DNA from: an uncultured Anaerolineaceae bacterium
Lineage (GTDB): Bacteria; Chloroflexota; Anaerolineae; Anaerolineales; Anaerolineaceae
Length of the DNA stretch: 39,283 nucleotides
Direction of reading: 5' to 3'
Assembly: GCA_964570745.1 (NCBI GenBank)
Contig: CAZMZQ010000002.1
Span: 1-39,283 of the forward strand
Part shown: piece by piece, positions 1-39,283 of the stretch
How the letters are laid out: every line of letters begins with the position of its first letter
Position numbering within the stretch: position 1 is the stretch's first letter
Translations under genes and position numbers: made by a program
Notes under the pieces: generated by a model
The model's input: the letters and a program-made list of their open reading frames with translations, nothing else
Database searches by the model: none
What the model was told of the DNA's origin: nothing

Positions 1-17
1 GTAAAATCTTTTCTCAC

Positions 18-90
18 GCCGAGTTAGCTCAGTTGGTAGAGCATTCGACTGAAAATTGAAGGGTCCACAGTTCGAGTCTGTGACTCGGCA
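18..90 (+). tRNA. tRNA-Phe (anticodon GAA), CCA not encoded
   Basis: Manual cloverleaf: acceptor GCCGAGT/ACTCGGC (18-24/83-89); D-arm GCTC..GAGC; anticodon stem TTCGA/TTGAA with loop CTGAAAA (GAA at 51-53); T-arm CACAG-TTCGAGT-CTGTG; discriminator A90. Confidence 0.93.
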
Positions 91-91
91 C

Positions 92-123
92 AAAACAACC
101 GCAAAGATTGCGGTTGTTTTTTT
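92..123 (+). terminator. Rho-independent terminator after tRNA-Phe
   Basis: Perfect ~13-bp stem AAAACAACCGCAA/TTGCGGTTGTTTT with 3-nt loop, followed by a T-run (119-123). Confidence 0.8.
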
Positions 124-157
124 ATCGCAATCACACTACCTTAATTGGAAAGAAGGC

Positions 158-385
158 TCAGCCTTGCGCCTCTTCCTCTTCCTCGTCTTCAAATTCATCG
201 TCTTCGAATTCTTCAAGATCCTCATCATCGAAATCTTCCATTTCAGAAATTTCGGAGAAAATAATTTCGTCGGTGAGAATGAGGTCGTCAATTTTTTCGT
301 CGATGCTTTCAAGGGCATCGGCAATTCTTTGCATCGACTGGCGCAGCAGGAAAAGTTCATTAATAAGGTTTTCATTTAAGTCCAT
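158..385 (-). CDS. Small hyper-acidic hypothetical protein (75 aa)
   Basis: Internal ATG at 385 is preceded by AAGGAG. The C-terminal third is almost entirely D/E (EMEDFDDEDLEEFEDDEFEDEEEEE). The longer 204-aa ORF extension overlaps pfk on the opposite strand and was dropped. Confidence 0.6.
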   Translation of the reverse strand: MDLNENLINELFLLRQSMQRIADALESIDEKIDDLILTDEIIFSEISEMEDFDDEDLEEFEDDEFEDEEEEEAQG

Positions 386-521
386 GGCAAACTCCTTTAT
401 TATTAATATTACCAAGCCTGATTGCTGAACTGGTAAATCGTAGAGGTTTAGCGTTTTTATCCGAGCTAAAGAGCCAGCTATACTATAATAGAAGAATAAA
501 GGTTTAGAAGGAGTGTCTGCT

Positions 522-1649
522 ATGAAAATTGGTTTGTTAACTGCTGGAAGTGACAGCCCTGGGGTGAACGCCGCTATACGGGGTTTTGGTAAGGCTTCTT
601 CTAACCTGGAAAATGTTGAACTGATTGGTTTCAGAGATGGCTTCGAAGGTTTAATCGGTAACCGTTCAGTGAACCTGTTGAAAGATGGCCAGCTTTCCGG
701 AATTTTGACCCTGGGTGGAACCATTTTGGGAACAAGCCGGTTCATGCCTGATGCGATGGAGATTGGCAACAAGACTGTCGACCAAACGCAATTAGCACTG
801 GATAGTTATAAAAAAAACAAACTTGATGCGCTAGTTTGCATTGGAGACAAATCTGCCCAGTTGGCAGCCTATAAGCTGAGCAAGGCGGGGTTAAACATTA
901 TCACCATCCCCAAATCAGTAGAAAACGATATTCCCCACACGGATAAATGCATCGGGTTTGACAGCGCGCGTGAAATAGCCACACAGGCGATTGACCGGCT
1001 GCACACGAACGCAAGCGCCACTCACCGGATCATGATCGTTGAATTGCTTGGGAATTCTTCTGGCTGGCTTACGCTGGGGGCTGGGCTTGCAGCTGGGGCT
1101 GACGTGATTTTAATTCCTGAGATTCCGTATTATTTCGATTTCATCATTGAAACAATCCAAAACAGAAAGAAGTCCGGGCGTAATTTCTCGTTGGTTGCCG
1201 TAGCTGAAAAAGCCAGGTCAAGGGAATTAATGGATTTTATGGAGATGGCTGCACGAAAAAAGGCAGAAACGCAGGAAGAAAAAGAGAAAACAATCAAAAA
1301 GATTGAGAATAACTATTCGGCTCAAACCTTATTGTTAGCAAACCGACTGGCAGCGGCTACTGATATCGAAACTCACATCACGATCCTGGGTTCGCTGGTA
1401 AGGGGCGGCACCCCCACATCCGCCGACCGTCTTTTGGCAACTCAGTTGGCTGAGTGGAGCCTCAAGATGGTGATGGAAGGTGAATTTGGGCGAATGGCAT
1501 GCCGCCAGGATGGCGCGATGAGCAGCGTGCCCATGGAAGATGTCGCCGGCAAAAACAAACCGATTCCAACAGACCATGGCTGGCTGAGAGGCGCAATCCA
1601 GGTAGATACTTGCCTGGGTGTTTCAGCCGAATTAATCGGTATGGATTAA
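522..1649 (+). CDS. 6-phosphofructokinase family protein with divergent motifs
   Basis: N-terminus MKIGLLTAGSDSPGVNAAIRG and GGTILGTSR resemble PfkA. GAAGGAG lies 8 nt upstream of ATG 522. Several canonical motifs are altered (see findings). Confidence 0.8.
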   Translation: MKIGLLTAGSDSPGVNAAIRGFGKASSNLENVELIGFRDGFEGLIGNRSVNLLKDGQLSGILTLGGTILGTSRFMPDAMEIGNKTVDQTQLALDSYKKNKLDALVCIGDKSAQLAAYKLSKAGLNIITIPKSVENDIPHTDKCIGFDSAREIATQAIDRLHTNASATHRIMIVELLGNSSGWLTLGAGLAAGADVILIPEIPYYFDFIIETIQNRKKSGRNFSLVAVAEKARSRELMDFMEMAARKKAETQEEKEKTIKKIENNYSAQTLLLANRLAAATDIETHITILGSLVRGGTPTSADRLLATQLAEWSLKMVMEGEFGRMACRQDGAMSSVPMEDVAGKNKPIPTDHGWLRGAIQVDTCLGVSAELIGMD

Positions 1650-1693
1650 AACCCATCGATTAAGCAGCAAATCGGTTTTGCTCTTTCCAAGTT

Positions 1694-2926
1694 TTATTCA
1701 TAGCGCAAAGCTTCAACCGGTTCGAGGTTGGCAGCCCTGCTGGCAGGATAAAGTCCGAAAAACAAGCCTACCATGGTTGAAAACATCGTGGCAAGCAGGA
1801 TTGCCTCGATCTGAATAACGGGAGTGAGTGGTGTGCCAAAATTCGAGGCGACCATTCCAACTATTAAACCCAAGAGCCAACCAAGTCCAATACCAAGAAT
1901 ACCGCCAATCAAACTGAGCAAGGCGGATTCAGTAAGAAATTGCAGACGAATGTCGGCTTTTCGGGCTCCTAACGCTTTCCGCAGCCCGATCTCTCGTGTG
2001 CGTTCTGTCACTGTCACCAGCATGATGTTCATGATGCCAATCCCACCCACTAAAAGCGATATGCCAGCGATTCCTGCCAAAAAGATGGTGAAGATATTGG
2101 TGATCGAATTAGCAATGCTGAGGATATCTTCCTGATTGGTGAGGGTAAAATCGTTGCCCTGGCGTGGATTCAGACGGTGTGAATCCCTCAAAATTGCCTG
2201 AGCTTCTTCTATGGCAGCTTTAATCGATTGCGAGTCTTTTGCCTGGAGGATGATGTATTGAACACTTCCGGTAGCTGATTGACGGCTGATTCGAAGCTGC
2301 ATTGTGGTTATCGGCATATATGCCATCAAGTCCGGATTGTTAAATTGGGTTGCGCCTTTTGCTTTGGTGACACCAATGACACGGTAGGGGAAGTCGTTAA
2401 TCCGTATCATCGTCCCCACAACACCACTGCGCTTTCCGGTAAGACGTTCTGCCATTTCAGGACCCAATACGACCACAGCCGCACGGGATTCAACATCAGA
2501 CGGAGAAAAATTTGCACCTTCTTCAATTTCAAGACCGGTGATATCTCCATATTCCGAATAGCTGCCATAGAGCATGTTTTTCTCACTGGCATCTGCCAGC
2601 GTAAAAGTTACCTGTTCCATTAGAACTGGTGCGACACGCTGGATGTGCGGAGCACGGCTGCGATTTGTAAGAGCTTCAGCATCTGCGATCGTAAGAGGTT
2701 TAGGAGAGGTGACATTCTCTCCGTCTGAGTACTGCATCACGTTAATCACATTGGTACCAATGGATTCGATTTGTCCGAGAATGCTGGATTGAGCGCCTTC
2801 ACCAATTGAGAGAATCCCGATGACCGCTCCGACGCCGATGATAATGCCTAAAACTGTCAGGAAAGAACGGGTTTTGTTTGCCGAAATGCTCGCCAAAGCT
2901 TCTTTTATCACTCGTAAGAACGGCAT
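1694..2926 (-). CDS. ABC transporter permease, MacB/FtsX-like
   Basis: N-terminal TM helix, a large extracytoplasmic MacB-type domain and a C-terminal FtsX-type 3-TM bundle (REIGLRKALGA motif). ATGA overlap with the upstream ATPase gene. Confidence 0.88.
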   Translation of the reverse strand: MPFLRVIKEALASISANKTRSFLTVLGIIIGVGAVIGILSIGEGAQSSILGQIESIGTNVINVMQYSDGENVTSPKPLTIADAEALTNRSRAPHIQRVAPVLMEQVTFTLADASEKNMLYGSYSEYGDITGLEIEEGANFSPSDVESRAAVVVLGPEMAERLTGKRSGVVGTMIRINDFPYRVIGVTKAKGATQFNNPDLMAYMPITTMQLRISRQSATGSVQYIILQAKDSQSIKAAIEEAQAILRDSHRLNPRQGNDFTLTNQEDILSIANSITNIFTIFLAGIAGISLLVGGIGIMNIMLVTVTERTREIGLRKALGARKADIRLQFLTESALLSLIGGILGIGLGWLLGLIVGMVASNFGTPLTPVIQIEAILLATMFSTMVGLFFGLYPASRAANLEPVEALRYE

Positions 2927-3624
2927 CAGACCACCTCATCCCCGGCGACTTTTCCATCAAACAGGTTTATCGTCCGTTGTGCCTGGGCGGCAATTCCGGG
3001 GTCATGAGTCACAATCACGATGGTTGTATGTTTTTCCCGGTTTAATTTGAGTAATAAATCCATGATTTCCTTACCTGACGTTGAATCAAGGTTGCCTGTA
3101 GGTTCATCTGCCAGGATTATCGCCGGTTGGTTTACCAGCGCACGAGCGATGGCAACCCGTTGTTGTTGACCGCCGGAAAGCTCGTTAGGCTTGTGTTTCA
3201 TCCGATCTCCCAAGCCGACCGCCTCAAGAGTTTCCCTAGCTCTCTTATCCATATTGGAAGTGTCACCGCTGTAGCGTAGAGGCAGCTCTACATTTTCAAT
3301 TGCATCAGCCCGCGGAAGCAGATTGTATTTCTGAAAGACAAATCCGATTTTTTTATTGCGGACCGGCGCAAGTTCATCGTCAACCAGGTTTGAAACAAGC
3401 ATACCGTCCAGGTAATATTCGCCATCTGTCGGCGAATCGAGACAGCCAATCATATTCATCAGTGTTGATTTCCCCGAGCCGCTGGGTCCCATAATCGCCA
3501 CAAACTCACCCGGATAAATATCCAGGTTAACACCTCTCAAGGCATGCACATCGATCTCTCCGAGTTGGTAGACTTTCGTGAGCTCACGCACCTTGATAAC
3601 CGGGTCTTTTACCATCAGATTCAC
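2926..3624 (-). CDS. ABC transporter ATP-binding protein (MacB/LolD-type)
   Basis: Walker [10 protein letters not shown], signature [15 protein letters not shown], Walker [12 protein letters not shown]. Start is GTG 3624 or ATG 3615. Confidence 0.93.
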
Positions 3625-5004
3625 CTAAGGCACCATATTTCCGAAGCCAAATCTGTCAATAAGGCTGGTAGGCGGGTTCAGGATGATCAATTCACCTTCC
3701 TGGATATCTGCCTCAAGAATTTCAACCATGCGGCTTGAATATCCACCAACCGTCACTGCCACCAGGATAGGATTGTTATTTCTCAGAACGTAAACATAAT
3801 CCTGCCCATCACGGGCAATGACTGCCTCGAAAGGCACAACCAGTACGTCATGTTTTTCTTCGGTAAGTATCTGAACTCCAGCCGTCATCCCGGGTTTAAT
3901 ACGGTTTCCACTTTCATTCATTTTAATAGTGACCAAATAATTAACCACTCCCGTGGTGCGATCACCCGTCTCGGAAATGGCTGTTACTTCTCCGGTAAAG
4001 GTGTCTTCATAATAGGCATCAAACGACAATTGAGCCTTCTGACCAACCTGAATAGTGGGTATATCGACTTCTGAGACAGGAACTTCAACGAACAGGTTGC
4101 TTAAATCAGCTATTTCAACTGCCTGCAATCCAGGGCTAACCGGATCGCCTGCTTTTTGTGAGATTTTCAGTATCGTTCCATTGAAAGGAGCTAAAACATA
4201 TTGGTTTTCAAGCTGCTTCTTGGCGAGATCGAGCTGCAATTCCAGCTTTTCTTTTTCAACCGGGTCAACTCCTGTGTTGATTTTGGCAAGATCTGCCTGC
4301 CATTGATTGATATTTTGCTCCGAGAAATCAAGCTGCCCCTGCAAAGATGCAAGTTGTTGATTTACAACCACTGGATCACAATAATCAAGAGCTATTCGGG
4401 CAGCCTGGACTGCAAGCCAGCGCGACTCAGTAGGCCATTCCTGGTAATTTTCAAGAGCGACATCGTAGTCACGCTGCAGGTTGTTCAGACGCCAATCAGC
4501 ACAAGCGCGGTTTTCCAGATTGATCATCTGGTTGTTCAACGAAAGGATATTTTCTTCGGCTTGCTGAATATTGTTGTTGAGCGTAACCCGCTGAATTTTC
4601 GTGTTTGCTTCCAGGCTTTCAAGTGCCTGTTCAGCAGACAGAACGCTCAGCCTAGCCTGAAGAATCTCCGCCGGCAGATCATCCTCGTCTAAACTGAGTA
4701 AGATATCGCCGTTCTGAACTTCTTGATTAACTTCAACCGAAATGTTTCCAACGCTGCCTCCGCTCTGCCAGAGTAAAACAGCAGATTGTTGAGGGCGGAC
4801 GTTGCCAGTTCCATTAATGGTTGTGCGCAAGGTGTCGCGATTGAGTGGAATCGTATTAAGGTTCGCAAGGGTCGTTTTCATTGCCTGTTGCTGCCGATAT
4901 TGGCTAAACAAAAAGATAATTGCGGCAATCAGAAGAAGAACGCCCAAGGTAATCCACAACCGGGATCCCTTTTTCTTCTTTATCGGTTTTACGTCTGTTG
5001 TCAT
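3625..5004 (-). CDS. HlyD/MacA-family periplasmic adaptor (efflux membrane fusion protein)
   Basis: N-terminal TM anchor, long coiled-coil middle and C-terminal beta-barrel region. It is the first gene of a three-gene operon with the ABC ATPase and permease. Confidence 0.8.
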   Translation of the reverse strand: MTTDVKPIKKKKGSRLWITLGVLLLIAAIIFLFSQYRQQQAMKTTLANLNTIPLNRDTLRTTINGTGNVRPQQSAVLLWQSGGSVGNISVEVNQEVQNGDILLSLDEDDLPAEILQARLSVLSAEQALESLEANTKIQRVTLNNNIQQAEENILSLNNQMINLENRACADWRLNNLQRDYDVALENYQEWPTESRWLAVQAARIALDYCDPVVVNQQLASLQGQLDFSEQNINQWQADLAKINTGVDPVEKEKLELQLDLAKKQLENQYVLAPFNGTILKISQKAGDPVSPGLQAVEIADLSNLFVEVPVSEVDIPTIQVGQKAQLSFDAYYEDTFTGEVTAISETGDRTTGVVNYLVTIKMNESGNRIKPGMTAGVQILTEEKHDVLVVPFEAVIARDGQDYVYVLRNNNPILVAVTVGGYSSRMVEILEADIQEGELIILNPPTSLIDRFGFGNMVP

Positions 5005-5080
5005 TCTTCCTCCTGAAAAATCTATGAAAAAAGATTACCAGTCCGGTATTAGATTGTTGTTAAAATAAAAAGAAAGCAGA

Positions 5081-5620
5081 TCAGCGAATTATTTTCGAGA
5101 TTCCTCTGAATTGATCATGATTTGCGTCCCGCAGCAGGGAGAACAGAGCCATTTCCACGGTTGTCAGATGCACCCCCTCCGCACTTAGTTCCCGTAGAGC
5201 AATATCCTTGTTATAAAGAGAGCGGGAAGAGACTGCGTCTGCAACCATCCAGATATCAAAGCAATCTTCGAGCATTTGAACAGCGCTTTGATAGAGGCAG
5301 ACATGGCTTTCGAACCCACATAACAAAACCTGTTTTCTTCCGGTATCAAGGATAGCTTTCCTGACGTTTTCATCGCTCCAAACGCTAAAGGTCGTTCGAG
5401 GGTATTCATGATGATCAGGCAAGATTTCTCTCAGTGCATCAGTGGTATGACCAATTTTTTCCGGAGCCTGGGCAGTAAGAATGATGGGCAAATCCAGGGC
5501 AAGACCAGCTCGTACCAGCCTGCTCACATTCAAATTTGCCAATTCTGCTTCGGCAACAACTTTTGCCAGGTTCCCCTGAACATCAATCACAACGATCAAA
5601 CTATCACTTTGGTTAAGCAT
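5081..5620 (-). CDS. Isochorismatase-family cysteine hydrolase
   Basis: LIVVIDVQ N-terminal motif and LLCGFESHVC (catalytic Cys context) typical of the isochorismatase/YcaC fold. Confidence 0.8.
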   Translation of the reverse strand: MLNQSDSLIVVIDVQGNLAKVVAEAELANLNVSRLVRAGLALDLPIILTAQAPEKIGHTTDALREILPDHHEYPRTTFSVWSDENVRKAILDTGRKQVLLCGFESHVCLYQSAVQMLEDCFDIWMVADAVSSRSLYNKDIALRELSAEGVHLTTVEMALFSLLRDANHDQFRGISKIIR

Positions 5621-5662
5621 AAAAACTCCTTTTGCACAGAGCTATTATAATTTTAACGAAAG

Positions 5663-6295
5663 GTGATTATGAGGACAGCACAAGCTTTTGACGTTATCAT
5701 GGACGCACTCAAGTTATGGTGGAAAGACTGGGCTAACCAGGTTGTTGTTTCCCTGGCAGCCATTCTTGCGGGGTTGACGATAGTTTTAGCACCTGCAGCC
5801 CTGTTTGGGATTTACCAGGAGTCGCTGGATCTCACTCACAACACCCGAACAGGTCTGATCGGTTTCTGGAAAGGGTTCAAGTCATATTTCAAACAAAACC
5901 TTACCTGGGGTGCCCTCAACCTGCTGGTTTTGTTAATTTTGGTGAGCAATATATGGTTTTATTACAACTCGCAGCTTAACCTGGCTCCCATTCTGGCAAT
6001 ATTAATGATCCTGATTGGGTTGTTTTGGATAAGCTGGCAGTTTTTCGCACTGGCATGCTTATTCTTGCAAGAAGAAAAATCCTTAAAGTTAGCCTGGAAA
6101 AATGGATTGGCAGTCATGCTTGGTCAGCCGGGTTATTCTATGTTCCTGGCAATCACAATGCTGGCGCTTTTGATGCTTTCCGCCAGGTATTACATCCCGC
6201 TGGCGCTTGGCAGCCTGCCGCTAGTTGCCATCCTTAGCCTGAGGGCTGTCCAGGCAACTTTGGGCAAAGAAGGAAAGGCAAACGAACCTGCCTAA
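5663..6295 (+). CDS. Integral membrane protein (DUF624/YesL-like?)
   Basis: About 5 hydrophobic helices. The family name is a guess. Start may be GTG 5663 or ATG 5669. Confidence 0.55.
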   Translation: MIMRTAQAFDVIMDALKLWWKDWANQVVVSLAAILAGLTIVLAPAALFGIYQESLDLTHNTRTGLIGFWKGFKSYFKQNLTWGALNLLVLLILVSNIWFYYNSQLNLAPILAILMILIGLFWISWQFFALACLFLQEEKSLKLAWKNGLAVMLGQPGYSMFLAITMLALLMLSARYYIPLALGSLPLVAILSLRAVQATLGKEGKANEPA

Positions 6296-6368
6296 TGATA
6301 AAGATACGCAAACATGGTAAGCTCTGCTATACTTAATATGTAATCTTACACGACCCGGAGAGAATACA

Positions 6369-7397
6369 ATGGCAAGAAAAGTATTAGGTTACATCGAATT
6401 AGTTTGGACTTGTGACAGCTGTCAGACTAAAAACCCAGGCGCAATCCGAAGTTGTACATCCTGTGGTGCTCCGCAACCATTCGGCGTCCGTTTCGAAAAA
6501 GTCGACGCAGATACCTTCAACTACATCAAAGATGAAGCATTGATTCGTATGGCGAAAAGCGGTCCGGATAAACACTGTCCCTATTGTGGGACGCGCAACC
6601 CCGCAGAAGCACAAATCTGCGTCAAGTGCGGTGGTGACCTGACAGTCGGTGCCACAAGCAGACCAGTCGGTGCGATTGTTCAAAAGCAAACTGCCCAGGA
6701 CCCTCAATCAACGACTTCTAAAGTGACAAACCAAACTGGAAACCTCAGGCAGGAATCAACCTCTTCGAAGTCAACGCCAAAATGGCTGCCAATTCTAGGT
6801 ATCTTGCTGCTGGTCTTTTGTCTGGCATTTGGTGCCTGGTTTTTTACGAAGGCAAGCCGGAGCGAAAGTCTGGACGCCACAGTTACCCAGACCTATTGGC
6901 TGCGGAAGGTTGAAATTGAAGCATACCAGTTAGTACTGGAAAAAGATTGGTCAGAAAACATTCCTGTTGGTGCCCGCTCTTACAACTGCAGTATGCGTCA
7001 TCGTAGTGATTCCGATACCTACCAACCAAATTCAACCGAGGTGTGTGGAGAGCCTTACACAATAGATACCGGAACTGGAATTGGCAAAGTAGTTCAGGAT
7101 TGTTATTACGAAGTTTATGAAGAATATTGTTCTTACGACACGATGCAGTGGGTCGTAATCGATACGCTCAAACTAGATGGATATGATACCCAGGCAAGCT
7201 GGCCTGCAAGAGCCCTGACAAGTGAACAGCGTGTCGGAAATTCAACAGAATCTTATGTGATTACCTTTCTTGGCGAGGGTGAGAATTATACCTATCGAAC
7301 CACAGACTACAACCTGTTTCAGCAGGCTTTTCAAGGCAGCAAATGGGTGATTAAGATTAATGGTTTTGGAGACGTAACAGAAATCAAGCCTGATTGA
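6369..7397 (+). CDS. Double zinc-ribbon, single-pass membrane protein
   Basis: Two CxxC-N-CxxC ribbons (CDSC..CTSC; CPYC..CVKC), an S/T/Q-rich linker, a TM helix (WLPILGILLLVFCLAFGAWFF) and a 190-aa C-terminal domain with 4 Cys. Confidence 0.7.
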   Translation: MARKVLGYIELVWTCDSCQTKNPGAIRSCTSCGAPQPFGVRFEKVDADTFNYIKDEALIRMAKSGPDKHCPYCGTRNPAEAQICVKCGGDLTVGATSRPVGAIVQKQTAQDPQSTTSKVTNQTGNLRQESTSSKSTPKWLPILGILLLVFCLAFGAWFFTKASRSESLDATVTQTYWLRKVEIEAYQLVLEKDWSENIPVGARSYNCSMRHRSDSDTYQPNSTEVCGEPYTIDTGTGIGKVVQDCYYEVYEEYCSYDTMQWVVIDTLKLDGYDTQASWPARALTSEQRVGNSTESYVITFLGEGENYTYRTTDYNLFQQAFQGSKWVIKINGFGDVTEIKPD

Positions 7398-7404
7398 ACT
7401 GGTG

Positions 7405-8070
7405 TTATAACTCGAGTTTGTAACCTACACCTCTTACGGTTTTAATTAAATCAGGGTTTTGAGGATTTTCTTCGATTGCTTTTCGCAGCCAACTTATGTG
7501 AACGTCCAGGCTTCGCGTGTCTTCTGTGTAATCGGTATTCCAGGCTTGTTTGAATAATTCTTCACGAGGGAATTCAAAGCCAGGATTATTCATAAGGATC
7601 TCAAGAAGTTGGGCTAATCGGGGCGTGAGATAAGTTGTCTTTTGGTTATAGGTGACCATGTGCGTTTTCAGGTTAAGAAGCAAAGGTCCCTCGACAAGCA
7701 AGTCCTGGTTGCGGGTATTTTCGAATGAACGCAAGCGATTGACAATTTTTTGAACCGTGAACGGCAGGTGAAGAATGACATCAATGGTTTCAGCGTCGTC
7801 AATCGGTTCATCTTCTGCAACAATGAGGATTACAGGTGTTTCGGGTAAGCGGTTGTGATACCAGGAGGCTATGCGCAAACCATTGGTTCGTAAAGAAGCG
7901 GCATTAATGATAATTACATCGGGCAGAAAGTCATTCAATCTGGTGAGCCCTTCACCTCCACTTTCAACTCCCAGGACCATATAGCCTTTACGCAGAAGGG
8001 CATCTTTGAAACAACTTTCTAACTTTCGGGATCGCTCAATTAATAATACTTTTAGTTGTTGTTTCTGCAA
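7405..8070 (-). CDS. OmpR/PhoB-family winged-helix regulator with degenerate (pseudo-)receiver domain
   Basis: C-terminal trans_reg_C motifs (LTPRLAQLLEIL.., VHISWLRKAIE, IKTVRGVGYKL). The N-terminal receiver fold lacks canonical acidic and Lys residues. Confidence 0.85.
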   Translation of the reverse strand: MQKQQLKVLLIERSRKLESCFKDALLRKGYMVLGVESGGEGLTRLNDFLPDVIIINAASLRTNGLRIASWYHNRLPETPVILIVAEDEPIDDAETIDVILHLPFTVQKIVNRLRSFENTRNQDLLVEGPLLLNLKTHMVTYNQKTTYLTPRLAQLLEILMNNPGFEFPREELFKQAWNTDYTEDTRSLDVHISWLRKAIEENPQNPDLIKTVRGVGYKLEL

Positions 8071-8402
8071 CTCTGCCTCAACACTTAATAATCATTCAAC
8101 CAGATTAACCCACCACCATAAAGGTCAGACGCCAGAATACCGCTGCTTCAAAACGGTAATGACAAGTCCATTATATCCGAAAGATGAAAAATTTTCCCAG
8201 TGTTTTTAAAGAGGTTACCCCATTAGAAAAGACGATCTGTCAGGCAGAATCCGCACCTGGTGGGGATATAATCAAGTCTGTGTCGCTATGTGGAATCGGA
8301 GCGACAGCAATGAAATTATCAAAGCACAATCTAATTTTAGATATGTTTTGGCATAACATGTTAGAATCAACTTCAAACCTCTTAGTAAACTTTTGGTGAA
8401 AT

Positions 8403-8960
8403 ATGGGAAAAATGATTGAATGCGCGATTGACAGCGTGAGGGTCAGTCTGACCAATCAGGATCGTGTAATTGTTTTAAAGGACAAAGACGACGAGCGGTA
8501 TGTGCCGATTTGGATCGGTTTGTTTGAAGCTGAATCCATCACGATTGCCTTACAAAATATCGCAGTTGCGAGACCTTTAACTCACGACCTGATGCTCGAC
8601 ATGCTACATAAAATGGGGGGACGGCTTTTGAGGGTCGAAATAACCGGACTGGTTTCAGAAACTTATTACGCCAACCTGGTCGTTCAGACAGATAAAGAGG
8701 TATCCATCGATTGCCGTCCTTCAGATGCGCTTGCACTCGTCGTGCGTACCGGAGCCCCAATATTCGTTGACGAAGAAATCCTGAATGAAGTTGGAATCCA
8801 ACCTGAAGATGCAATCTATCTTGAACCGGAAAATGAAGAAGAAGAGGATGATTTGCCAGGAAATCTTTCGGTTTTTGAAGATTTCTTAGGCAAAATCGAC
8901 CAGGAAGATGACTCTGAGGAATCAACAAGCTCAGAGGATGCCCCGGAAGATCCCGAATAG
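8403..8960 (+). CDS. Bifunctional nuclease (BFN/DUF151) family protein with acidic tail
   Basis: Motifs VIVLKDKDDERYVPIWIG, EAESI, RPLTHDL and DCRPSDALALA-like are typical of DUF151. Confidence 0.8.
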   Translation: MGKMIECAIDSVRVSLTNQDRVIVLKDKDDERYVPIWIGLFEAESITIALQNIAVARPLTHDLMLDMLHKMGGRLLRVEITGLVSETYYANLVVQTDKEVSIDCRPSDALALVVRTGAPIFVDEEILNEVGIQPEDAIYLEPENEEEEDDLPGNLSVFEDFLGKIDQEDDSEESTSSEDAPEDPE

Positions 8961-8980
8961 TTGGCAGAAAGCTGGCAGAT

Positions 8981-10357
8981 ATGAGCGAATATCCTGACGA
9001 GATCCCTGAGCTGGAAGAACAATTCACCTACAGCGAAAAATTGCTCTTCGACCGCGAAATGGAAGAGGCATTGATTGGCGCTGTTTTGATCAACCCTGAG
9101 ATTTTGGTCGAGGTAGTCTCTTTCTTAAACCCGGAAGATTTTTATTTAAAAAGACACCAATGGATCTGGGAAGCCTTCATATCGCTTGACCAGGAAAAAC
9201 ACTACCTTGACTTGCTCACGGTTAAAGACGTCCTTGACTCGCGCGAACAATTGGAAGATGTGGGTGGGCTGGACTATCTGATCAAGCTGAGCAACCGTGT
9301 TCCCAGCTCTTTGCATGCGCTTTCTTATGCACGCACGATTAGCGAGCTCAAAACCCGTCGTCGTCTAACCGAATCTGCCCAGGCGATCGCAAAACTGGCT
9401 TATCACAAAGAGATGAGCCTTGATGCGGTGATTGATGAAGCTGAAAAGTCAATTTTCAACGTTAGTGAAAATCGCTACAAGCGCGACCTGGTACCGATCG
9501 GAGATGTCGCCAGCGAATACCTGGCAAGAGTAACTGAGGCAAGCTCAAACGAAGAAGAAATCGGCGGCTTGAAAACCGGGTTGAAATCTGTTGATAACAT
9601 TCTTGATGGTCTGCACAAGTCTGACTTTATCATCGTGGCAGGCAGACCGGGCATGGGTAAGACAGGCTTTCTGATCGGGATAGCCAAACATGTGGGCATG
9701 GTATTAAGGCGTAATGTCGCAATGTTTTCAATCGAAATGGCAGCCGAGCAGCTATTGCAGCGTATGCTCGCCCAGGAAACTGAGATCGACTCGCAAAAAC
9801 TGCGTTCCGGTCGTTTTTCTGACCAGGAAGCTGAAATGCTGACCCGCACCATCACCAAGTTTGAACATACCAACATCTATATCGACGACACCCCCGGCAT
9901 CACCCCGCTGCAAATGAGCGCAAAATGTCGGCGTTTGAAAGACGAACACAGTCTCGACCTGGTAATTGTCGACTATCTGCAGCTTATGTCCGGAGACCGC
10001 CGGACTGAAAACCGGGTGCAAGAAGTTTCGTACATCTCGCGTCAACTAAAAATCCTGGCGCGCGACCTCGACGTGCCGGTAATGGCAGCAGCCCAGCTTT
10101 CTCGCGCTGTCGAACAGCGCCAGGACAAACAGCCCATTCTCTCAGACCTGCGTGAATCCGGCTCGCTTGAGCAGGATGCTGATATCGTCATGTTTATCAA
10201 CCGACCGTTTATGGATGACATAGACAGCCCATATCACAACATAGCAAAACTTGCCGTTGCCAAACATCGAAACGGACCGGTTCATTCCGGCATTGAGTTG
10301 GTTTTCCTGGACCGCCTGGCACAATTTAAAGATAAAGCATACATTGATAAAAAGTGA
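8981..10357 (+). CDS. dnaB: Replicative DNA helicase DnaB
   Basis: N-terminal DnaB domain (EEALIGAVLINPE), Walker A GRPGMGKTGF, Walker B LVIVDYLQLM, SGSLEQDADIV and KHRNGP motifs. Confidence 0.95.
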   Translation: MSEYPDEIPELEEQFTYSEKLLFDREMEEALIGAVLINPEILVEVVSFLNPEDFYLKRHQWIWEAFISLDQEKHYLDLLTVKDVLDSREQLEDVGGLDYLIKLSNRVPSSLHALSYARTISELKTRRRLTESAQAIAKLAYHKEMSLDAVIDEAEKSIFNVSENRYKRDLVPIGDVASEYLARVTEASSNEEEIGGLKTGLKSVDNILDGLHKSDFIIVAGRPGMGKTGFLIGIAKHVGMVLRRNVAMFSIEMAAEQLLQRMLAQETEIDSQKLRSGRFSDQEAEMLTRTITKFEHTNIYIDDTPGITPLQMSAKCRRLKDEHSLDLVIVDYLQLMSGDRRTENRVQEVSYISRQLKILARDLDVPVMAAAQLSRAVEQRQDKQPILSDLRESGSLEQDADIVMFINRPFMDDIDSPYHNIAKLAVAKHRNGPVHSGIELVFLDRLAQFKDKAYIDKK

Positions 10358-10358
10358 T

Positions 10359-11042
10359 GTGGCGAACGGTGTGAAAAGTAAATTTTCAGATAAAACGGTC
10401 AGCGTCAACCTTCCAGTCGATTTTTTCAAAGTTGCTTCTGGTTTGAGCCGTGATGCCCTGTTGGTTTTGTTGGGATATTTCCAGTTTATGTCCGAACAGG
10501 AAAGAGACAGCCAGCTTTGCGAAGCTTTCGACCTCGAGAATTATCTACCGGTAGACTGGACAGAAACACAAATCAGTTTTGCGTCAGCTCTGGATGAGCT
10601 TGACCGGGGCGGGGCGCTTTTTGTTTTCAGCAGCCCGGAGACGCCTGAAAGAAAATATCTTTTACCGGGCACTGATGCCGGGGCAAGCCTGCTGCATTCA
10701 CTTCAAGAGCAGCCGTCACTTTTGACAAACCTGTCTTTGGCAACAGCCCTGCCAACACCAGCCAAGCCAAATGTGTTTCGGCTATACGAAGAAAATATCG
10801 GTCCCCTGACCGCTTATTCCGCAGAGTTATTGAGAGATGCAGCGGAAACCTATACTGAGGAATGGCTGGAAGACGCAATCAAAGAAGCTGTGCATTACAA
10901 TGCCCGCAACTGGAAGTATATCCAGGCAATTTTGCGCAATTGGCAGGAAAAAGGACGAAAGAGGAGCAATGAAGAAGATAAACGAGATCTCGAATCCTTT
11001 AGGAAACTCTACCTCGATCAAAAACGAGAGCTCGGTACCTGA
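10359..11042 (+). CDS. DnaD-domain replication initiation / helicase-loading accessory protein
   Basis: C-terminal DnaD/DnaB_2 motif (FRLYEENIGPLT...AVHYNARNWKYIQAILRNWQEKG). Start is uncertain: GTG 10359 or 10371, just after the dnaB stop. The ORF-track start at 10251 overlaps dnaB. Confidence 0.7.
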   Translation: MANGVKSKFSDKTVSVNLPVDFFKVASGLSRDALLVLLGYFQFMSEQERDSQLCEAFDLENYLPVDWTETQISFASALDELDRGGALFVFSSPETPERKYLLPGTDAGASLLHSLQEQPSLLTNLSLATALPTPAKPNVFRLYEENIGPLTAYSAELLRDAAETYTEEWLEDAIKEAVHYNARNWKYIQAILRNWQEKGRKRSNEEDKRDLESFRKLYLDQKRELGT

Positions 11043-12363
11043 AGCTAACCCAGACGTTTCTGAACCGACTCCTACATACTACGGACCGGGAGACCCAAAT
11101 TGTCCGGTTTGTTTTGGGGTTGGTTTTGTCGGCTATGATGTTCCGGTGGAAGATCCGCGTTTCGGACGCAGCGAAATTTGTGTCTGCCGGCTCAGGCAGG
11201 TTCAATCCCAGCAGCAGGATCACCTTTATCAACTCAGCAATCTCGGGGCGCTCAGCGACCTGACATTTGAAAACTTTTTGCCACGCGGAAGGTTTGGTCT
11301 GGGGCTTTCACAGGCGAATTCTTTGGAACAGGCTTATAACACAGCTGTGAATTTTGCTGGTGCACAAACAGGCTGGCTGCTACTCACAGGACGATATGGA
11401 TCAGGCAAAACCCACCTCGCAGCTGCCATCGCCAACCAGTCTGTCAGGATGGGAACTCCCACAATATTTTTGACTGTTCCTGATCTGCTGGACTGGCTGC
11501 GTTTCTCTTTCTCCTCCGGGTCTGATTTGAGCTACGAAGAACGCTTCAACGAAATTCGCAACGCACCTCTGCTGGTTATGGATGATTTTGGCACACAGAG
11601 CACAACCGCCTGGGCAGAAGAAAAACTGTTCCAAATCATCAATTCACGCTATATCAATCATATGCCGACAGTAATCACCAGCAACGTTGATCTTTCCGAA
11701 TTTGAAGGCCGTATTCGCTCACGTTTGAGCGACCCTGAATTGGTAAGTCACGTCCATATCCTGGCACCAGATTTCCGCAATCCGACTGACGAGTTTGGGC
11801 ATCCTGAACTTTCCAGCCTAAACCTGCACTCCCGACAAACTTTTGGCAATTTTAGTTTCAGGCAAAACGAAGGGCTGCCCAAAGAGGATATCACCTCCCT
11901 CTCTGATGCGTTCAAAATCGCACAGGAATTTGCTGAGAATCCGAAAGGCTGGATCAGTATTCACGGCTCTTATGGCTGCGGCAAAACCCACCTGGCTGCC
12001 GCAATCGGCAATTACCAGGCTTCCAGGGGAATGCCGCCTTTATTCGTGGTTGTGCCGGACTTGTTGGATTACCTCAGGGCAGCCTTTGCTCCAAACAGCG
12101 GCATTAGCCTGGATAAGCGCTTTAATGAAATCCGCACAGCGAGACTGCTGATTTTGGATGATCTGGGCACGCAATCTGCCACTCCCTGGGCACGTGAAAA
12201 ACTCTACCAGTTGTTTAATTATCGCTATAATGCTGAGCTCCCCACCGTGGTGACTTCGTCAGCCCTTCCTGATGAACTTGATCAAAGGCTATTCAGCCGG
12301 CTTTCAGACAAACGGTTATGCCGTTTGATCTTTATTTCTGCCCCGGGATACACTGGCAAATGA
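10969..12363 (+). CDS. DnaC/DnaI-like helicase loader with two tandem AAA+ modules and an N-terminal Cys cluster
   Basis: GAGGAG RBS precedes ATG 10969. There are two Walker A sites (GRYGSGKTHLAAAIAN; GSYGCGKTHLAAAIGN) and two Walker B sites (LLVMDDFG; LLILDDLG). The N-terminus carries CPVC...CVC. Confidence 0.85.
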   Translation: MKKINEISNPLGNSTSIKNESSVPEANPDVSEPTPTYYGPGDPNCPVCFGVGFVGYDVPVEDPRFGRSEICVCRLRQVQSQQQDHLYQLSNLGALSDLTFENFLPRGRFGLGLSQANSLEQAYNTAVNFAGAQTGWLLLTGRYGSGKTHLAAAIANQSVRMGTPTIFLTVPDLLDWLRFSFSSGSDLSYEERFNEIRNAPLLVMDDFGTQSTTAWAEEKLFQIINSRYINHMPTVITSNVDLSEFEGRIRSRLSDPELVSHVHILAPDFRNPTDEFGHPELSSLNLHSRQTFGNFSFRQNEGLPKEDITSLSDAFKIAQEFAENPKGWISIHGSYGCGKTHLAAAIGNYQASRGMPPLFVVVPDLLDYLRAAFAPNSGISLDKRFNEIRTARLLILDDLGTQSATPWAREKLYQLFNYRYNAELPTVVTSSALPDELDQRLFSRLSDKRLCRLIFISAPGYTGK

Positions 12364-12462
12364 GCCCTGCTTAGAGCCTCACTTTTATTAGGTATAATAA
12401 ACAATTGTGTAAATTAAAGAATTTGCGGTTATTTGACCGTGTAAATACAGGAGAATTAATTA

Positions 12463-14637
12463 ATGCCGAACAAGATTATTCGCGTTTACCAAAACACTTT
12501 TGACTTGCCTTATCGAATCAAACGCCTTGCTGACATCGCCCACAACTTATGGTGGGTGGGCAACCCCGAAGTTGCGCGGTTATTCAAAGAAGTTCATGCG
12601 CTTAAATGGCGCCTGTCCAATCACAACCCGGTTGCCTTCCTGCGCTCAATAGACAAAAGCAGGTTTGAAGACCTGATTAAAGACCGTTATTTCCTTGACC
12701 GTTATGACCAGATTGTTCGTCAGTTCGATGAATATATGAACAAAAAAGAAACATGGACCAACAATAATTTTGAATATTCAAAGGAAGATAAGATTGGATA
12801 TTTTTCCTTTGAATATGGCTTACACGAATCTCTTATGGTCTATGCCGGGGGGCTGGGCATCCTTTCCGGTGACCACCTGAAAGAAGCCAGCGACCTGGGT
12901 TTGCCCATGGTGGCAGTGGGCTTTTTATATACCTATGGTTACTTTTCACAACACATCACGGAAGACGGCTGGCAGGAAGCACATAACGTTCAGATCAAAT
13001 TCAGCGAATTGCCAATCGTTGAGCTTTACGATGAAAACCATGAACCTATAAAAATCTCTATTGAACTGCCGGGCAGAATGCTTTATGCCAGGCTTTACGA
13101 ATTGCAGGTCGGACGAGTTCCTTTGGTGCTGCTGCAAACCAACATTCCCGAAAACAATCCACAGGACCGTGAACTGACTGACAAGCTTTACATCAGCGAC
13201 CCTGAACTGCGAATCTCCCAGGAGATGCTGCTTGGGATTGGCGGTTTACGTGCCCTTGAACGGCTTGGACATAAACCTGTGATCTTCCATATGAATGAAG
13301 GTCATTCGGCTTTTCTGACTCTCGAACGGATGCGCCAGCTGATCGAACAAGGTCACACACTTGAAGAAGCAAAAGAGATTGTCAGCAAATCGAGCATTTT
13401 CACCACCCACACACCTGTCCCCGCAGGAAACGACGAGTTTCCAACCTGGCTGGTCGATAAATATTTCGCCAATTATTGGGGTTCACTCGGTCTGGACCGT
13501 GATCAGTTCATGGATTTAGCCAAGATAAAAAATGACTGGTCTGATGAGGTATTCAGCATGCCTGTTTTGGCTCTGCGGTTATCAAATTATCGCAACGGGG
13601 TTTCAAAATTGCATGGGGCTGTCTCACGCAGCATGTGGCAATATCTCTGGCCCGGCAAGAGCGTGGAAGAAGTGCCGATCTCTTATATCACCAATGGTGT
13701 TCACACCGGAACCTGGTTGGCTCGCAGATTGGCTGGTTTGTATGATCAATACCTGGACGAAGATTGGAGAGACAGGCTTGATGACCAGGAATTGTGGGAC
13801 CAGGTCGAATCGATTCCGGATAATGAACTCTGGCAGGTCCGAATTCACCTGAAACGGAAATTGGTCAGCTATATGGTCGCCAGGGCGCGCCACGAATGGG
13901 AGGCAGATAATGTTCATCCTGTACAAACTGTTGCCAGTGGTGTTTTATTAGATCCGCTTGCACTTACGATTGGTTTTGCCCGCAGGTTTGCAACTTATAA
14001 GCGTGCCAACCTGGTCTTCAGGGATTATGAACGGTTGATGAATATCGTTACTAACGAAGAAAACCCAGTTCAGATCATTTTCGCCGGAAAAGCTCACCCT
14101 GCTGACGAACCTGGTAAACGTCTGATACAGGAAGTATATCGACATGTTAAAAATTCTCGCAACGGCGGTCGCCTGGTATTCTTGGACGATTATGATATGG
14201 ACATGGCTCGTCACCTGGTGCAAGGAGTTGATGTCTGGCTCAATACACCGCGCCGCCCTCGTGAAGCATCGGGGACCAGCGGTATGAAAGCAGGCATGAA
14301 CGGAACGCTCAACTTCTCCGTTCTCGATGGTTGGTGGGCTGAAGGCTACAACGGTCGCAATGGATGGGCAATTGGAGATAAAACCGATTACGACGATCAG
14401 GACTTGCAGGATGAGACTGACGCCTTGAGTTTCTACGAAACCCTCGAAAATGAAATTGTGCCGCTTTATTACTCCAAACGTTCTGCAGATGGTCTGCCCG
14501 GTCCATGGATTGAACAGATCAAGGAATGTATCAGAACCGTATCGCCTGCTTTTTCGATGTGCAGAATGGTGAAGGAATATGCAACCGAGCTTTATGAGCC
14601 TGCCCGGTTAACAGCATTGAACGAAAAAGGCAAATAG
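12463..14637 (+). CDS. glgP: Alpha-glucan (glycogen/maltodextrin) phosphorylase, GT35
   Basis: GGLGILSGDHLKEASDLG N-terminal motif and PLP-lysine region EASGTSGMKAGMNG. AGGAGA RBS. Confidence 0.92.
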   Translation: MPNKIIRVYQNTFDLPYRIKRLADIAHNLWWVGNPEVARLFKEVHALKWRLSNHNPVAFLRSIDKSRFEDLIKDRYFLDRYDQIVRQFDEYMNKKETWTNNNFEYSKEDKIGYFSFEYGLHESLMVYAGGLGILSGDHLKEASDLGLPMVAVGFLYTYGYFSQHITEDGWQEAHNVQIKFSELPIVELYDENHEPIKISIELPGRMLYARLYELQVGRVPLVLLQTNIPENNPQDRELTDKLYISDPELRISQEMLLGIGGLRALERLGHKPVIFHMNEGHSAFLTLERMRQLIEQGHTLEEAKEIVSKSSIFTTHTPVPAGNDEFPTWLVDKYFANYWGSLGLDRDQFMDLAKIKNDWSDEVFSMPVLALRLSNYRNGVSKLHGAVSRSMWQYLWPGKSVEEVPISYITNGVHTGTWLARRLAGLYDQYLDEDWRDRLDDQELWDQVESIPDNELWQVRIHLKRKLVSYMVARARHEWEADNVHPVQTVASGVLLDPLALTIGFARRFATYKRANLVFRDYERLMNIVTNEENPVQIIFAGKAHPADEPGKRLIQEVYRHVKNSRNGGRLVFLDDYDMDMARHLVQGVDVWLNTPRRPREASGTSGMKAGMNGTLNFSVLDGWWAEGYNGRNGWAIGDKTDYDDQDLQDETDALSFYETLENEIVPLYYSKRSADGLPGPWIEQIKECIRTVSPAFSMCRMVKEYATELYEPARLTALNEKGK

Positions 14638-14650
14638 AAAGCGGCGTAAT

Positions 14651-15193
14651 ATGGCTGATTTATTTACATGGCAAACTCTTGCCACTACTTTACTGATTTT
14701 CTTTGTAAGAGTTTTATCCATTTCGATGGATACCCTGCGCTTCATGCTCACAATGCGCGGAAAACGAGGAATATCCTGGATATTGGGTTTCTGCGAATCC
14801 GTCTTATTCGTGTTGACTGTCGGGGTTGTTTTGAATGACTTATCCAACTTCCTTTATACAATTGGTTATGCAGCTGGTTATGCTACCGGCAACGTGGTGG
14901 GCATGTACGTAGAAAGAAAAATAGCGGTAGGTTTTTCGCACCTCAGCATAATCAGTAAAACCTGTGGCAAGGAGATAGTAAAATCTTTGCGTGACCATGA
15001 TTTTGCTGTCACTGAAATTCCTGCCCAGGGAAAGGACGGTCCGGTTTGGATTAGCGACCTGTCAGTCCGCCGAAAAGATATCAGCACAATAGAAAGAATT
15101 GTCAAGGAAATCGATTCAGATGCTTTTATTACCATCGAAGAGGTAACACCGCTGCGTGCTGGTTACTGGGGCAGGCAAAATGTCAGGAGATAA
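14651..15193 (+). CDS. UPF0316/DUF2179 family membrane protein
   Basis: Three N-terminal TM helices with the ISMDTLRFMLTMRGKR motif and a C-terminal DUF2179-like soluble domain. Confidence 0.7.
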   Translation: MADLFTWQTLATTLLIFFVRVLSISMDTLRFMLTMRGKRGISWILGFCESVLFVLTVGVVLNDLSNFLYTIGYAAGYATGNVVGMYVERKIAVGFSHLSIISKTCGKEIVKSLRDHDFAVTEIPAQGKDGPVWISDLSVRRKDISTIERIVKEIDSDAFITIEEVTPLRAGYWGRQNVRR

Positions 15194-15848
15194 TTCAGGT
15201 AAAAAATGCCTGATCTTCGATTTTGACGGGTTGATCCTGGACACTGAAACATCTGAAATCCGGATATGGCAAGAGCTTTATACCCAGGTTGGCTTGACCT
15301 TTGATCTGAAGGCTCATCTTGAGGTAATCGGCTCGGATATTCCTCACGCAATACACCCAGTACAGCCTTTGGCAAATCGTGATGGCGAGACGCGCACCTT
15401 TGAGCAGATTCGCAGAGATTTTCACCAAAAAGCTTACAAGCGTGCTGAAAAGCTGGATGCGATGGAAGGTGTTGTGGAGCTGATTGACCGTGCAAAAGCA
15501 AATGGATACCTCCTGGCGGTTGGCTCAAGCTCGCCGTTTAATTGGGTTCACACACATCTGACCCGCCTGGAGCTTATCGATAAACTTGATACACTCGTGA
15601 CTCTTGAAAACGTTGAAAAAGCAAAACCAGCACCAGATATCTTTTTAAAAGTGTTGGAAAACCTGGGTGTTCCAGCAAGAAACGCCCTTATTCTCGAGGA
15701 TTCGGAAAATGGGGTAATGGCAGCCCACCGTGCTGGTATCCGTGTGATAGCCATCCCCAACTCAACCACTTTACACATGGATTTTTCTCTTGCCACTGCG
15801 GTGTTGCCCTCTCTGGTGCAATTCGATCCCGATTTATACTTTTTGTAG
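15180..15848 (+). CDS. HAD-superfamily hydrolase (beta-phosphoglucomutase/phosphatase-like)
   Basis: Motif I FDFDGLILDTE, motif II VGSSS, motif IV EDSENGVMAAHRAG. Start taken at ATG 15180. Confidence 0.85.
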   Translation: MSGDNSGKKCLIFDFDGLILDTETSEIRIWQELYTQVGLTFDLKAHLEVIGSDIPHAIHPVQPLANRDGETRTFEQIRRDFHQKAYKRAEKLDAMEGVVELIDRAKANGYLLAVGSSSPFNWVHTHLTRLELIDKLDTLVTLENVEKAKPAPDIFLKVLENLGVPARNALILEDSENGVMAAHRAGIRVIAIPNSTTLHMDFSLATAVLPSLVQFDPDLYFL

Positions 15849-15978
15849 CATAGGTGCGACCGACTGATCCATTTTTTCTCATAGGTGAGGGCCAGGTCGA
15901 ATTGTCAGCGGAAGGGGTATGCATAATTCGCCAGCCTGGCAAGCCCTGTCCCAATGGAGGAATTGATTGAATAAAGCA

Positions 15979-16204
15979 GCACGGACGGGGTTTATCTCCA
16001 GTCCGAGAGCGATCATCTGATCAAATCATTGGTGGACGTATAGAAGGCTCATGCAAACAAAACCCGTACGGACAGGGTTTATCTCCGTCCGAAAACGTTC
16101 ACCCAATCAGACTATTGTCGGACAGAGTCAAGTTTTATTGGATTAATTGCGTATGCGGACAGGGACATACCTTGCTGCGCAGGCACAGGGCCCTGTCCGT
16201 ACGG
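15979..16204. repeat. Cluster of REP-like palindromic repeats (core CGTACGGACAGGG)
   Basis: Two ~38-nt direct copies: ACGGAC(A)GGGTTTATCTCC(A)GTCCGAnAnCGnTCAnC at 15981-16018 and 16068-16104. A third half-copy GTCGGACAGAG lies at 16118-16128. An inverted pair CGGACAGGG (16156-16164) / CCCTGTCCG (16191-16199) is also present. Confidence 0.75.
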
Positions 16205-16407
16205 ATGTTAGTCGAGGAGTTTGAAGGTGAGGAGTTGGTTGCGGTAGTATTCATATTGTTTGCGGCGAGTGGCGATTTCGGCAGGCACTCATAGCACCAG
16301 GGACCTCATTCCCCTTTATTTCGAGGATCCTCGTAATGCAGCCGGGAATTGAGGACTTTCTTGTACTATAATTTACCCAGAAGACAAAACGAAAGGGCAA
16401 TGGAATC

Positions 16408-18888
16408 ATGGAAATCGATCCTTCTGAATTTTATTTTGGCAATACTTACGACTTAAAAAACCAGGCTATCATCCCTGATAAACTGACCTATTACAACCCA
16501 CAAGACCTTACAACGCACATGGTGATCACTGGTATGACCGGCTCGGGCAAGACAGGGATGGGGATCATCCTCCTTGAAGAGGCTGCCCTCAAGGGCATCC
16601 CTGCGATCCTGGTTGACCCTAAAGGCGACCTGACTAACCACCTCCTGCATTTTCCGGATTTCTTGCCGGGCGATTTTGAACCCTGGGTGGATGCTGACGC
16701 AGCTAAACGTGAGGGCCAGACGGTAGAGCAGGCGGCTGAAGCTGCTGCTGCTTCCTGGAAAAAGGGCACAGAACGCTCGGGTATTGATAGAACCCGTATG
16801 GAGAAGTTAGCGCAAAGTGTCGATTATGCTGTTTATACCCCTGGCTCCGATTCAGCCATCCCAATCAGCATTCTTTCTTCTCTCAAAGCACCCCAAATCA
16901 GTTGGGACGAAAATAAAGAGATGCTGCGCGAAGCGATCAGCAGTACGGTCACCGCTCTGCTTGGATTGGTCGGTTTTAAAGATATTGACCCGGTACGCTC
17001 ACGCGAACACATCTTGTTATCGAATATTTTCGAACATTCCTGGAGTGACAAAAAAGATCTCGATCTCGAAAGCCTGATTTTGCAGGTGCAAAACCCACCT
17101 TTTGAGAAACTGGGTGTTTTCCCGGTCGCCAAATTTTATCCTGAAAAAGACCGCTTTGATCTGGCAATGCTATTGAACAACTTTATTGCCGCACCCTCAT
17201 TTGAGAGTTGGCTCGAAGGTCAGCCTCTGGATATTCAGAACCTGCTCTATTCCCCGGATGGCAAACCCAGGCACAGTATCTTTTACCTCGCCCACCTGGC
17301 GGATGCAGAGCGGATGTTCTTCATCACCTTGCTTTATTCTGCCATTGAAACCTGGATGCGAACAAAATCTGGCACCAGCGACCTTCGCGCATTGGTCTAT
17401 TTTGACGAGATCGTCGGTTATTTACCGCCGGTTGCCAACCCACCCAGCAAGCCGATCATTCTACGCATGCTCAAACAAGCACGCGCTTTCGGCGTAGGTT
17501 TGGTACTTTCCACTCAAAACCCGATTGACCTGGACTATAAAGCCCTTTCCAATGCCGGCACCTGGGTTATCGGCAAACTGCAAACCGACCAGGACAAGCA
17601 GCGCCTGCTCGACGGGCTTACCAATGTTTCCGGAACTTTCGACCGCCCCTATTTCGACAACACGATCTCCTCGCTTGGAAAACGAGTATTCCTGCTTCAT
17701 AATGTCCACGCCAAAGGTCCCGAGATCTTCACTACCCGCTGGGCGATGAACTATCTGGCTGGTCCGATAACGCGCAACAAGCTGCAGGATCTCAACCGCC
17801 TGGTTGGAGCTGATGTGCGTCTAGTATCAGCCGCGCTTAATGGCTCCGGGCAATCTGTTTCAGCTGCCGATGTGGTTGGCGGAGGCAGTGCAGACCTCCC
17901 CGGGAAATCGACCCAACCGGTGTTGGGCTCGAAGGTTAATGTCTTCTATCTGCCTATCAGATTGAGCCCTGGAGATGCCTACAAGCAGGCAGCCGACCGG
18001 GGTATCGCTCCAACCACACAGCCGCTCTACCACTATCGACCAACCCTGGTTGGGCAAGCTCAGGTCTGGTTTGCAAACCGTACCTACAACGTCAATACTC
18101 AAAAAGGGATAACCGTATTGATACCGGACTTGGAAAACCGTGGACTTGTGCAGTGGCAGGATTACCAGGTTGATGAAATCCAGGCAAATGAATTTGACCG
18201 GGGTCCTTTGCCCGGCGCAACCTTTGCAGACTTGGTCTATCCCTTTACTGACGAGAAGAACGTAAGCAGCTTATCCAGCGATTTTGCTGACTGGCTATAT
18301 CGCAACTACCAGATAACGCTATATCGAAATCCGGATCTTAAACTGGTTTCAGAAGTTGACGAAAGCAAAGAAGATTTTATTGCCCGAACTCAAGTTGCGG
18401 GCAATACCAATCTTTCTGCTGGTGTCGGAGCGATTGAGGAGAAGTATGCGAAGCAAAAGAAGACGATTGAAAACAAGCTGGTCAAAGAAGAATTGGAGCT
18501 TGAAAGAGACAAACAAACTCTCAACCATCGTCGTCTTGAAGAGGCAGGTACGGGACTGCAAACAGTTGTCAGCCTGCTTGGCGGAAGAAAGAAAAGCATA
18601 AGCTCATCTCTCACCAAACGGCGTATGACTGCCACCGCAAAGGAGAATGTCGCAGAATCAGAAGTTATGATCGCACGCTATAAATCCGAACTGGCGGAAC
18701 TGGATGCGAAGATGAAGATTGAAATCGATGAATTTAAGGCCAACGCTGAAGGGAAGGCTGTTGAGCTCCAGGAGATTTTCATCAAGCCGCTTAAAAAGGA
18801 CGTGGTCGTTGAATACTTTGGTCTCGCCTGGGCACCGGTATATGCTTTCAAAGACGGAGACCGCTGGCTCGAAATAGACGCTTTTTAG
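16408..18888 (+). CDS. HerA/FtsK-superfamily P-loop ATPase (DUF853/DUF87-like) with long C-terminal extension
   Basis: Walker A GMTGSGKTG followed by ILVDPKGDL, and Walker B ALVYFDEIVGY, resemble YjgR/HerA-like proteins. The C-terminal ~350 aa include a K/E-rich coiled coil. Confidence 0.75.
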   Translation: MEIDPSEFYFGNTYDLKNQAIIPDKLTYYNPQDLTTHMVITGMTGSGKTGMGIILLEEAALKGIPAILVDPKGDLTNHLLHFPDFLPGDFEPWVDADAAKREGQTVEQAAEAAAASWKKGTERSGIDRTRMEKLAQSVDYAVYTPGSDSAIPISILSSLKAPQISWDENKEMLREAISSTVTALLGLVGFKDIDPVRSREHILLSNIFEHSWSDKKDLDLESLILQVQNPPFEKLGVFPVAKFYPEKDRFDLAMLLNNFIAAPSFESWLEGQPLDIQNLLYSPDGKPRHSIFYLAHLADAERMFFITLLYSAIETWMRTKSGTSDLRALVYFDEIVGYLPPVANPPSKPIILRMLKQARAFGVGLVLSTQNPIDLDYKALSNAGTWVIGKLQTDQDKQRLLDGLTNVSGTFDRPYFDNTISSLGKRVFLLHNVHAKGPEIFTTRWAMNYLAGPITRNKLQDLNRLVGADVRLVSAALNGSGQSVSAADVVGGGSADLPGKSTQPVLGSKVNVFYLPIRLSPGDAYKQAADRGIAPTTQPLYHYRPTLVGQAQVWFANRTYNVNTQKGITVLIPDLENRGLVQWQDYQVDEIQANEFDRGPLPGATFADLVYPFTDEKNVSSLSSDFADWLYRNYQITLYRNPDLKLVSEVDESKEDFIARTQVAGNTNLSAGVGAIEEKYAKQKKTIENKLVKEELELERDKQTLNHRRLEEAGTGLQTVVSLLGGRKKSISSSLTKRRMTATAKENVAESEVMIARYKSELAELDAKMKIEIDEFKANAEGKAVELQEIFIKPLKKDVVVEYFGLAWAPVYAFKDGDRWLEIDAF

Positions 18889-18896
18889 CTATAAAA

Positions 18897-18929
18897 AACC
18901 TCTGGTTTTTCATATTAGTTCCAGAGGTT
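18897..18929. terminator. Hairpin between convergent genes (T-run on minus strand)
   Basis: AACCTCTGG/CCAGAGGTT 9-bp stem with 15-nt loop. On the minus strand it is followed by TTTTTTAT. Confidence 0.45.
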
Positions 18930-18943
18930 GTCATTAAAAGAAT

Positions 18944-18982
18944 AAAGCTGGATTGAACAAAATCTGAGCTCAATCCAGCTTT
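18944..18982. terminator. Hairpin between convergent genes
   Basis: AAAGCTGGATTGA/TCAATCCAGCTTT 13-bp stem, T-rich on both sides. Lies immediately downstream of the degV stop. Confidence 0.55.
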
Positions 18983-18994
18983 GTTATTTAATAA

Positions 18995-19843
18995 TTATCC
19001 AACCATGTATGCCATCGAAACGGTTCCCGGTCCGACATGACTTCCAATAACAGGACTGACCTCAGAGCGGATGATCTCAACAGGGTGCAGGCGTTCGACA
19101 GCTGCTTCTTCCATCGCGACCATCTCGTCAAATGCCAGCGCATGAAAAGGACCGATTCTGACAGGTGTACGCCCATCAATATCCCTTTCGATCAATTCAA
19201 TCATGCGATTGAGTGCTTTTTTCTGCGAACGGACGCTTTCAACAAGTTCGATTTTGCCGTCCCGAATCTCCATGATCGGCTTTAGATCCAATGCAGAACC
19301 CAACAGGCGCTTTGCAGTATTGATCCGACCTCCGCGGTGCAGGTATTCCAGCGAATTTACAGTGAAATACACTCCGATTCGGGGATAAACATCATTTGCA
19401 ATCTGCTGGCATTCCTGCAGGCTGGCACCGTTTTGGGCTGCCTTTGCAACCTCGAGAACCATGAGAGTCAATGCCATCGAAACCAGGCGTGTGTCCATCA
19501 CAACCAGGTTTTCAGGATCTCCCAGCTCTTTCTTTGCCTGTAAAGCTGAGTCGACCGTCGCCGAAAGCCCTTTAGAAATCCCCATATAGAAGACATCTTT
19601 GCCTTCTTCGAGCAGCTTTGAAAAAACTTCCAAAAACTGTCCGACGGTGACCTGGCTGGTGGTTGCCATTTCTTTGGAACTTGCCAGTTGTTGGTAAAAA
19701 TCATTTGCCTGGATATCCACACCATCATAAAGTGACTTGCCTTGCCAGTTGACGGTCAGTGGCAGAATAGAGAGGTTATACCTTTCAATAAATTCTTGCG
19801 GGATGTATGCCGATGAATCGCTAACGATCTTTACATTACTCAT
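18995..19843 (-). CDS. DegV-family fatty-acid-binding protein
   Basis: KIVSDSSAYIP N-terminus and YLHRGGRI motif. GGAGGAAAATT-ATG RBS. Confidence 0.9.
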   Translation of the reverse strand: MSNVKIVSDSSAYIPQEFIERYNLSILPLTVNWQGKSLYDGVDIQANDFYQQLASSKEMATTSQVTVGQFLEVFSKLLEEGKDVFYMGISKGLSATVDSALQAKKELGDPENLVVMDTRLVSMALTLMVLEVAKAAQNGASLQECQQIANDVYPRIGVYFTVNSLEYLHRGGRINTAKRLLGSALDLKPIMEIRDGKIELVESVRSQKKALNRMIELIERDIDGRTPVRIGPFHALAFDEMVAMEEAAVERLHPVEIIRSEVSPVIGSHVGPGTVSMAYMVG

Positions 19844-19911
19844 AATTTTCCTCCGTTAAGGATTTGTAAGGATGAAAAGTATAGCACATTCATTGATTGA
19901 GTATAAATCAA

Positions 19912-21462
19912 TCATAAAAGCTTTTGATCTATCGATGCTACGGTATAGATCGAATTTTTTCCCAAATTGTGACCGTGATTGGCTGCCTGATTGTTATTAA
20001 GCAGACATCTGCCATTGGTAAAATCAAAACTCAATCCATGAATATAAACCGGTTGATCCTGCGAAGTGTGAAGCCATTGCCCGACCGCATGCCAAAACGC
20101 TTTTAGTGGCTGGCCGAATCGGTCCTTAATCGATTCATCTTCGTCGAGATAGAATTGTGCTTCTTTACTTTTCGGTCTCTGCCAAATCTCAATCCTTCTG
20201 GAAGGGCTAACCATTGAGCACAACGGCTGCACACCCACATTGCCTTGTTCGATCAGGTCAAAAAGGGTTTGCAAACAGGTTTTTCCCTGACCGTAGAAAA
20301 GCGGGAGCATCGATTCATGCATCAAACTGGTATCAACACCGTTCAAAAACTGACCACCAAATTCAACAAGATCAATTATTTGCTGCCTGTGATCTCTGCG
20401 ACCGACGATCTGAAAAAGCAAATCTGCCCTCGGGCTGCGGGAAGACCAGCCGGTTGAATTTTGTAATAAAAGGGTGCCATCTTCAAAGCCCGCATTTTCG
20501 TCAAGCCCAAGCCAATAACAATTCCCGTTATTAACCGACCCGCTGCGCTCCACTACCAACCAATATCGTTCGCCAACTTCAAGCTCCGCATTACCGGGCA
20601 GGTTTACTTCAACCCATCGGTAGGTTTCAACATTCAATTCAGATGGAGATACGGTTGTATTGGTCAATATCAAGCCAGATGGTTGATTGCCAAGATCGGT
20701 TTGAATGCTGACCTTGAGATTGTCTGCGGGCATACCCTGTCTGCGTACACGGAGTGAAGCTGAAAACGCCTGGATGGGACTGTTGACTACGAAAGATTGT
20801 GCCAGGCGCAAGTTGGATGTGCTCTGCCCAACTGGTTGGGTTCCAAGTTGAGCTGGTCGGTGTTCCACGATTCCATTCCACCCCTGCCAGTAACGCCACG
20901 CAAGCGTTTCCATCCAACTTCGGCAGTTCAAAACATAACCTTCATCTTGAAGCCGACCTGTGAGCTTTCCTTTCAAAGCAACTTTCGGCTGTGAATGAGC
21001 GGACAACCAGTCACCAACGAGTAAATCTGCTACCTGACCATGCATAAATTGTCTCTGCAGGAGCTGTTCCTTTATTCCATAAACCTCCTGGCTCTCTGGG
21101 TCGTCTTTCCATTGGGTTTGTTGAAAAACAAAAGGCTCTGAATCGGTTGGCAGCAAATAACGCACAGCCACCCGGTTTGCCATGCTATCCAAACCAAGAT
21201 TAAAAACCTGATTTCCTCTCATTTGATCCACTGATTCGAGGAAGCCCCACCAGGCAAGTCGCCCTTCCGGGTCGTAAACTCGTATATCCTGCCCCAGACA
21301 GATACGCCAATCTTGCAAAGTCATCCCGCCACACGGACAAAATACCCGTGCCTGGCTGGGACCGTAACGGTCATTCCATTCAAGGTTAAGCGGAAGGCAG
21401 TCTTCCGGAGAAAATATAAATTTGCCAGCCTGACGGTTGAGAATTTCGAAAGCCCAGCTCAT
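19912..21462 (-). CDS. Hypothetical phage-associated protein (516 aa; possible tail/adsorption component)
   Basis: GGAGG RBS and ATGA start/stop overlap with the upstream gene. It is the last gene of the phage-like operon. No motif recognised. Confidence 0.5.
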   Translation of the reverse strand: MSWAFEILNRQAGKFIFSPEDCLPLNLEWNDRYGPSQARVFCPCGGMTLQDWRICLGQDIRVYDPEGRLAWWGFLESVDQMRGNQVFNLGLDSMANRVAVRYLLPTDSEPFVFQQTQWKDDPESQEVYGIKEQLLQRQFMHGQVADLLVGDWLSAHSQPKVALKGKLTGRLQDEGYVLNCRSWMETLAWRYWQGWNGIVEHRPAQLGTQPVGQSTSNLRLAQSFVVNSPIQAFSASLRVRRQGMPADNLKVSIQTDLGNQPSGLILTNTTVSPSELNVETYRWVEVNLPGNAELEVGERYWLVVERSGSVNNGNCYWLGLDENAGFEDGTLLLQNSTGWSSRSPRADLLFQIVGRRDHRQQIIDLVEFGGQFLNGVDTSLMHESMLPLFYGQGKTCLQTLFDLIEQGNVGVQPLCSMVSPSRRIEIWQRPKSKEAQFYLDEDESIKDRFGQPLKAFWHAVGQWLHTSQDQPVYIHGLSFDFTNGRCLLNNNQAANHGHNLGKNSIYTVASIDQKLL

Positions 21463-22790
21463 GGTAACCTCCAATGTTTGCGAATCCATGCCCTTATCTT
21501 CAACGTCCGTTCGATCGGTGCGCCATTTGCATCTGTTTGAAAAAGCCAGAAGTGCTGCTTGTGAGACGGATTGATCGACAGAGGTTCACCCATCCTTCGG
21601 TGGGTTTTAATCTCCAGCCCCTGTTTTATTGACCAACTCGTTTTCAACATTCCATCTACGACCAACCGGGACTGATGAGGCAAACCGCTGATACTATGAA
21701 AGACACTGAAAGGCTCATGGGGCAACAATAAAATGTCATCCAGATTAAGTGTGTGTCTACCAGTAGCCGTATGTTTCGCCTGCAAAACCAATTGATGCGA
21801 GTATGCATAGTTCACCAGGGGCAGGCTGCCTATAGGTAAATTGAACGGTTCCAACACCACAAAACCACTGCCATTTTCCACCTCTGTTTCAGGGCTCTGC
21901 CAGACTATATTGTTATCCACAGCGATTTGAAGGCGTAAATAAAGCGGTCCGCCACTTACCTGGCTGAACAGGCGTAAAATCGGTGTGCAGGTGCGTTTGC
22001 GCAGCTGACTCACCTCAACCGGACCAATTGTCCAGGCTGCCAGGTTTGTCCACGATGAGCCAGACCATTCATAATAGACATATTTCCCTCCGGATGCAAG
22101 CGAAGAGGTCAGTGCAGACCCTCCTGATCCGCCTTCTGCTTCAAGGTTAAGCATCGCCCGGCTATCAAACTCTGTGTCTGCCAAACCGCCCACCCATAAA
22201 TTTGACAGGCTGTCACCAGCAAAAGTGTTTTCAAGTTCCATCCGCAGGGACGCTGGCTGGATCAAATCAAGCGCCGCGGTATCAATGGTGAACCAGTTAT
22301 CATGACCAGGCTGGTTATCGTCGTGGTTATAAATTGTCAGCCCGTTGGTAATCCCTCCGCCGGAAGAATTGGATAATGGTAGCGGTTGTTCAGAGCCAAA
22401 AAAGCTGTTTTCACGTTGAATAAGCAGGTGAAGCTGTATTGAACCAGCCTTGTGCGATGCCAGCTGCCCGCTGGCTATTTCAAGCCTTCCGCTTTGTATC
22501 AGGCTGTAAAGATAAGCCGATTGATCTTCGCTCCAAATTCGCAGCACCAGTGGCATGTAGGAAAAATCCGTTCCCGTCCTGAGGAGTGATTCCAGGTTAT
22601 CGATAATTGAACGGATTTTTGTTTTGGAACCGCGAAGGTTCAGGGTCAGCTTCTCTTCCACCAGTGGTTCAAGGCTCGGATTCAATCCATATTCCGTACT
22701 GATCAATCCCATGGGCTGGTCGGCACTCTGCAGCACAAACCACGAACCCTCGTCAGGTCTGCCCAGGTTTCCGATTGCGAGATCACTCAT
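21459..22790 (-). CDS. Hypothetical phage-associated protein (443 aa)
   Basis: 8-nt overlap with the upstream gene. Function inferred from operon position only. Confidence 0.5.
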   Translation of the reverse strand: MSDLAIGNLGRPDEGSWFVLQSADQPMGLISTEYGLNPSLEPLVEEKLTLNLRGSKTKIRSIIDNLESLLRTGTDFSYMPLVLRIWSEDQSAYLYSLIQSGRLEIASGQLASHKAGSIQLHLLIQRENSFFGSEQPLPLSNSSGGGITNGLTIYNHDDNQPGHDNWFTIDTAALDLIQPASLRMELENTFAGDSLSNLWVGGLADTEFDSRAMLNLEAEGGSGGSALTSSLASGGKYVYYEWSGSSWTNLAAWTIGPVEVSQLRKRTCTPILRLFSQVSGGPLYLRLQIAVDNNIVWQSPETEVENGSGFVVLEPFNLPIGSLPLVNYAYSHQLVLQAKHTATGRHTLNLDDILLLPHEPFSVFHSISGLPHQSRLVVDGMLKTSWSIKQGLEIKTHRRMGEPLSINPSHKQHFWLFQTDANGAPIERTLKIRAWIRKHWRLP

Positions 22791-23208
22791 AAGACCGATG
22801 CTCCTCTAATTTCCATGCTGCCCACGGTGTGTTTGAGCCATTGTGTAAACTTGCGATCCGCAGCCTGTCCAGCAGATGGTCACGTTCCTGGATGAGATAG
22901 CGCACCCAGGCAGCCAGCGCGTTTGAATCAAGGTTGAGGTTACTGTAACTGACCTGGTGGTGCTGCAAAACCGCCTTGATGACACTGGCAGCGGCACCTC
23001 TCATCAGGGCTGGAAGAAATTCATCCGGCAGGCTGGTGAGTTCTGCAGAATCCAAACCAGCGAGGGTGTAGTTTTCACAAAAAAGACCGTTGATATACCC
23101 GATTGACTCCCTGAAAGCTTCTAACTTAAGCGGTAATTCAATCGCAAGTTGATACGGATCCAAAAATTGTTGTTCCAGGCTCGCAACCAGGTCATCCAGA
23201 TGTGTCAT
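22783..23208 (-). CDS. Hypothetical phage-associated protein (141 aa; possible head-tail adaptor)
   Basis: ATG 23208 is preceded by AAGGGAG. Size and position after the capsid gene fit a connector/adaptor. No motif support. Confidence 0.4.
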   Translation of the reverse strand: MTHLDDLVASLEQQFLDPYQLAIELPLKLEAFRESIGYINGLFCENYTLAGLDSAELTSLPDEFLPALMRGAAASVIKAVLQHHQVSYSNLNLDSNALAAWVRYLIQERDHLLDRLRIASLHNGSNTPWAAWKLEEHRSYE

Positions 23209-23389
23209 TAGAAGCTCCCTTCTTGTGACCAAGACTCTTGAAAGCCTTTTCAACTTCTCCTGCAGAAAAAGTTACTTTCCATCCCCGGTTGTTAATCACC
23301 ACCAGGAAACCGTCCTCACGCAGTCTCCGACTGAGCACATCTTTACCCATAAGTTTGTTTACTACTCTTTTTATTTCTCTGTCAGTCAT
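23192..23389 (-). CDS. Small hypothetical protein (65 aa)
   Basis: Strong AAGGAGGTAAAA-ATG initiation region, basic N-terminus. Confidence 0.5.
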   Translation of the reverse strand: MTDREIKRVVNKLMGKDVLSRRLREDGFLVVINNRGWKVTFSAGEVEKAFKSLGHKKGASNDTSG

Positions 23390-23400
23390 TTTTACCTCCT

Positions 23401-23434
23401 TGCCTGCCCCTTCACGCTTGTGAAGAGGCAGGCA
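23401..23434 (-). other. Strong intra-operon RNA stem-loop (15-bp stem, 4-nt loop)
   Basis: TGCCTGCCCCTTCAC-GCTT-GTGAAGAGGCAGGCA, with a single G-U position. It abuts the RBS of the 65-aa ORF. No U-tract. Confidence 0.6.
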
Positions 23435-23444
23435 GCAAATTGGT

Positions 23445-23636
23445 TTAGGAATCAGCCCTCAGTCCATCTTCTAGGGCAGTGCCCAGGATATAGGTGACCA
23501 GAATTGCGATAATTCCGGCGAGCTGGTCTGGGTCGATCGGGAAGTCGGGGTACCAGACTTTGACCATCATGATGATCAAGCCAACCAGGGCAGCCCAAAA
23601 CTTACGCGAACTCAACAGAAATTTCAATTTTGTCAT
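23445..23636 (-). CDS. Holin-like small membrane protein (63 aa, 2 TM)
   Basis: GAGGAG RBS before ATG 23636. Basic N-terminus, two hydrophobic helices (FWAALVGLIIMMVKVW; LAGIIAILVTYILGTAL) and a charged C-terminus. Confidence 0.5.
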   Translation of the reverse strand: MTKLKFLLSSRKFWAALVGLIIMMVKVWYPDFPIDPDQLAGIIAILVTYILGTALEDGLRADS

Positions 23637-23650
23637 CTCTCTCCTCAGAA

Positions 23651-25603
23651 TCAAGCAACGTTATTCTTGTAAAGCGGTCGGAAGTCGTTCACCCAGACCG
23701 CCAGATAATGGCGAACCTTCAGACGGTGTTCGTCATTGCTAAACACTGCCGGCGAAAGCTCATCACCGGCAATAAAGATCTCAGGTGCAATTCCAAACCG
23801 TTCTCCCACGAAAATAGCCGGGGCAACGCGGGGATCACATACTGCCGCCCAGTCGTTGGCATCGGTCCATTCCGGCACTACAAGTGGCACCGCGCTGCCT
23901 TTGAGCACGTTGTCATAGACATAATCTGCCTCGCGCACAAAGCTGCCAGTACAAATTTCCATGGCGGTGCGTTGTAATGCCCGTGGTACCAGGAGAAACT
24001 TGGGGTTCACCGCCATCTGGGGACCACTGCCGAAAAATCCCGCAGCGTTTTTTACCAACATAGGTTGGGCGTAAACCCTGGCGCTGACAACATCCCAATT
24101 GCCTGCATTCAGAGCCAGGTTCGCCAGGTTGGCATGCCCACCTTTGACTGTGACAGCTTCCAGGTTGAACAAGTTCTCCTCATCAGCCAGGATTGGTCCG
24201 ACGCCAGCTTCGCTTGTGAATATCTCTGCAACCAGGCGGGAAATTTTCCGCATTCCTGCAGAAGCCAGCTCACGGGCATAGGCGCGCAGCTTACGGGTTT
24301 CGTCACGGTCGATCAGCTCAAGCGTCAGGGGGATATAACCACCAAATTTGGTAAACCTGGCAACTTCGGGAGAATCGCCTACCTTTAGCTCAGTGTAATT
24401 ACCGCCTTCAGCGATGCTGGGCAGGTCACCCACCGTGCCGATCAGCGTGCCGGTGATATCATGCAGGCTGTTAAAATGCTCCTGAACGGTTACATTCTTC
24501 CACCAGTCGTAGCCAGCTTTTCCCAACTCTTCCCAGGTGTTGCTAACCAGTTTGTTCAGGCTGTTCTTAACCAGTCCAGTGAAATCGGCTGTGGTCGCAA
24601 GCCTGGTTCGTTCGAGAAAATAACCACCATGCAGGTCATAATCACCGGTCAATGTGAGATAAAGCTCACGAATACCCGAAAGTCTGGCGACCTGGGTATT
24701 ACCAATTCCTTTTTCGCGGGGTGCGTCAAATAGATCGTCCACAGCAGCCTGCAATCGTTCCGCAGGCTCCAGCATCCCTTCAATTCGGGCTGGACCTTTG
24801 ACCACGCTCGCGCCCTCCAAATCGCTGAGCAGTGTGTGGGCTTCGCGAAGTGCTGCCTGGAGCTCTGCCGGTGCGAAGGTGCGGTTTTGAAACCGTTTTC
24901 GGATATTGGTCTTCAGCCCTTGAGGCAGATTAGAGTTTGAAAGGCTGTTTTCCAGCAAAAAAGCGCTCATTTGCGCACGCATGTTTCGCATTTCCGCCAA
25001 CTGGTCTTCCAGGCTGCCTGCTTCCGGCAGTGGCTGAACTTCCGCTTCCTGAAGCGCGAGATTTGTTTCGATACTATTCTCCTTAAATTGTGTAGACATA
25101 AAGGGTTCTCCTTCCATAATTGGCTTGATTCCAAGTTGATTGAGTGCCCGCAGGAAAATACCACCCCGGGCAGGGTTGTAGACCAGGTCCACCGAGTAGA
25201 TCCGCAGGATCTTCCCGACTTTGCCAGCCTTACCCTGAAAGAGCACGTCTGCTGAAAAACCCACCCTGACAGCAGGTTCGTCCGACTTTTCGAGCACCTG
25301 GCGTCCGATATCCTTGAGCACTTCAGCTGAAGGACCAAAAGCGCTCAATTCAGCCCGCACTCCACACGCTTCAGCATCCCAGGTTGGTTTTCGCAAGATT
25401 CCGGCGATATCGCGTACGGAACGTTCCTTGAGACTATGGTCAACAAAGCAATTGACCCCTTCCCAAAGTTGCAGGGAATCCCTGAGCACTTCCGCAGGGA
25501 ACACCCAACCATTGGCTGACCCGGCTGTGATTGCCAGTATCTCGAAGCGACCACTACCGACCGGGTTGACCTCCAATGCCAGCCGTTGTCGACTTTCAGT
25601 CAT
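23651..25603 (-). CDS. Prohead protease-like / scaffold-like / HK97-fold major capsid protein fusion (650 aa)
   Basis: GGAAGGAG RBS before ATG 25603. The N-terminal ~170 aa have protease-like H and S contexts (CFVDH; VGFSADV). The middle is a helical A/L/E/Q-rich segment. The C-terminal ~300 aa look like a major capsid protein. The gene follows the portal gene. Confidence 0.55.
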   Translation of the reverse strand: MTESRQRLALEVNPVGSGRFEILAITAGSANGWVFPAEVLRDSLQLWEGVNCFVDHSLKERSVRDIAGILRKPTWDAEACGVRAELSAFGPSAEVLKDIGRQVLEKSDEPAVRVGFSADVLFQGKAGKVGKILRIYSVDLVYNPARGGIFLRALNQLGIKPIMEGEPFMSTQFKENSIETNLALQEAEVQPLPEAGSLEDQLAEMRNMRAQMSAFLLENSLSNSNLPQGLKTNIRKRFQNRTFAPAELQAALREAHTLLSDLEGASVVKGPARIEGMLEPAERLQAAVDDLFDAPREKGIGNTQVARLSGIRELYLTLTGDYDLHGGYFLERTRLATTADFTGLVKNSLNKLVSNTWEELGKAGYDWWKNVTVQEHFNSLHDITGTLIGTVGDLPSIAEGGNYTELKVGDSPEVARFTKFGGYIPLTLELIDRDETRKLRAYARELASAGMRKISRLVAEIFTSEAGVGPILADEENLFNLEAVTVKGGHANLANLALNAGNWDVVSARVYAQPMLVKNAAGFFGSGPQMAVNPKFLLVPRALQRTAMEICTGSFVREADYVYDNVLKGSAVPLVVPEWTDANDWAAVCDPRVAPAIFVGERFGIAPEIFIAGDELSPAVFSNDEHRLKVRHYLAVWVNDFRPLYKNNVA

Positions 25604-25682
25604 AAATCTCCTTCCATTTTGATTGATGCCCTGTTTCAAACTAATTGCCTGCCCCACGCTGGGCAATTGGTTGAAGTTATTC

Positions 25683-26999
25683 TTATTCGCCATCTGAACC
25701 AGATTGGTCAGGAACGCGTTCACCCATAAAGCGATAAACCAGGCGCAGATATTCCCGCTCATCAATCAAACCATGCTCAAGCAAGCCGGCAGCCACTTCG
25801 TGAATCTGTACGCCTGCCTGTGCCAATTCGCGATTGTCACGGGCACTGACGTCACCACCTTCAACGCTTATTTGAACATCCGGATTGATATGAGGGTCGT
25901 ATAAAGCGCGTCTTGAAACGACTACGCGCAAGATCGTTTCGACCATGGCACACAAAAAACGCTGCCGCTCTGAGAAACGCCGGTAGGTTGGGCTTCCAGC
26001 TGCTTCAGCAGTCGTCTTTGTAGACGATTCTGGCTCTGCCAGGAAATGCAGGGGCAGCCCCACCCCGGCAGCGATCATCTTTTTAATCGCCAGACCGTCG
26101 CTGGATGCGTCAAGCGCTTCCAGTTTAGGTGCCAGCACTGACCACTCTTCACTTTCATCAGTCACTAAAACCGAACCAGGCGCGGGTGGATTGGCAGCCA
26201 ATTGCAGTTGGCGGGAATAACGTTCGTTTTCGCTGCCAAAGCGTGCCTTGACTACATAGACAAAGGCATTCCGAAAGCGATTTAACCTTACCCGGTCTTC
26301 AAGCCAGGCACTGTAGCGGGAAAGCCATTTCAAAACCGGCGTCAGGTCTCCTTCACCCCACTGCGAGCCGCTTGGTCTGTTGATGGCAAAGTGAAGCATA
26401 ACTTCCGGCAAGCGATTGTGCATATCCATCTCTTCATTACGAGGGTCATATGCCTGGCAAATCAGGGGCTCGGTATTACCAGGTTGCCTGATGTGATATG
26501 CCAGCTCCTGCTCAATGTCGTTTTCCCGCGATTGAATTTGCAGCACATCAGCCGCGGGGACGATGCGCAGATAGGTCATACCGCTTTGATCGCTGCTGAG
26601 CATCAAAAACAAATTTCCGCTCAGGCAGAGCTCGTCACTAAACTGGTTGATCTTCTGATCCAACAGGTTAAGCCTGTGCTGCCAGAATTCTGTGATAAAC
26701 GCCTGGGTTGGCTTGTCTGAACAGGTTACTACCATCCCACCGCCAGCTGCATATTGGGTAGTCAGTTCAACGATTCGTCTCGCAACAGGGTTAAATCGCC
26801 AGGCATCCAGGCTGTCAAGCATGATTTTCTGCCGGTCATATACCTGGCGGTCACGCGGAAGACTGAAAGCAGGCTGCGCCCCCACTAAAAAGTTGTTTTC
26901 AGTTTCAACCTGGCTCAGTCCAAGCCGCTGATTGCTTTCCAGTTTTTCGTCAGCTAGTTGAAAAAAGGCTTGCAAGCGTTCTTTGAATGAAAAGCTCAT
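25683..26999 (-). CDS. Phage portal protein
   Basis: The 438-aa size and position between terminase and capsid fit a portal, and the general portal-like sequence character agrees (e.g. DAWRFNPVARRIVELTTQY). ATGA overlap with the lysozyme gene. Confidence 0.6.
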   Translation of the reverse strand: MSFSFKERLQAFFQLADEKLESNQRLGLSQVETENNFLVGAQPAFSLPRDRQVYDRQKIMLDSLDAWRFNPVARRIVELTTQYAAGGGMVVTCSDKPTQAFITEFWQHRLNLLDQKINQFSDELCLSGNLFLMLSSDQSGMTYLRIVPAADVLQIQSRENDIEQELAYHIRQPGNTEPLICQAYDPRNEEMDMHNRLPEVMLHFAINRPSGSQWGEGDLTPVLKWLSRYSAWLEDRVRLNRFRNAFVYVVKARFGSENERYSRQLQLAANPPAPGSVLVTDESEEWSVLAPKLEALDASSDGLAIKKMIAAGVGLPLHFLAEPESSTKTTAEAAGSPTYRRFSERQRFLCAMVETILRVVVSRRALYDPHINPDVQISVEGGDVSARDNRELAQAGVQIHEVAAGLLEHGLIDEREYLRLVYRFMGERVPDQSGSDGE

Positions 27000-27790
27000 G
27001 CAGACACTTCCTCCAAAACCATTGCGGGTTTAAGTATTTGAGCGGCACGCTCACAGGCTTTGGAATCCAAAGGACAAATTGCTCCCCCAGTTTTACCCTT
27101 GCCAAAATAAGCCCAAAGCTGCTCCAGGCTCCCGTTCCAACGGTTGTAATCCATATAGCGCCCAACGCCGCCAATGGCTGGGGCACGCTGGCTGGTTTGG
27201 TGGATCAACCACTGACGCACGCCTTTGGGCAACTGGGGAGGGCAGGGATATTCAGGGGTGAATTGAGGAGCATCGTAGCTGCGGATATATTGCGCCAACC
27301 ACCAGTCCAGACTAGGCAGGCTGGCTACATCAAGGTGTTCATTTATCCACGACGCCCGGGAATAAACAATCGGGTATCGCCCGGTGACACTAAACAGATA
27401 ACACAGGCACTGAGTGAGCATGTTCGTGATCTGAACACGGGACTTCCCCTGATCGAGTTCAAGGTCCAGCACGAGTCGGACCTGCTCCAGGTCGACATCT
27501 TTGAGAATGGTCAAAAATGCTTCCATTTGTCGGATCGGGTCTGCGGATGGATAGACCACATGGTAGGGTAAAATACACACCCCGATGCGGGACGCCTCTT
27601 CAAAAAAGCGCTGGAACATGCTGTCGCGATAGCCCCAGGAAATACCGGTGCGTATGGATACAAACCGTATTGCCGGTACGTGGGCTTGAAATTGGTCAAA
27701 ATCGGGGATTTGCCTGCCATCCCAGCTGGCATTATGCTGGGAAAGGTCGATCCCGAACGGGTAGCCCTGATTACGGGTAAAGTAAGTCAC
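26996..27790 (-). CDS. GH25 muramidase (endolysin-type lysozyme)
   Basis: GIDLSQHN catalytic-region motif, a TIM-barrel-like pattern, and a C-terminal HQTSQ..GGVGRYMDYNRWNGS resembling the GH25 WQYS..G.vDlN motif. GTG 27790 is preceded by GGAGG and overlaps the upstream TAG. Confidence 0.75.
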   Translation of the reverse strand: MTYFTRNQGYPFGIDLSQHNASWDGRQIPDFDQFQAHVPAIRFVSIRTGISWGYRDSMFQRFFEEASRIGVCILPYHVVYPSADPIRQMEAFLTILKDVDLEQVRLVLDLELDQGKSRVQITNMLTQCLCYLFSVTGRYPIVYSRASWINEHLDVASLPSLDWWLAQYIRSYDAPQFTPEYPCPPQLPKGVRQWLIHQTSQRAPAIGGVGRYMDYNRWNGSLEQLWAYFGKGKTGGAICPLDSKACERAAQILKPAMVLEEVSA

Positions 27791-28011
27791 TAAAAACCTC
27801 CATCCATTTCTTTGAGTGGGTCTGATGCTTGAATTAGTGCAGGGGTAAAGCTTGGTTTCCAATCAAGTTCGTCCAAAATTGCAGTCATGGCAGCCGAGAT
27901 GACCAGGTCATCATGCAGCAAACCGCCCATTGGATCTGGTGTGCCTTCGGGGACCCACCATTTCATACTCTTATCCGGTCCGATTCCAACCTCACAGCTG
28001 AGCGCTTGCAA
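27790..28011 (-). CDS. Detached C-terminal fragment of terminase large subunit (in frame with upstream ORF, separated by TAA)
   Basis: Contains WWVP...LLHDDLVISAAM, the last acidic nuclease motif of TerL. It has only a TTG start, no RBS, and shares the frame of 28030-29490. Confidence 0.65.
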   Translation of the reverse strand: MQALSCEVGIGPDKSMKWWVPEGTPDPMGGLLHDDLVISAAMTAILDELDWKPSFTPALIQASDPLKEMDGGF

Positions 28012-28029
28012 TTGGCGTTGGAAAAGGTA

Positions 28030-29490
28030 TTAAAGCTGGTCCTGTTCGTTTGCCATTTGGATCGCCAGCGGGTTCAGCGCGCCTGCCTCGGTGTGTGCAG
28101 GCTGCGATGGTCGGAAATCCTGAAATCTACCGGTATCAACTACCGCTAAAAACCCCCAACCGAGGCGGGATTTTAGCTGCTGGTTGAAGACCAGGGGAAT
28201 CACACGTTCGTCCAGTTTGTCGCGTAAAAATGAGCACACACCAGCACCAATCCCGCTGGCGTCTACGACAACCTTTTGGCAAGCCCACTGCTGTGCCAGG
28301 TGGTAGAGTCTTTGGTAGAGTGTGCTGTGACGTTCTCCCTGCCAGAGATAACGCTGTACCACCTGGTAGCGTGGTTTTCCTACGAGGTCGTCATCCAGGA
28401 GGCTCAGGTCTATCTCAACGATGGTCACCGCGGTTGAATCTCTTCCCGGGTTTTGAAGGTTGTTTACCTCCGCTGAAACAAAGCCTTCTTTCCTGGCTTG
28501 TTCATCTTCCCCCGCAATGTCAACCAGCATGGCATACTGCTTGCCCGGTTGAGGATGCTTGCAGGCAGAGTGGTTTCCCTGCATCAGGCTCAGACGTGCC
28601 GGGGTGAAAAGACCACCCGAAAAGTCGATCTCTTCGCTAAAGAATTGTGAGCGCACCATTGGATGCGAACGCCCCAGCCGGGCGATCTGTTCATCGACAA
28701 ACAAGCCATAGGCGGGCACCTCGCGCCTGACTTCTTCGGCTCCGATGCGAAAGACACGCCTGATGCCATCCCGGGCTTCAGCTTCACGGGCTGCCCTCAG
28801 CTCTCGTGCCAACAGGGTTTGCCCGGTCCAGGCAGTCCCCCAAAAAACGCGGGTTGCGTTGGTGGAGGCCGCCATCGGTGCAATTTGCTTGTCGTACTTC
28901 GAAACAGAGATATCCTGGGCTTCATCCAGAGCGAGCATCGTCGAAGCAGTCGCTCCGACAATGTTTGAACCGGGGGCAGCGGAAAGAAAGGTGAGATGAG
29001 CATTTTTAAAGCGGTAATGGTTGCCAGCACTTTTTTGCCATTGGTTGTGGGTCAGATAATTTTGCTGGAGGGCTGTCTCAAGCCGGCGCATGGCGTTCAG
29101 GCTTTGCGGTTGGTAGGTCGGTGAAAGCTTGACCATTTCCGCCCCCTGCTGCCCTAATAAGCTCATCAGGTAAACTTCCAGCTGTGCCTGGAGCATGTTT
29201 TTACCCGATTGCCTGGGAAACATGACCACAAACGAGAGCCCTTTTTGCTCCATGATCGATTTCACAATCGCCCTGGCTGCTTCAGCTTGATAACTGCGCA
29301 GATTCACACTTCCAAAGATATGACTGAAGTTATCGATGCTGCGCAGCCGGCGTAAAAATTCCACCCTGGTTTCCTTGCGTTTCAATTGATTAGTTTTGCC
29401 TGGTTCAACAGGGTTTTGACCCTGAGGTATCGATAAGAAAAGGCGGGTTGGTTGACAGAGGTTAGTCTGTTTGATCATGCTTAATTCCAT
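28030..29490 (-). CDS. Terminase large subunit (truncated by in-frame TAA at 28030-28032)
   Basis: Walker A-like FPRQSGKN, Walker B MLALDEAQDI, nuclease motifs MLVDIAGEDE and VVVDASGIGAGV. Start chosen at ATG 29490 after GGAGGAG. Confidence 0.85.
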   Translation of the reverse strand: MELSMIKQTNLCQPTRLFLSIPQGQNPVEPGKTNQLKRKETRVEFLRRLRSIDNFSHIFGSVNLRSYQAEAARAIVKSIMEQKGLSFVVMFPRQSGKNMLQAQLEVYLMSLLGQQGAEMVKLSPTYQPQSLNAMRRLETALQQNYLTHNQWQKSAGNHYRFKNAHLTFLSAAPGSNIVGATASTMLALDEAQDISVSKYDKQIAPMAASTNATRVFWGTAWTGQTLLARELRAAREAEARDGIRRVFRIGAEEVRREVPAYGLFVDEQIARLGRSHPMVRSQFFSEEIDFSGGLFTPARLSLMQGNHSACKHPQPGKQYAMLVDIAGEDEQARKEGFVSAEVNNLQNPGRDSTAVTIVEIDLSLLDDDLVGKPRYQVVQRYLWQGERHSTLYQRLYHLAQQWACQKVVVDASGIGAGVCSFLRDKLDERVIPLVFNQQLKSRLGWGFLAVVDTGRFQDFRPSQPAHTEAGALNPLAIQMANEQDQL

Positions 29491-29941
29491 AGCTCTCCTC
29501 CACATCTTCCAGAAAAATACTGATTGCTTCCAGCAGTTCACCAGAGACATTTTGAATGGTGTCACCGGTCAGTCCGGCATGAACGCGCATCATGTTTGCC
29601 AACCGGCTGCAGGTTAAACCCAGTAGGTCCACCGTTTTGGCGAGATTTGCCGGATATTCTTTTTCTCCGCCTTCATCAGCAGCATTTGCGAATTGTTTCA
29701 ATACTTTACGTATCAGCTCGATTTCTTCAGCCAGTCCGAGTTTTATGGATTCGGAGAGTTGCAGCCTTTCTGCACTGGTCAAACCGCAATCGCCGTATCC
29801 CAAAATTTCGTAACGGGCATCAATCAGCGATTCCCGTTCCTCAAGCGCAGCAGCGACCTTCACACCGCTGCCCGCCTTTGAAGGGCGGGCAGGGTGGAGG
29901 ACCTGCGACTGTGCAATTAAAGTGGGGTTTTTTTGTGGCAT
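29462..29941 (-). CDS. Hypothetical protein at the position of a small terminase subunit
   Basis: First gene of the operon, 159 aa, GAGGAG RBS, overlaps the TerL start. Function is inferred from position only. Confidence 0.4.
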   Translation of the reverse strand: MPQKNPTLIAQSQVLHPARPSKAGSGVKVAAALEERESLIDARYEILGYGDCGLTSAERLQLSESIKLGLAEEIELIRKVLKQFANAADEGGEKEYPANLAKTVDLLGLTCSRLANMMRVHAGLTGDTIQNVSGELLEAISIFLEDVEESYGIKHDQTD

Positions 29942-29960
29942 CGTTCGCTTCTCCTCATTT

Positions 29961-29978
29961 TTAGAACGTTTGTTCTAA
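29961..29978. promoter_or_regulatory. Putative LexA (SOS/Cheo-type) operator TTAGAAC-GTTT-GTTCTAA
   Basis: Perfect 7+7 inverted repeat containing AGAAC-N4-GTTCT. It lies 20-37 nt upstream of the operon's first ATG, between a -10-like TACACT (29988-29993, minus strand) and the RBS. Confidence 0.6.
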
Positions 29979-30109
29979 TCAAGGATAAGTGTAGCGCATT
30001 TTTTAAAAAAGAAAAGAGGGGAAAACACGAAAAAGAGGGGGTAAAAAAGTGGAAAAATGGTAATTTTGTTGTGGTAACATTATCAATATTGATCATTACC
30101 GGAGGTTAG

Positions 30110-30673
30110 ATGCGCAGAAAAGACCGTGAAATGGATGAAAGTTTTGGATTTGATGTTATTGACAAGTCCGATTTTGGCGTCGTGAGTCTTGTCGGGTCAA
30201 ACGGTGAACCCATCTCGGTACCTCTCTCAATTGTCCGAAAAGAGCGGCTTTTATTTTTTCATAGTTCCAACAGTGGTGAAAAAGTGGAGCAGATGCCGGA
30301 TGGCAAGCAGGTAAGCGTTGTTTTCGTCACTGATGTACACGTACCGGACTTATACCCTGAAGAAGAACTTAACCAGCTGTCAGAGAGCGGTGATCTCGTT
30401 TCTGTCCTTGGGTTAAAGGTTTTCACCACCGAATTTGCTTCCGCAATTGTTCGTGGCAGAGTTTTCAAAGAGCTAAATTACACCAACAAAAAAGAAGCGC
30501 TACGCTTGCTCTGTGAGCGATTTGTCCCCGATAAAATGAAGTATTTTGAAGATGTCGCCGGCGATAATCTCGATATGGTCGCTATTTACAGGATAGAAAT
30601 TGAATCTCTGACTGCCAAACGTAAAAAGTTTGGAGCCGATCGCGAAGAGCTTAAATTTCAGCGTATGGAATAG
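30110..30673 (+). CDS. Pyridoxamine 5'-phosphate oxidase-family (NimA-like) FMN-binding protein
   Basis: MRRKDREM N-terminus, split-barrel pattern and RIEIESLTAKRK C-terminus typical of Nim/PNPOx-like proteins. GGAGG RBS. Confidence 0.75.
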   Translation: MRRKDREMDESFGFDVIDKSDFGVVSLVGSNGEPISVPLSIVRKERLLFFHSSNSGEKVEQMPDGKQVSVVFVTDVHVPDLYPEEELNQLSESGDLVSVLGLKVFTTEFASAIVRGRVFKELNYTNKKEALRLLCERFVPDKMKYFEDVAGDNLDMVAIYRIEIESLTAKRKKFGADREELKFQRME

Positions 30674-30687
30674 CCGGCTCTCAGCTC

Positions 30688-31395
30688 TTAGATATCGGGC
30701 AGTGTTCGGGCGTTTTGTTTGAGCCACAATCTGCGGGTCTGATAGTCCGGCAGCATCATTCCCACTAATTCCCAAAAACCGCGTCCGTGATTGTGATGGC
30801 GGGTGTGAGCCAGTTCGTGAACGACAATGTATTCCACCATCTCTTTGGGCAACAGTGCCAGTCGGTACGAGAAATTAAGCCCATTCCTGGCATTGCACGA
30901 ACCCCAGCGAGATTTTGCACTGGTTATCCGAACTGAGCTCGCATTTAAGCCCCAAATCTCTGCATATCTGTCGATCTTTTCGTTTACCAGCCTGCGTGTT
31001 TCATTCCGATAAAATTTTATTAACAACTTTTCTGCCTGATCAAGCCGGTCCTGCTGCAGATAAAAACCTCTCTCTGCCTTGAAATCCAATCCGTTCTTTA
31101 CCTTGCTGGCATGATTCAATCTCCAACGCCGTCCCAAATAAAAGATTGACGCGCCGTCGTGATAGGCTTGTTTTGTTTTGTCAGAAAAGGCATTAGCCAT
31201 TTTTGCTTTTGCCTGCCTTATCCAATCCGATTTTTCGAGGGCAAATCGATTGATCGTGCTCTTCCAGGTTCCTTTCGGAACCCGCATAATTACCCGTCCT
31301 CCAGGCTTAACCTCAATGGACATTGTCTTACGGTTGCTATAAATAATTTCATCGATCAAATCTTGCATCTTATGATTATAGCTGCCATATATCAA
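30688..31395 (-). CDS. YgjP-like M48/DUF45 metal-dependent hydrolase
   Basis: HELAH zinc motif (IVVHELAHTRHHNHGRGFWELV) and an N-terminal RKTMSIEVKPGGRV pattern. Start is uncertain (TTG 31395 or ATG 31368). Confidence 0.8.
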   Translation of the reverse strand: MIYGSYNHKMQDLIDEIIYSNRKTMSIEVKPGGRVIMRVPKGTWKSTINRFALEKSDWIRQAKAKMANAFSDKTKQAYHDGASIFYLGRRWRLNHASKVKNGLDFKAERGFYLQQDRLDQAEKLLIKFYRNETRRLVNEKIDRYAEIWGLNASSVRITSAKSRWGSCNARNGLNFSYRLALLPKEMVEYIVVHELAHTRHHNHGRGFWELVGMMLPDYQTRRLWLKQNARTLPDI

Positions 31396-31437
31396 TGTTG
31401 TTCATTTTCTCCTTTTTCTGAAGTACAATTTCTTGAT

Positions 31438-32013
31438 ATGTGGAATCAAAAAAGTCTCAGAATTTTCTTCCTTGTGTTAGCGCTTCTCACCTTTCCCAGC
31501 GCTTGCTCGCTGAAATCTGGCTCAAGCCTTCCGCTTGATAATTATCAAAGCCCGAATGGTCGTTTTGAGTTTTCCATTCCCACTGGTTGGCAAACCGTCC
31601 AGGACGATGCCCTCTTCACAACCACACCACCTGACTATTCAGGAAGCGAAGAAGAACTGATCGTCCATGTTTATGCATCACCAACCGAAACTATCGACAC
31701 TGCCACCCATCTCAACCTGGCAAAAGAACAGATCGAACCTTTCCTCGCATCTGTCATCGATGAAGATTATAAGGTCGTTAATGAAGGTGAGACCAAGGTC
31801 GATAAATATCCCGCCATGCTGCTTGATTTTGCCAAACCATACGGCGAAACTTATATGCTCGGTCGCGTTGTTATCGTCGCAATGCCATTCTATGTGCTGG
31901 TGTTTGTTGGAACCGGCATCGAAACTGAATGGGAGGCTTTTTTGCCGACTTTCAGAGAGATGCTAAATCAATTTCATCTCTCTTCAGCTGAGTCTCCAGA
32001 GGGGCAGCCATGA
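31438..32013 (+). CDS. Secreted protein or lipoprotein, hypothetical
   Basis: Signal peptide MWNQKSLRIFFLVLALLTFPSAC. The ORF-track N-terminal extension overlaps the opposite-strand gene and was dropped. Confidence 0.6.
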   Translation: MWNQKSLRIFFLVLALLTFPSACSLKSGSSLPLDNYQSPNGRFEFSIPTGWQTVQDDALFTTTPPDYSGSEEELIVHVYASPTETIDTATHLNLAKEQIEPFLASVIDEDYKVVNEGETKVDKYPAMLLDFAKPYGETYMLGRVVIVAMPFYVLVFVGTGIETEWEAFLPTFREMLNQFHLSSAESPEGQP

Positions 32014-33014
32014 TCAAAGCTTCCAAAAAAATCTTAATTTTAAAAACGGTCCTGCTTTCGTCAGTTTGTGCGCTCCTGGCAGGTTGCGATTACGTTGTAA
32101 CCAGCCCTAATCGCACTGAAGTGCCTCTTTATATCGCACCACTATCAAGCTCTGGAAACCCTAAGCCTACCCCCACCCCGGATTATGCCTCGCTCATCGA
32201 AACAGGTCCCGAAGAGGTGGTAGGTGAAAGTGGTTATGCATTTGCGCCAGTGACCATTTGGGAGCAAGGCAGTCAGCCGCTGGTGATAACGATCAACAGC
32301 GAGCAAACCTCCCTTAGCGATGATGCCGGGCTTGTTTACCGGATCTCAAATGACAGAAACTCCGTCATCCAGGATGTTCAGGACTGCCTGCAGGTCAACC
32401 TTGACCGCCAGGAGGGTAAAGGTTTGGCATTTTATCCCTTTAGCCCTGTGCCAGCCACACTGCCGGTCGGAGAAGGATTGAAAGTTGATTTTGAAGGCAC
32501 TTTGATGGGCTTTGCAGCACGCGGCAGTCTGTTCGCAGTTCAGACCGACCGCGGCTGTCTCAGCTTGTTTGGGGCAGCAAACAATCAATTCCGCGATCAG
32601 CAGCATTTGTGGGAAACATCTGGTCAGGCAGTATTTGACCGCCTAGCCCAAAGCCTGCGTTACCTGGAACACGACGAGCTGCCAACCTGTCTCGCAGCCC
32701 CTAACGACAGTTATGGGCTAAATCCAGATTTTCCGATCCCAGTCGGTAACACCAACTTATACGATGGGAAAGACCGTGAAGAGCTTTATCTTCTCACACT
32801 GCGGGGACCGAACGGTGAAGAGATATTCTTCAAGCGACAAAACCCCATGTTCAATAAAGATGGTGAAATTGTCGATCCATACAAAACCTGGTGGGATGAG
32901 TTTCATATCCCGATAACCTTATATTTCACGATCTATCGTTTTGAAGCGCCTCTCTACTCTCCGGTTGGCTTCACCTGTGAGGCTGTTTTCCCTCTGAACG
33001 ATCCAGGGAATTGA
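32010..33014 (+). CDS. Lipoprotein, hypothetical
   Basis: Canonical lipobox LLAGC after a hydrophobic signal sequence. ATGA overlap with the previous gene. Confidence 0.65.
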   Translation: MIKASKKILILKTVLLSSVCALLAGCDYVVTSPNRTEVPLYIAPLSSSGNPKPTPTPDYASLIETGPEEVVGESGYAFAPVTIWEQGSQPLVITINSEQTSLSDDAGLVYRISNDRNSVIQDVQDCLQVNLDRQEGKGLAFYPFSPVPATLPVGEGLKVDFEGTLMGFAARGSLFAVQTDRGCLSLFGAANNQFRDQQHLWETSGQAVFDRLAQSLRYLEHDELPTCLAAPNDSYGLNPDFPIPVGNTNLYDGKDREELYLLTLRGPNGEEIFFKRQNPMFNKDGEIVDPYKTWWDEFHIPITLYFTIYRFEAPLYSPVGFTCEAVFPLNDPGN

Positions 33015-33020
33015 GCCTTC

Positions 33021-34232
33021 ATGCAGCGTTTAAAATCAATTTTTCGTCGTTATCCTTTCCAGTTTTGGCTTATGTTTGTGGGGTTGGTCGTCTCCAGCAC
33101 CGGCACGACCATGGTCTGGCCTTTTCTGACCATTTACGCCTCTGAAAAACTCCTTTTACCGATGGCTGCCGTTACCAGCCTGATGACTTTCAACTCGATT
33201 TCGGGCTTGATCGCCTCGATCGTTGCCGGTTCGTTGGTCGACTATTTTGGGCGCAAAGGGATCATGGTATTTGGCATTTTTGGGATGGCGATCGTTTATC
33301 TGGGTTACATTTATACGAACGAATTCTGGCAATTTGGTGTGCTGATGTTTCTCTCAGGGTTGTTCAGCCCACTCTACCGCATCGGGACTGACGCGATTGT
33401 CGCTGACATGCTGCCCCCGGAAGAACGTGCCCAGGCATACGGGTTGGTGCGAATGGGTCGAAATATCGGTGTGGCTCTTGGTCCCATCCTCGGCGGGCTG
33501 GTTCTCTCTCGCTCATACAATATCGGGTTTGTTTCGGCAGCGATTACCTTGATATTTTTCGGTTTGCTCATTGTCTTCTTTCTCAAGGAGACGCTCGAAA
33601 TCAAGAGAGACGATCAACGCGAGGACCTGCGGGATCAGTTTAAGGTTCTCGGTCAGGCTTTGAAAAACAAAGCTTTCGTACGAATGCTCAGTTCCTTTAC
33701 CCTGATGGAAATATGCGCTACCCTGATGTGGGTAATCCTCGCAGTTTACATCAAACAAAACTTTGGCATCGATGAAACCCTTTATTCCTGGATCCCGACC
33801 ACCAATGCCCTGATGGTAATCTTTTTGCAGGTGGCGATCACTCACCGCACCAACCGACACGAGTCAACTAAAGTCATGCCGATCGGTGCTGCATTTTATC
33901 CGGTCACAATGTTGATCGTTGCATACAGCAGCAATTATTGGGGGTTTCTAATTGCAATGGTAGTGATGACCTTTGGTGAACTAATCACCGCGCCAACTGC
34001 TACAGCTTATGTCGCAAACCTTGCGCCTCCGGATCAACGCGGACGCTATCTGGGGTTCTTTGGCTTAAATTGGTTTGTCGCCCTGGCGATCGGTCCGATG
34101 GGGGCTGGTTTCCTGTCAGACAATATCAGTATTCAGGCCCCCTGGTTAGCAGGTGCTGTCGTTGGAGTTTTGTCTGTTTTAGCCTTTATGAGCCTGAAGT
34201 GGCTCCCCAAACCAGTCGAAGAAACAATTTAA
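33021..34232 (+). CDS. MFS transporter
   Basis: About 12 TM helices and an MFS loop 2-3 motif (GSLVDYFGRKG). Confidence 0.88.
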   Translation: MQRLKSIFRRYPFQFWLMFVGLVVSSTGTTMVWPFLTIYASEKLLLPMAAVTSLMTFNSISGLIASIVAGSLVDYFGRKGIMVFGIFGMAIVYLGYIYTNEFWQFGVLMFLSGLFSPLYRIGTDAIVADMLPPEERAQAYGLVRMGRNIGVALGPILGGLVLSRSYNIGFVSAAITLIFFGLLIVFFLKETLEIKRDDQREDLRDQFKVLGQALKNKAFVRMLSSFTLMEICATLMWVILAVYIKQNFGIDETLYSWIPTTNALMVIFLQVAITHRTNRHESTKVMPIGAAFYPVTMLIVAYSSNYWGFLIAMVVMTFGELITAPTATAYVANLAPPDQRGRYLGFFGLNWFVALAIGPMGAGFLSDNISIQAPWLAGAVVGVLSVLAFMSLKWLPKPVEETI

Positions 34233-34317
34233 TTTTGCTAATCCTGTGAGGGGAAATCCCAGCATGATGCCAGGGAATTTTTCATCCTGCTTAAGCAATA
34301 ATAACATCAATAGAGAC

Positions 34318-34346
34318 TTGACAAATGGACTTCCAATAACGATAAT
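34318..34346 (+). promoter_or_regulatory. Near-consensus sigma-70 promoter (TTGACA-17-GATAAT)
   Basis: TTGACA at 34318-34323, exact 17-nt spacer, GATAAT at 34341-34346. It sits 30 nt upstream of GTG 34377, which has an AGGAAGG RBS. Confidence 0.7.
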
Positions 34347-34376
34347 AGATCATATGTTCTATATCAGGAAGGTGAA

Positions 34377-34805
34377 GTGACCCAGGTTTTTGTTTTTAAT
34401 GAGTCTGGAGCGGTTCAGATGCTCGATTTTGCAGCCCGCCCGGAAGAAATCACCCGCCAGATCAATGCCGGTGATTGGCAAGCCTATCTTGGCTATGATC
34501 AGGCACGCGAAAACTCCTGGCAAGCGCTGCGGGTGGGAAAAATTGTGATTGTGTATCCCCCGCCATCTCCCGAAGACGCTCCTGTAATTTCTCTGCATCC
34601 AAAAGAATTGCAGGTATTACAAGGGTTGGGCTCTGGATTAAACCTGATTCAGATTGCTTACCGACATCAAGTCACGGTCAAAACGGTCCAAAACTGCCTT
34701 TATCGAATTCAAATTAAGTTTAACGCCCATACCCGGGAGGAGTTGGTCGCCAAAGCAACCGCCTTAGAATACATCAAGCCAGATTTGGACAGCATTTTCG
34801 ATTGA
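34377..34805 (+). CDS. LuxR/GerE-type HTH transcriptional regulator (solo, no receiver)
   Basis: The C-terminal LHPKELQVLQGLGSGLNLIQIAYRHQVTVKTVQNCLYRIQIKF matches the GerE HTH pattern. The N-terminal 75 aa are unassigned. Confidence 0.75.
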   Translation: MTQVFVFNESGAVQMLDFAARPEEITRQINAGDWQAYLGYDQARENSWQALRVGKIVIVYPPPSPEDAPVISLHPKELQVLQGLGSGLNLIQIAYRHQVTVKTVQNCLYRIQIKFNAHTREELVAKATALEYIKPDLDSIFD

Positions 34806-34806
34806 G

Positions 34807-35949
34807 TCAGGATTCAACCTTTGCTGAAGCCTCCCAAAGAGTTTTTGCAACCGTAAAAGCTGCCTCGGGATGTCCGATTAAGCGGGCTGAAGCTGAAACT
34901 CTTTCCAGTTGAACGGCATTATCTTTAAGCCAAAAATCGATCATTGTTGTAAACTCCCCAACGTTCTGCACCTGTGCTCCAGCCTGGTGGCTGGTTATAT
35001 AACGAACGTTACCCTCTTCCTGCCCCGGCAGGAAATCAATCAGCAGCACCGGCAATCCTGCTGCCATGGCTTCGGACATAATCAGACCACCTGCCTTGGT
35101 GACCACCAGGTCAGCAGCCAACATCCATTCCGGCATATTATCAACAAAATTCAAAATAGTTATCGGGAAGCCGAACTTATCTTCCTGAAGTGCGTGATAT
35201 AAATCGTCATTCCCGCCGGCAATCACCACCACCTGGATTGAATGAGAGGTTTCATCAAGGGCGTGCAGGTTTTCAAGGATGTGATCGACTCTGACACCAC
35301 CAACAAATAAGAGCGTGTGCAGCTCTGGATTCAGGTTTAATTGGTGACGCAGCTGTGGTTTATCTGCCTTGTTCAAAGCAAATCTGGGGCTAACCGGGAT
35401 ACCGGTGATCTGAAGTTTGCGCAAGGGCACGCGATTGTCCCTGGCTTTCACCATCACCCAGTCGGAAGCGAGGAAAAAGAGGTCTGGTCCCGGTGCAAAC
35501 CAGAGCGAATGAACATCTGCCAGGTCAGTCACCACGGCATAAAGCGGGGCTTTCAAATTATGCTCTTGTTTTACTTTACCGGCTGGTGCATTAAACATCG
35601 GATTGGTAAGCAGGATGCCATGGGGGGATAAAGCTTTGACAAAATCCCCGATGTTTCGTTGCAAAAAGAGGGTCAGCGCACCTTCCATAATTTCGCTAAA
35701 CTGTCTCGAATCGCTCACTTCATAGCCCAACCGGTATAAGCTTGGGGCATAGCGAACCCCTTTGTCATATCCTTTTTCAATTGGCTTCATCAATGAAATT
35801 GAAGGGCTGTCGAGAATCGGGTTTACCACCAGGTTAAACTGCTTGTCTCCATAGAGCTCAATTAATGCCTTCGAGATCGATATCGCGGCGCTGCGATGAC
35901 CAAAACCAGCGTCACTGGTCAGAATTAAAAAGCGTTTCTTATCTTCCAT
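34807..35949 (-). CDS. GT28-family glycosyltransferase (MGDG synthase / UgtP-like diacylglycerol glycosyltransferase)
   Basis: N-terminal ILTSDAGFGHRSAA motif, a C-terminal GT-B region (VVIAGGND..., TKAGGLIMSEAMAAGLP) and the overall GT-B layout. Confidence 0.8.
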   Translation of the reverse strand: MEDKKRFLILTSDAGFGHRSAAISISKALIELYGDKQFNLVVNPILDSPSISLMKPIEKGYDKGVRYAPSLYRLGYEVSDSRQFSEIMEGALTLFLQRNIGDFVKALSPHGILLTNPMFNAPAGKVKQEHNLKAPLYAVVTDLADVHSLWFAPGPDLFFLASDWVMVKARDNRVPLRKLQITGIPVSPRFALNKADKPQLRHQLNLNPELHTLLFVGGVRVDHILENLHALDETSHSIQVVVIAGGNDDLYHALQEDKFGFPITILNFVDNMPEWMLAADLVVTKAGGLIMSEAMAAGLPVLLIDFLPGQEEGNVRYITSHQAGAQVQNVGEFTTMIDFWLKDNAVQLERVSASARLIGHPEAAFTVAKTLWEASAKVES

Positions 35950-36033
35950 AACATCATCCTGTTTTCATCAGATTTTATCGCTGCAGACACATATTTTTAC
36001 AAACTCGTCCAACCCTGACTGGCTTAAATGCAA

Positions 36034-36061
36034 AGCACCGCTCACTGAATTGAGCGGTGCT
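36034..36061 (-). terminator. Rho-independent terminator downstream of the ferredoxin gene
   Basis: AGCACCGCTCA/TGAGCGGTGCT 11-bp stem with 6-nt loop. On the minus strand it is followed by TTGCATTT. Confidence 0.7.
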
Positions 36062-36077
36062 TATTGCTTGTGTCGTT

Positions 36078-36557
36078 TTAATCAACGATTGAGATTGCCT
36101 CTTCGGGGCATTCTTCAGCTGCTTCTCTGGTGGCGTCCTGATATTCTTCAGGAATGGGATCCAGCAGAACTTCGGCGTAGGGTTCGTTCAAAAGACTAAA
36201 AACCTCAGGTACGATACCTTCACAAATCCCACAACCAATACAAAGGTCAGCGTCAACAATTGCTCTCATTCTTTCTTTCCTTTCAGATACTGTTGTACTA
36301 AATTCATCAACTTCAGTTTCATCAGAAACTTCAGTTGTTGTCTCATCAATCAGAGGTATATCCGCATCATCTTCTACGTTGATCGCGTCTTCCGGGCAAT
36401 CTTCGGCAGCCTGACGAGCGGCTTCCTGAAATTCCACTTCAACTGGATCCATGATCACCTGTGCTACAGGTTCATTTTCCAAACTGAACACCTCGGGTGC
36501 AACACCTTCGCAAATCCCACAACCGATACACAGATCTTCGTCTACATGTACTTTCAC
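36078..36557 (-). CDS. Tandem two-domain ferredoxin (two single-cluster Fe-S modules)
   Basis: Two near-identical modules (D-DLCIGCGICEG-PEVFSL-NEP...CPE-AI) are joined by an acidic linker. GTG 36557 is preceded by GGAGG. The upstream 18 codons of the ORF track consist of two palindromes and are treated as leader. Confidence 0.8.
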   Translation of the reverse strand: MKVHVDEDLCIGCGICEGVAPEVFSLENEPVAQVIMDPVEVEFQEAARQAAEDCPEDAINVEDDADIPLIDETTTEVSDETEVDEFSTTVSERKERMRAIVDADLCIGCGICEGIVPEVFSLLNEPYAEVLLDPIPEEYQDATREAAEECPEEAISIVD

Positions 36558-36695
36558 TTTACTACCTCCGGCTGGCAACCAGCCATCACAACCGAGCAGA
36601 TATCTGCTCACCTCGCTTAGTATAACACGTTGTTATAATTTTAACGTTCTAATTTTGTTAATAAATATGACAGCTTAAATCTGGTTTTATGTTGT

Positions 36696-37736
36696 TCATT
36701 TTTCAAGAGTGAAGGTTTTAAAACCCGCTGAAATGATCTCACTGATCGCGACTACAATTGAAATTACGATAACAATCAGAATGGGAAAGGGCAGCATCGC
36801 CCAATCACTTGCCAACCCAGCAACCGGCTGCCCATTGATGCCGTAAATGCTGAATCCGGTCAATTCCTGGAAGCGCTCCACAAATAAAGGATTGACAGAG
36901 TGGGAGTTTCCCAACCAAATTATCGTGGTGGCAACAGTAACCAGGTTTGTCAGGACCTTTGCAGCAAAGACACGATATGTGTGACGACCGTCTAAAAATT
37001 TGACAATCGCCTCGAGAATCATGGCAACTACCGAAGCAATCAAGAGATAACGTACACCAATCAGCAAATCAGGATTAAAAAATGGGAATGGCTTTGGCGT
37101 CATCCCGATGACAGGGATATTCATATAGGGTAATAGAATGAAAAGGATCGTAAACACCGTTACAAAGATCACGTCAGCAATTATTTCACCGCGACCGATG
37201 CGTGCTCTTTCTGAAGGAACTTCCGGCAAATCGTTAAGGTCACCCAGGTCAAAGTCAAACTTGACACCTTTATGATAAAGAATAGCGAAGATGATCGTTA
37301 CCCAGGCGAATCCACCCAACAGACCTGAGAATAACGCTGTGATCCATTCTGCAAGCGCATCAACAAACCAGTTTATCGAAGAATCAAGGTTAATTTCCGA
37401 GATATTACTAATAACGCTAACCAGAAGACTAATTGATATCCCCAATGCAATGGCGAAAAGAACAATTTTCAACACCTTCAAGTACGTACTGTAATGGGGT
37501 TGTCCAATCAGGCTGTCATTTGCCTTGCCTGTATATGCCCGAGCCATTGTCTCAGGATTGCCAAGTTCCATCAACACCTGCCGAACTTTTTCTTCCTCGC
37601 TTCCAGGTTGGCCCGCTTTTTCAGCTAACATTGTTTCGACAAGCTCATCCAATTCTTTGGATATATCTGCAGCTTCTTTTTTTGACATGTGGCGGGTTAC
37701 CGCGTAAATATAGCGTTCAATTAAATTATTTTTCAT
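36696..37736 (-). CDS. Membrane protein with N-terminal HAAS/DUF1700-like domain (PadR-associated sensor)
   Basis: N-terminal IERYIYAVTRHMSKKEAADISKELDELVETML pattern followed by ~6 TM helices. Overlaps the padR stop by 11 nt. Confidence 0.65.
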   Translation of the reverse strand: MKNNLIERYIYAVTRHMSKKEAADISKELDELVETMLAEKAGQPGSEEEKVRQVLMELGNPETMARAYTGKANDSLIGQPHYSTYLKVLKIVLFAIALGISISLLVSVISNISEINLDSSINWFVDALAEWITALFSGLLGGFAWVTIIFAILYHKGVKFDFDLGDLNDLPEVPSERARIGRGEIIADVIFVTVFTILFILLPYMNIPVIGMTPKPFPFFNPDLLIGVRYLLIASVVAMILEAIVKFLDGRHTYRVFAAKVLTNLVTVATTIIWLGNSHSVNPLFVERFQELTGFSIYGINGQPVAGLASDWAMLPFPILIVIVISIVVAISEIISAGFKTFTLEK

Positions 37737-38073
37737 TTTGATCCTCAATGATCTCTCTAACAACCTTATTTGTTTCATGCCAATGAGCCTTTAGCCGTTC
37801 AAAAAAAAGAGCACCTGCAGGCGAAATCAGGTAGTATTTACGGGGTTTATCTGTAGTGGTATCCCAATCAGAGTTTAGCAATCCTTGCTTCTCAAGCCGG
37901 CGCAAGAGTGGGTAAACTGTGTTCGCATCCAGGGGAAACCCCTTTTCACCCAGTGATTTGACCAACTCATACCCATACGCCGGCTGCTTGCACTGGCTGA
38001 GTACAACCAGGTTAGTTAACCCACGCCGTAGTTCTACGTTTACATTCTCAAATGTGTTTTCAAATTCCTCCAT
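37726..38073 (-). CDS. PadR-family transcriptional regulator
   Basis: LVVLSQCKQPAYGYELVKSL...TVYPLLRRLEKQGLL winged-helix signature. AAGGAG RBS. Confidence 0.92.
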   Translation of the reverse strand: MEEFENTFENVNVELRRGLTNLVVLSQCKQPAYGYELVKSLGEKGFPLDANTVYPLLRRLEKQGLLNSDWDTTTDKPRKYYLISPAGALFFERLKAHWHETNKVVREIIEDQNEK

Positions 38074-38102
38074 AACGCTCCTTTCAACGTGTTTTCCACA
38101 TT

Positions 38103-38123
38103 ATACTGTATATCACACAGTAT
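38103..38123. promoter_or_regulatory. Putative PadR autoregulatory operator ATACTGT-N7-ACAGTAT
   Basis: Perfect 7-bp inverted repeat, 30-50 nt upstream of the padR ATG. Confidence 0.5.
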
Positions 38124-38422
38124 TGTCAATACCATAATATATTTTTGTTTGGGTTAGGCTTCGCTTTTTCCTATAATGCTCTTGTATATTAGAACAAGTC
38201 TAGAGAATGTCCCGATCGTAAGTACTGAGTGAGCGCTTACATAGTCAGACCTCCCCAACTAAAAAACTGCGGACAGACATTGAAAACCGGAAATAAACCA
38301 TGATTACAAGAGAATGGGTTTAGTTGAAAAAATTTCCCATATTGAGAATTGCTGACTCTTTTCAATCAGGTTTCATTTTCTGCATGAATGTTGTATAGTT
38401 ATCAAATATTTTGGAGGAAAGC

Positions 38423-39268
38423 ATGATCTATCACATAACAACCCAATCAGAATGGCAAAAAAATTCCAAAGATAAAAACTTTAGCGCAGACAGTTTAAAA
38501 TCTGAAGGTTTTATCCATTGTTCCGACCATTATCAGCTAGAAGACACAGCCAACCGTCTGTTCGCAGACACTCCTGACCTGGTCGTGCTCGAAATTGACC
38601 CCGATAAGCTTGAATCTCCCCTGGTTTACGAAAACCTTGAAGGGGGGGAAATGCTCTTCCCACATATTTATGGGCCCCTCAACCTGGATGCCGTTATCAG
38701 CACTTTTCAGTTCGATCACGGTAAAAATGGAAGGCTGGAATTGCCGGAAGGGCAAAAACACCCTGAACCAGAACTGCTCACCGAGTTTCTTTTTGGAACC
38801 CCCGGGAAGGTCTATCGTTCTCCCACCCCGGGCAGCCGGATGTTTGACCCTGATGATCAGGTCCTCAGTCTTTACAAAGAAAAAGGGATCTCCACTGTTG
38901 TCGTTTTGAATTTTGAAGAAGAACACCAGAGACACAGTGGTCGTAACTTGCTTGACCTTTACCGACAGTTCGGGTATCACGTCATTTATGCACCGGTACC
39001 CGACTTTTCCACGCCAGAAAAAGGTGCCTGGGATCAGACATTAGCTGAAACCATCGATGCAATAAAAAACGGTGAAAACACTGTCATTCATTGCCACGCT
39101 GGAATTGGCAGGACAGGCATGTTTGTAGCCATGTTGGCACATGAAATTCTCGCACTCAACAGTGAAGACGCAATTGCATGGGTTCGAAATTATGTGCCCT
39201 ATGCAATTGACACTCATTACCAGAAATCAGCTGTAGAGGATTACATCAACAAAAACTCCACCCATTAA
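38423..39268 (+). CDS. DUF952 domain fused to a Cys-based (CX5R) protein-tyrosine/dual-specificity phosphatase domain
   Basis: The N-terminus (IYHIT...GFIHCS...LLFPHIYGPLNLDAV) is DUF952-like. The C-terminus carries the P-loop VIHCHAGIGRTG. GGAGGA RBS before ATG 38423. Confidence 0.75.
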   Translation: MIYHITTQSEWQKNSKDKNFSADSLKSEGFIHCSDHYQLEDTANRLFADTPDLVVLEIDPDKLESPLVYENLEGGEMLFPHIYGPLNLDAVISTFQFDHGKNGRLELPEGQKHPEPELLTEFLFGTPGKVYRSPTPGSRMFDPDDQVLSLYKEKGISTVVVLNFEEEHQRHSGRNLLDLYRQFGYHVIYAPVPDFSTPEKGAWDQTLAETIDAIKNGENTVIHCHAGIGRTGMFVAMLAHEILALNSEDAIAWVRNYVPYAIDTHYQKSAVEDYINKNSTH

Positions 39269-39283
39269 CGGCAATGAGCGAGG

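Follow-up and report, generated by a model that had tools for sequence, protein, structure and literature searches.

A conserved phage-derived head and lysis gene cluster of Anaerolineaceae that probably specifies a host-controlled, gene transfer agent-like particle

The gene transfer agent of Rhodobacter capsulatus (RcGTA; Alphaproteobacteria) is encoded by a phage-derived cluster of head, packaging and tail genes of 10-15 kb that has a fixed chromosomal place, has passed vertically through a large clade and is kept under purifying selection. The cluster is slightly raised in GC, has no integrase, replication or repressor genes, encodes Dit and hub-type tail-tip proteins, and its particles are released by a holin and an endolysin. 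Some RcGTA genes lie elsewhere in the genome, and the lysis genes occupy a separate locus. Production requires LexA and is controlled by CtrA, GafA and quorum sensing. PBSX and PBSZ of Bacillus subtilis, phage-like chromosomal elements inducible by the SOS response, package host DNA and lyse their producer. PBSX comprises about 28 kb, includes a complete contractile tail and an Xre repressor of its own, is restricted to a narrow species group, and has a late operon driven by the small sigma-like positive factor Xpf. VSH-1 of Brachyspira hyodysenteriae, which like Dd1, VTA and BaGTA, further GTAs of independent evolutionary origin, is a small host-encoded phage-like particle system, is mitomycin C-inducible and holds head, tail and lysis modules, including a recognisable long tail, together in about 16 kb. 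Capsid-forming PICIs (cf-PICIs) encode a terminase, portal, protease, capsid and connectors of their own but no tail tube; they are mobile, helper-dependent and patchily distributed, and carry integrase and AlpA genes, a replication module and att sites.

We analysed a stretch of 39,283 nucleotides from an uncultured Anaerolineaceae bacterium (Chloroflexota), referred to as the window, which contains a translationally coupled minus-strand operon at 19912-29941. We regard this operon as probably a domesticated phage-derived, vertically inherited and SOS-controlled GTA-like particle and lysis system of Anaerolineaceae, not a prophage. It resembles RcGTA in size and gene classes, in chromosomal fixation, vertical inheritance across a large clade, purifying selection, slightly raised GC, the missing integrase, replication and repressor genes and the Dit and hub-type tail-tip proteins; holin/endolysin release is predicted from its genes, and a link to host stress regulation is likewise suggested. 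However, the two show no detectable sequence relationship and belong to different phyla. In the Anaerolineaceae cluster protease, scaffold and capsid form one polypeptide, the lysis genes lie inside the operon, tail tube, tape measure, terminator and head-spike genes are missing, and control apparently acts directly through a promoter operator. The likeness to PBSX/PBSZ, SOS-inducible host-DNA packaging with producer lysis, is again predicted from the genes; compared with PBSX, the cluster is smaller (10 kb), lacks genes for a sheath, a tube and a repressor and is found family-wide. VSH-1, Dd1, VTA and BaGTA involve other gene families and hosts. None of the mobile features of cf-PICIs was found here, and the cluster owns lysis and tail-tip genes, unlike these satellites. 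Literature searches returned no paper describing this system and no report of a GTA in Chloroflexota, so that it is most likely undescribed; the evidence presented here comes from sequence comparisons and structure models.

The operon encodes, in order of transcription, a protein in the small-terminase (TerS) position, the large terminase TerL, a GH25 lysozyme, a portal, a protease/scaffold/HK97-capsid fusion, a holin-like protein with two transmembrane (TM) helices, two small proteins (g08, g09) and two large ones (g10, g11; Table 1). Neighbouring genes share ATGA at 26996-26999 (GH25 stop, portal start) and at 21459-21462 (g10 stop, g11 start, with g11 starting at Met10 as in its homologues) and TAGTG at 27788-27792 (TerL stop, GTG start of GH25). 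Further overlaps lie at 22783-22790, at 23192-23208, where g09 starts at a near-invariant Met16, and at 29462-29490, where the TerL ATG is at 29490. A preliminary description of this DNA had listed eleven tightly coupled minus-strand ORFs, four of them of unknown function, and had judged the region by eye to be richer in GC than its surroundings. Strand, coupling and each of the overlaps were confirmed, as were the assignments of TerL, portal, capsid fusion, GH25 lysozyme and holin-like protein by Pfam and PHROG matches. The GC rise is real but modest (51.0%, with the flanks at 47.0% and 45.8%; GC3 0.52 against 0.48). The gene count, by contrast, is ten, because the 73-aa third ORF is the C-terminal end of TerL.

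Table 1. Genes and control elements of the cluster, with positions in the window
Feature	Position	Strand	Basis
Extended -10-like element TGCGCTACACT of the operon promoter	29988..29998	-	Alignment of 15 upstream regions
Palindromic operator TAGAACAAACGTTCTA, LexA/Cheo-box type, GAAC-N4-GTTC core	29962..29977	.	20 nt upstream of the g01 ATG
Ribosome binding site (RBS) GAGGAG of g01	29951..29956	-	Conserved in 15/15 aligned upstream regions
g01, 159 aa, helical, small-terminase position	29462..29941	-	Position conserved in most loci; dN/dS 0.19
TerL, large terminase, ~566 codons if read through	27790..29490	-	In-frame TAA at 28030-28032
GH25 muramidase (endolysin)	26996..27790	-	Pfam Glyco_hydro_25 (PF01183) 1.4e-17; dN/dS 0.09
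Portal protein	25683..26999	-	phrog_10963 portal 2.4e-32; dN/dS 0.07
g06, 650 aa, fusion of protease-like N-domain, helical scaffold-like linker and HK97-fold major capsid protein	23651..25603	-	dN/dS 0.07
g07, ~63-69 aa, holin-like, two TM helices	23445..23654	-	phrog_9987 holin 3.8e-4; dN/dS 0.08
g08, 65 aa	23192..23389	-	tblastn-detectable in ~25 loci
g09, ~141 aa, helical	22783..23208	-	Position conserved; dN/dS 0.09
g10, 443 aa, Dit-like, jelly-roll/CBM-like domains	21459..22790	-	AlphaFold2 model, Foldseek; dN/dS 0.14
g11, 516 aa, baseplate/central-fibre (Tal or receptor-binding)-like, last operon gene	19912..21462	-	AlphaFold2 model, Foldseek; dN/dS 0.16

TerL matches four PHROG terminase families (2e-5 to 7e-4), with N-terminal ATPase and C-terminal nuclease parts and the Walker A and B motifs FPRQSGKN and MLALDE. 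The ORFs at 28030-29565 and 27790-28011 share one frame and are separated only by the TAA, and hence constitute one gene. This stop codon stands where relatives have a conserved Gln (CAG/CAA), and the 79 codons beyond it are still ~92% identical to the related locus L005. TerL is uninterrupted in 67 of 68 loci, as a single ORF of roughly 510-670 aa; a few loci show short or split ORF calls. In this genome TerL is thus truncated by a recent CAA/CAG-to-TAA change, and this particular copy may therefore be packaging-defective, unless the TAA arose as an error of assembly or represents a minority allele. For g01 there was no match in Pfam, PHROG or PDB, and its position suggests a TerS role.

The C-terminal part of the fusion protein g06 (residues ~334-650) matches Pfam Phage_capsid_4 (PF25209) with an E-value of 6.5e-25, and PHROG matches include 'major head and protease protein' and 'head maturation protease'. 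Its start was placed at Met55 of the ORF, in agreement with 650-aa homologues. The N-terminal 160 residues are termed protease-like on the basis of weak matches, to phrog_15531 protease (0.005) and, by tblastn, to the capsid maturation protease of Brevibacterium phage LuckyBarnes (28% identity, 2e-4). The small protein g08 has no family match; more distant loci have a short ORF of 63-75 aa at its position, and it is possibly a head-tail joining or head-completion protein. Searches of Pfam, PHROG and PDB with g09 gave no informative match, and its location, with the head genes on one side and the Dit-like gene on the other, makes it a candidate head-tail adaptor.

The GH25 protein also matches a PHROG endolysin (3.8e-17), and g07 has two hydrophobic segments and is 55-96% identical across loci. 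GH25 is missing from the Anaerolinea-type variants L081-L084, in which the head and packaging genes are kept.

Among the proteins listed as unknown in the preliminary description, g10 and g11 gained fold assignments from AlphaFold2 models (pLDDT 84 and 86, respectively) searched with Foldseek. Against BFVD, the matches of g10 are named 'Distal tail protein', 'Siphovirus-type tail component' or 'Minor tail protein', with E-values from 1e-16 to 1e-7 and a TM of 0.54 at best; against PDB it matched jelly-roll and CBM folds only. The top PDB matches of g11 were phage phi812 baseplate chains (1e-7 to 5e-6), and the central fibre gp20 of mycobacteriophage Douge was among the others, both domain-level similarities with a TM of ~0.2; a profile match to a DUF4815 phi812 protein (E 0.007) was also found. 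Identities across loci are 22-71% for g10 and 22-66% for g11, with the latter among the two fastest-evolving cluster genes and second in dN/dS only to g01. From these modelled tail-tip folds, a stub tail tip is probably encoded, and the particle would have a stub tail rather than be tail-less. Integrase, repressor, replication, tube, sheath and tape-measure families had no Pfam or PHROG match in the cluster or its immediate flanks; the earlier statement that none of these, and no baseplate, could be recognised therefore stands except for the baseplate, in view of the g11 fold. No tRNA or flanking direct (att) repeats were found around the cluster. Tail tube and tape measure are not encoded in the cluster or within ~10 kb on each side; genes for these and for a terminator could conceivably lie elsewhere in the genome.

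The distribution of the cluster was surveyed in a collection with one genome per species, in which 226 stretches matched and 80 loci, from 80 different assemblies, were kept. Gene set and gene order are shared by most of these genomes, almost all of them Anaerolineaceae, and all ten genes are kept in order in species with a capsid identity of just 55-60%. Presence is not patchy and pseudogenes are infrequent. The cluster is flanked by host genes in the window, and ~35-40 species share the slot MFS-orf334-orf284-YgjP-(PNPOx)-[cluster]-(0 to 6 kb of host genes)-DegV. Pfam searches with 139 flanking ORFs from 25 loci found host metabolic genes and just two Phage_integrase matches, so that in relatives, too, no integrase, repressor or tail module adjoins the cluster. 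At L001, L003, L029 and L035 it lies at other sites, which shows that relocation or occasional transfer occurs. In the variants L107 and L150 RecT adjoins the cluster.

Over 861 pairs, capsid identity correlates with that of DegV, a host gene physically linked to the cluster (Mantel r 0.87; as high in 0 of 999 permutations). By the NG86 method, dN/dS is 0.07-0.09 for TerL, portal, capsid, holin, GH25 and g09 and 0.14-0.19 for g10, g11 and g01, compared with 0.086 for DegV at similar dS (about 0.6 vs 0.57). The cluster evolves like a host gene, under purifying selection.

Upstream of g01, the 15 aligned regions share TTGACC, a 17/18-nt spacer, TGCTAnACT and then the operator, RBS and ATG, an arrangement that suggests a promoter; the -35 TTGACC of relatives is degenerate in this copy. 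The palindrome, previously noted as a host-type SOS operator, is the sole exact GAAC-N4-GTTC in the window. With up to one mismatch, the box TAGAAC-N4-GTTCTA recurs at the corresponding position of 65 of 71 loci, compared with an expectation of 0.066. In Gram-positive bacteria, GAAC-N4-GTTC is the motif of LexA (PMC3323433). The consensus box TAGAACATATGTTCTA, from which the operator here differs in the N4 spacer, lies directly upstream of lexA, recA and RecA-like genes in metagenomic contigs that may or may not derive from Anaerolineaceae. A gene named 'repressor LexA' is preceded by two tandem boxes with this exact 16-mer, the recA gene encodes a protein 59% identical to E. coli RecA, and the RecA-like genes we take to be of the ImuA type. 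Binding of LexA to the operator is thus suggested by motif similarity. The neighbouring orf142, which is LuxR/sigma-region-4-like, is preceded by the same operator, in parallel to Xpf of PBSX; its product could itself be a box-binding factor.

The shared slot, the host-like evolution and the LexA-type operator together make a GTA-like system most likely, and the earlier reading of a domesticated, host-controlled particle rather than a prophage is upheld. An ordinary decaying prophage remnant, shared by related genomes by chance, might be seen in the nonsense codon of this TerL, the few short or split ORF calls and the GC rise. Neutral decay over such divergence would, however, have erased the ORFs; intact gene order at 55-60% capsid identity, low dN/dS in every gene, whole TerL in nearly all loci and the conserved promoter and operator contradict this explanation and render it highly improbable. 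An SOS-triggered lysis or killer-particle system without a gene-transfer role, with packaging incidental, would act as a bacteriocin-like weapon of the PBSX kind, in the altruistic removal of damaged filament cells or as a source of eDNA. The strongly conserved holin and endolysin inside the operon, the SOS-type operator and the precedent of PBSX-like elements agree with it. We nevertheless consider it rather unlikely, as 8 kb of head and tail genes are needless for pure lysis and the variants without GH25 retain head and packaging genes; moreover TerL and portal, with the TerS-position gene counted among them, are under selection as strong as the capsid, which argues that packaging matters.

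A helper-dependent satellite, packaging itself into capsids of its own making and borrowing tails from a helper phage or another locus as cf-PICIs do, seems very unlikely. No integrase, primase/replicase, AlpA-type regulator or att repeats were found, the slot is orthologous in dozens of species, divergence follows DegV at host-like rates, no two of the 80 kept loci share an assembly, and lysis, Dit and tail-tip genes are present; this outweighs the missing tail tube and tape measure, the classification of cluster fragments as viral in IMG/VR and the RecT genes beside two variants. We give equally little credence as to a decaying prophage to an extremely small temperate or chronic tailed virus that relies on host-supplied functions and uses the same target site across species. 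Its head, packaging, tail-tip and lysis set looks complete in 10 kb, and thousands of related capsid fusions exist (2199 representatives at E<=1e-3), yet no recombinase, replication initiator or immunity gene was found, the cluster co-diverges with the adjacent host gene, and matches in viral collections are mostly short fragments, with no complete genome recognised among the few longer ones inspected.

In a GTA-like system, LexA (most likely) bound just downstream of the -10 element would keep the operon off until DNA damage lifts repression in some cells. The capsid fusion would then build proheads on the portal and process itself, the g01/TerL terminase would fill the heads with DNA, and g08/g09 would close the portal. 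The Dit-like ring of g10 and the hub/fibre-like g11 would form a short, tube-less tail tip for adsorption, and the holin and muramidase would lyse the producer cell and free the particles. Like those of a gene transfer agent, they would most likely carry DNA of the host; lacking replication, integration and immunity functions and being fixed at a chromosomal site, the element could not be propagated by them as a virus. The fusion g06 is a bona fide member of the large capsid/prohead protease family (PF25209; PHROG 4523 and 133), which has 323 representatives at E<=1e-30; members from cultured phages are at most 25% identical to g06, and the Anaerolineaceae fusions form a tight group of 55-100% identity.

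The phage-like cluster fills its part of the minus strand as a string of ORFs with few gaps. The preliminary description had listed ATGA and TAGTG junctions and three further overlaps, all of which are present, and the last gene, g11, starts at an ATGA, the tenth codon of its ORF, with the same start in homologues. The GH25 muramidase (Pfam, 1.4e-17) and the portal (phrog_10963, 2.4e-32) gave clear matches, as did the 650 aa protease/scaffold/capsid fusion g06, the C-terminal half of which corresponds to Pfam Phage_capsid_4 (6.5e-25) and which also matches the PHROGs 'major head and protease protein' and 'head maturation protease'. For TerL, four PHROG matches between 2e-5 and 7e-4 were obtained; it contains the motifs FPRQSGKN and MLALDE, which we take to be of the Walker A/B type known from T4 gp17. 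The holin-like protein g07, with two TM segments, matches phrog_9987 (3.8e-4). As the N-terminal 250 aa of g06 had no match in Pfam, its assignment as protease rests on a weak likeness of the first 160 aa to prohead proteases (phrog_15531, 0.005) and on 28% identity of the N-terminal part to the protease of Brevibacterium phage LuckyBarnes (tblastn). Sequence and profile searches of the PDB yielded nothing usable for g10, g09, the TerS-position protein g01, the portal, TerL or the capsid-fusion alignment. The gene set of TerL, portal, capsid/protease fusion, Dit-like and baseplate-like proteins, holin and GH25 is located on the host chromosome between host genes. Its GC content had been judged higher by eye, which is right but modest (51.0% vs 47.0% and 45.8% in the flanks; GC3 0.52 vs 0.48).

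Coordinates of the operon, its operators and related features in the window and in other loci
Feature	Sequence	Position	Strand	Remark
DnaB helicase	window	8981-10357	plus	
DnaB helicase with following 508-aa protein	window	8981-12363	plus	
HerA/TrwB-like P-loop ATPase	window	16408-18888	plus	826 aa
Operon	window	29941-19912	minus	
ATGA junction	window	21459-21462		start of g11
Overlap	window	22783-22790		
Overlap	window	23192-23208		
ATGA junction	window	26996-26999		
TAGTG junction	window	27788-27792		
Supposed separate ORF	window	27790-28011		73 aa
TAA within TerL	window	28030-28032	minus	
Overlap	window	29462-29490		
Operator palindrome	window	29962-29977		TAGAACAAACGTTCTA
Box at orf142 promoter	window	34346-34361		TAGATCATATGTTCTA
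orf142	window	34377-34805	plus	142 aa
HerA-like homologue	L081	3287-5797		Anaerolinea thermolimosa
Anaerolinea-type cluster	L081	5782-16764		
HerA-like homologue	L083	about 3068-5641		
Extra ORF	Anaerolinea-type clusters			167 aa, after capsid gene
Extra ORF	Anaerolinea-type clusters			365 aa, between g10 and g11
RecT-bearing relative	L107	4738-5960		IMG/VR
RecT-bearing relative	L150	about 3191		IMG/VR
16-mer before lexA, recA or RecA-like gene	L276	about 8860-9505	reverse	metagenomic
16-mer before lexA, recA or RecA-like gene	L177	4890-6039		metagenomic
16-mer before lexA, recA or RecA-like gene	L231			metagenomic
16-mer before lexA, recA or RecA-like gene	L248			metagenomic

The operon is real, with ten genes instead of the eleven counted previously: the supposed separate ORF is in the same frame as TerL, is parted from it by a single TAA, and represents the TerL end. 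In 67 of 68 related loci both parts form a single ORF, and the TAA aligns with a conserved Gln, encoded by CAG or CAA in the relatives. The stop removes 79 residues, among them part of the nuclease domain; the TerL of the window copy is truncated. The 79 codons past it are still ~92% identical to the closest relative and carry a conserved HDD-type motif, presumably what the end of a terminase nuclease domain should carry. Since these codons are still conserved, the lesion is either very recent, a population variant or an assembly artefact.

AlphaFold2 models of g10 and g11, built from alignments of homologues, reached pLDDT values of 84 and 86, respectively. Among predicted viral structures, g10 matched proteins annotated as 'Distal tail protein', 'Siphovirus-type tail component' and 'Minor tail protein', with E values from 1e-16 to 1e-7 and a TM of at most 0.54, while in the PDB only jelly-roll and carbohydrate-binding folds were retrieved; the pattern is that of a putative Dit carrying an inserted binding domain. 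In the PDB, g11 came closest to baseplate chains of phi812, a staphylococcal phage, and to gp20, the central fibre of mycobacteriophage Douge; E values ran from 1e-7 to 8e-4, and the matches are at domain level with a TM of ~0.2. A profile-sequence match to the same phi812 DUF4815 protein was marginal. In siphoviruses, the genes for the tail tip usually run in this order, with Dit first and a hub or fibre protein after it. Hence, the earlier view that baseplate and long-tail genes are missing holds for the long tail, but not for the tip, where the predicted folds are Dit-like and baseplate-like. Pfam and PHROG searches of the cluster found no terminator, tube, chaperones or tape measure between the head genes and g10/g11. 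The sole genes located there are g08 (65 aa) and the helical g09 (~141 aa), for which homologue searches detected none. The missing tail genes could be elsewhere in the genome, the view in each genome being ~10 kb on either side of the cluster.

Homologues of the capsid fusion are numerous, with more than 1,296 in a protein collection clustered at 90%; the best 120 of these are 57-100% identical, and all named ones among them are labelled Anaerolineaceae or Chloroflexi. The wider fusion-capsid family has 323 representatives at E<=1e-30, and the closest capsid of a cultured phage is 25% identical. When one genome of each GTDB species was scanned, 226 matching stretches emerged, of which 80 loci from 80 different assemblies were kept. 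These are mostly Anaerolineaceae MAGs, the bins of which can hold contamination; among them are Brevefilum, Candidatus Mesolinea and, as an isolate, Anaerolinea thermolimosa IMO-1. The near-complete assemblies with the cluster include JAXGXE010000001, JAXGKP010000001, JAXGXZ010000001 and, for IMO-1, NZ_DF967966 with its sister contigs. Searched by tblastn with the window proteins, most of the kept loci have the same gene content and order, with identities of 55-87% for the capsid, 42-84% for TerL, 46-84% for the portal, 40-96% for the holin, 45-82% for GH25 and 22-71% for g10 and g11. In this species-representative scan the cluster is confined to Chloroflexota, two MAG labels aside (L036 and L076). 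These two, LUZZ01000129 ('Syntrophobacterales') and PWXV01000126 ('Ignavibacteriales'), hold a cluster of the Anaerolineaceae type with capsid identities of 54-73%, and in the former the flanks, too, are the canonical ones (PNPOx, YgjP, orf284); most likely they are binning contaminants. IMG/VR contained 146 matching 'viral' contigs (L085-L164 among them), mostly fragments of 4-15 kb. They are pieces of the host-resident operon catalogued as viral; in metagenomes from anaerobic digesters and sediments, this operon is a systematic source of contigs wrongly called viral.

In the window, the cluster is flanked by genes for DegV, a HerA-like ATPase, a HAD hydrolase, glucan phosphorylase and DnaB on one side, and for a PNPOx-like protein, YgjP, an MFS transporter, an MGDG-synthase-like glycosyltransferase, ferredoxin and PadR on the other. 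A common slot, MFS-orf334-orf284-YgjP-(PNPOx) upstream and DegV downstream, is found in about 35-40 species; a minority of genomes (L001, L003, L029, L035) have the cluster at other sites. Where DegV is 4-6 kb away, the genes in between are of host type (PfkB kinase, DUF4153, GH1, DUF218, serpin); checked for further phage functions in these species, the stretch from g11 to DegV contained none. Integrase, excision, replication and immunity modules are absent from the cluster and the ~10 kb examined on each side. Pfam, run on 139 ORFs that flank the cluster in 25 diverse loci, gave host metabolic families and no recurrent phage family; only two ORFs matched Phage_integrase, and ten candidate ORFs were RecT, MatE, IS110 transposase, antitoxin or had no recognised family. 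There is no tRNA within 19 kb of the cluster and no direct repeat bracketing it, so that integration at an att site or tRNA was rejected as the cause of the shared slot.

To follow inheritance, we compared the capsid with DegV, a gene physically linked to the cluster; across 42 genomes (861 pairs) their pairwise identities correlate with a Pearson/Mantel r of 0.87, a value reached in 0 of 999 permutations. Between deeply diverged genomes, the capsid retains more identity than DegV. Nei-Gojobori dN/dS, from up to 40 pairs with a capsid dS below 0.7, was lowest in TerL, portal and capsid (0.07), followed by holin, GH25 and g09 (0.08-0.09), g10 and g11 (0.14-0.16) and g01 (0.19). The adjacent DegV, with a dS similar to that of the cluster genes, has a value of 0.086.

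The shared slot, the co-divergence, the dN/dS values and the lack of mobility functions together point to a host gene set; they exclude a prophage in decay and render a mobile satellite improbable. Very probably, it is a domesticated element that is vertically inherited and under selection. Adjacent phage modules, or a patchy presence with pseudogenes, had been named in the preliminary description as evidence for a prophage; flank survey, synteny and dN/dS revealed neither. A temperate prophage, intact or recently decayed, was rejected, as no integrase, att site, repressor or replication gene was found in the cluster or its examined flanks and the genes are conserved, intact and selected across species. 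With capsid-forming PICIs the cluster shares heads without tails, but within the range examined it lacks their integrase, AlpA-type regulator, primase-replicase and mobility, and it is fixed at an orthologous site. SOS induction, suggested for the cluster by its operator, and possibly a sigma-like activator recall PBSX; however, a PBSX-like defective myovirus or tailocin would have a contractile tail and a repressor, whereas no sheath or tube family was matched in the cluster, only Dit-like and baseplate-like folds. The conserved portal and TerL argue against an encapsulin nanocompartment, in which an HK97-fold shell protein goes with cargo enzymes and neither portal nor terminase is present.

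Gene transfer agents (GTAs) package essentially random host DNA, in pieces smaller than the encoding cluster, and deliver it to recipients. RcGTA-like clusters comprise about 17 genes, with separate protease and capsid genes, a tail tube, a tape measure and a megatron. In logic the cluster, known here from its genes, is closest to RcGTA: both are chromosomal, vertically inherited and selected sets of head, tail and packaging genes without mobility genes, and release by lysis and a link to stress regulation, as in RcGTA, are predicted for the cluster. It differs in its ten genes, the fused protease/scaffold/capsid, the lysis genes inside the operon, the lack of a tube or tape-measure match and its confinement to Chloroflexota, and no homology was detected; a homologue of RcGTA was therefore rejected. 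A literature search found no GTA or conserved phage-like element described in Anaerolineae or Chloroflexi.

Upstream of g01, the palindrome TAGAACAAACGTTCTA is the sole exact GAAC-N4-GTTC of the 39-kb window. Of 71 loci with an upstream region, 65 have a box in the corresponding position that differs from TAGAAC-N4-GTTCTA by no more than one mismatch, where the background expects 0.066 per region, and the box is retained even at a capsid identity of only 49-50%. An alignment of 15 upstream regions shows a conserved TTGACC-17/18 nt-TGCTAnACT, followed ~10 nt on by the box and then by GAGGAG and ATG; this promoter was missed by a generic sigma-70 scan and is visible in the multi-species alignment only. 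An operator right after the promoter is the classical arrangement for repression by occlusion, and GAAC-N4-GTTC has been shown to be a LexA motif in Dehalococcoides, a member of the Chloroflexi. It is also the LexA motif of Gram-positive bacteria (PMC3323433). In agreement with the host-type SOS operator proposed previously, a LexA-type motif is thus present and conserved at the promoter.

As lexA and recA were searched for and found absent in the window and 164 fetched loci, the link to LexA was tested indirectly, by scanning metagenomes, the contigs of which may not be Anaerolineaceae, for the consensus 16-mer TAGAACATATGTTCTA. Directly downstream of it we found a LexA homologue (JGI 'repressor LexA') behind two tandem boxes, a second LexA-like gene, a recA with 59% identity to E. 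coli RecA, and four RecA-like genes with 29-31% identity to E. coli RecA, which we take to be ImuA-type. Two orf142 homologues and another TerL homologue (36% identity, 243 nt behind the 16-mer in L226) also follow it. The motif, its conserved position and the metagenomic lexA and recA boxes make LexA the probable, still putative, regulator of the operon.

The neighbouring gene orf142, at a syntenically conserved position about 4.4-4.5 kb upstream of the cluster, encodes a protein with a C-terminal GerE/LuxR HTH (Pfam, 3e-8), which also matches a phage 'sigma factor' PHROG (2e-10; sigma-region-4-like). Its promoter, TTGACA-17-GATAAT, carries a box, and homologues from at least 22 species have a near-perfect TAGAA[CT]ATATGTTCTA at the same promoter place. 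The orf142 protein may itself be what binds the box; alternatively, it may activate the operon in the manner of Xpf, or its gene may belong to the SOS genes in its own right.

In the mechanism we propose, DNA damage would lift LexA repression of the operon. The single polypeptide g06, combining protease, scaffold and shell, would assemble on the portal, and g01 and TerL would load the heads with DNA. Sealing or adapting the portal would fall to g08 and g09, the g10 ring and g11 could form a short adsorption device, and g07 and GH25 would lyse the cell. As the element is without replication, integration and immunity and is fixed in the chromosome, the most plausible cargo of the particles would be host DNA, as in GTAs. 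We infer the particles and their cargo entirely from the observed gene families, synteny, selection and operator conservation. Overall, we favour, with moderate confidence, a domesticated, vertically inherited, SOS-controlled GTA-like particle/lysis system. Actual transfer of DNA by the operon is possible, at somewhat less than an even chance.

Only a handful of independently domesticated GTAs are known, and knowledge of them comes mostly from one alphaproteobacterial system. Tentatively, the Anaerolineaceae operon may be a sixth independent lineage, minimal and LexA-switched, with small heads, a tube-less tip, host DNA as cargo and self-lysis. If so, Chloroflexota would be a new phylum among GTA hosts, and the operon would show how far a tailed phage can be reduced, down to ten genes in which protease, scaffold and capsid are fused and tube and tape measure are missing, as well as a simple regulatory model with one promoter and one operator. 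Anaerolineaceae are filamentous bacteria that dominate anaerobic digesters and sediments; the operon would matter for gene flow, lysis and the release of eDNA in filamentous digester bacteria, where DNA-damaged cells would be sacrificed and genome fragments exported to kin as an ancient, family-wide trait. With Anaerolinea thermolimosa IMO-1 (L081) as a cultured carrier, the hypothesis is directly testable.

Some relatives deviate from the common arrangement. Anaerolinea-type clusters (L081-L084) lack GH25 and have two extra ORFs; that of L081 is flanked by RecR, a HerA-like ATPase, an IS200-like transposase and PolA. In L003 no terminase is adjacent to the cluster. Some IMG/VR relatives (L107, L150), with capsids about 53-59% identical, have a RecT gene divergent from the cluster with a TAGAA-N-TTCTA box in between, and in L107 no TerL is recognisable beside the portal; such loci may represent another form of the element or its ancestral state. 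L163 (capsid identity 49%) has a longer gene string downstream, in which PHROGs recognised a holin alone.

The HerA/TrwB-like ATPase lies beside DegV in the window and likewise in L005, L006, L015 and L078, and a 42-45% identical homologue is located on the opposite side of the cluster in L081 and L083. The DnaB gene of the window is followed by one for a protein of 508 aa, apparently an unusual tandem helicase-loader-like protein; it combines an IstB/DnaC-like with a DnaA-ATPase-like AAA+ module.

Follow-up and report, generated by a model that had tools for sequence, protein, structure and literature searches.

Does the in-frame TAA codon that splits the predicted large terminase (TerL) gene of this Anaerolineaceae bacterium represent a genuine loss of the gene, and what kind of element has been affected? 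We examined the window, meaning here the whole stretch of 39,283 nucleotides, for the interrupted frame, its relatives and its neighborhood (for coordinates see Table 1). By translation of the minus strand, the TerL frame opens at ATG 29490 or GTG 29565 and runs up to codon 487, where the stop is found in the context ...GAC CAG CTT TAA TAC CTT TTC CAA CGC..., and from there the same frame continues without any further interruption, in good agreement with the first-pass annotation, which had proposed a large terminase split by a single TAA. The 486-aa upstream product was also called by the gene callers in the source record. The 73-aa downstream ORF, likewise proposed to belong to the TerL frame, is indeed in frame and matches the C-terminal end of P0001, an intact orthologue of 566 aa. 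Since all 79 post-stop codons, including WWVPEG...LLHDDLVISAAM, specify a protein 100% identical to the C-terminus of P0001, this homology is not due to chance; compared with the orthologous contig L001, the post-stop segment carries only 2 synonymous and 0 nonsynonymous differences. As detailed below, we consider, with a probability of roughly 0.8, that the TAA is a real, lineage-specific and recent nonsense mutation in the TerL gene of a candidate domesticated GTA-like element, that is, a sporadic natural knockout.

Table 1. Positions of the TerL gene, its motifs and the surrounding gene cluster within the window.
Feature	Position	Strand	Remarks
Head/packaging/lysis cluster	29941..19912	-	~10 kb, 10 genes
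First cluster gene, 159 aa, overlapping TerL start	29462..29941	-	same position in orthologous loci, 25-74% identity
TerL frame	29490..27790	-	566 codons, single internal stop, terminal TAG
TerL codons 1-486 (truncated product P0121)	28033..29490	-	complete ATPase domain and most of RNase H-like nuclease
Walker A, R93-Q-S-G-K-N98	29197..29214	-	R93, Q94, G96, K97 invariant in alignment A3
Walker B region and catalytic Glu, L188-D-E-A-Q-D193	28912..28929	-	E190, Q192 invariant in A3
D324, first nuclease carboxylate, LVDIAGEDE	28519..28521	-	invariant in A3
D410, second nuclease carboxylate, VVVDASGIGAG	28261..28263	-	conserved in at least 90% of A3
Premature TAA, codon 487; ancestral CAA (Gln)	28030..28032	-	changed base 28032, coding-strand C to T
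TerL codons 488-566 and terminal TAG, now untranslated/orphaned	27790..28029	-	protein as in P0001
73-aa downstream ORF	28011..27790	-	in TerL frame
H526-D527-D528, third nuclease motif	27907..27915	-	downstream of stop; each conserved in at least 90% of A3
GH25 muramidase, endolysin-like	26996..27790	-	Pfam PF01183, E 1e-17; PHROG endolysin
Portal protein, 438 aa	25683..26999	-	PHROG 10963 (portal), E 2e-32
Prohead protease/major capsid fusion, 650 aa	23651..25603	-	Pfam Phage_capsid_4 (PF25209), E 6.5e-25
Five further conserved genes, no assigned function	19912..23636	-	order and sizes as in orthologous loci
63-aa gene	23636..23445	-	two hydrophobic stretches in translation, by eye
65-aa gene	23389..23192	-	
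141-aa gene	23208..22783	-	
443-aa gene	22790..21459	-	
516-aa gene	21462..19912	-	

The assignment of the window gene product as a large terminase of two domains, ATPase plus nuclease, is based on the predicted structure of its intact orthologue. The AlphaFold model of P0001, obtained with 88 diverse sequences as input (pLDDT 89.2, pTM 0.82; the use of 21 close homologues gave a poor model with pLDDT 60), was subjected to Foldseek search, and the top matches were all TerLs, with E-values ranging from 4.6e-15 (T4 gp17) to 1e-9 and including HK97, Sf6, D6E and the G20c nuclease, supporting the identity given in the first-pass annotation. The ATPase domains of P74-26 and T4 were recovered by Foldseek, and weakly by PDB profile search (4zni, E 0.03). 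By family profiles, the fused window protein showed no Pfam match at E <= 0.01 and P0001 matched Terminase_6C with 17.5 bits, below the cut-off of 22.6; Terminase_6C was matched by 20 of the 21 orthologues at E <= 1 (best E 8.4e-8), and the PHROG terminase families matched TerL at E 2.4e-5. The portal and protease-capsid fusion genes follow directly downstream, past the lysozyme gene. The predicted two-domain architecture is the same as that of the full-length TerLs T4 gp17 (3CPE), HK97 (6Z6D), Sf6 (4IEI) and D6E (5OE8), and the TerLs of Thermus phages G20c/P74-26 (5M1F/5M1O, 5TGE) likewise combine an ASCE ATPase carrying Walker A and B with a RuvC/RNase H-like nuclease. The target-normalised TM-score of the G20c nuclease against the model is as high as 0.77, whereas the sequence identity of known TerLs to the window family is only 8-18% in the Foldseek alignments, and the window family is set apart from them by about 40 extra N-terminal residues and by an insertion near 460-480. 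Unlike the phage TerLs, the window TerL is encoded in the chromosome and inherited vertically, and in this strain it stops short of the third catalytic motif.

In the intact orthologues, the three metal-binding carboxylates, D324, D410 and D527/D528, are carried on one polypeptide (conservation in Table 1 refers to A3, a family alignment of 88 sequences with identity down to about 30%). D189-D193 of the ATPase domain is invariant among the Anaerolineaceae orthologues. D324 is located at the end of strand 318-324 of the AlphaFold model and, as judged from this fold position rather than from direct alignment, is probably the equivalent of G20c D294; D410 and H526-D527-D528 were aligned, by PDB profile search, to D347 and H427-D428-D429, respectively, of the G20c/P74-26 TerL nuclease. 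The proposal that the third acidic nuclease motif lies after the stop thus holds, and the objection that the downstream segment might be unrelated to TerL fails. In G20c TerL, D294, D347 and D429 are all indispensable for catalysis, and the D429N substitution abolishes activity (PMC5389553). Because the aligned HDD motif lies past the stop, the truncated product is without this catalytic metal ligand, and carries two of the three nuclease carboxylate motifs, as against three in the uninterrupted frame and in all relatives. Besides HDD, the post-stop segment holds, in the model, the rest of helix 482-496, the hairpin 498-512, helix 528-540 and the C-terminal tail.

The following sequence of events is proposed. 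One C-to-T transition would have converted CAA (Gln487) to TAA, and the mutant gene would direct the synthesis of a 486-residue protein that keeps the ATPase domain and, of the RNase H-like nuclease domain, strands 1-5. The last 80 residues, from 487 onward, would be lost, including H526-D527-D528, the motif that matches D429, the metal-A ligand in G20c TerL. Judging from this homology, the truncated TerL should not cut DNA and its nuclease domain is probably destabilised as well, so that in this strain the element has most likely lost the ability to package DNA. Natural low-level readthrough of UAA could still yield traces of full-length TerL.

For the ancestral state of codon 487, a sense codon was sought in orthologous clusters, as the first-pass annotation had proposed, and CAA was found in seven contigs from independent samples (L001, L086, L087, L088, L089, L090 and L171), each with 94-98% DNA identity to the window. 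At this codon, the window and the P0001 contig differ solely in T versus C at the changed base. Of the 17 aligned homologues, 16 have Q at this position and one has H. After a scan of species-representative genomes, an uninterrupted TerL of 546-580 aa was identified in about 70 Anaerolineaceae species, and L064 is the sole exception to a continuous TerL frame among the loci covering the whole gene. A first DNA-pattern scan of metagenomes gave no match, and a second gave one further CAA allele.

The TerL gene belongs to a compact cluster, in which genes for head, portal, terminase and lysis functions were recognised. The first cluster gene gave no Pfam or PHROG match, and its position suggests a putative small terminase. 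The GTG start of the GH25 gene overlaps the TerL stop (TAGTG), with GGAGG inside the last TerL codons. The protease-capsid fusion, of which the start ATG was chosen by match to relatives, also matches the PHROGs for head maturation protease and for major head-and-protease protein. No informative family or PDB sequence match was obtained for the five distal proteins, and no recognisable tail homology was detected for the 141-, 443- and 516-aa proteins in Pfam, PHROG and PDB sequence searches; the PDB sequence searches with the 443-aa, 516-aa and portal proteins gave nothing useful. The claim that all other genes of the operon look intact agrees well with our comparison, since their lengths are as in the relatives and they contain no stops or frameshifts. 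No integrase, replication or lysogeny genes were found in the cluster, and the flanks are host housekeeping genes without integrase, including DegV, HAD hydrolase, glycogen phosphorylase and DnaB on one side, and PNPOx-like, YgjP-like, MFS and GerE on the other. Neither att-like direct repeats nor promoter and terminator signals rose above chance in scans around the cluster.

Both the gene order and the host chromosomal neighborhood of the cluster are conserved across the family Anaerolineaceae. A total of 41 species-level genomes keep all six large cluster genes in an unchanged order (TerL identity, 57-85%), and in 44 species the YgjP-like host gene lies upstream of TerL at a distance of 1.3-5.6 kb. 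The identity of TerL co-varies with that of the YgjP-like neighbor (rho 0.61, n = 43). The structural genes are under purifying selection, with dN/dS values, window versus L001, of 0.08 for TerL, 0.12 for portal, and 0.13 for both GH25 and the first gene. Because it carries no integrase or replication genes, occupies the same locus in many species and is under purifying selection, the cluster behaves as a domesticated GTA-like element. With a little less than even odds, we propose that it represents an undescribed GTA-like (domesticated virus) system selected at one locus since before the Anaerolineaceae diversified, and that the TAA allele is a natural terminase knockout in one lineage. This putative function is deduced from genes.

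An ordinary cryptic prophage remnant in decay, without host function and with the stop as one step of erosion, is a rival that would agree with the damage seen elsewhere: in L064 the TerL frame is cut by a separate, independent stop near residue 334 and the portal is fragmented, in L077/L007 nothing but the first two genes and a remnant is left, and the portal match of L021 is split in two pieces. We nevertheless regard it as unlikely, because the six large genes are kept in order next to the same host gene in so many species, the dN/dS values are far from neutral, and neutral remnants would not be expected to survive family-level divergence. As a rule, cryptic prophages are inserted in particular strains only and decay within a short time. 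Their pseudogenised terminases are similar to the window gene in that a single point mutation disables a packaging gene of a non-infectious element, but the synteny of the window cluster extends over some 40-60 species, and its mutation is a lone, very recent change in an otherwise selected gene. The substitution pattern is in agreement: within the cluster, 140 synonymous and 55 nonsynonymous substitutions are derived on the window lineage, as compared with 112 and 50 on the intact sister lineage (Fisher p = 0.64), and the window lineage thus gives no sign of relaxed selection.

The closest parallel to the proposed domesticated element is the RcGTA type of Rhodobacter capsulatus and Caulobacter crescentus, which is likewise a compact chromosomal, phage-derived head/packaging cluster that has no integrase and no genes for replication or lysogeny. 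In both, gene order and locus are kept throughout the host clade, selection is purifying, and some lineages show sporadic degradation. The Anaerolineaceae cluster differs in belonging to Chloroflexota instead of Alphaproteobacteria, in size (10 genes in ~10 kb, where RcGTA has 17 in ~15 kb), and in carrying its own GH25 lysozyme and a protease-capsid fusion but no recognisable tail proteins; it is a candidate GTA, known from its genes. TerL relatives of about 50% identity were found in contigs classed as viral (IMG/VR), with a similar TerL-portal-capsid module and ambiguous flanks (UvrD/PD-(D/E)XK, ArdC-like), which fit either free phages or other domesticated elements as the wider family. Among GenBank phages, a single distant TerL relative was found, in Bacillus phage vB_BboS-125 (29% identity).

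To our knowledge, GTAs have been established experimentally in few lineages only, and our literature search yielded no report of GTA production by Anaerolineae or Chloroflexi. The stop codon alone is a routine loss-of-function mutation. If the GTA-like reading is true, GTAs would extend to Chloroflexota, by way of a compact head/packaging/lysis cluster that many Anaerolineaceae inherit vertically and keep under selection. The isolate names of the source assemblies suggest, as we presume, anaerobic digesters and wastewater, and capsid-mediated DNA exchange in such communities would then be implied. As the natural knockouts in the window and in L064 show, the element can be done without in the short term, and these alleles are usable to probe its function; the TAA allele and its intact relatives would, on the same condition, offer a ready-made comparison for the role of the element in uncultured Chloroflexota.

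Among the four explanations offered in the first-pass annotation, those of a recent inactivating mutation and, apparently, of a repurposed element are upheld, whereas readthrough or recoding is rejected and the evidence speaks, less decisively, against an assembly error. The latter would mean that the true coding-strand base is C and that the organism carries an undamaged gene, as might be thought from the origin of the window in a metagenome-assembled contig, from the CAA in every other relative and from the lack of decay signs in the rest of the TerL gene. The TAA was found, however, also in a separately assembled Logan contig (SRR8925752, L006), which shares 24 derived sites with the window within TerL, yet differs from it at 5 others, and this recurrence of the haplotype indicates that the TAA is probably a real allele, not a misassembly. 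Moreover, single-base substitution errors are rare in the consensus of short-read assemblies. The TAA lineage is thus represented by two assemblies, possibly of one sample, and the intact gene by close relatives from other samples. As both TAA assemblies may come from the same or overlapping read sets, a systematic error is formally still conceivable, and we consider an assembly error very improbable.

Still less probable is the decoding of UAA by readthrough, suppression or reassignment, for instance with a suppressor tRNA inserting Gln or Tyr, yielding full-length TerL at useful levels. It would agree with the perfect preservation of the downstream frame, with the small number of TerL molecules needed per capsid, and with the folding of RNA around the stop, which is slightly better than that of shuffled sequence (z = -1.95). 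The preserved frame is, however, explained by the recency of the change, and the z-score is unremarkable for a sequence nearly the same in the intact orthologues; RNA structure was thus rejected as a signal. Of the 35 long ORFs in the window, 13 end with TAA, among them the portal gene and the first cluster gene, and the only tRNA in the window is tRNA-Phe, leaving no suppressor tRNA for UAA therein. The stop is absent from every orthologue and therefore is not a conserved recoding site. On the basis of stop-codon usage and absent conservation, recoding or reassignment of TAA was rejected.

A functional split terminase, in which the C-terminal piece is translated separately, e.g., from ATG 27966 as the 58-aa MKWWVPEG... 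(P0122, called by the gene caller in the source record and including the HDD motif), and complements the 486-residue fragment in trans, is scarcely credible, because no orthologue is so split among the approximately 70 species-representative loci or the listed homologues, the break falls inside the predicted helix 482-496 with residues 488-508 absent from both pieces, and the sequence upstream of this ATG is ordinary coding sequence common to the intact genes. The stop being a loss-of-function mutation, the locus should therefore be annotated as a pseudogene, or disrupted terminase, and not as two genes.

Translation of the minus strand gave a TerL (large terminase) frame of 566 codons interrupted by one internal stop, the TAA at codon 487, and the 73-aa ORF behind it is the tail end of the same frame; the first-pass annotation, which had described a terminase split by a single in-frame TAA, was thus right in every detail. 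The 486-aa product is annotated in the NCBI source record of the window, and exact-sequence look-up gave a second 486-aa protein (P0127), from the Logan assembly of run SRR8925752. Over 2,000 homologues were matched by the uninterrupted translation. Each of the top 120 is a single ORF with a length of about 530-580 aa, nearly all of those with a named source being from Anaerolineaceae metagenome-assembled genomes; an intact orthologue of 566 aa (P0001) is 98% identical to the window TerL.

Features of the phage-derived gene cluster and its surroundings (positions on the forward strand of the window)
Feature	Position	Strand	Description
Whole cluster	29941..19912	minus	about 10 kb, ten genes
Gene 1		minus	159 aa, family not recognised
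Gene 2, TerL	29490..27790	minus	ATG at 29490; TAG end at 27792-27790
Internal TAA of TerL	28032-28030	minus	codon 487
73-aa ORF	28011..27790	minus	end of TerL frame
Gene 3		minus	GH25 muramidase
Gene 4		minus	portal
Gene 5		minus	prohead-protease/major-capsid fusion
Genes 6-10		minus	63, 65, 141, 443 and 516 aa
63-aa cluster protein	23445-23636	minus	conserved
826-aa protein	16408-18888	plus	adjoins DegV, distal cluster end
DnaB helicase, then 508-aa protein	8981-12363	plus	

In an alignment of 88 TerL sequences, with identity reaching down to about 30%, the two Walker motifs are conserved, A as RQSGKN (residues 93-98) and B as LDEAQD (188-193); R93, Q94, G96, K97, E190 and Q192 as well as the acidic D324 are invariant in all 88, and D410 and H526-D527-D528 show conservation of at least 90%. 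The profile of this alignment matched the solved nuclease domains of TerL from Thermus phages G20c and P74-26 (E about 1e-7), pairing D410 with D347 and the HDD at 526-528 with H427-D428-D429. In the G20c enzyme, D294, D347 and D429 are indispensable (Xu et al., PMC5389553). From the same alignment AlphaFold produced a confident model of P0001 (pLDDT 89.2, pTM 0.82), and its best PDB matches were large terminases only (T4 gp17, E 4.6e-15; HK97; Sf6; D6E; G20c nuclease, target-normalised TM-score 0.77). Motifs, profile match and model bear out the identity of the protein as a large terminase, and the segment after the stop does hold the third acidic nuclease motif, as had been proposed. In the model the TAA position falls inside helix 482-496, and the predicted loss comprises the remainder of this helix, the beta-hairpin 498-512, the HDD motif, the helix 528-540 and the C-terminal tail.

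The comparison with related clusters, suggested in the first-pass annotation, gave a sense codon at the stop position. A close relative (contig L001), aligned gap-free to window 25984-36446 at 97.65% identity, carries CAA, as do six more contigs from other samples (L086, L087, L088, L089, L090 and L171), and of 17 aligned homologues 16 have Gln and one has His at this residue, so that the mutation is a C-to-T transition, as read on the coding strand, of window position 28032. The same TAA is present in the Logan contig (L006), which has 24 derived TerL sites in common with the window and differs from it at five. Because two assemblies, possibly from shared reads, carry the same allele, misassembly is an unlikely source of the TAA. 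The five differences cluster within 109 nt (window 28918-29026), and at three of them the base of L006 is that of some or all intact haplotypes, which points to strains mixed during assembly or to recombination over a short tract.

A TerL that is split yet functional is also unlikely, since none of the orthologues compared is split and the predicted structure has a helix at the break. Recoding of UAA is unsupported, as TAA is the terminator of 13 of the 35 long window ORFs, the portal and first cluster genes among them, and the stop is conserved in no relative; tRNA-Phe is the only tRNA gene within the window, and the RNA fold around the stop is unremarkable (z = -1.95). We conclude that the finding is real and its earlier interpretation essentially right, the stop being an ordinary recent nonsense mutation, in a strain or segregating in the population.

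Downstream of the stop, the window and L001 differ by two synonymous and no nonsynonymous changes. The substitutions in the ten cluster genes were polarised with L088 and L086, both intact relatives. On the window lineage fell 140 synonymous and 55 nonsynonymous changes, against 112 and 50 on the intact sister lineage (Fisher p = 0.64). In these genes the window lineage shows neither relaxed constraint nor a further disabling lesion. The nonsense mutation is recent.

The truncated TerL of 486 residues would be made with its ATPase intact and its nuclease devoid of one metal ligand and of its final structural elements. An enzyme for headful-type packaging that is unable to cut DNA could neither create nor finish its packaging substrate, and therefore the element in the window strain is most likely packaging-dead. 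At window 27785-27810 the GTG start of GH25 overlaps the TerL stop (TAGTG), and the final codons of TerL contain a GGAGG 8 nt upstream of this start, an arrangement that suggests translational coupling; for this reason the premature stop, 240 nt upstream, might lower the expression of GH25 and the genes downstream.

The more interesting, collateral result is that this terminase resides in a family-wide conserved, apparently undescribed cluster resembling a gene transfer agent (GTA); the literature searched yielded no description of an element of this kind from Anaerolineae or Chloroflexi. The same ten genes, in the same order and by the same YgjP-like/MFS/GerE neighbourhood, are present in relatives with TerL only 60-85% identical, order and chromosomal neighbourhood being kept across about 40-60 Anaerolineaceae species (orthologous loci among L002-L005, L009-L012, L013-L082 and L086-L089). 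The scan of species-representative genomes gave 73 loci, nearly all in Anaerolineaceae, with all six large cluster genes in 41 and the YgjP-like gene 1.3-5.6 kb upstream of TerL in 44. TerL identity correlates with that of the YgjP-like host gene (rho 0.61) and of the other cluster genes (rho 0.59-0.90), and the cluster genes have a dN/dS of 0.08-0.13 when the window is compared with L001. The cluster bears the marks of a vertically inherited, selected, phage-derived element; its profile, as read by bioinformatics, is that of a GTA and not of a decaying prophage, and this candidate GTA-like domesticated element may function as a GTA.

Ordinary host genes flank the cluster on both sides, DegV, HAD hydrolase, glycogen phosphorylase and DnaB on one and PNPOx-like, YgjP-like metallopeptidase, MFS transporter, GerE regulator and MGDG synthase genes on the other, with no integrase at the cluster and no att-like repeats found around it. 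No tail homology was recognisable in the three distal cluster proteins. The 63-aa protein (MTKLKFLLSSRKFWAALVGLIIMMVKVW...AGIIAILVTYILGTAL...) has, to judge from its sequence, two hydrophobic stretches and could be the holin partner of the GH25 enzyme. The 826-aa protein, present at this place also in the close relatives L002, L086 and L088 and absent from it in remoter ones, gave weak N-terminal HerA/DUF87/TrwB-type P-loop matches only. The 508-aa protein following DnaB has two AAA+ modules (IstB_IS21 and DnaA ATPase domain matches) and may represent a duplicated helicase loader of the DnaC type.

Decay of the cluster is sporadic in other lineages. A second, more advanced case is seen in Ca. 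Mesolinea UBA5823 (L064, DICP01000039.1, 8808-10466), with an independent in-frame TerL stop at about residue 334 (GEDEAMR*) and a portal match in three pieces on the same contig. In GCA_040772305.1 (L007/L077, JAXGYK010000001.1, 10001-12702) the cluster is reduced to its first small gene, TerL and a remnant of 349 aa, followed by the host genes GH1 and DUF218, which in L011 lie beside the complete cluster. The portal match of L021 (about 12372-13267) is in two pieces, the best, residues 293-431, lying about 500 nt earlier than expected, which suggests an internal deletion. The only cultured-phage relative found was Bacillus phage vB_BboS-125 (29% identity). Relatives are encoded by 394 IMG/VR contigs, mostly at about 50% identity, and in many cases homologues of the portal and protease-capsid proteins lie close by (L091-L170). 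One of them (L137, 9965-19294) carries a cluster of matching gene order (507, 466, 648, 168, 127, 237, 444 and 489 aa) that lacks the lysozyme and has a UvrD/PD-(D/E)XK helicase-nuclease and an ArdC-like protein at its flanks.

Follow-up and report, generated by a model that had tools for sequence, protein, structure and literature searches.

What does a palindrome do that lies directly in front of a phage-like operon in a member of the Anaerolineaceae, and which protein would read it? We analysed 39,283 nucleotides of DNA from an uncultured bacterium of this family (hereafter the window), for which an earlier note, made from the letters alone, had described a perfect 7+7 inverted repeat between a -10-like TACACT and the ribosome-binding site of the operon's first gene, and had interpreted it as an operator of the SOS repressor LexA. 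The letters and coordinates of the repeat, here called operator 1, are exact (arms TTAGAAC and GTTCTAA around a GTTT spacer), and the site is indeed flanked by a conserved -10-like element on one side and GAGGAG on the other. Our main conclusion is that operator 1 is likely (we would put the probability at about 0.78) to be the site through which the host's LexA silences a domesticated phage-derived operon for particle formation and lysis.

The perfect match to the GAAC-N4-GTTC inverted repeat occupies positions 29964-29975 and is widened on both sides to TTAGAAC/GTTCTAA. Read along the minus (coding) strand, TACACT (29993-29988) is followed after 10 nt by TTAGAACAAACGTTCTAA (29978-29961), after a further 4 nt by GAGGAG (29956-29951) and, 9 nt beyond that, by the ATG of gene 1 (29941), an arrangement that puts operator 1 within the promoter and leader, 3′ of the -10-like hexamer and 5′ of the ribosome-binding site, in the position of a repressor site. 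A simple promoter scan returned no canonical -35 element for the operon promoter. We found that the bare eight-base core is compatible with chance (one perfect GAAC-N4-GTTC in the window against 0.59 expected; at least one in 42 of 100 shuffles), so that for this core the letters of the window alone prove nothing; by simple arithmetic, some 2.4 palindromes of any kind with 7+7 arms and a 4-nt loop are expected per 39 kb. The extended 16-mer TAGAAC-N4-GTTCTA exceeds chance: with at most one mismatch it occurs twice, against 0.05 expected, and none of 100 shuffles reached two. The second occurrence is a conserved one-mismatch site, operator 2, which the earlier note had overlooked; its statement that the window holds no other full site is correct for perfect matches and fails for this one.

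Table 1. Positions of the two operators, their promoters and the genes that follow them, numbered from the first letter of the window.
Feature	Position (strand)	Remarks
Operator 1, TTAGAACGTTTGTTCTAA	29961-29978 (+)	Perfect 7+7 inverted repeat with 4-nt spacer
Core of operator 1, TAGAAC-N4-GTTCTA	29962-29977	LexA-box-type palindrome
-10-like hexamer TACACT	29988-29993 (-)	Kept as GCTA[A/C]ACT in relatives; TG before the hexamer in many (extended -10)
Ribosome-binding site GAGGAG of gene 1	29951-29956 (-)	9 nt before the ATG of gene 1
Gene 1, 159 aa	29462-29941 (-)	No family match; homologues (36-74% identity) follow the operator in 36 loci
Large terminase subunit	28030-29565 (-)	PHROG terminase matches
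73-aa ORF, conserved	27790-28011 (-)	No family match
GH25 lysozyme (endolysin)	26996-27862 (-)	Pfam Glyco_hydro_25, 1.4e-17; PHROG endolysin
Portal protein	25683-26999 (-)	phrog_10963, 2.4e-32
Prohead protease/major capsid fusion, 704 aa	23651-25765 (-)	Pfam Phage_capsid_4, 6.5e-25; PHROG and NCBIfam protease-capsid fusion families
Three conserved genes of unknown function, 156, 443 and 525 aa	19912-23253 (-)	Last gene (525 aa) with choice-of-anchor R domain
Sigma-70-type promoter TTGACA-17-GATAAT of the LuxR-type gene	34318-34346 (+)	11 of 12 consensus matches
Operator 2, TAGATCATATGTTCTA	34346-34361	One mismatch to TAGAAC-N4-GTTCTA
142-aa regulator with C-terminal LuxR/FixJ/NarL-type (GerE) helix-turn-helix	34377-34805 (+)	Pfam GerE, 3.2e-8; NCBIfam

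Downstream of operator 1, tightly packed genes form a minus-strand operon of about 10 kb (29941 to 19912). The reading of this operon as phage-like, made earlier from the letters, was borne out by family matches for terminase, GH25 endolysin, portal protein and a prohead protease/capsid fusion. The terminase is 30% identical to that of Bacillus phage vB_BboS-125; the GTG annotated as its start gives a 104-nt overlap with gene 1, and the true start probably lies further downstream. Gene 1 may, to judge by its position, encode the small terminase subunit or some other early structural protein, the 73-aa ORF is a putative holin from its place before the lysozyme gene, and the 156-, 443- and 525-aa proteins presumably serve in head completion, as tail parts or in receptor binding. 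Promoter and terminator scans inside the operon gave matches at chance level. Family searches of the cluster and its flanks detected no integrase, replication gene or CI/Cro-type repressor among the cluster genes, in agreement with the proposal that a phage repressor is absent here. The flanks themselves are housekeeping in character: DegV lies on the downstream side, and on the upstream side are genes for a PNPOx-like protein, a YgjP-like peptidase and an MFS transporter.

To follow operator 1 among relatives, we used the relatives of the window terminase in 76 species-representative genomes (82-43% identity). All are labelled Anaerolineaceae, Anaerolineales or Chloroflexota, except for one record labelled Syntrophobacterales (L034), and they include the isolate Leptolinea tardivitalis, whose operon site reads TATAGAACATATATTCCATT (L043:9215). 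Near-complete assemblies with the element are JAXGXZ010000001.1, JAXGXE010000001.1, JAOSJQ010000001.1, CP070785.1, OY969938.1 and that of L. tardivitalis YMTK-2 (BBYA01). Of the 40 closest loci, about 35 have a perfect GAAC-N4-GTTC at a distance of 32-35 nt before the start of gene 1; the gene-1 homologues at these loci are only about 40% identical, yet the operator is kept. Anchored alignments resolved three invariant blocks, GCTA[A/C]ACT, TAGAAC and (G)TTCTA. Over 34 close loci the arms TAGAAC and GTTCTA are invariant around 21 different spacers, and the columns G, C, T, A, A, C and T of the -10 region are invariant as well. A weight matrix derived from these sites gave 83 matches above 14 bits in 1.2 Mb of Anaerolineae DNA centred on the element, nearly all of them at two gene classes, the operon promoter and the LuxR-type gene described below. 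When the threshold was set at 12 bits, the window and 63 of the 76 relatives carried an operon-promoter site (TAGAAC-N4-GTTCTA, exact or one to two bases off), including relatives with only 50-55% terminase identity. Distant relatives frequently have GTGCTA or ATTCTA as the right arm, and many of them carry a degenerate site or none. Likewise, 35 IMG/VR contigs carry relatives of the element, of which the close ones retain the operator and most of the distant ones have a degenerate site or lack it; an unanchored, motif-only scan of IMG/VR was uninformative, with unrelated contigs among the matches listed. Operator 1 thus shows the strong phylogenetic footprint that a site bound by protein leaves, its sequence being under strong purifying selection across the order. 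That dozens of species keep it at one and the same position is, in our view, the decisive evidence that operator 1 is functional.

The second gene class is represented in the window by operator 2. Its first base is the last base of a sigma-70-type promoter (TTGACA-17-GATAAT), and 16 nt separate its end from the start of a gene for a 142-aa regulator. This protein has NCBIfam and PDB matches to the DNA-binding domains of FixJ, DevR and DesR; domain searches found no receiver domain in it, and a single-sequence AlphaFold model (pLDDT 45) was unusable. Orthologues of operator 2 were found in 17 species, 14-18 nt upstream of the orthologous gene and often as a perfect GAAC-N4-GTTC. In 17 loci the operon has the regulator gene on its upstream side, 4-8 kb away. 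In the window this gene is about 4.4 kb from operator 1, and its product is itself an alternative candidate for binding there.

Which protein would bind operator 1? A tblastn comparison with LexA of B. subtilis and of E. coli and with RecA of E. coli detected neither lexA nor recA in the window or in the 76 loci. LexA of Dehalococcoides reportedly binds GAAC-N4-GTTC. In B. subtilis and other Gram-positive bacteria the LexA box has the same motif (PMC3323433, PMC4234289). We scanned metagenomes for the operator coupled with an N-terminal motif of LexA, G-[YF]-P-P-x-x-R-[DE], in back-translated form, and obtained 37 loci, with about one expected by chance on a rough estimate. These loci carry the motif by construction; each of the 37 codes for a genuine LexA, about 210 aa long, and their promoters have TTGACA-17-TAnnAT followed at once by TAGAAC-N4-GTTCTA, several with two boxes. 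Relatives of these LexA proteins are labelled Dehalococcoidia bacterium or Chloroflexota bacterium. Eight further lexA promoters, distinct from one another, were fetched by protein homology alone, independently of the motif, from a Chloroflexota LexA family of 212/213 aa (records JAUWBG01, DAOWGO01, DAOWLB01, SDBS01, JAZHCI01, JBHPAR01 and JBHOVF01, together with ENA and Logan contigs). TAGAAC-N4-GTTCG stands 3-8 nt after the -10 in every one of the eight. The record SDBS01 is from the Loki's Castle sediment metagenome. None of the accessions of the homology-derived records matched the 76 Anaerolineae assemblies, and a comparison for genes common to the lexA loci and the Anaerolineae loci gave nothing useful.

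Because Chloroflexota lexA genes carry the same TAGAAC-N4-GTTC(T/G) box right after their -10, LexA is the most likely binder of operator 1, a prediction we hold with the confidence given above. The same half-site and geometry recur at lexA and at both window sites, so a LexA of such specificity would be expected to bind both. The LexA families with this box were placed to the phylum Chloroflexota or to Dehalococcoidia, and we infer the identity of the binder at the level of the phylum, since no lexA, recA or uvr promoter that we saw came from an Anaerolineae-labelled genome. The earlier note had likened the site to the GAAC-N4-GTTC operators of Bacillus and Chloroflexi LexA. With the window coming from the Anaerolineaceae, a family of the Chloroflexota, and the same box standing after the -10 of Chloroflexota lexA genes (those labelled Dehalococcoidia included), that guess was apt, and at this phylum level the LexA interpretation is supported. 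In practical terms, TAGAAC-N4-GTTC(T/G)A directly after a -10 could serve as a consensus for predicting SOS regulons in Chloroflexota.

The main competitor for this site would be a dedicated regulator other than LexA, most plausibly the 142-aa LuxR/NarL-type protein, dimers of which would occupy the 16-bp inverted repeat and so repress both its own promoter and the operon; the likeness to a LexA box would then be coincidental or reflect competition with LexA. NarL/FixJ-type dimers bind inverted repeats of similar size, which counts for this possibility, as does the synteny of the 142-aa gene with the operon in 17 species. The distribution of the motif also fits: in the 1.2 Mb, a sample centred on the element, it occurs essentially only at the element and the LuxR-type gene. 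A local regulon under autoregulation has this pattern, which is equally expected from a dedicated regulator. There is precedent too in phage GIL01, where proteins encoded by the element are able to use LexA-like boxes (PMC6182141). However, the motif agrees with the LexA box of the phylum in 12 of 12 specified positions as well as in promoter geometry, so that any LexA of that specificity would bind it regardless. Moreover, the operon site is kept in three loci (L032, L035 and L036) and in distant loci that have no LuxR-type gene within 10 kb, which fits a global regulator. The 142-aa gene is itself part of a host gene block that is conserved (in the order PNPOx, YgjP, two unknowns, MFS, the LuxR-type gene and MGDG synthase), and its proximity to the operon therefore need not mean partnership. 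On balance we consider control by a dedicated regulator unlikely, and retain host LexA as the predicted binder.

A second alternative is that the inverted repeat acts as RNA, as a stem-loop at the 5′ end of the mRNA that stabilises the transcript or masks the ribosome-binding site. The 56-nt leader in the window does fold (-11.1 kcal/mol; z = -2.97), in such a way that UCCUUG and the Shine-Dalgarno region pair on either side of the hairpin, and RNAalifold retained the hairpin and an outer YGCU/AGCG helix over 34 loci. Yet the energy of that consensus was -3.86 kcal/mol with a covariation term of only -0.46, and masking of the Shine-Dalgarno region was predicted in only 13 of 35 relatives. Across the six core pairs in 64 sites, we counted 33 one-sided changes, of which three still pair, and four two-sided changes, of which one pairs; selection thus keeps the identity of the bases and not their pairing. 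At the regulator gene and at the lexA genes, furthermore, the palindrome comes directly after the -10, with much of it at or before the transcription start. We reject an RNA hairpin as very improbable. Chance has in its favour the expectation for the bare core given above and is refuted, to a probability close to nil, by the recurrence of the site, its arms unchanged and its spacer free to vary, at an equivalent point of the promoter in dozens of species, and by the excess of the 16-mer in the window. Other familiar operators, namely those of Rex (TTGTGAA-N4-TTCACAA), CIRCE, Fur and CRP/FNR, do not fit TAGAAC-N4-GTTCTA.

If LexA is the binder, what kind of element would it hold in check? Loci L001 to L041 show synteny throughout the operon and the host block that lies upstream of it. 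Median identity is 77% for the capsid and 74.5% for the flanking MFS gene, with capsid and terminase as conserved as their host neighbours, and the identities of capsid and MFS protein are correlated (r = 0.90; 18 species, points not phylogenetically independent). Within the cluster, capsid, portal and terminase are the best-conserved genes. The fixed locus and vertical inheritance hold at the level of the family, and the flanks differ in more distant loci. Co-divergence with the host and a cluster devoid of genes for integration, replication or a repressor argue for long vertical inheritance of a domesticated element. We considered a complete prophage held by LexA, as in GIL01, and rejected it on finding no replication or integration genes in the 10-kb cluster or its flanks and a chromosomal context that is constant across species. 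An SOS-induced tailocin or bacteriocin, that is, a headless particle or a soluble toxin, was rejected on the presence of capsid, portal and terminase. The combination found here, genes for head, packaging and lysis with no integrase, replication or repressor gene among them, is that of a gene transfer agent (GTA) or domesticated cluster, and the gene content points to a GTA-like element rather than a GIL01-type prophage or a tailocin.

Taken together, these observations are consistent with the following model. In an undamaged cell, a LexA dimer would sit on TAGAAC-N4-GTTCTA, over the transcription start region, and block RNA polymerase, and the second LexA box would act alike at the promoter of the LuxR-type regulator gene. 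DNA damage would activate RecA, LexA would cleave itself, and both promoters would open. The open operon would then supply terminase, portal, capsid and accessory proteins along with the holin-like protein and the GH25 lysozyme, leading to lysis. We infer that expression of the operon is damage-inducible, and Anaerolineae cells probably make virus-like particles and lyse upon DNA damage. The operon promoter has a conserved -10 and no recognisable -35, so an activator may also be needed. We speculate, by analogy, that the LuxR-type protein is this co-activator; the circuit would then be a coherent feed-forward gate, and the lethal operon would be spared from firing on a brief loss of LexA.

Our literature search found no report on LexA or GTA-like elements in Anaerolineae, or on such an element in Chloroflexota. 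The vertically inherited GTA-like element thus appears to be undescribed, and we see in it a more interesting lead than in the operator. The full proposal is that the Anaerolineaceae, and more loosely the Anaerolineales, carry an undescribed, vertically inherited 10-kb GTA-like element under a direct LexA box and a LexA-controlled LuxR-type regulator as a feed-forward gate; taken as a whole, we hold it tentatively, as a possibility rather than an expectation. If true, it would be the first GTA-like system in Chloroflexota, with direct control by LexA, and DNA damage would cause lysis in a fraction of these digester and sediment bacteria, with release of DNA-filled particles. Anaerolineae rank with the most abundant bacteria of anaerobic digesters and sediments, and few have been cultured. 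A damage-triggered system of lysis and particles would bear on gene flow and on population crashes in reactors. As IMG/VR lists the element as viral, it also bears on how 'viral' contigs from such habitats are read.

LexA boxes before phage-derived genes for killing or particles are known from colicins, GIL01 and pBS32, and operator 1 is in itself ordinary in kind, though unusually well supported by conservation. Its core palindrome is that of the 'Cheo box' of Gram-positive and Chloroflexi LexA (DinR); in both, the 4-nt spacer is rich in A and T, and the site overlaps the -10 or follows it closely. In B. subtilis the consensus, CGAAC...GTTCG, has C and G at the flanks, whereas here the flanks are fixed as T and A (TAGAAC...GTTCTA); the target here is a capsid and lysis operon rather than a repair gene, and binding by LexA is predicted.

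One of the nearest known systems is GIL01, a temperate phage of Bacillus thuringiensis that has no CI-type repressor and is silenced by host LexA, with the SOS response triggering particle production (PMC4551915, PMC6182141). In GIL01, boxes for host LexA in the promoter of the element take the place of a phage repressor, as they would in the present case. GIL01, however, is a complete, self-replicating linear prophage with a co-repressor, gp7, and a LexA-like activator, gp6, whereas the element described here is without replication or maintenance genes, has a fixed chromosomal locus and co-diverges with its host. In the B. subtilis plasmid pBS32, LexA represses sigN (zpdN) through a box with GAAC arms, and induction by damage leads to expression of the element's genes and cell death (PMC6751061). 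The placing of operator 2 before a gene for a LuxR-type regulator with a GerE-family helix-turn-helix is a parallel to this. SigN is a plasmid-borne sigma factor, in contrast to the chromosomal 142-aa LuxR-type protein found here, and here the structural operon has a LexA-type box of its own.

GTAs such as RcGTA and its relatives in Alphaproteobacteria are small phage-derived clusters of head, packaging and lysis genes that are vertically inherited and regulated by the host, with involvement of LexA and the SOS response (PMC6473078, PMC6363796, PMC5721377). In gene content the cluster described here resembles them, being without integration, replication and repressor genes. Direct control of RcGTA lies with CtrA and GafA, and that by LexA is indirect. 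Unlike RcGTA, the element of the Anaerolineaceae has a LexA-type box directly in its promoter, belongs to the phylum Chloroflexota and is made up of unrelated proteins.

The entire phage-like cluster (window 19912-29941) and the host gene block upstream of it are syntenic in ~40 Anaerolineaceae species (L001-L041, the syntenic loci among the terminase-bearing relatives), and capsid divergence tracks that of one flanking host gene (r = 0.90). Judged from these comparisons, the cluster looks like a domesticated, GTA-like element; we found no report of a GTA-like element of this kind in the literature on Chloroflexota. Terminase relatives also lie on 35 IMG/VR contigs (L250-L284). The operator, a LexA-box-type palindrome (TAGAAC-N4-GTTCTA), was retained in the two closest of these contigs, and most of those at 50-57% identity had no high-scoring operator site. 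Some contigs in that identity range may be true phages, kin of the element's ancestor. A distant relative, L071, bears an extra operator-like site, AGTAGAACATACGTGCTATA (L071:18399-18418), preceded by TTGACA and followed by a 674-aa gene ~8 kb downstream of the terminase, which suggests that this version of the element has a second regulated promoter inside it.

A second operator was kept in 17 related species, and the LuxR/NarL-type gene that it precedes may encode a co-regulator of the phage-like operon. On the other side of the cluster, the HerA/FtsK-like ATPase weakly matched CedB and CedD, two proteins of archaeal DNA import; its gene is conserved at the DegV-side position only in L001, L002, L005 and L006.

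Window features beside the operon and in its leader
Feature	Window position	Setting
HerA/FtsK-like ATPase, 826 aa	16408-18888	just beyond DegV, adjoining the element
AGCG, interval between RBS and start codon	29946-29949	possible pairing partner (YGCU) at 29994-29997
Second operator, same type, one mismatch	34346-34361	abuts the -10 of the 142-aa gene
LuxR/NarL-type HTH gene, 142 aa	34377-34805	-10 adjoined by the second operator

The orthologous operon promoters of L004-L040 share a conserved TTTTGAC(C/A) block, which corresponds to about 30015-30030 in the window. It precedes the -10-like element by ~25 nt, too great a distance for a normal -35, and it may be an activator site. Its place is taken by TTTTCCCC in the window and in L001, L002, L005 and L006. 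Downstream, the GCG 3' of the Shine-Dalgarno sequence did not vary in 34 loci and can base-pair with a YGCU overlapping the -10-like element; RNAalifold predicted this outer AGCG/YGCU helix, for which covariation that would test it is absent. Gene 1 overlaps the listed terminase ORF (GTG at 29565) by 104 nt (window 29462-29565). When relatives are compared by tblastn, the majority of alignments start only at a point between residues 20 and 80 of this ORF, well past its listed beginning, so the true terminase start probably lies further downstream.

Several Chloroflexota-type metagenomic lexA promoters (L204, L207, L222, L227, L230 and L231) carry two boxes each, one between the -35 and -10 and the other after the -10. 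Separately, the deep-sea sediment contigs L234 and L244 contain tandem copies of a ~30-nt unit, GTCGGGGCAGAAAGGGCTGCCTAATAAT, about 90-200 nt upstream of lexA, ahead of its promoter. As a consensus, TAGAAC-N4-GTTC(T/G)A directly after the -10 could help to predict SOS regulons in Chloroflexota.
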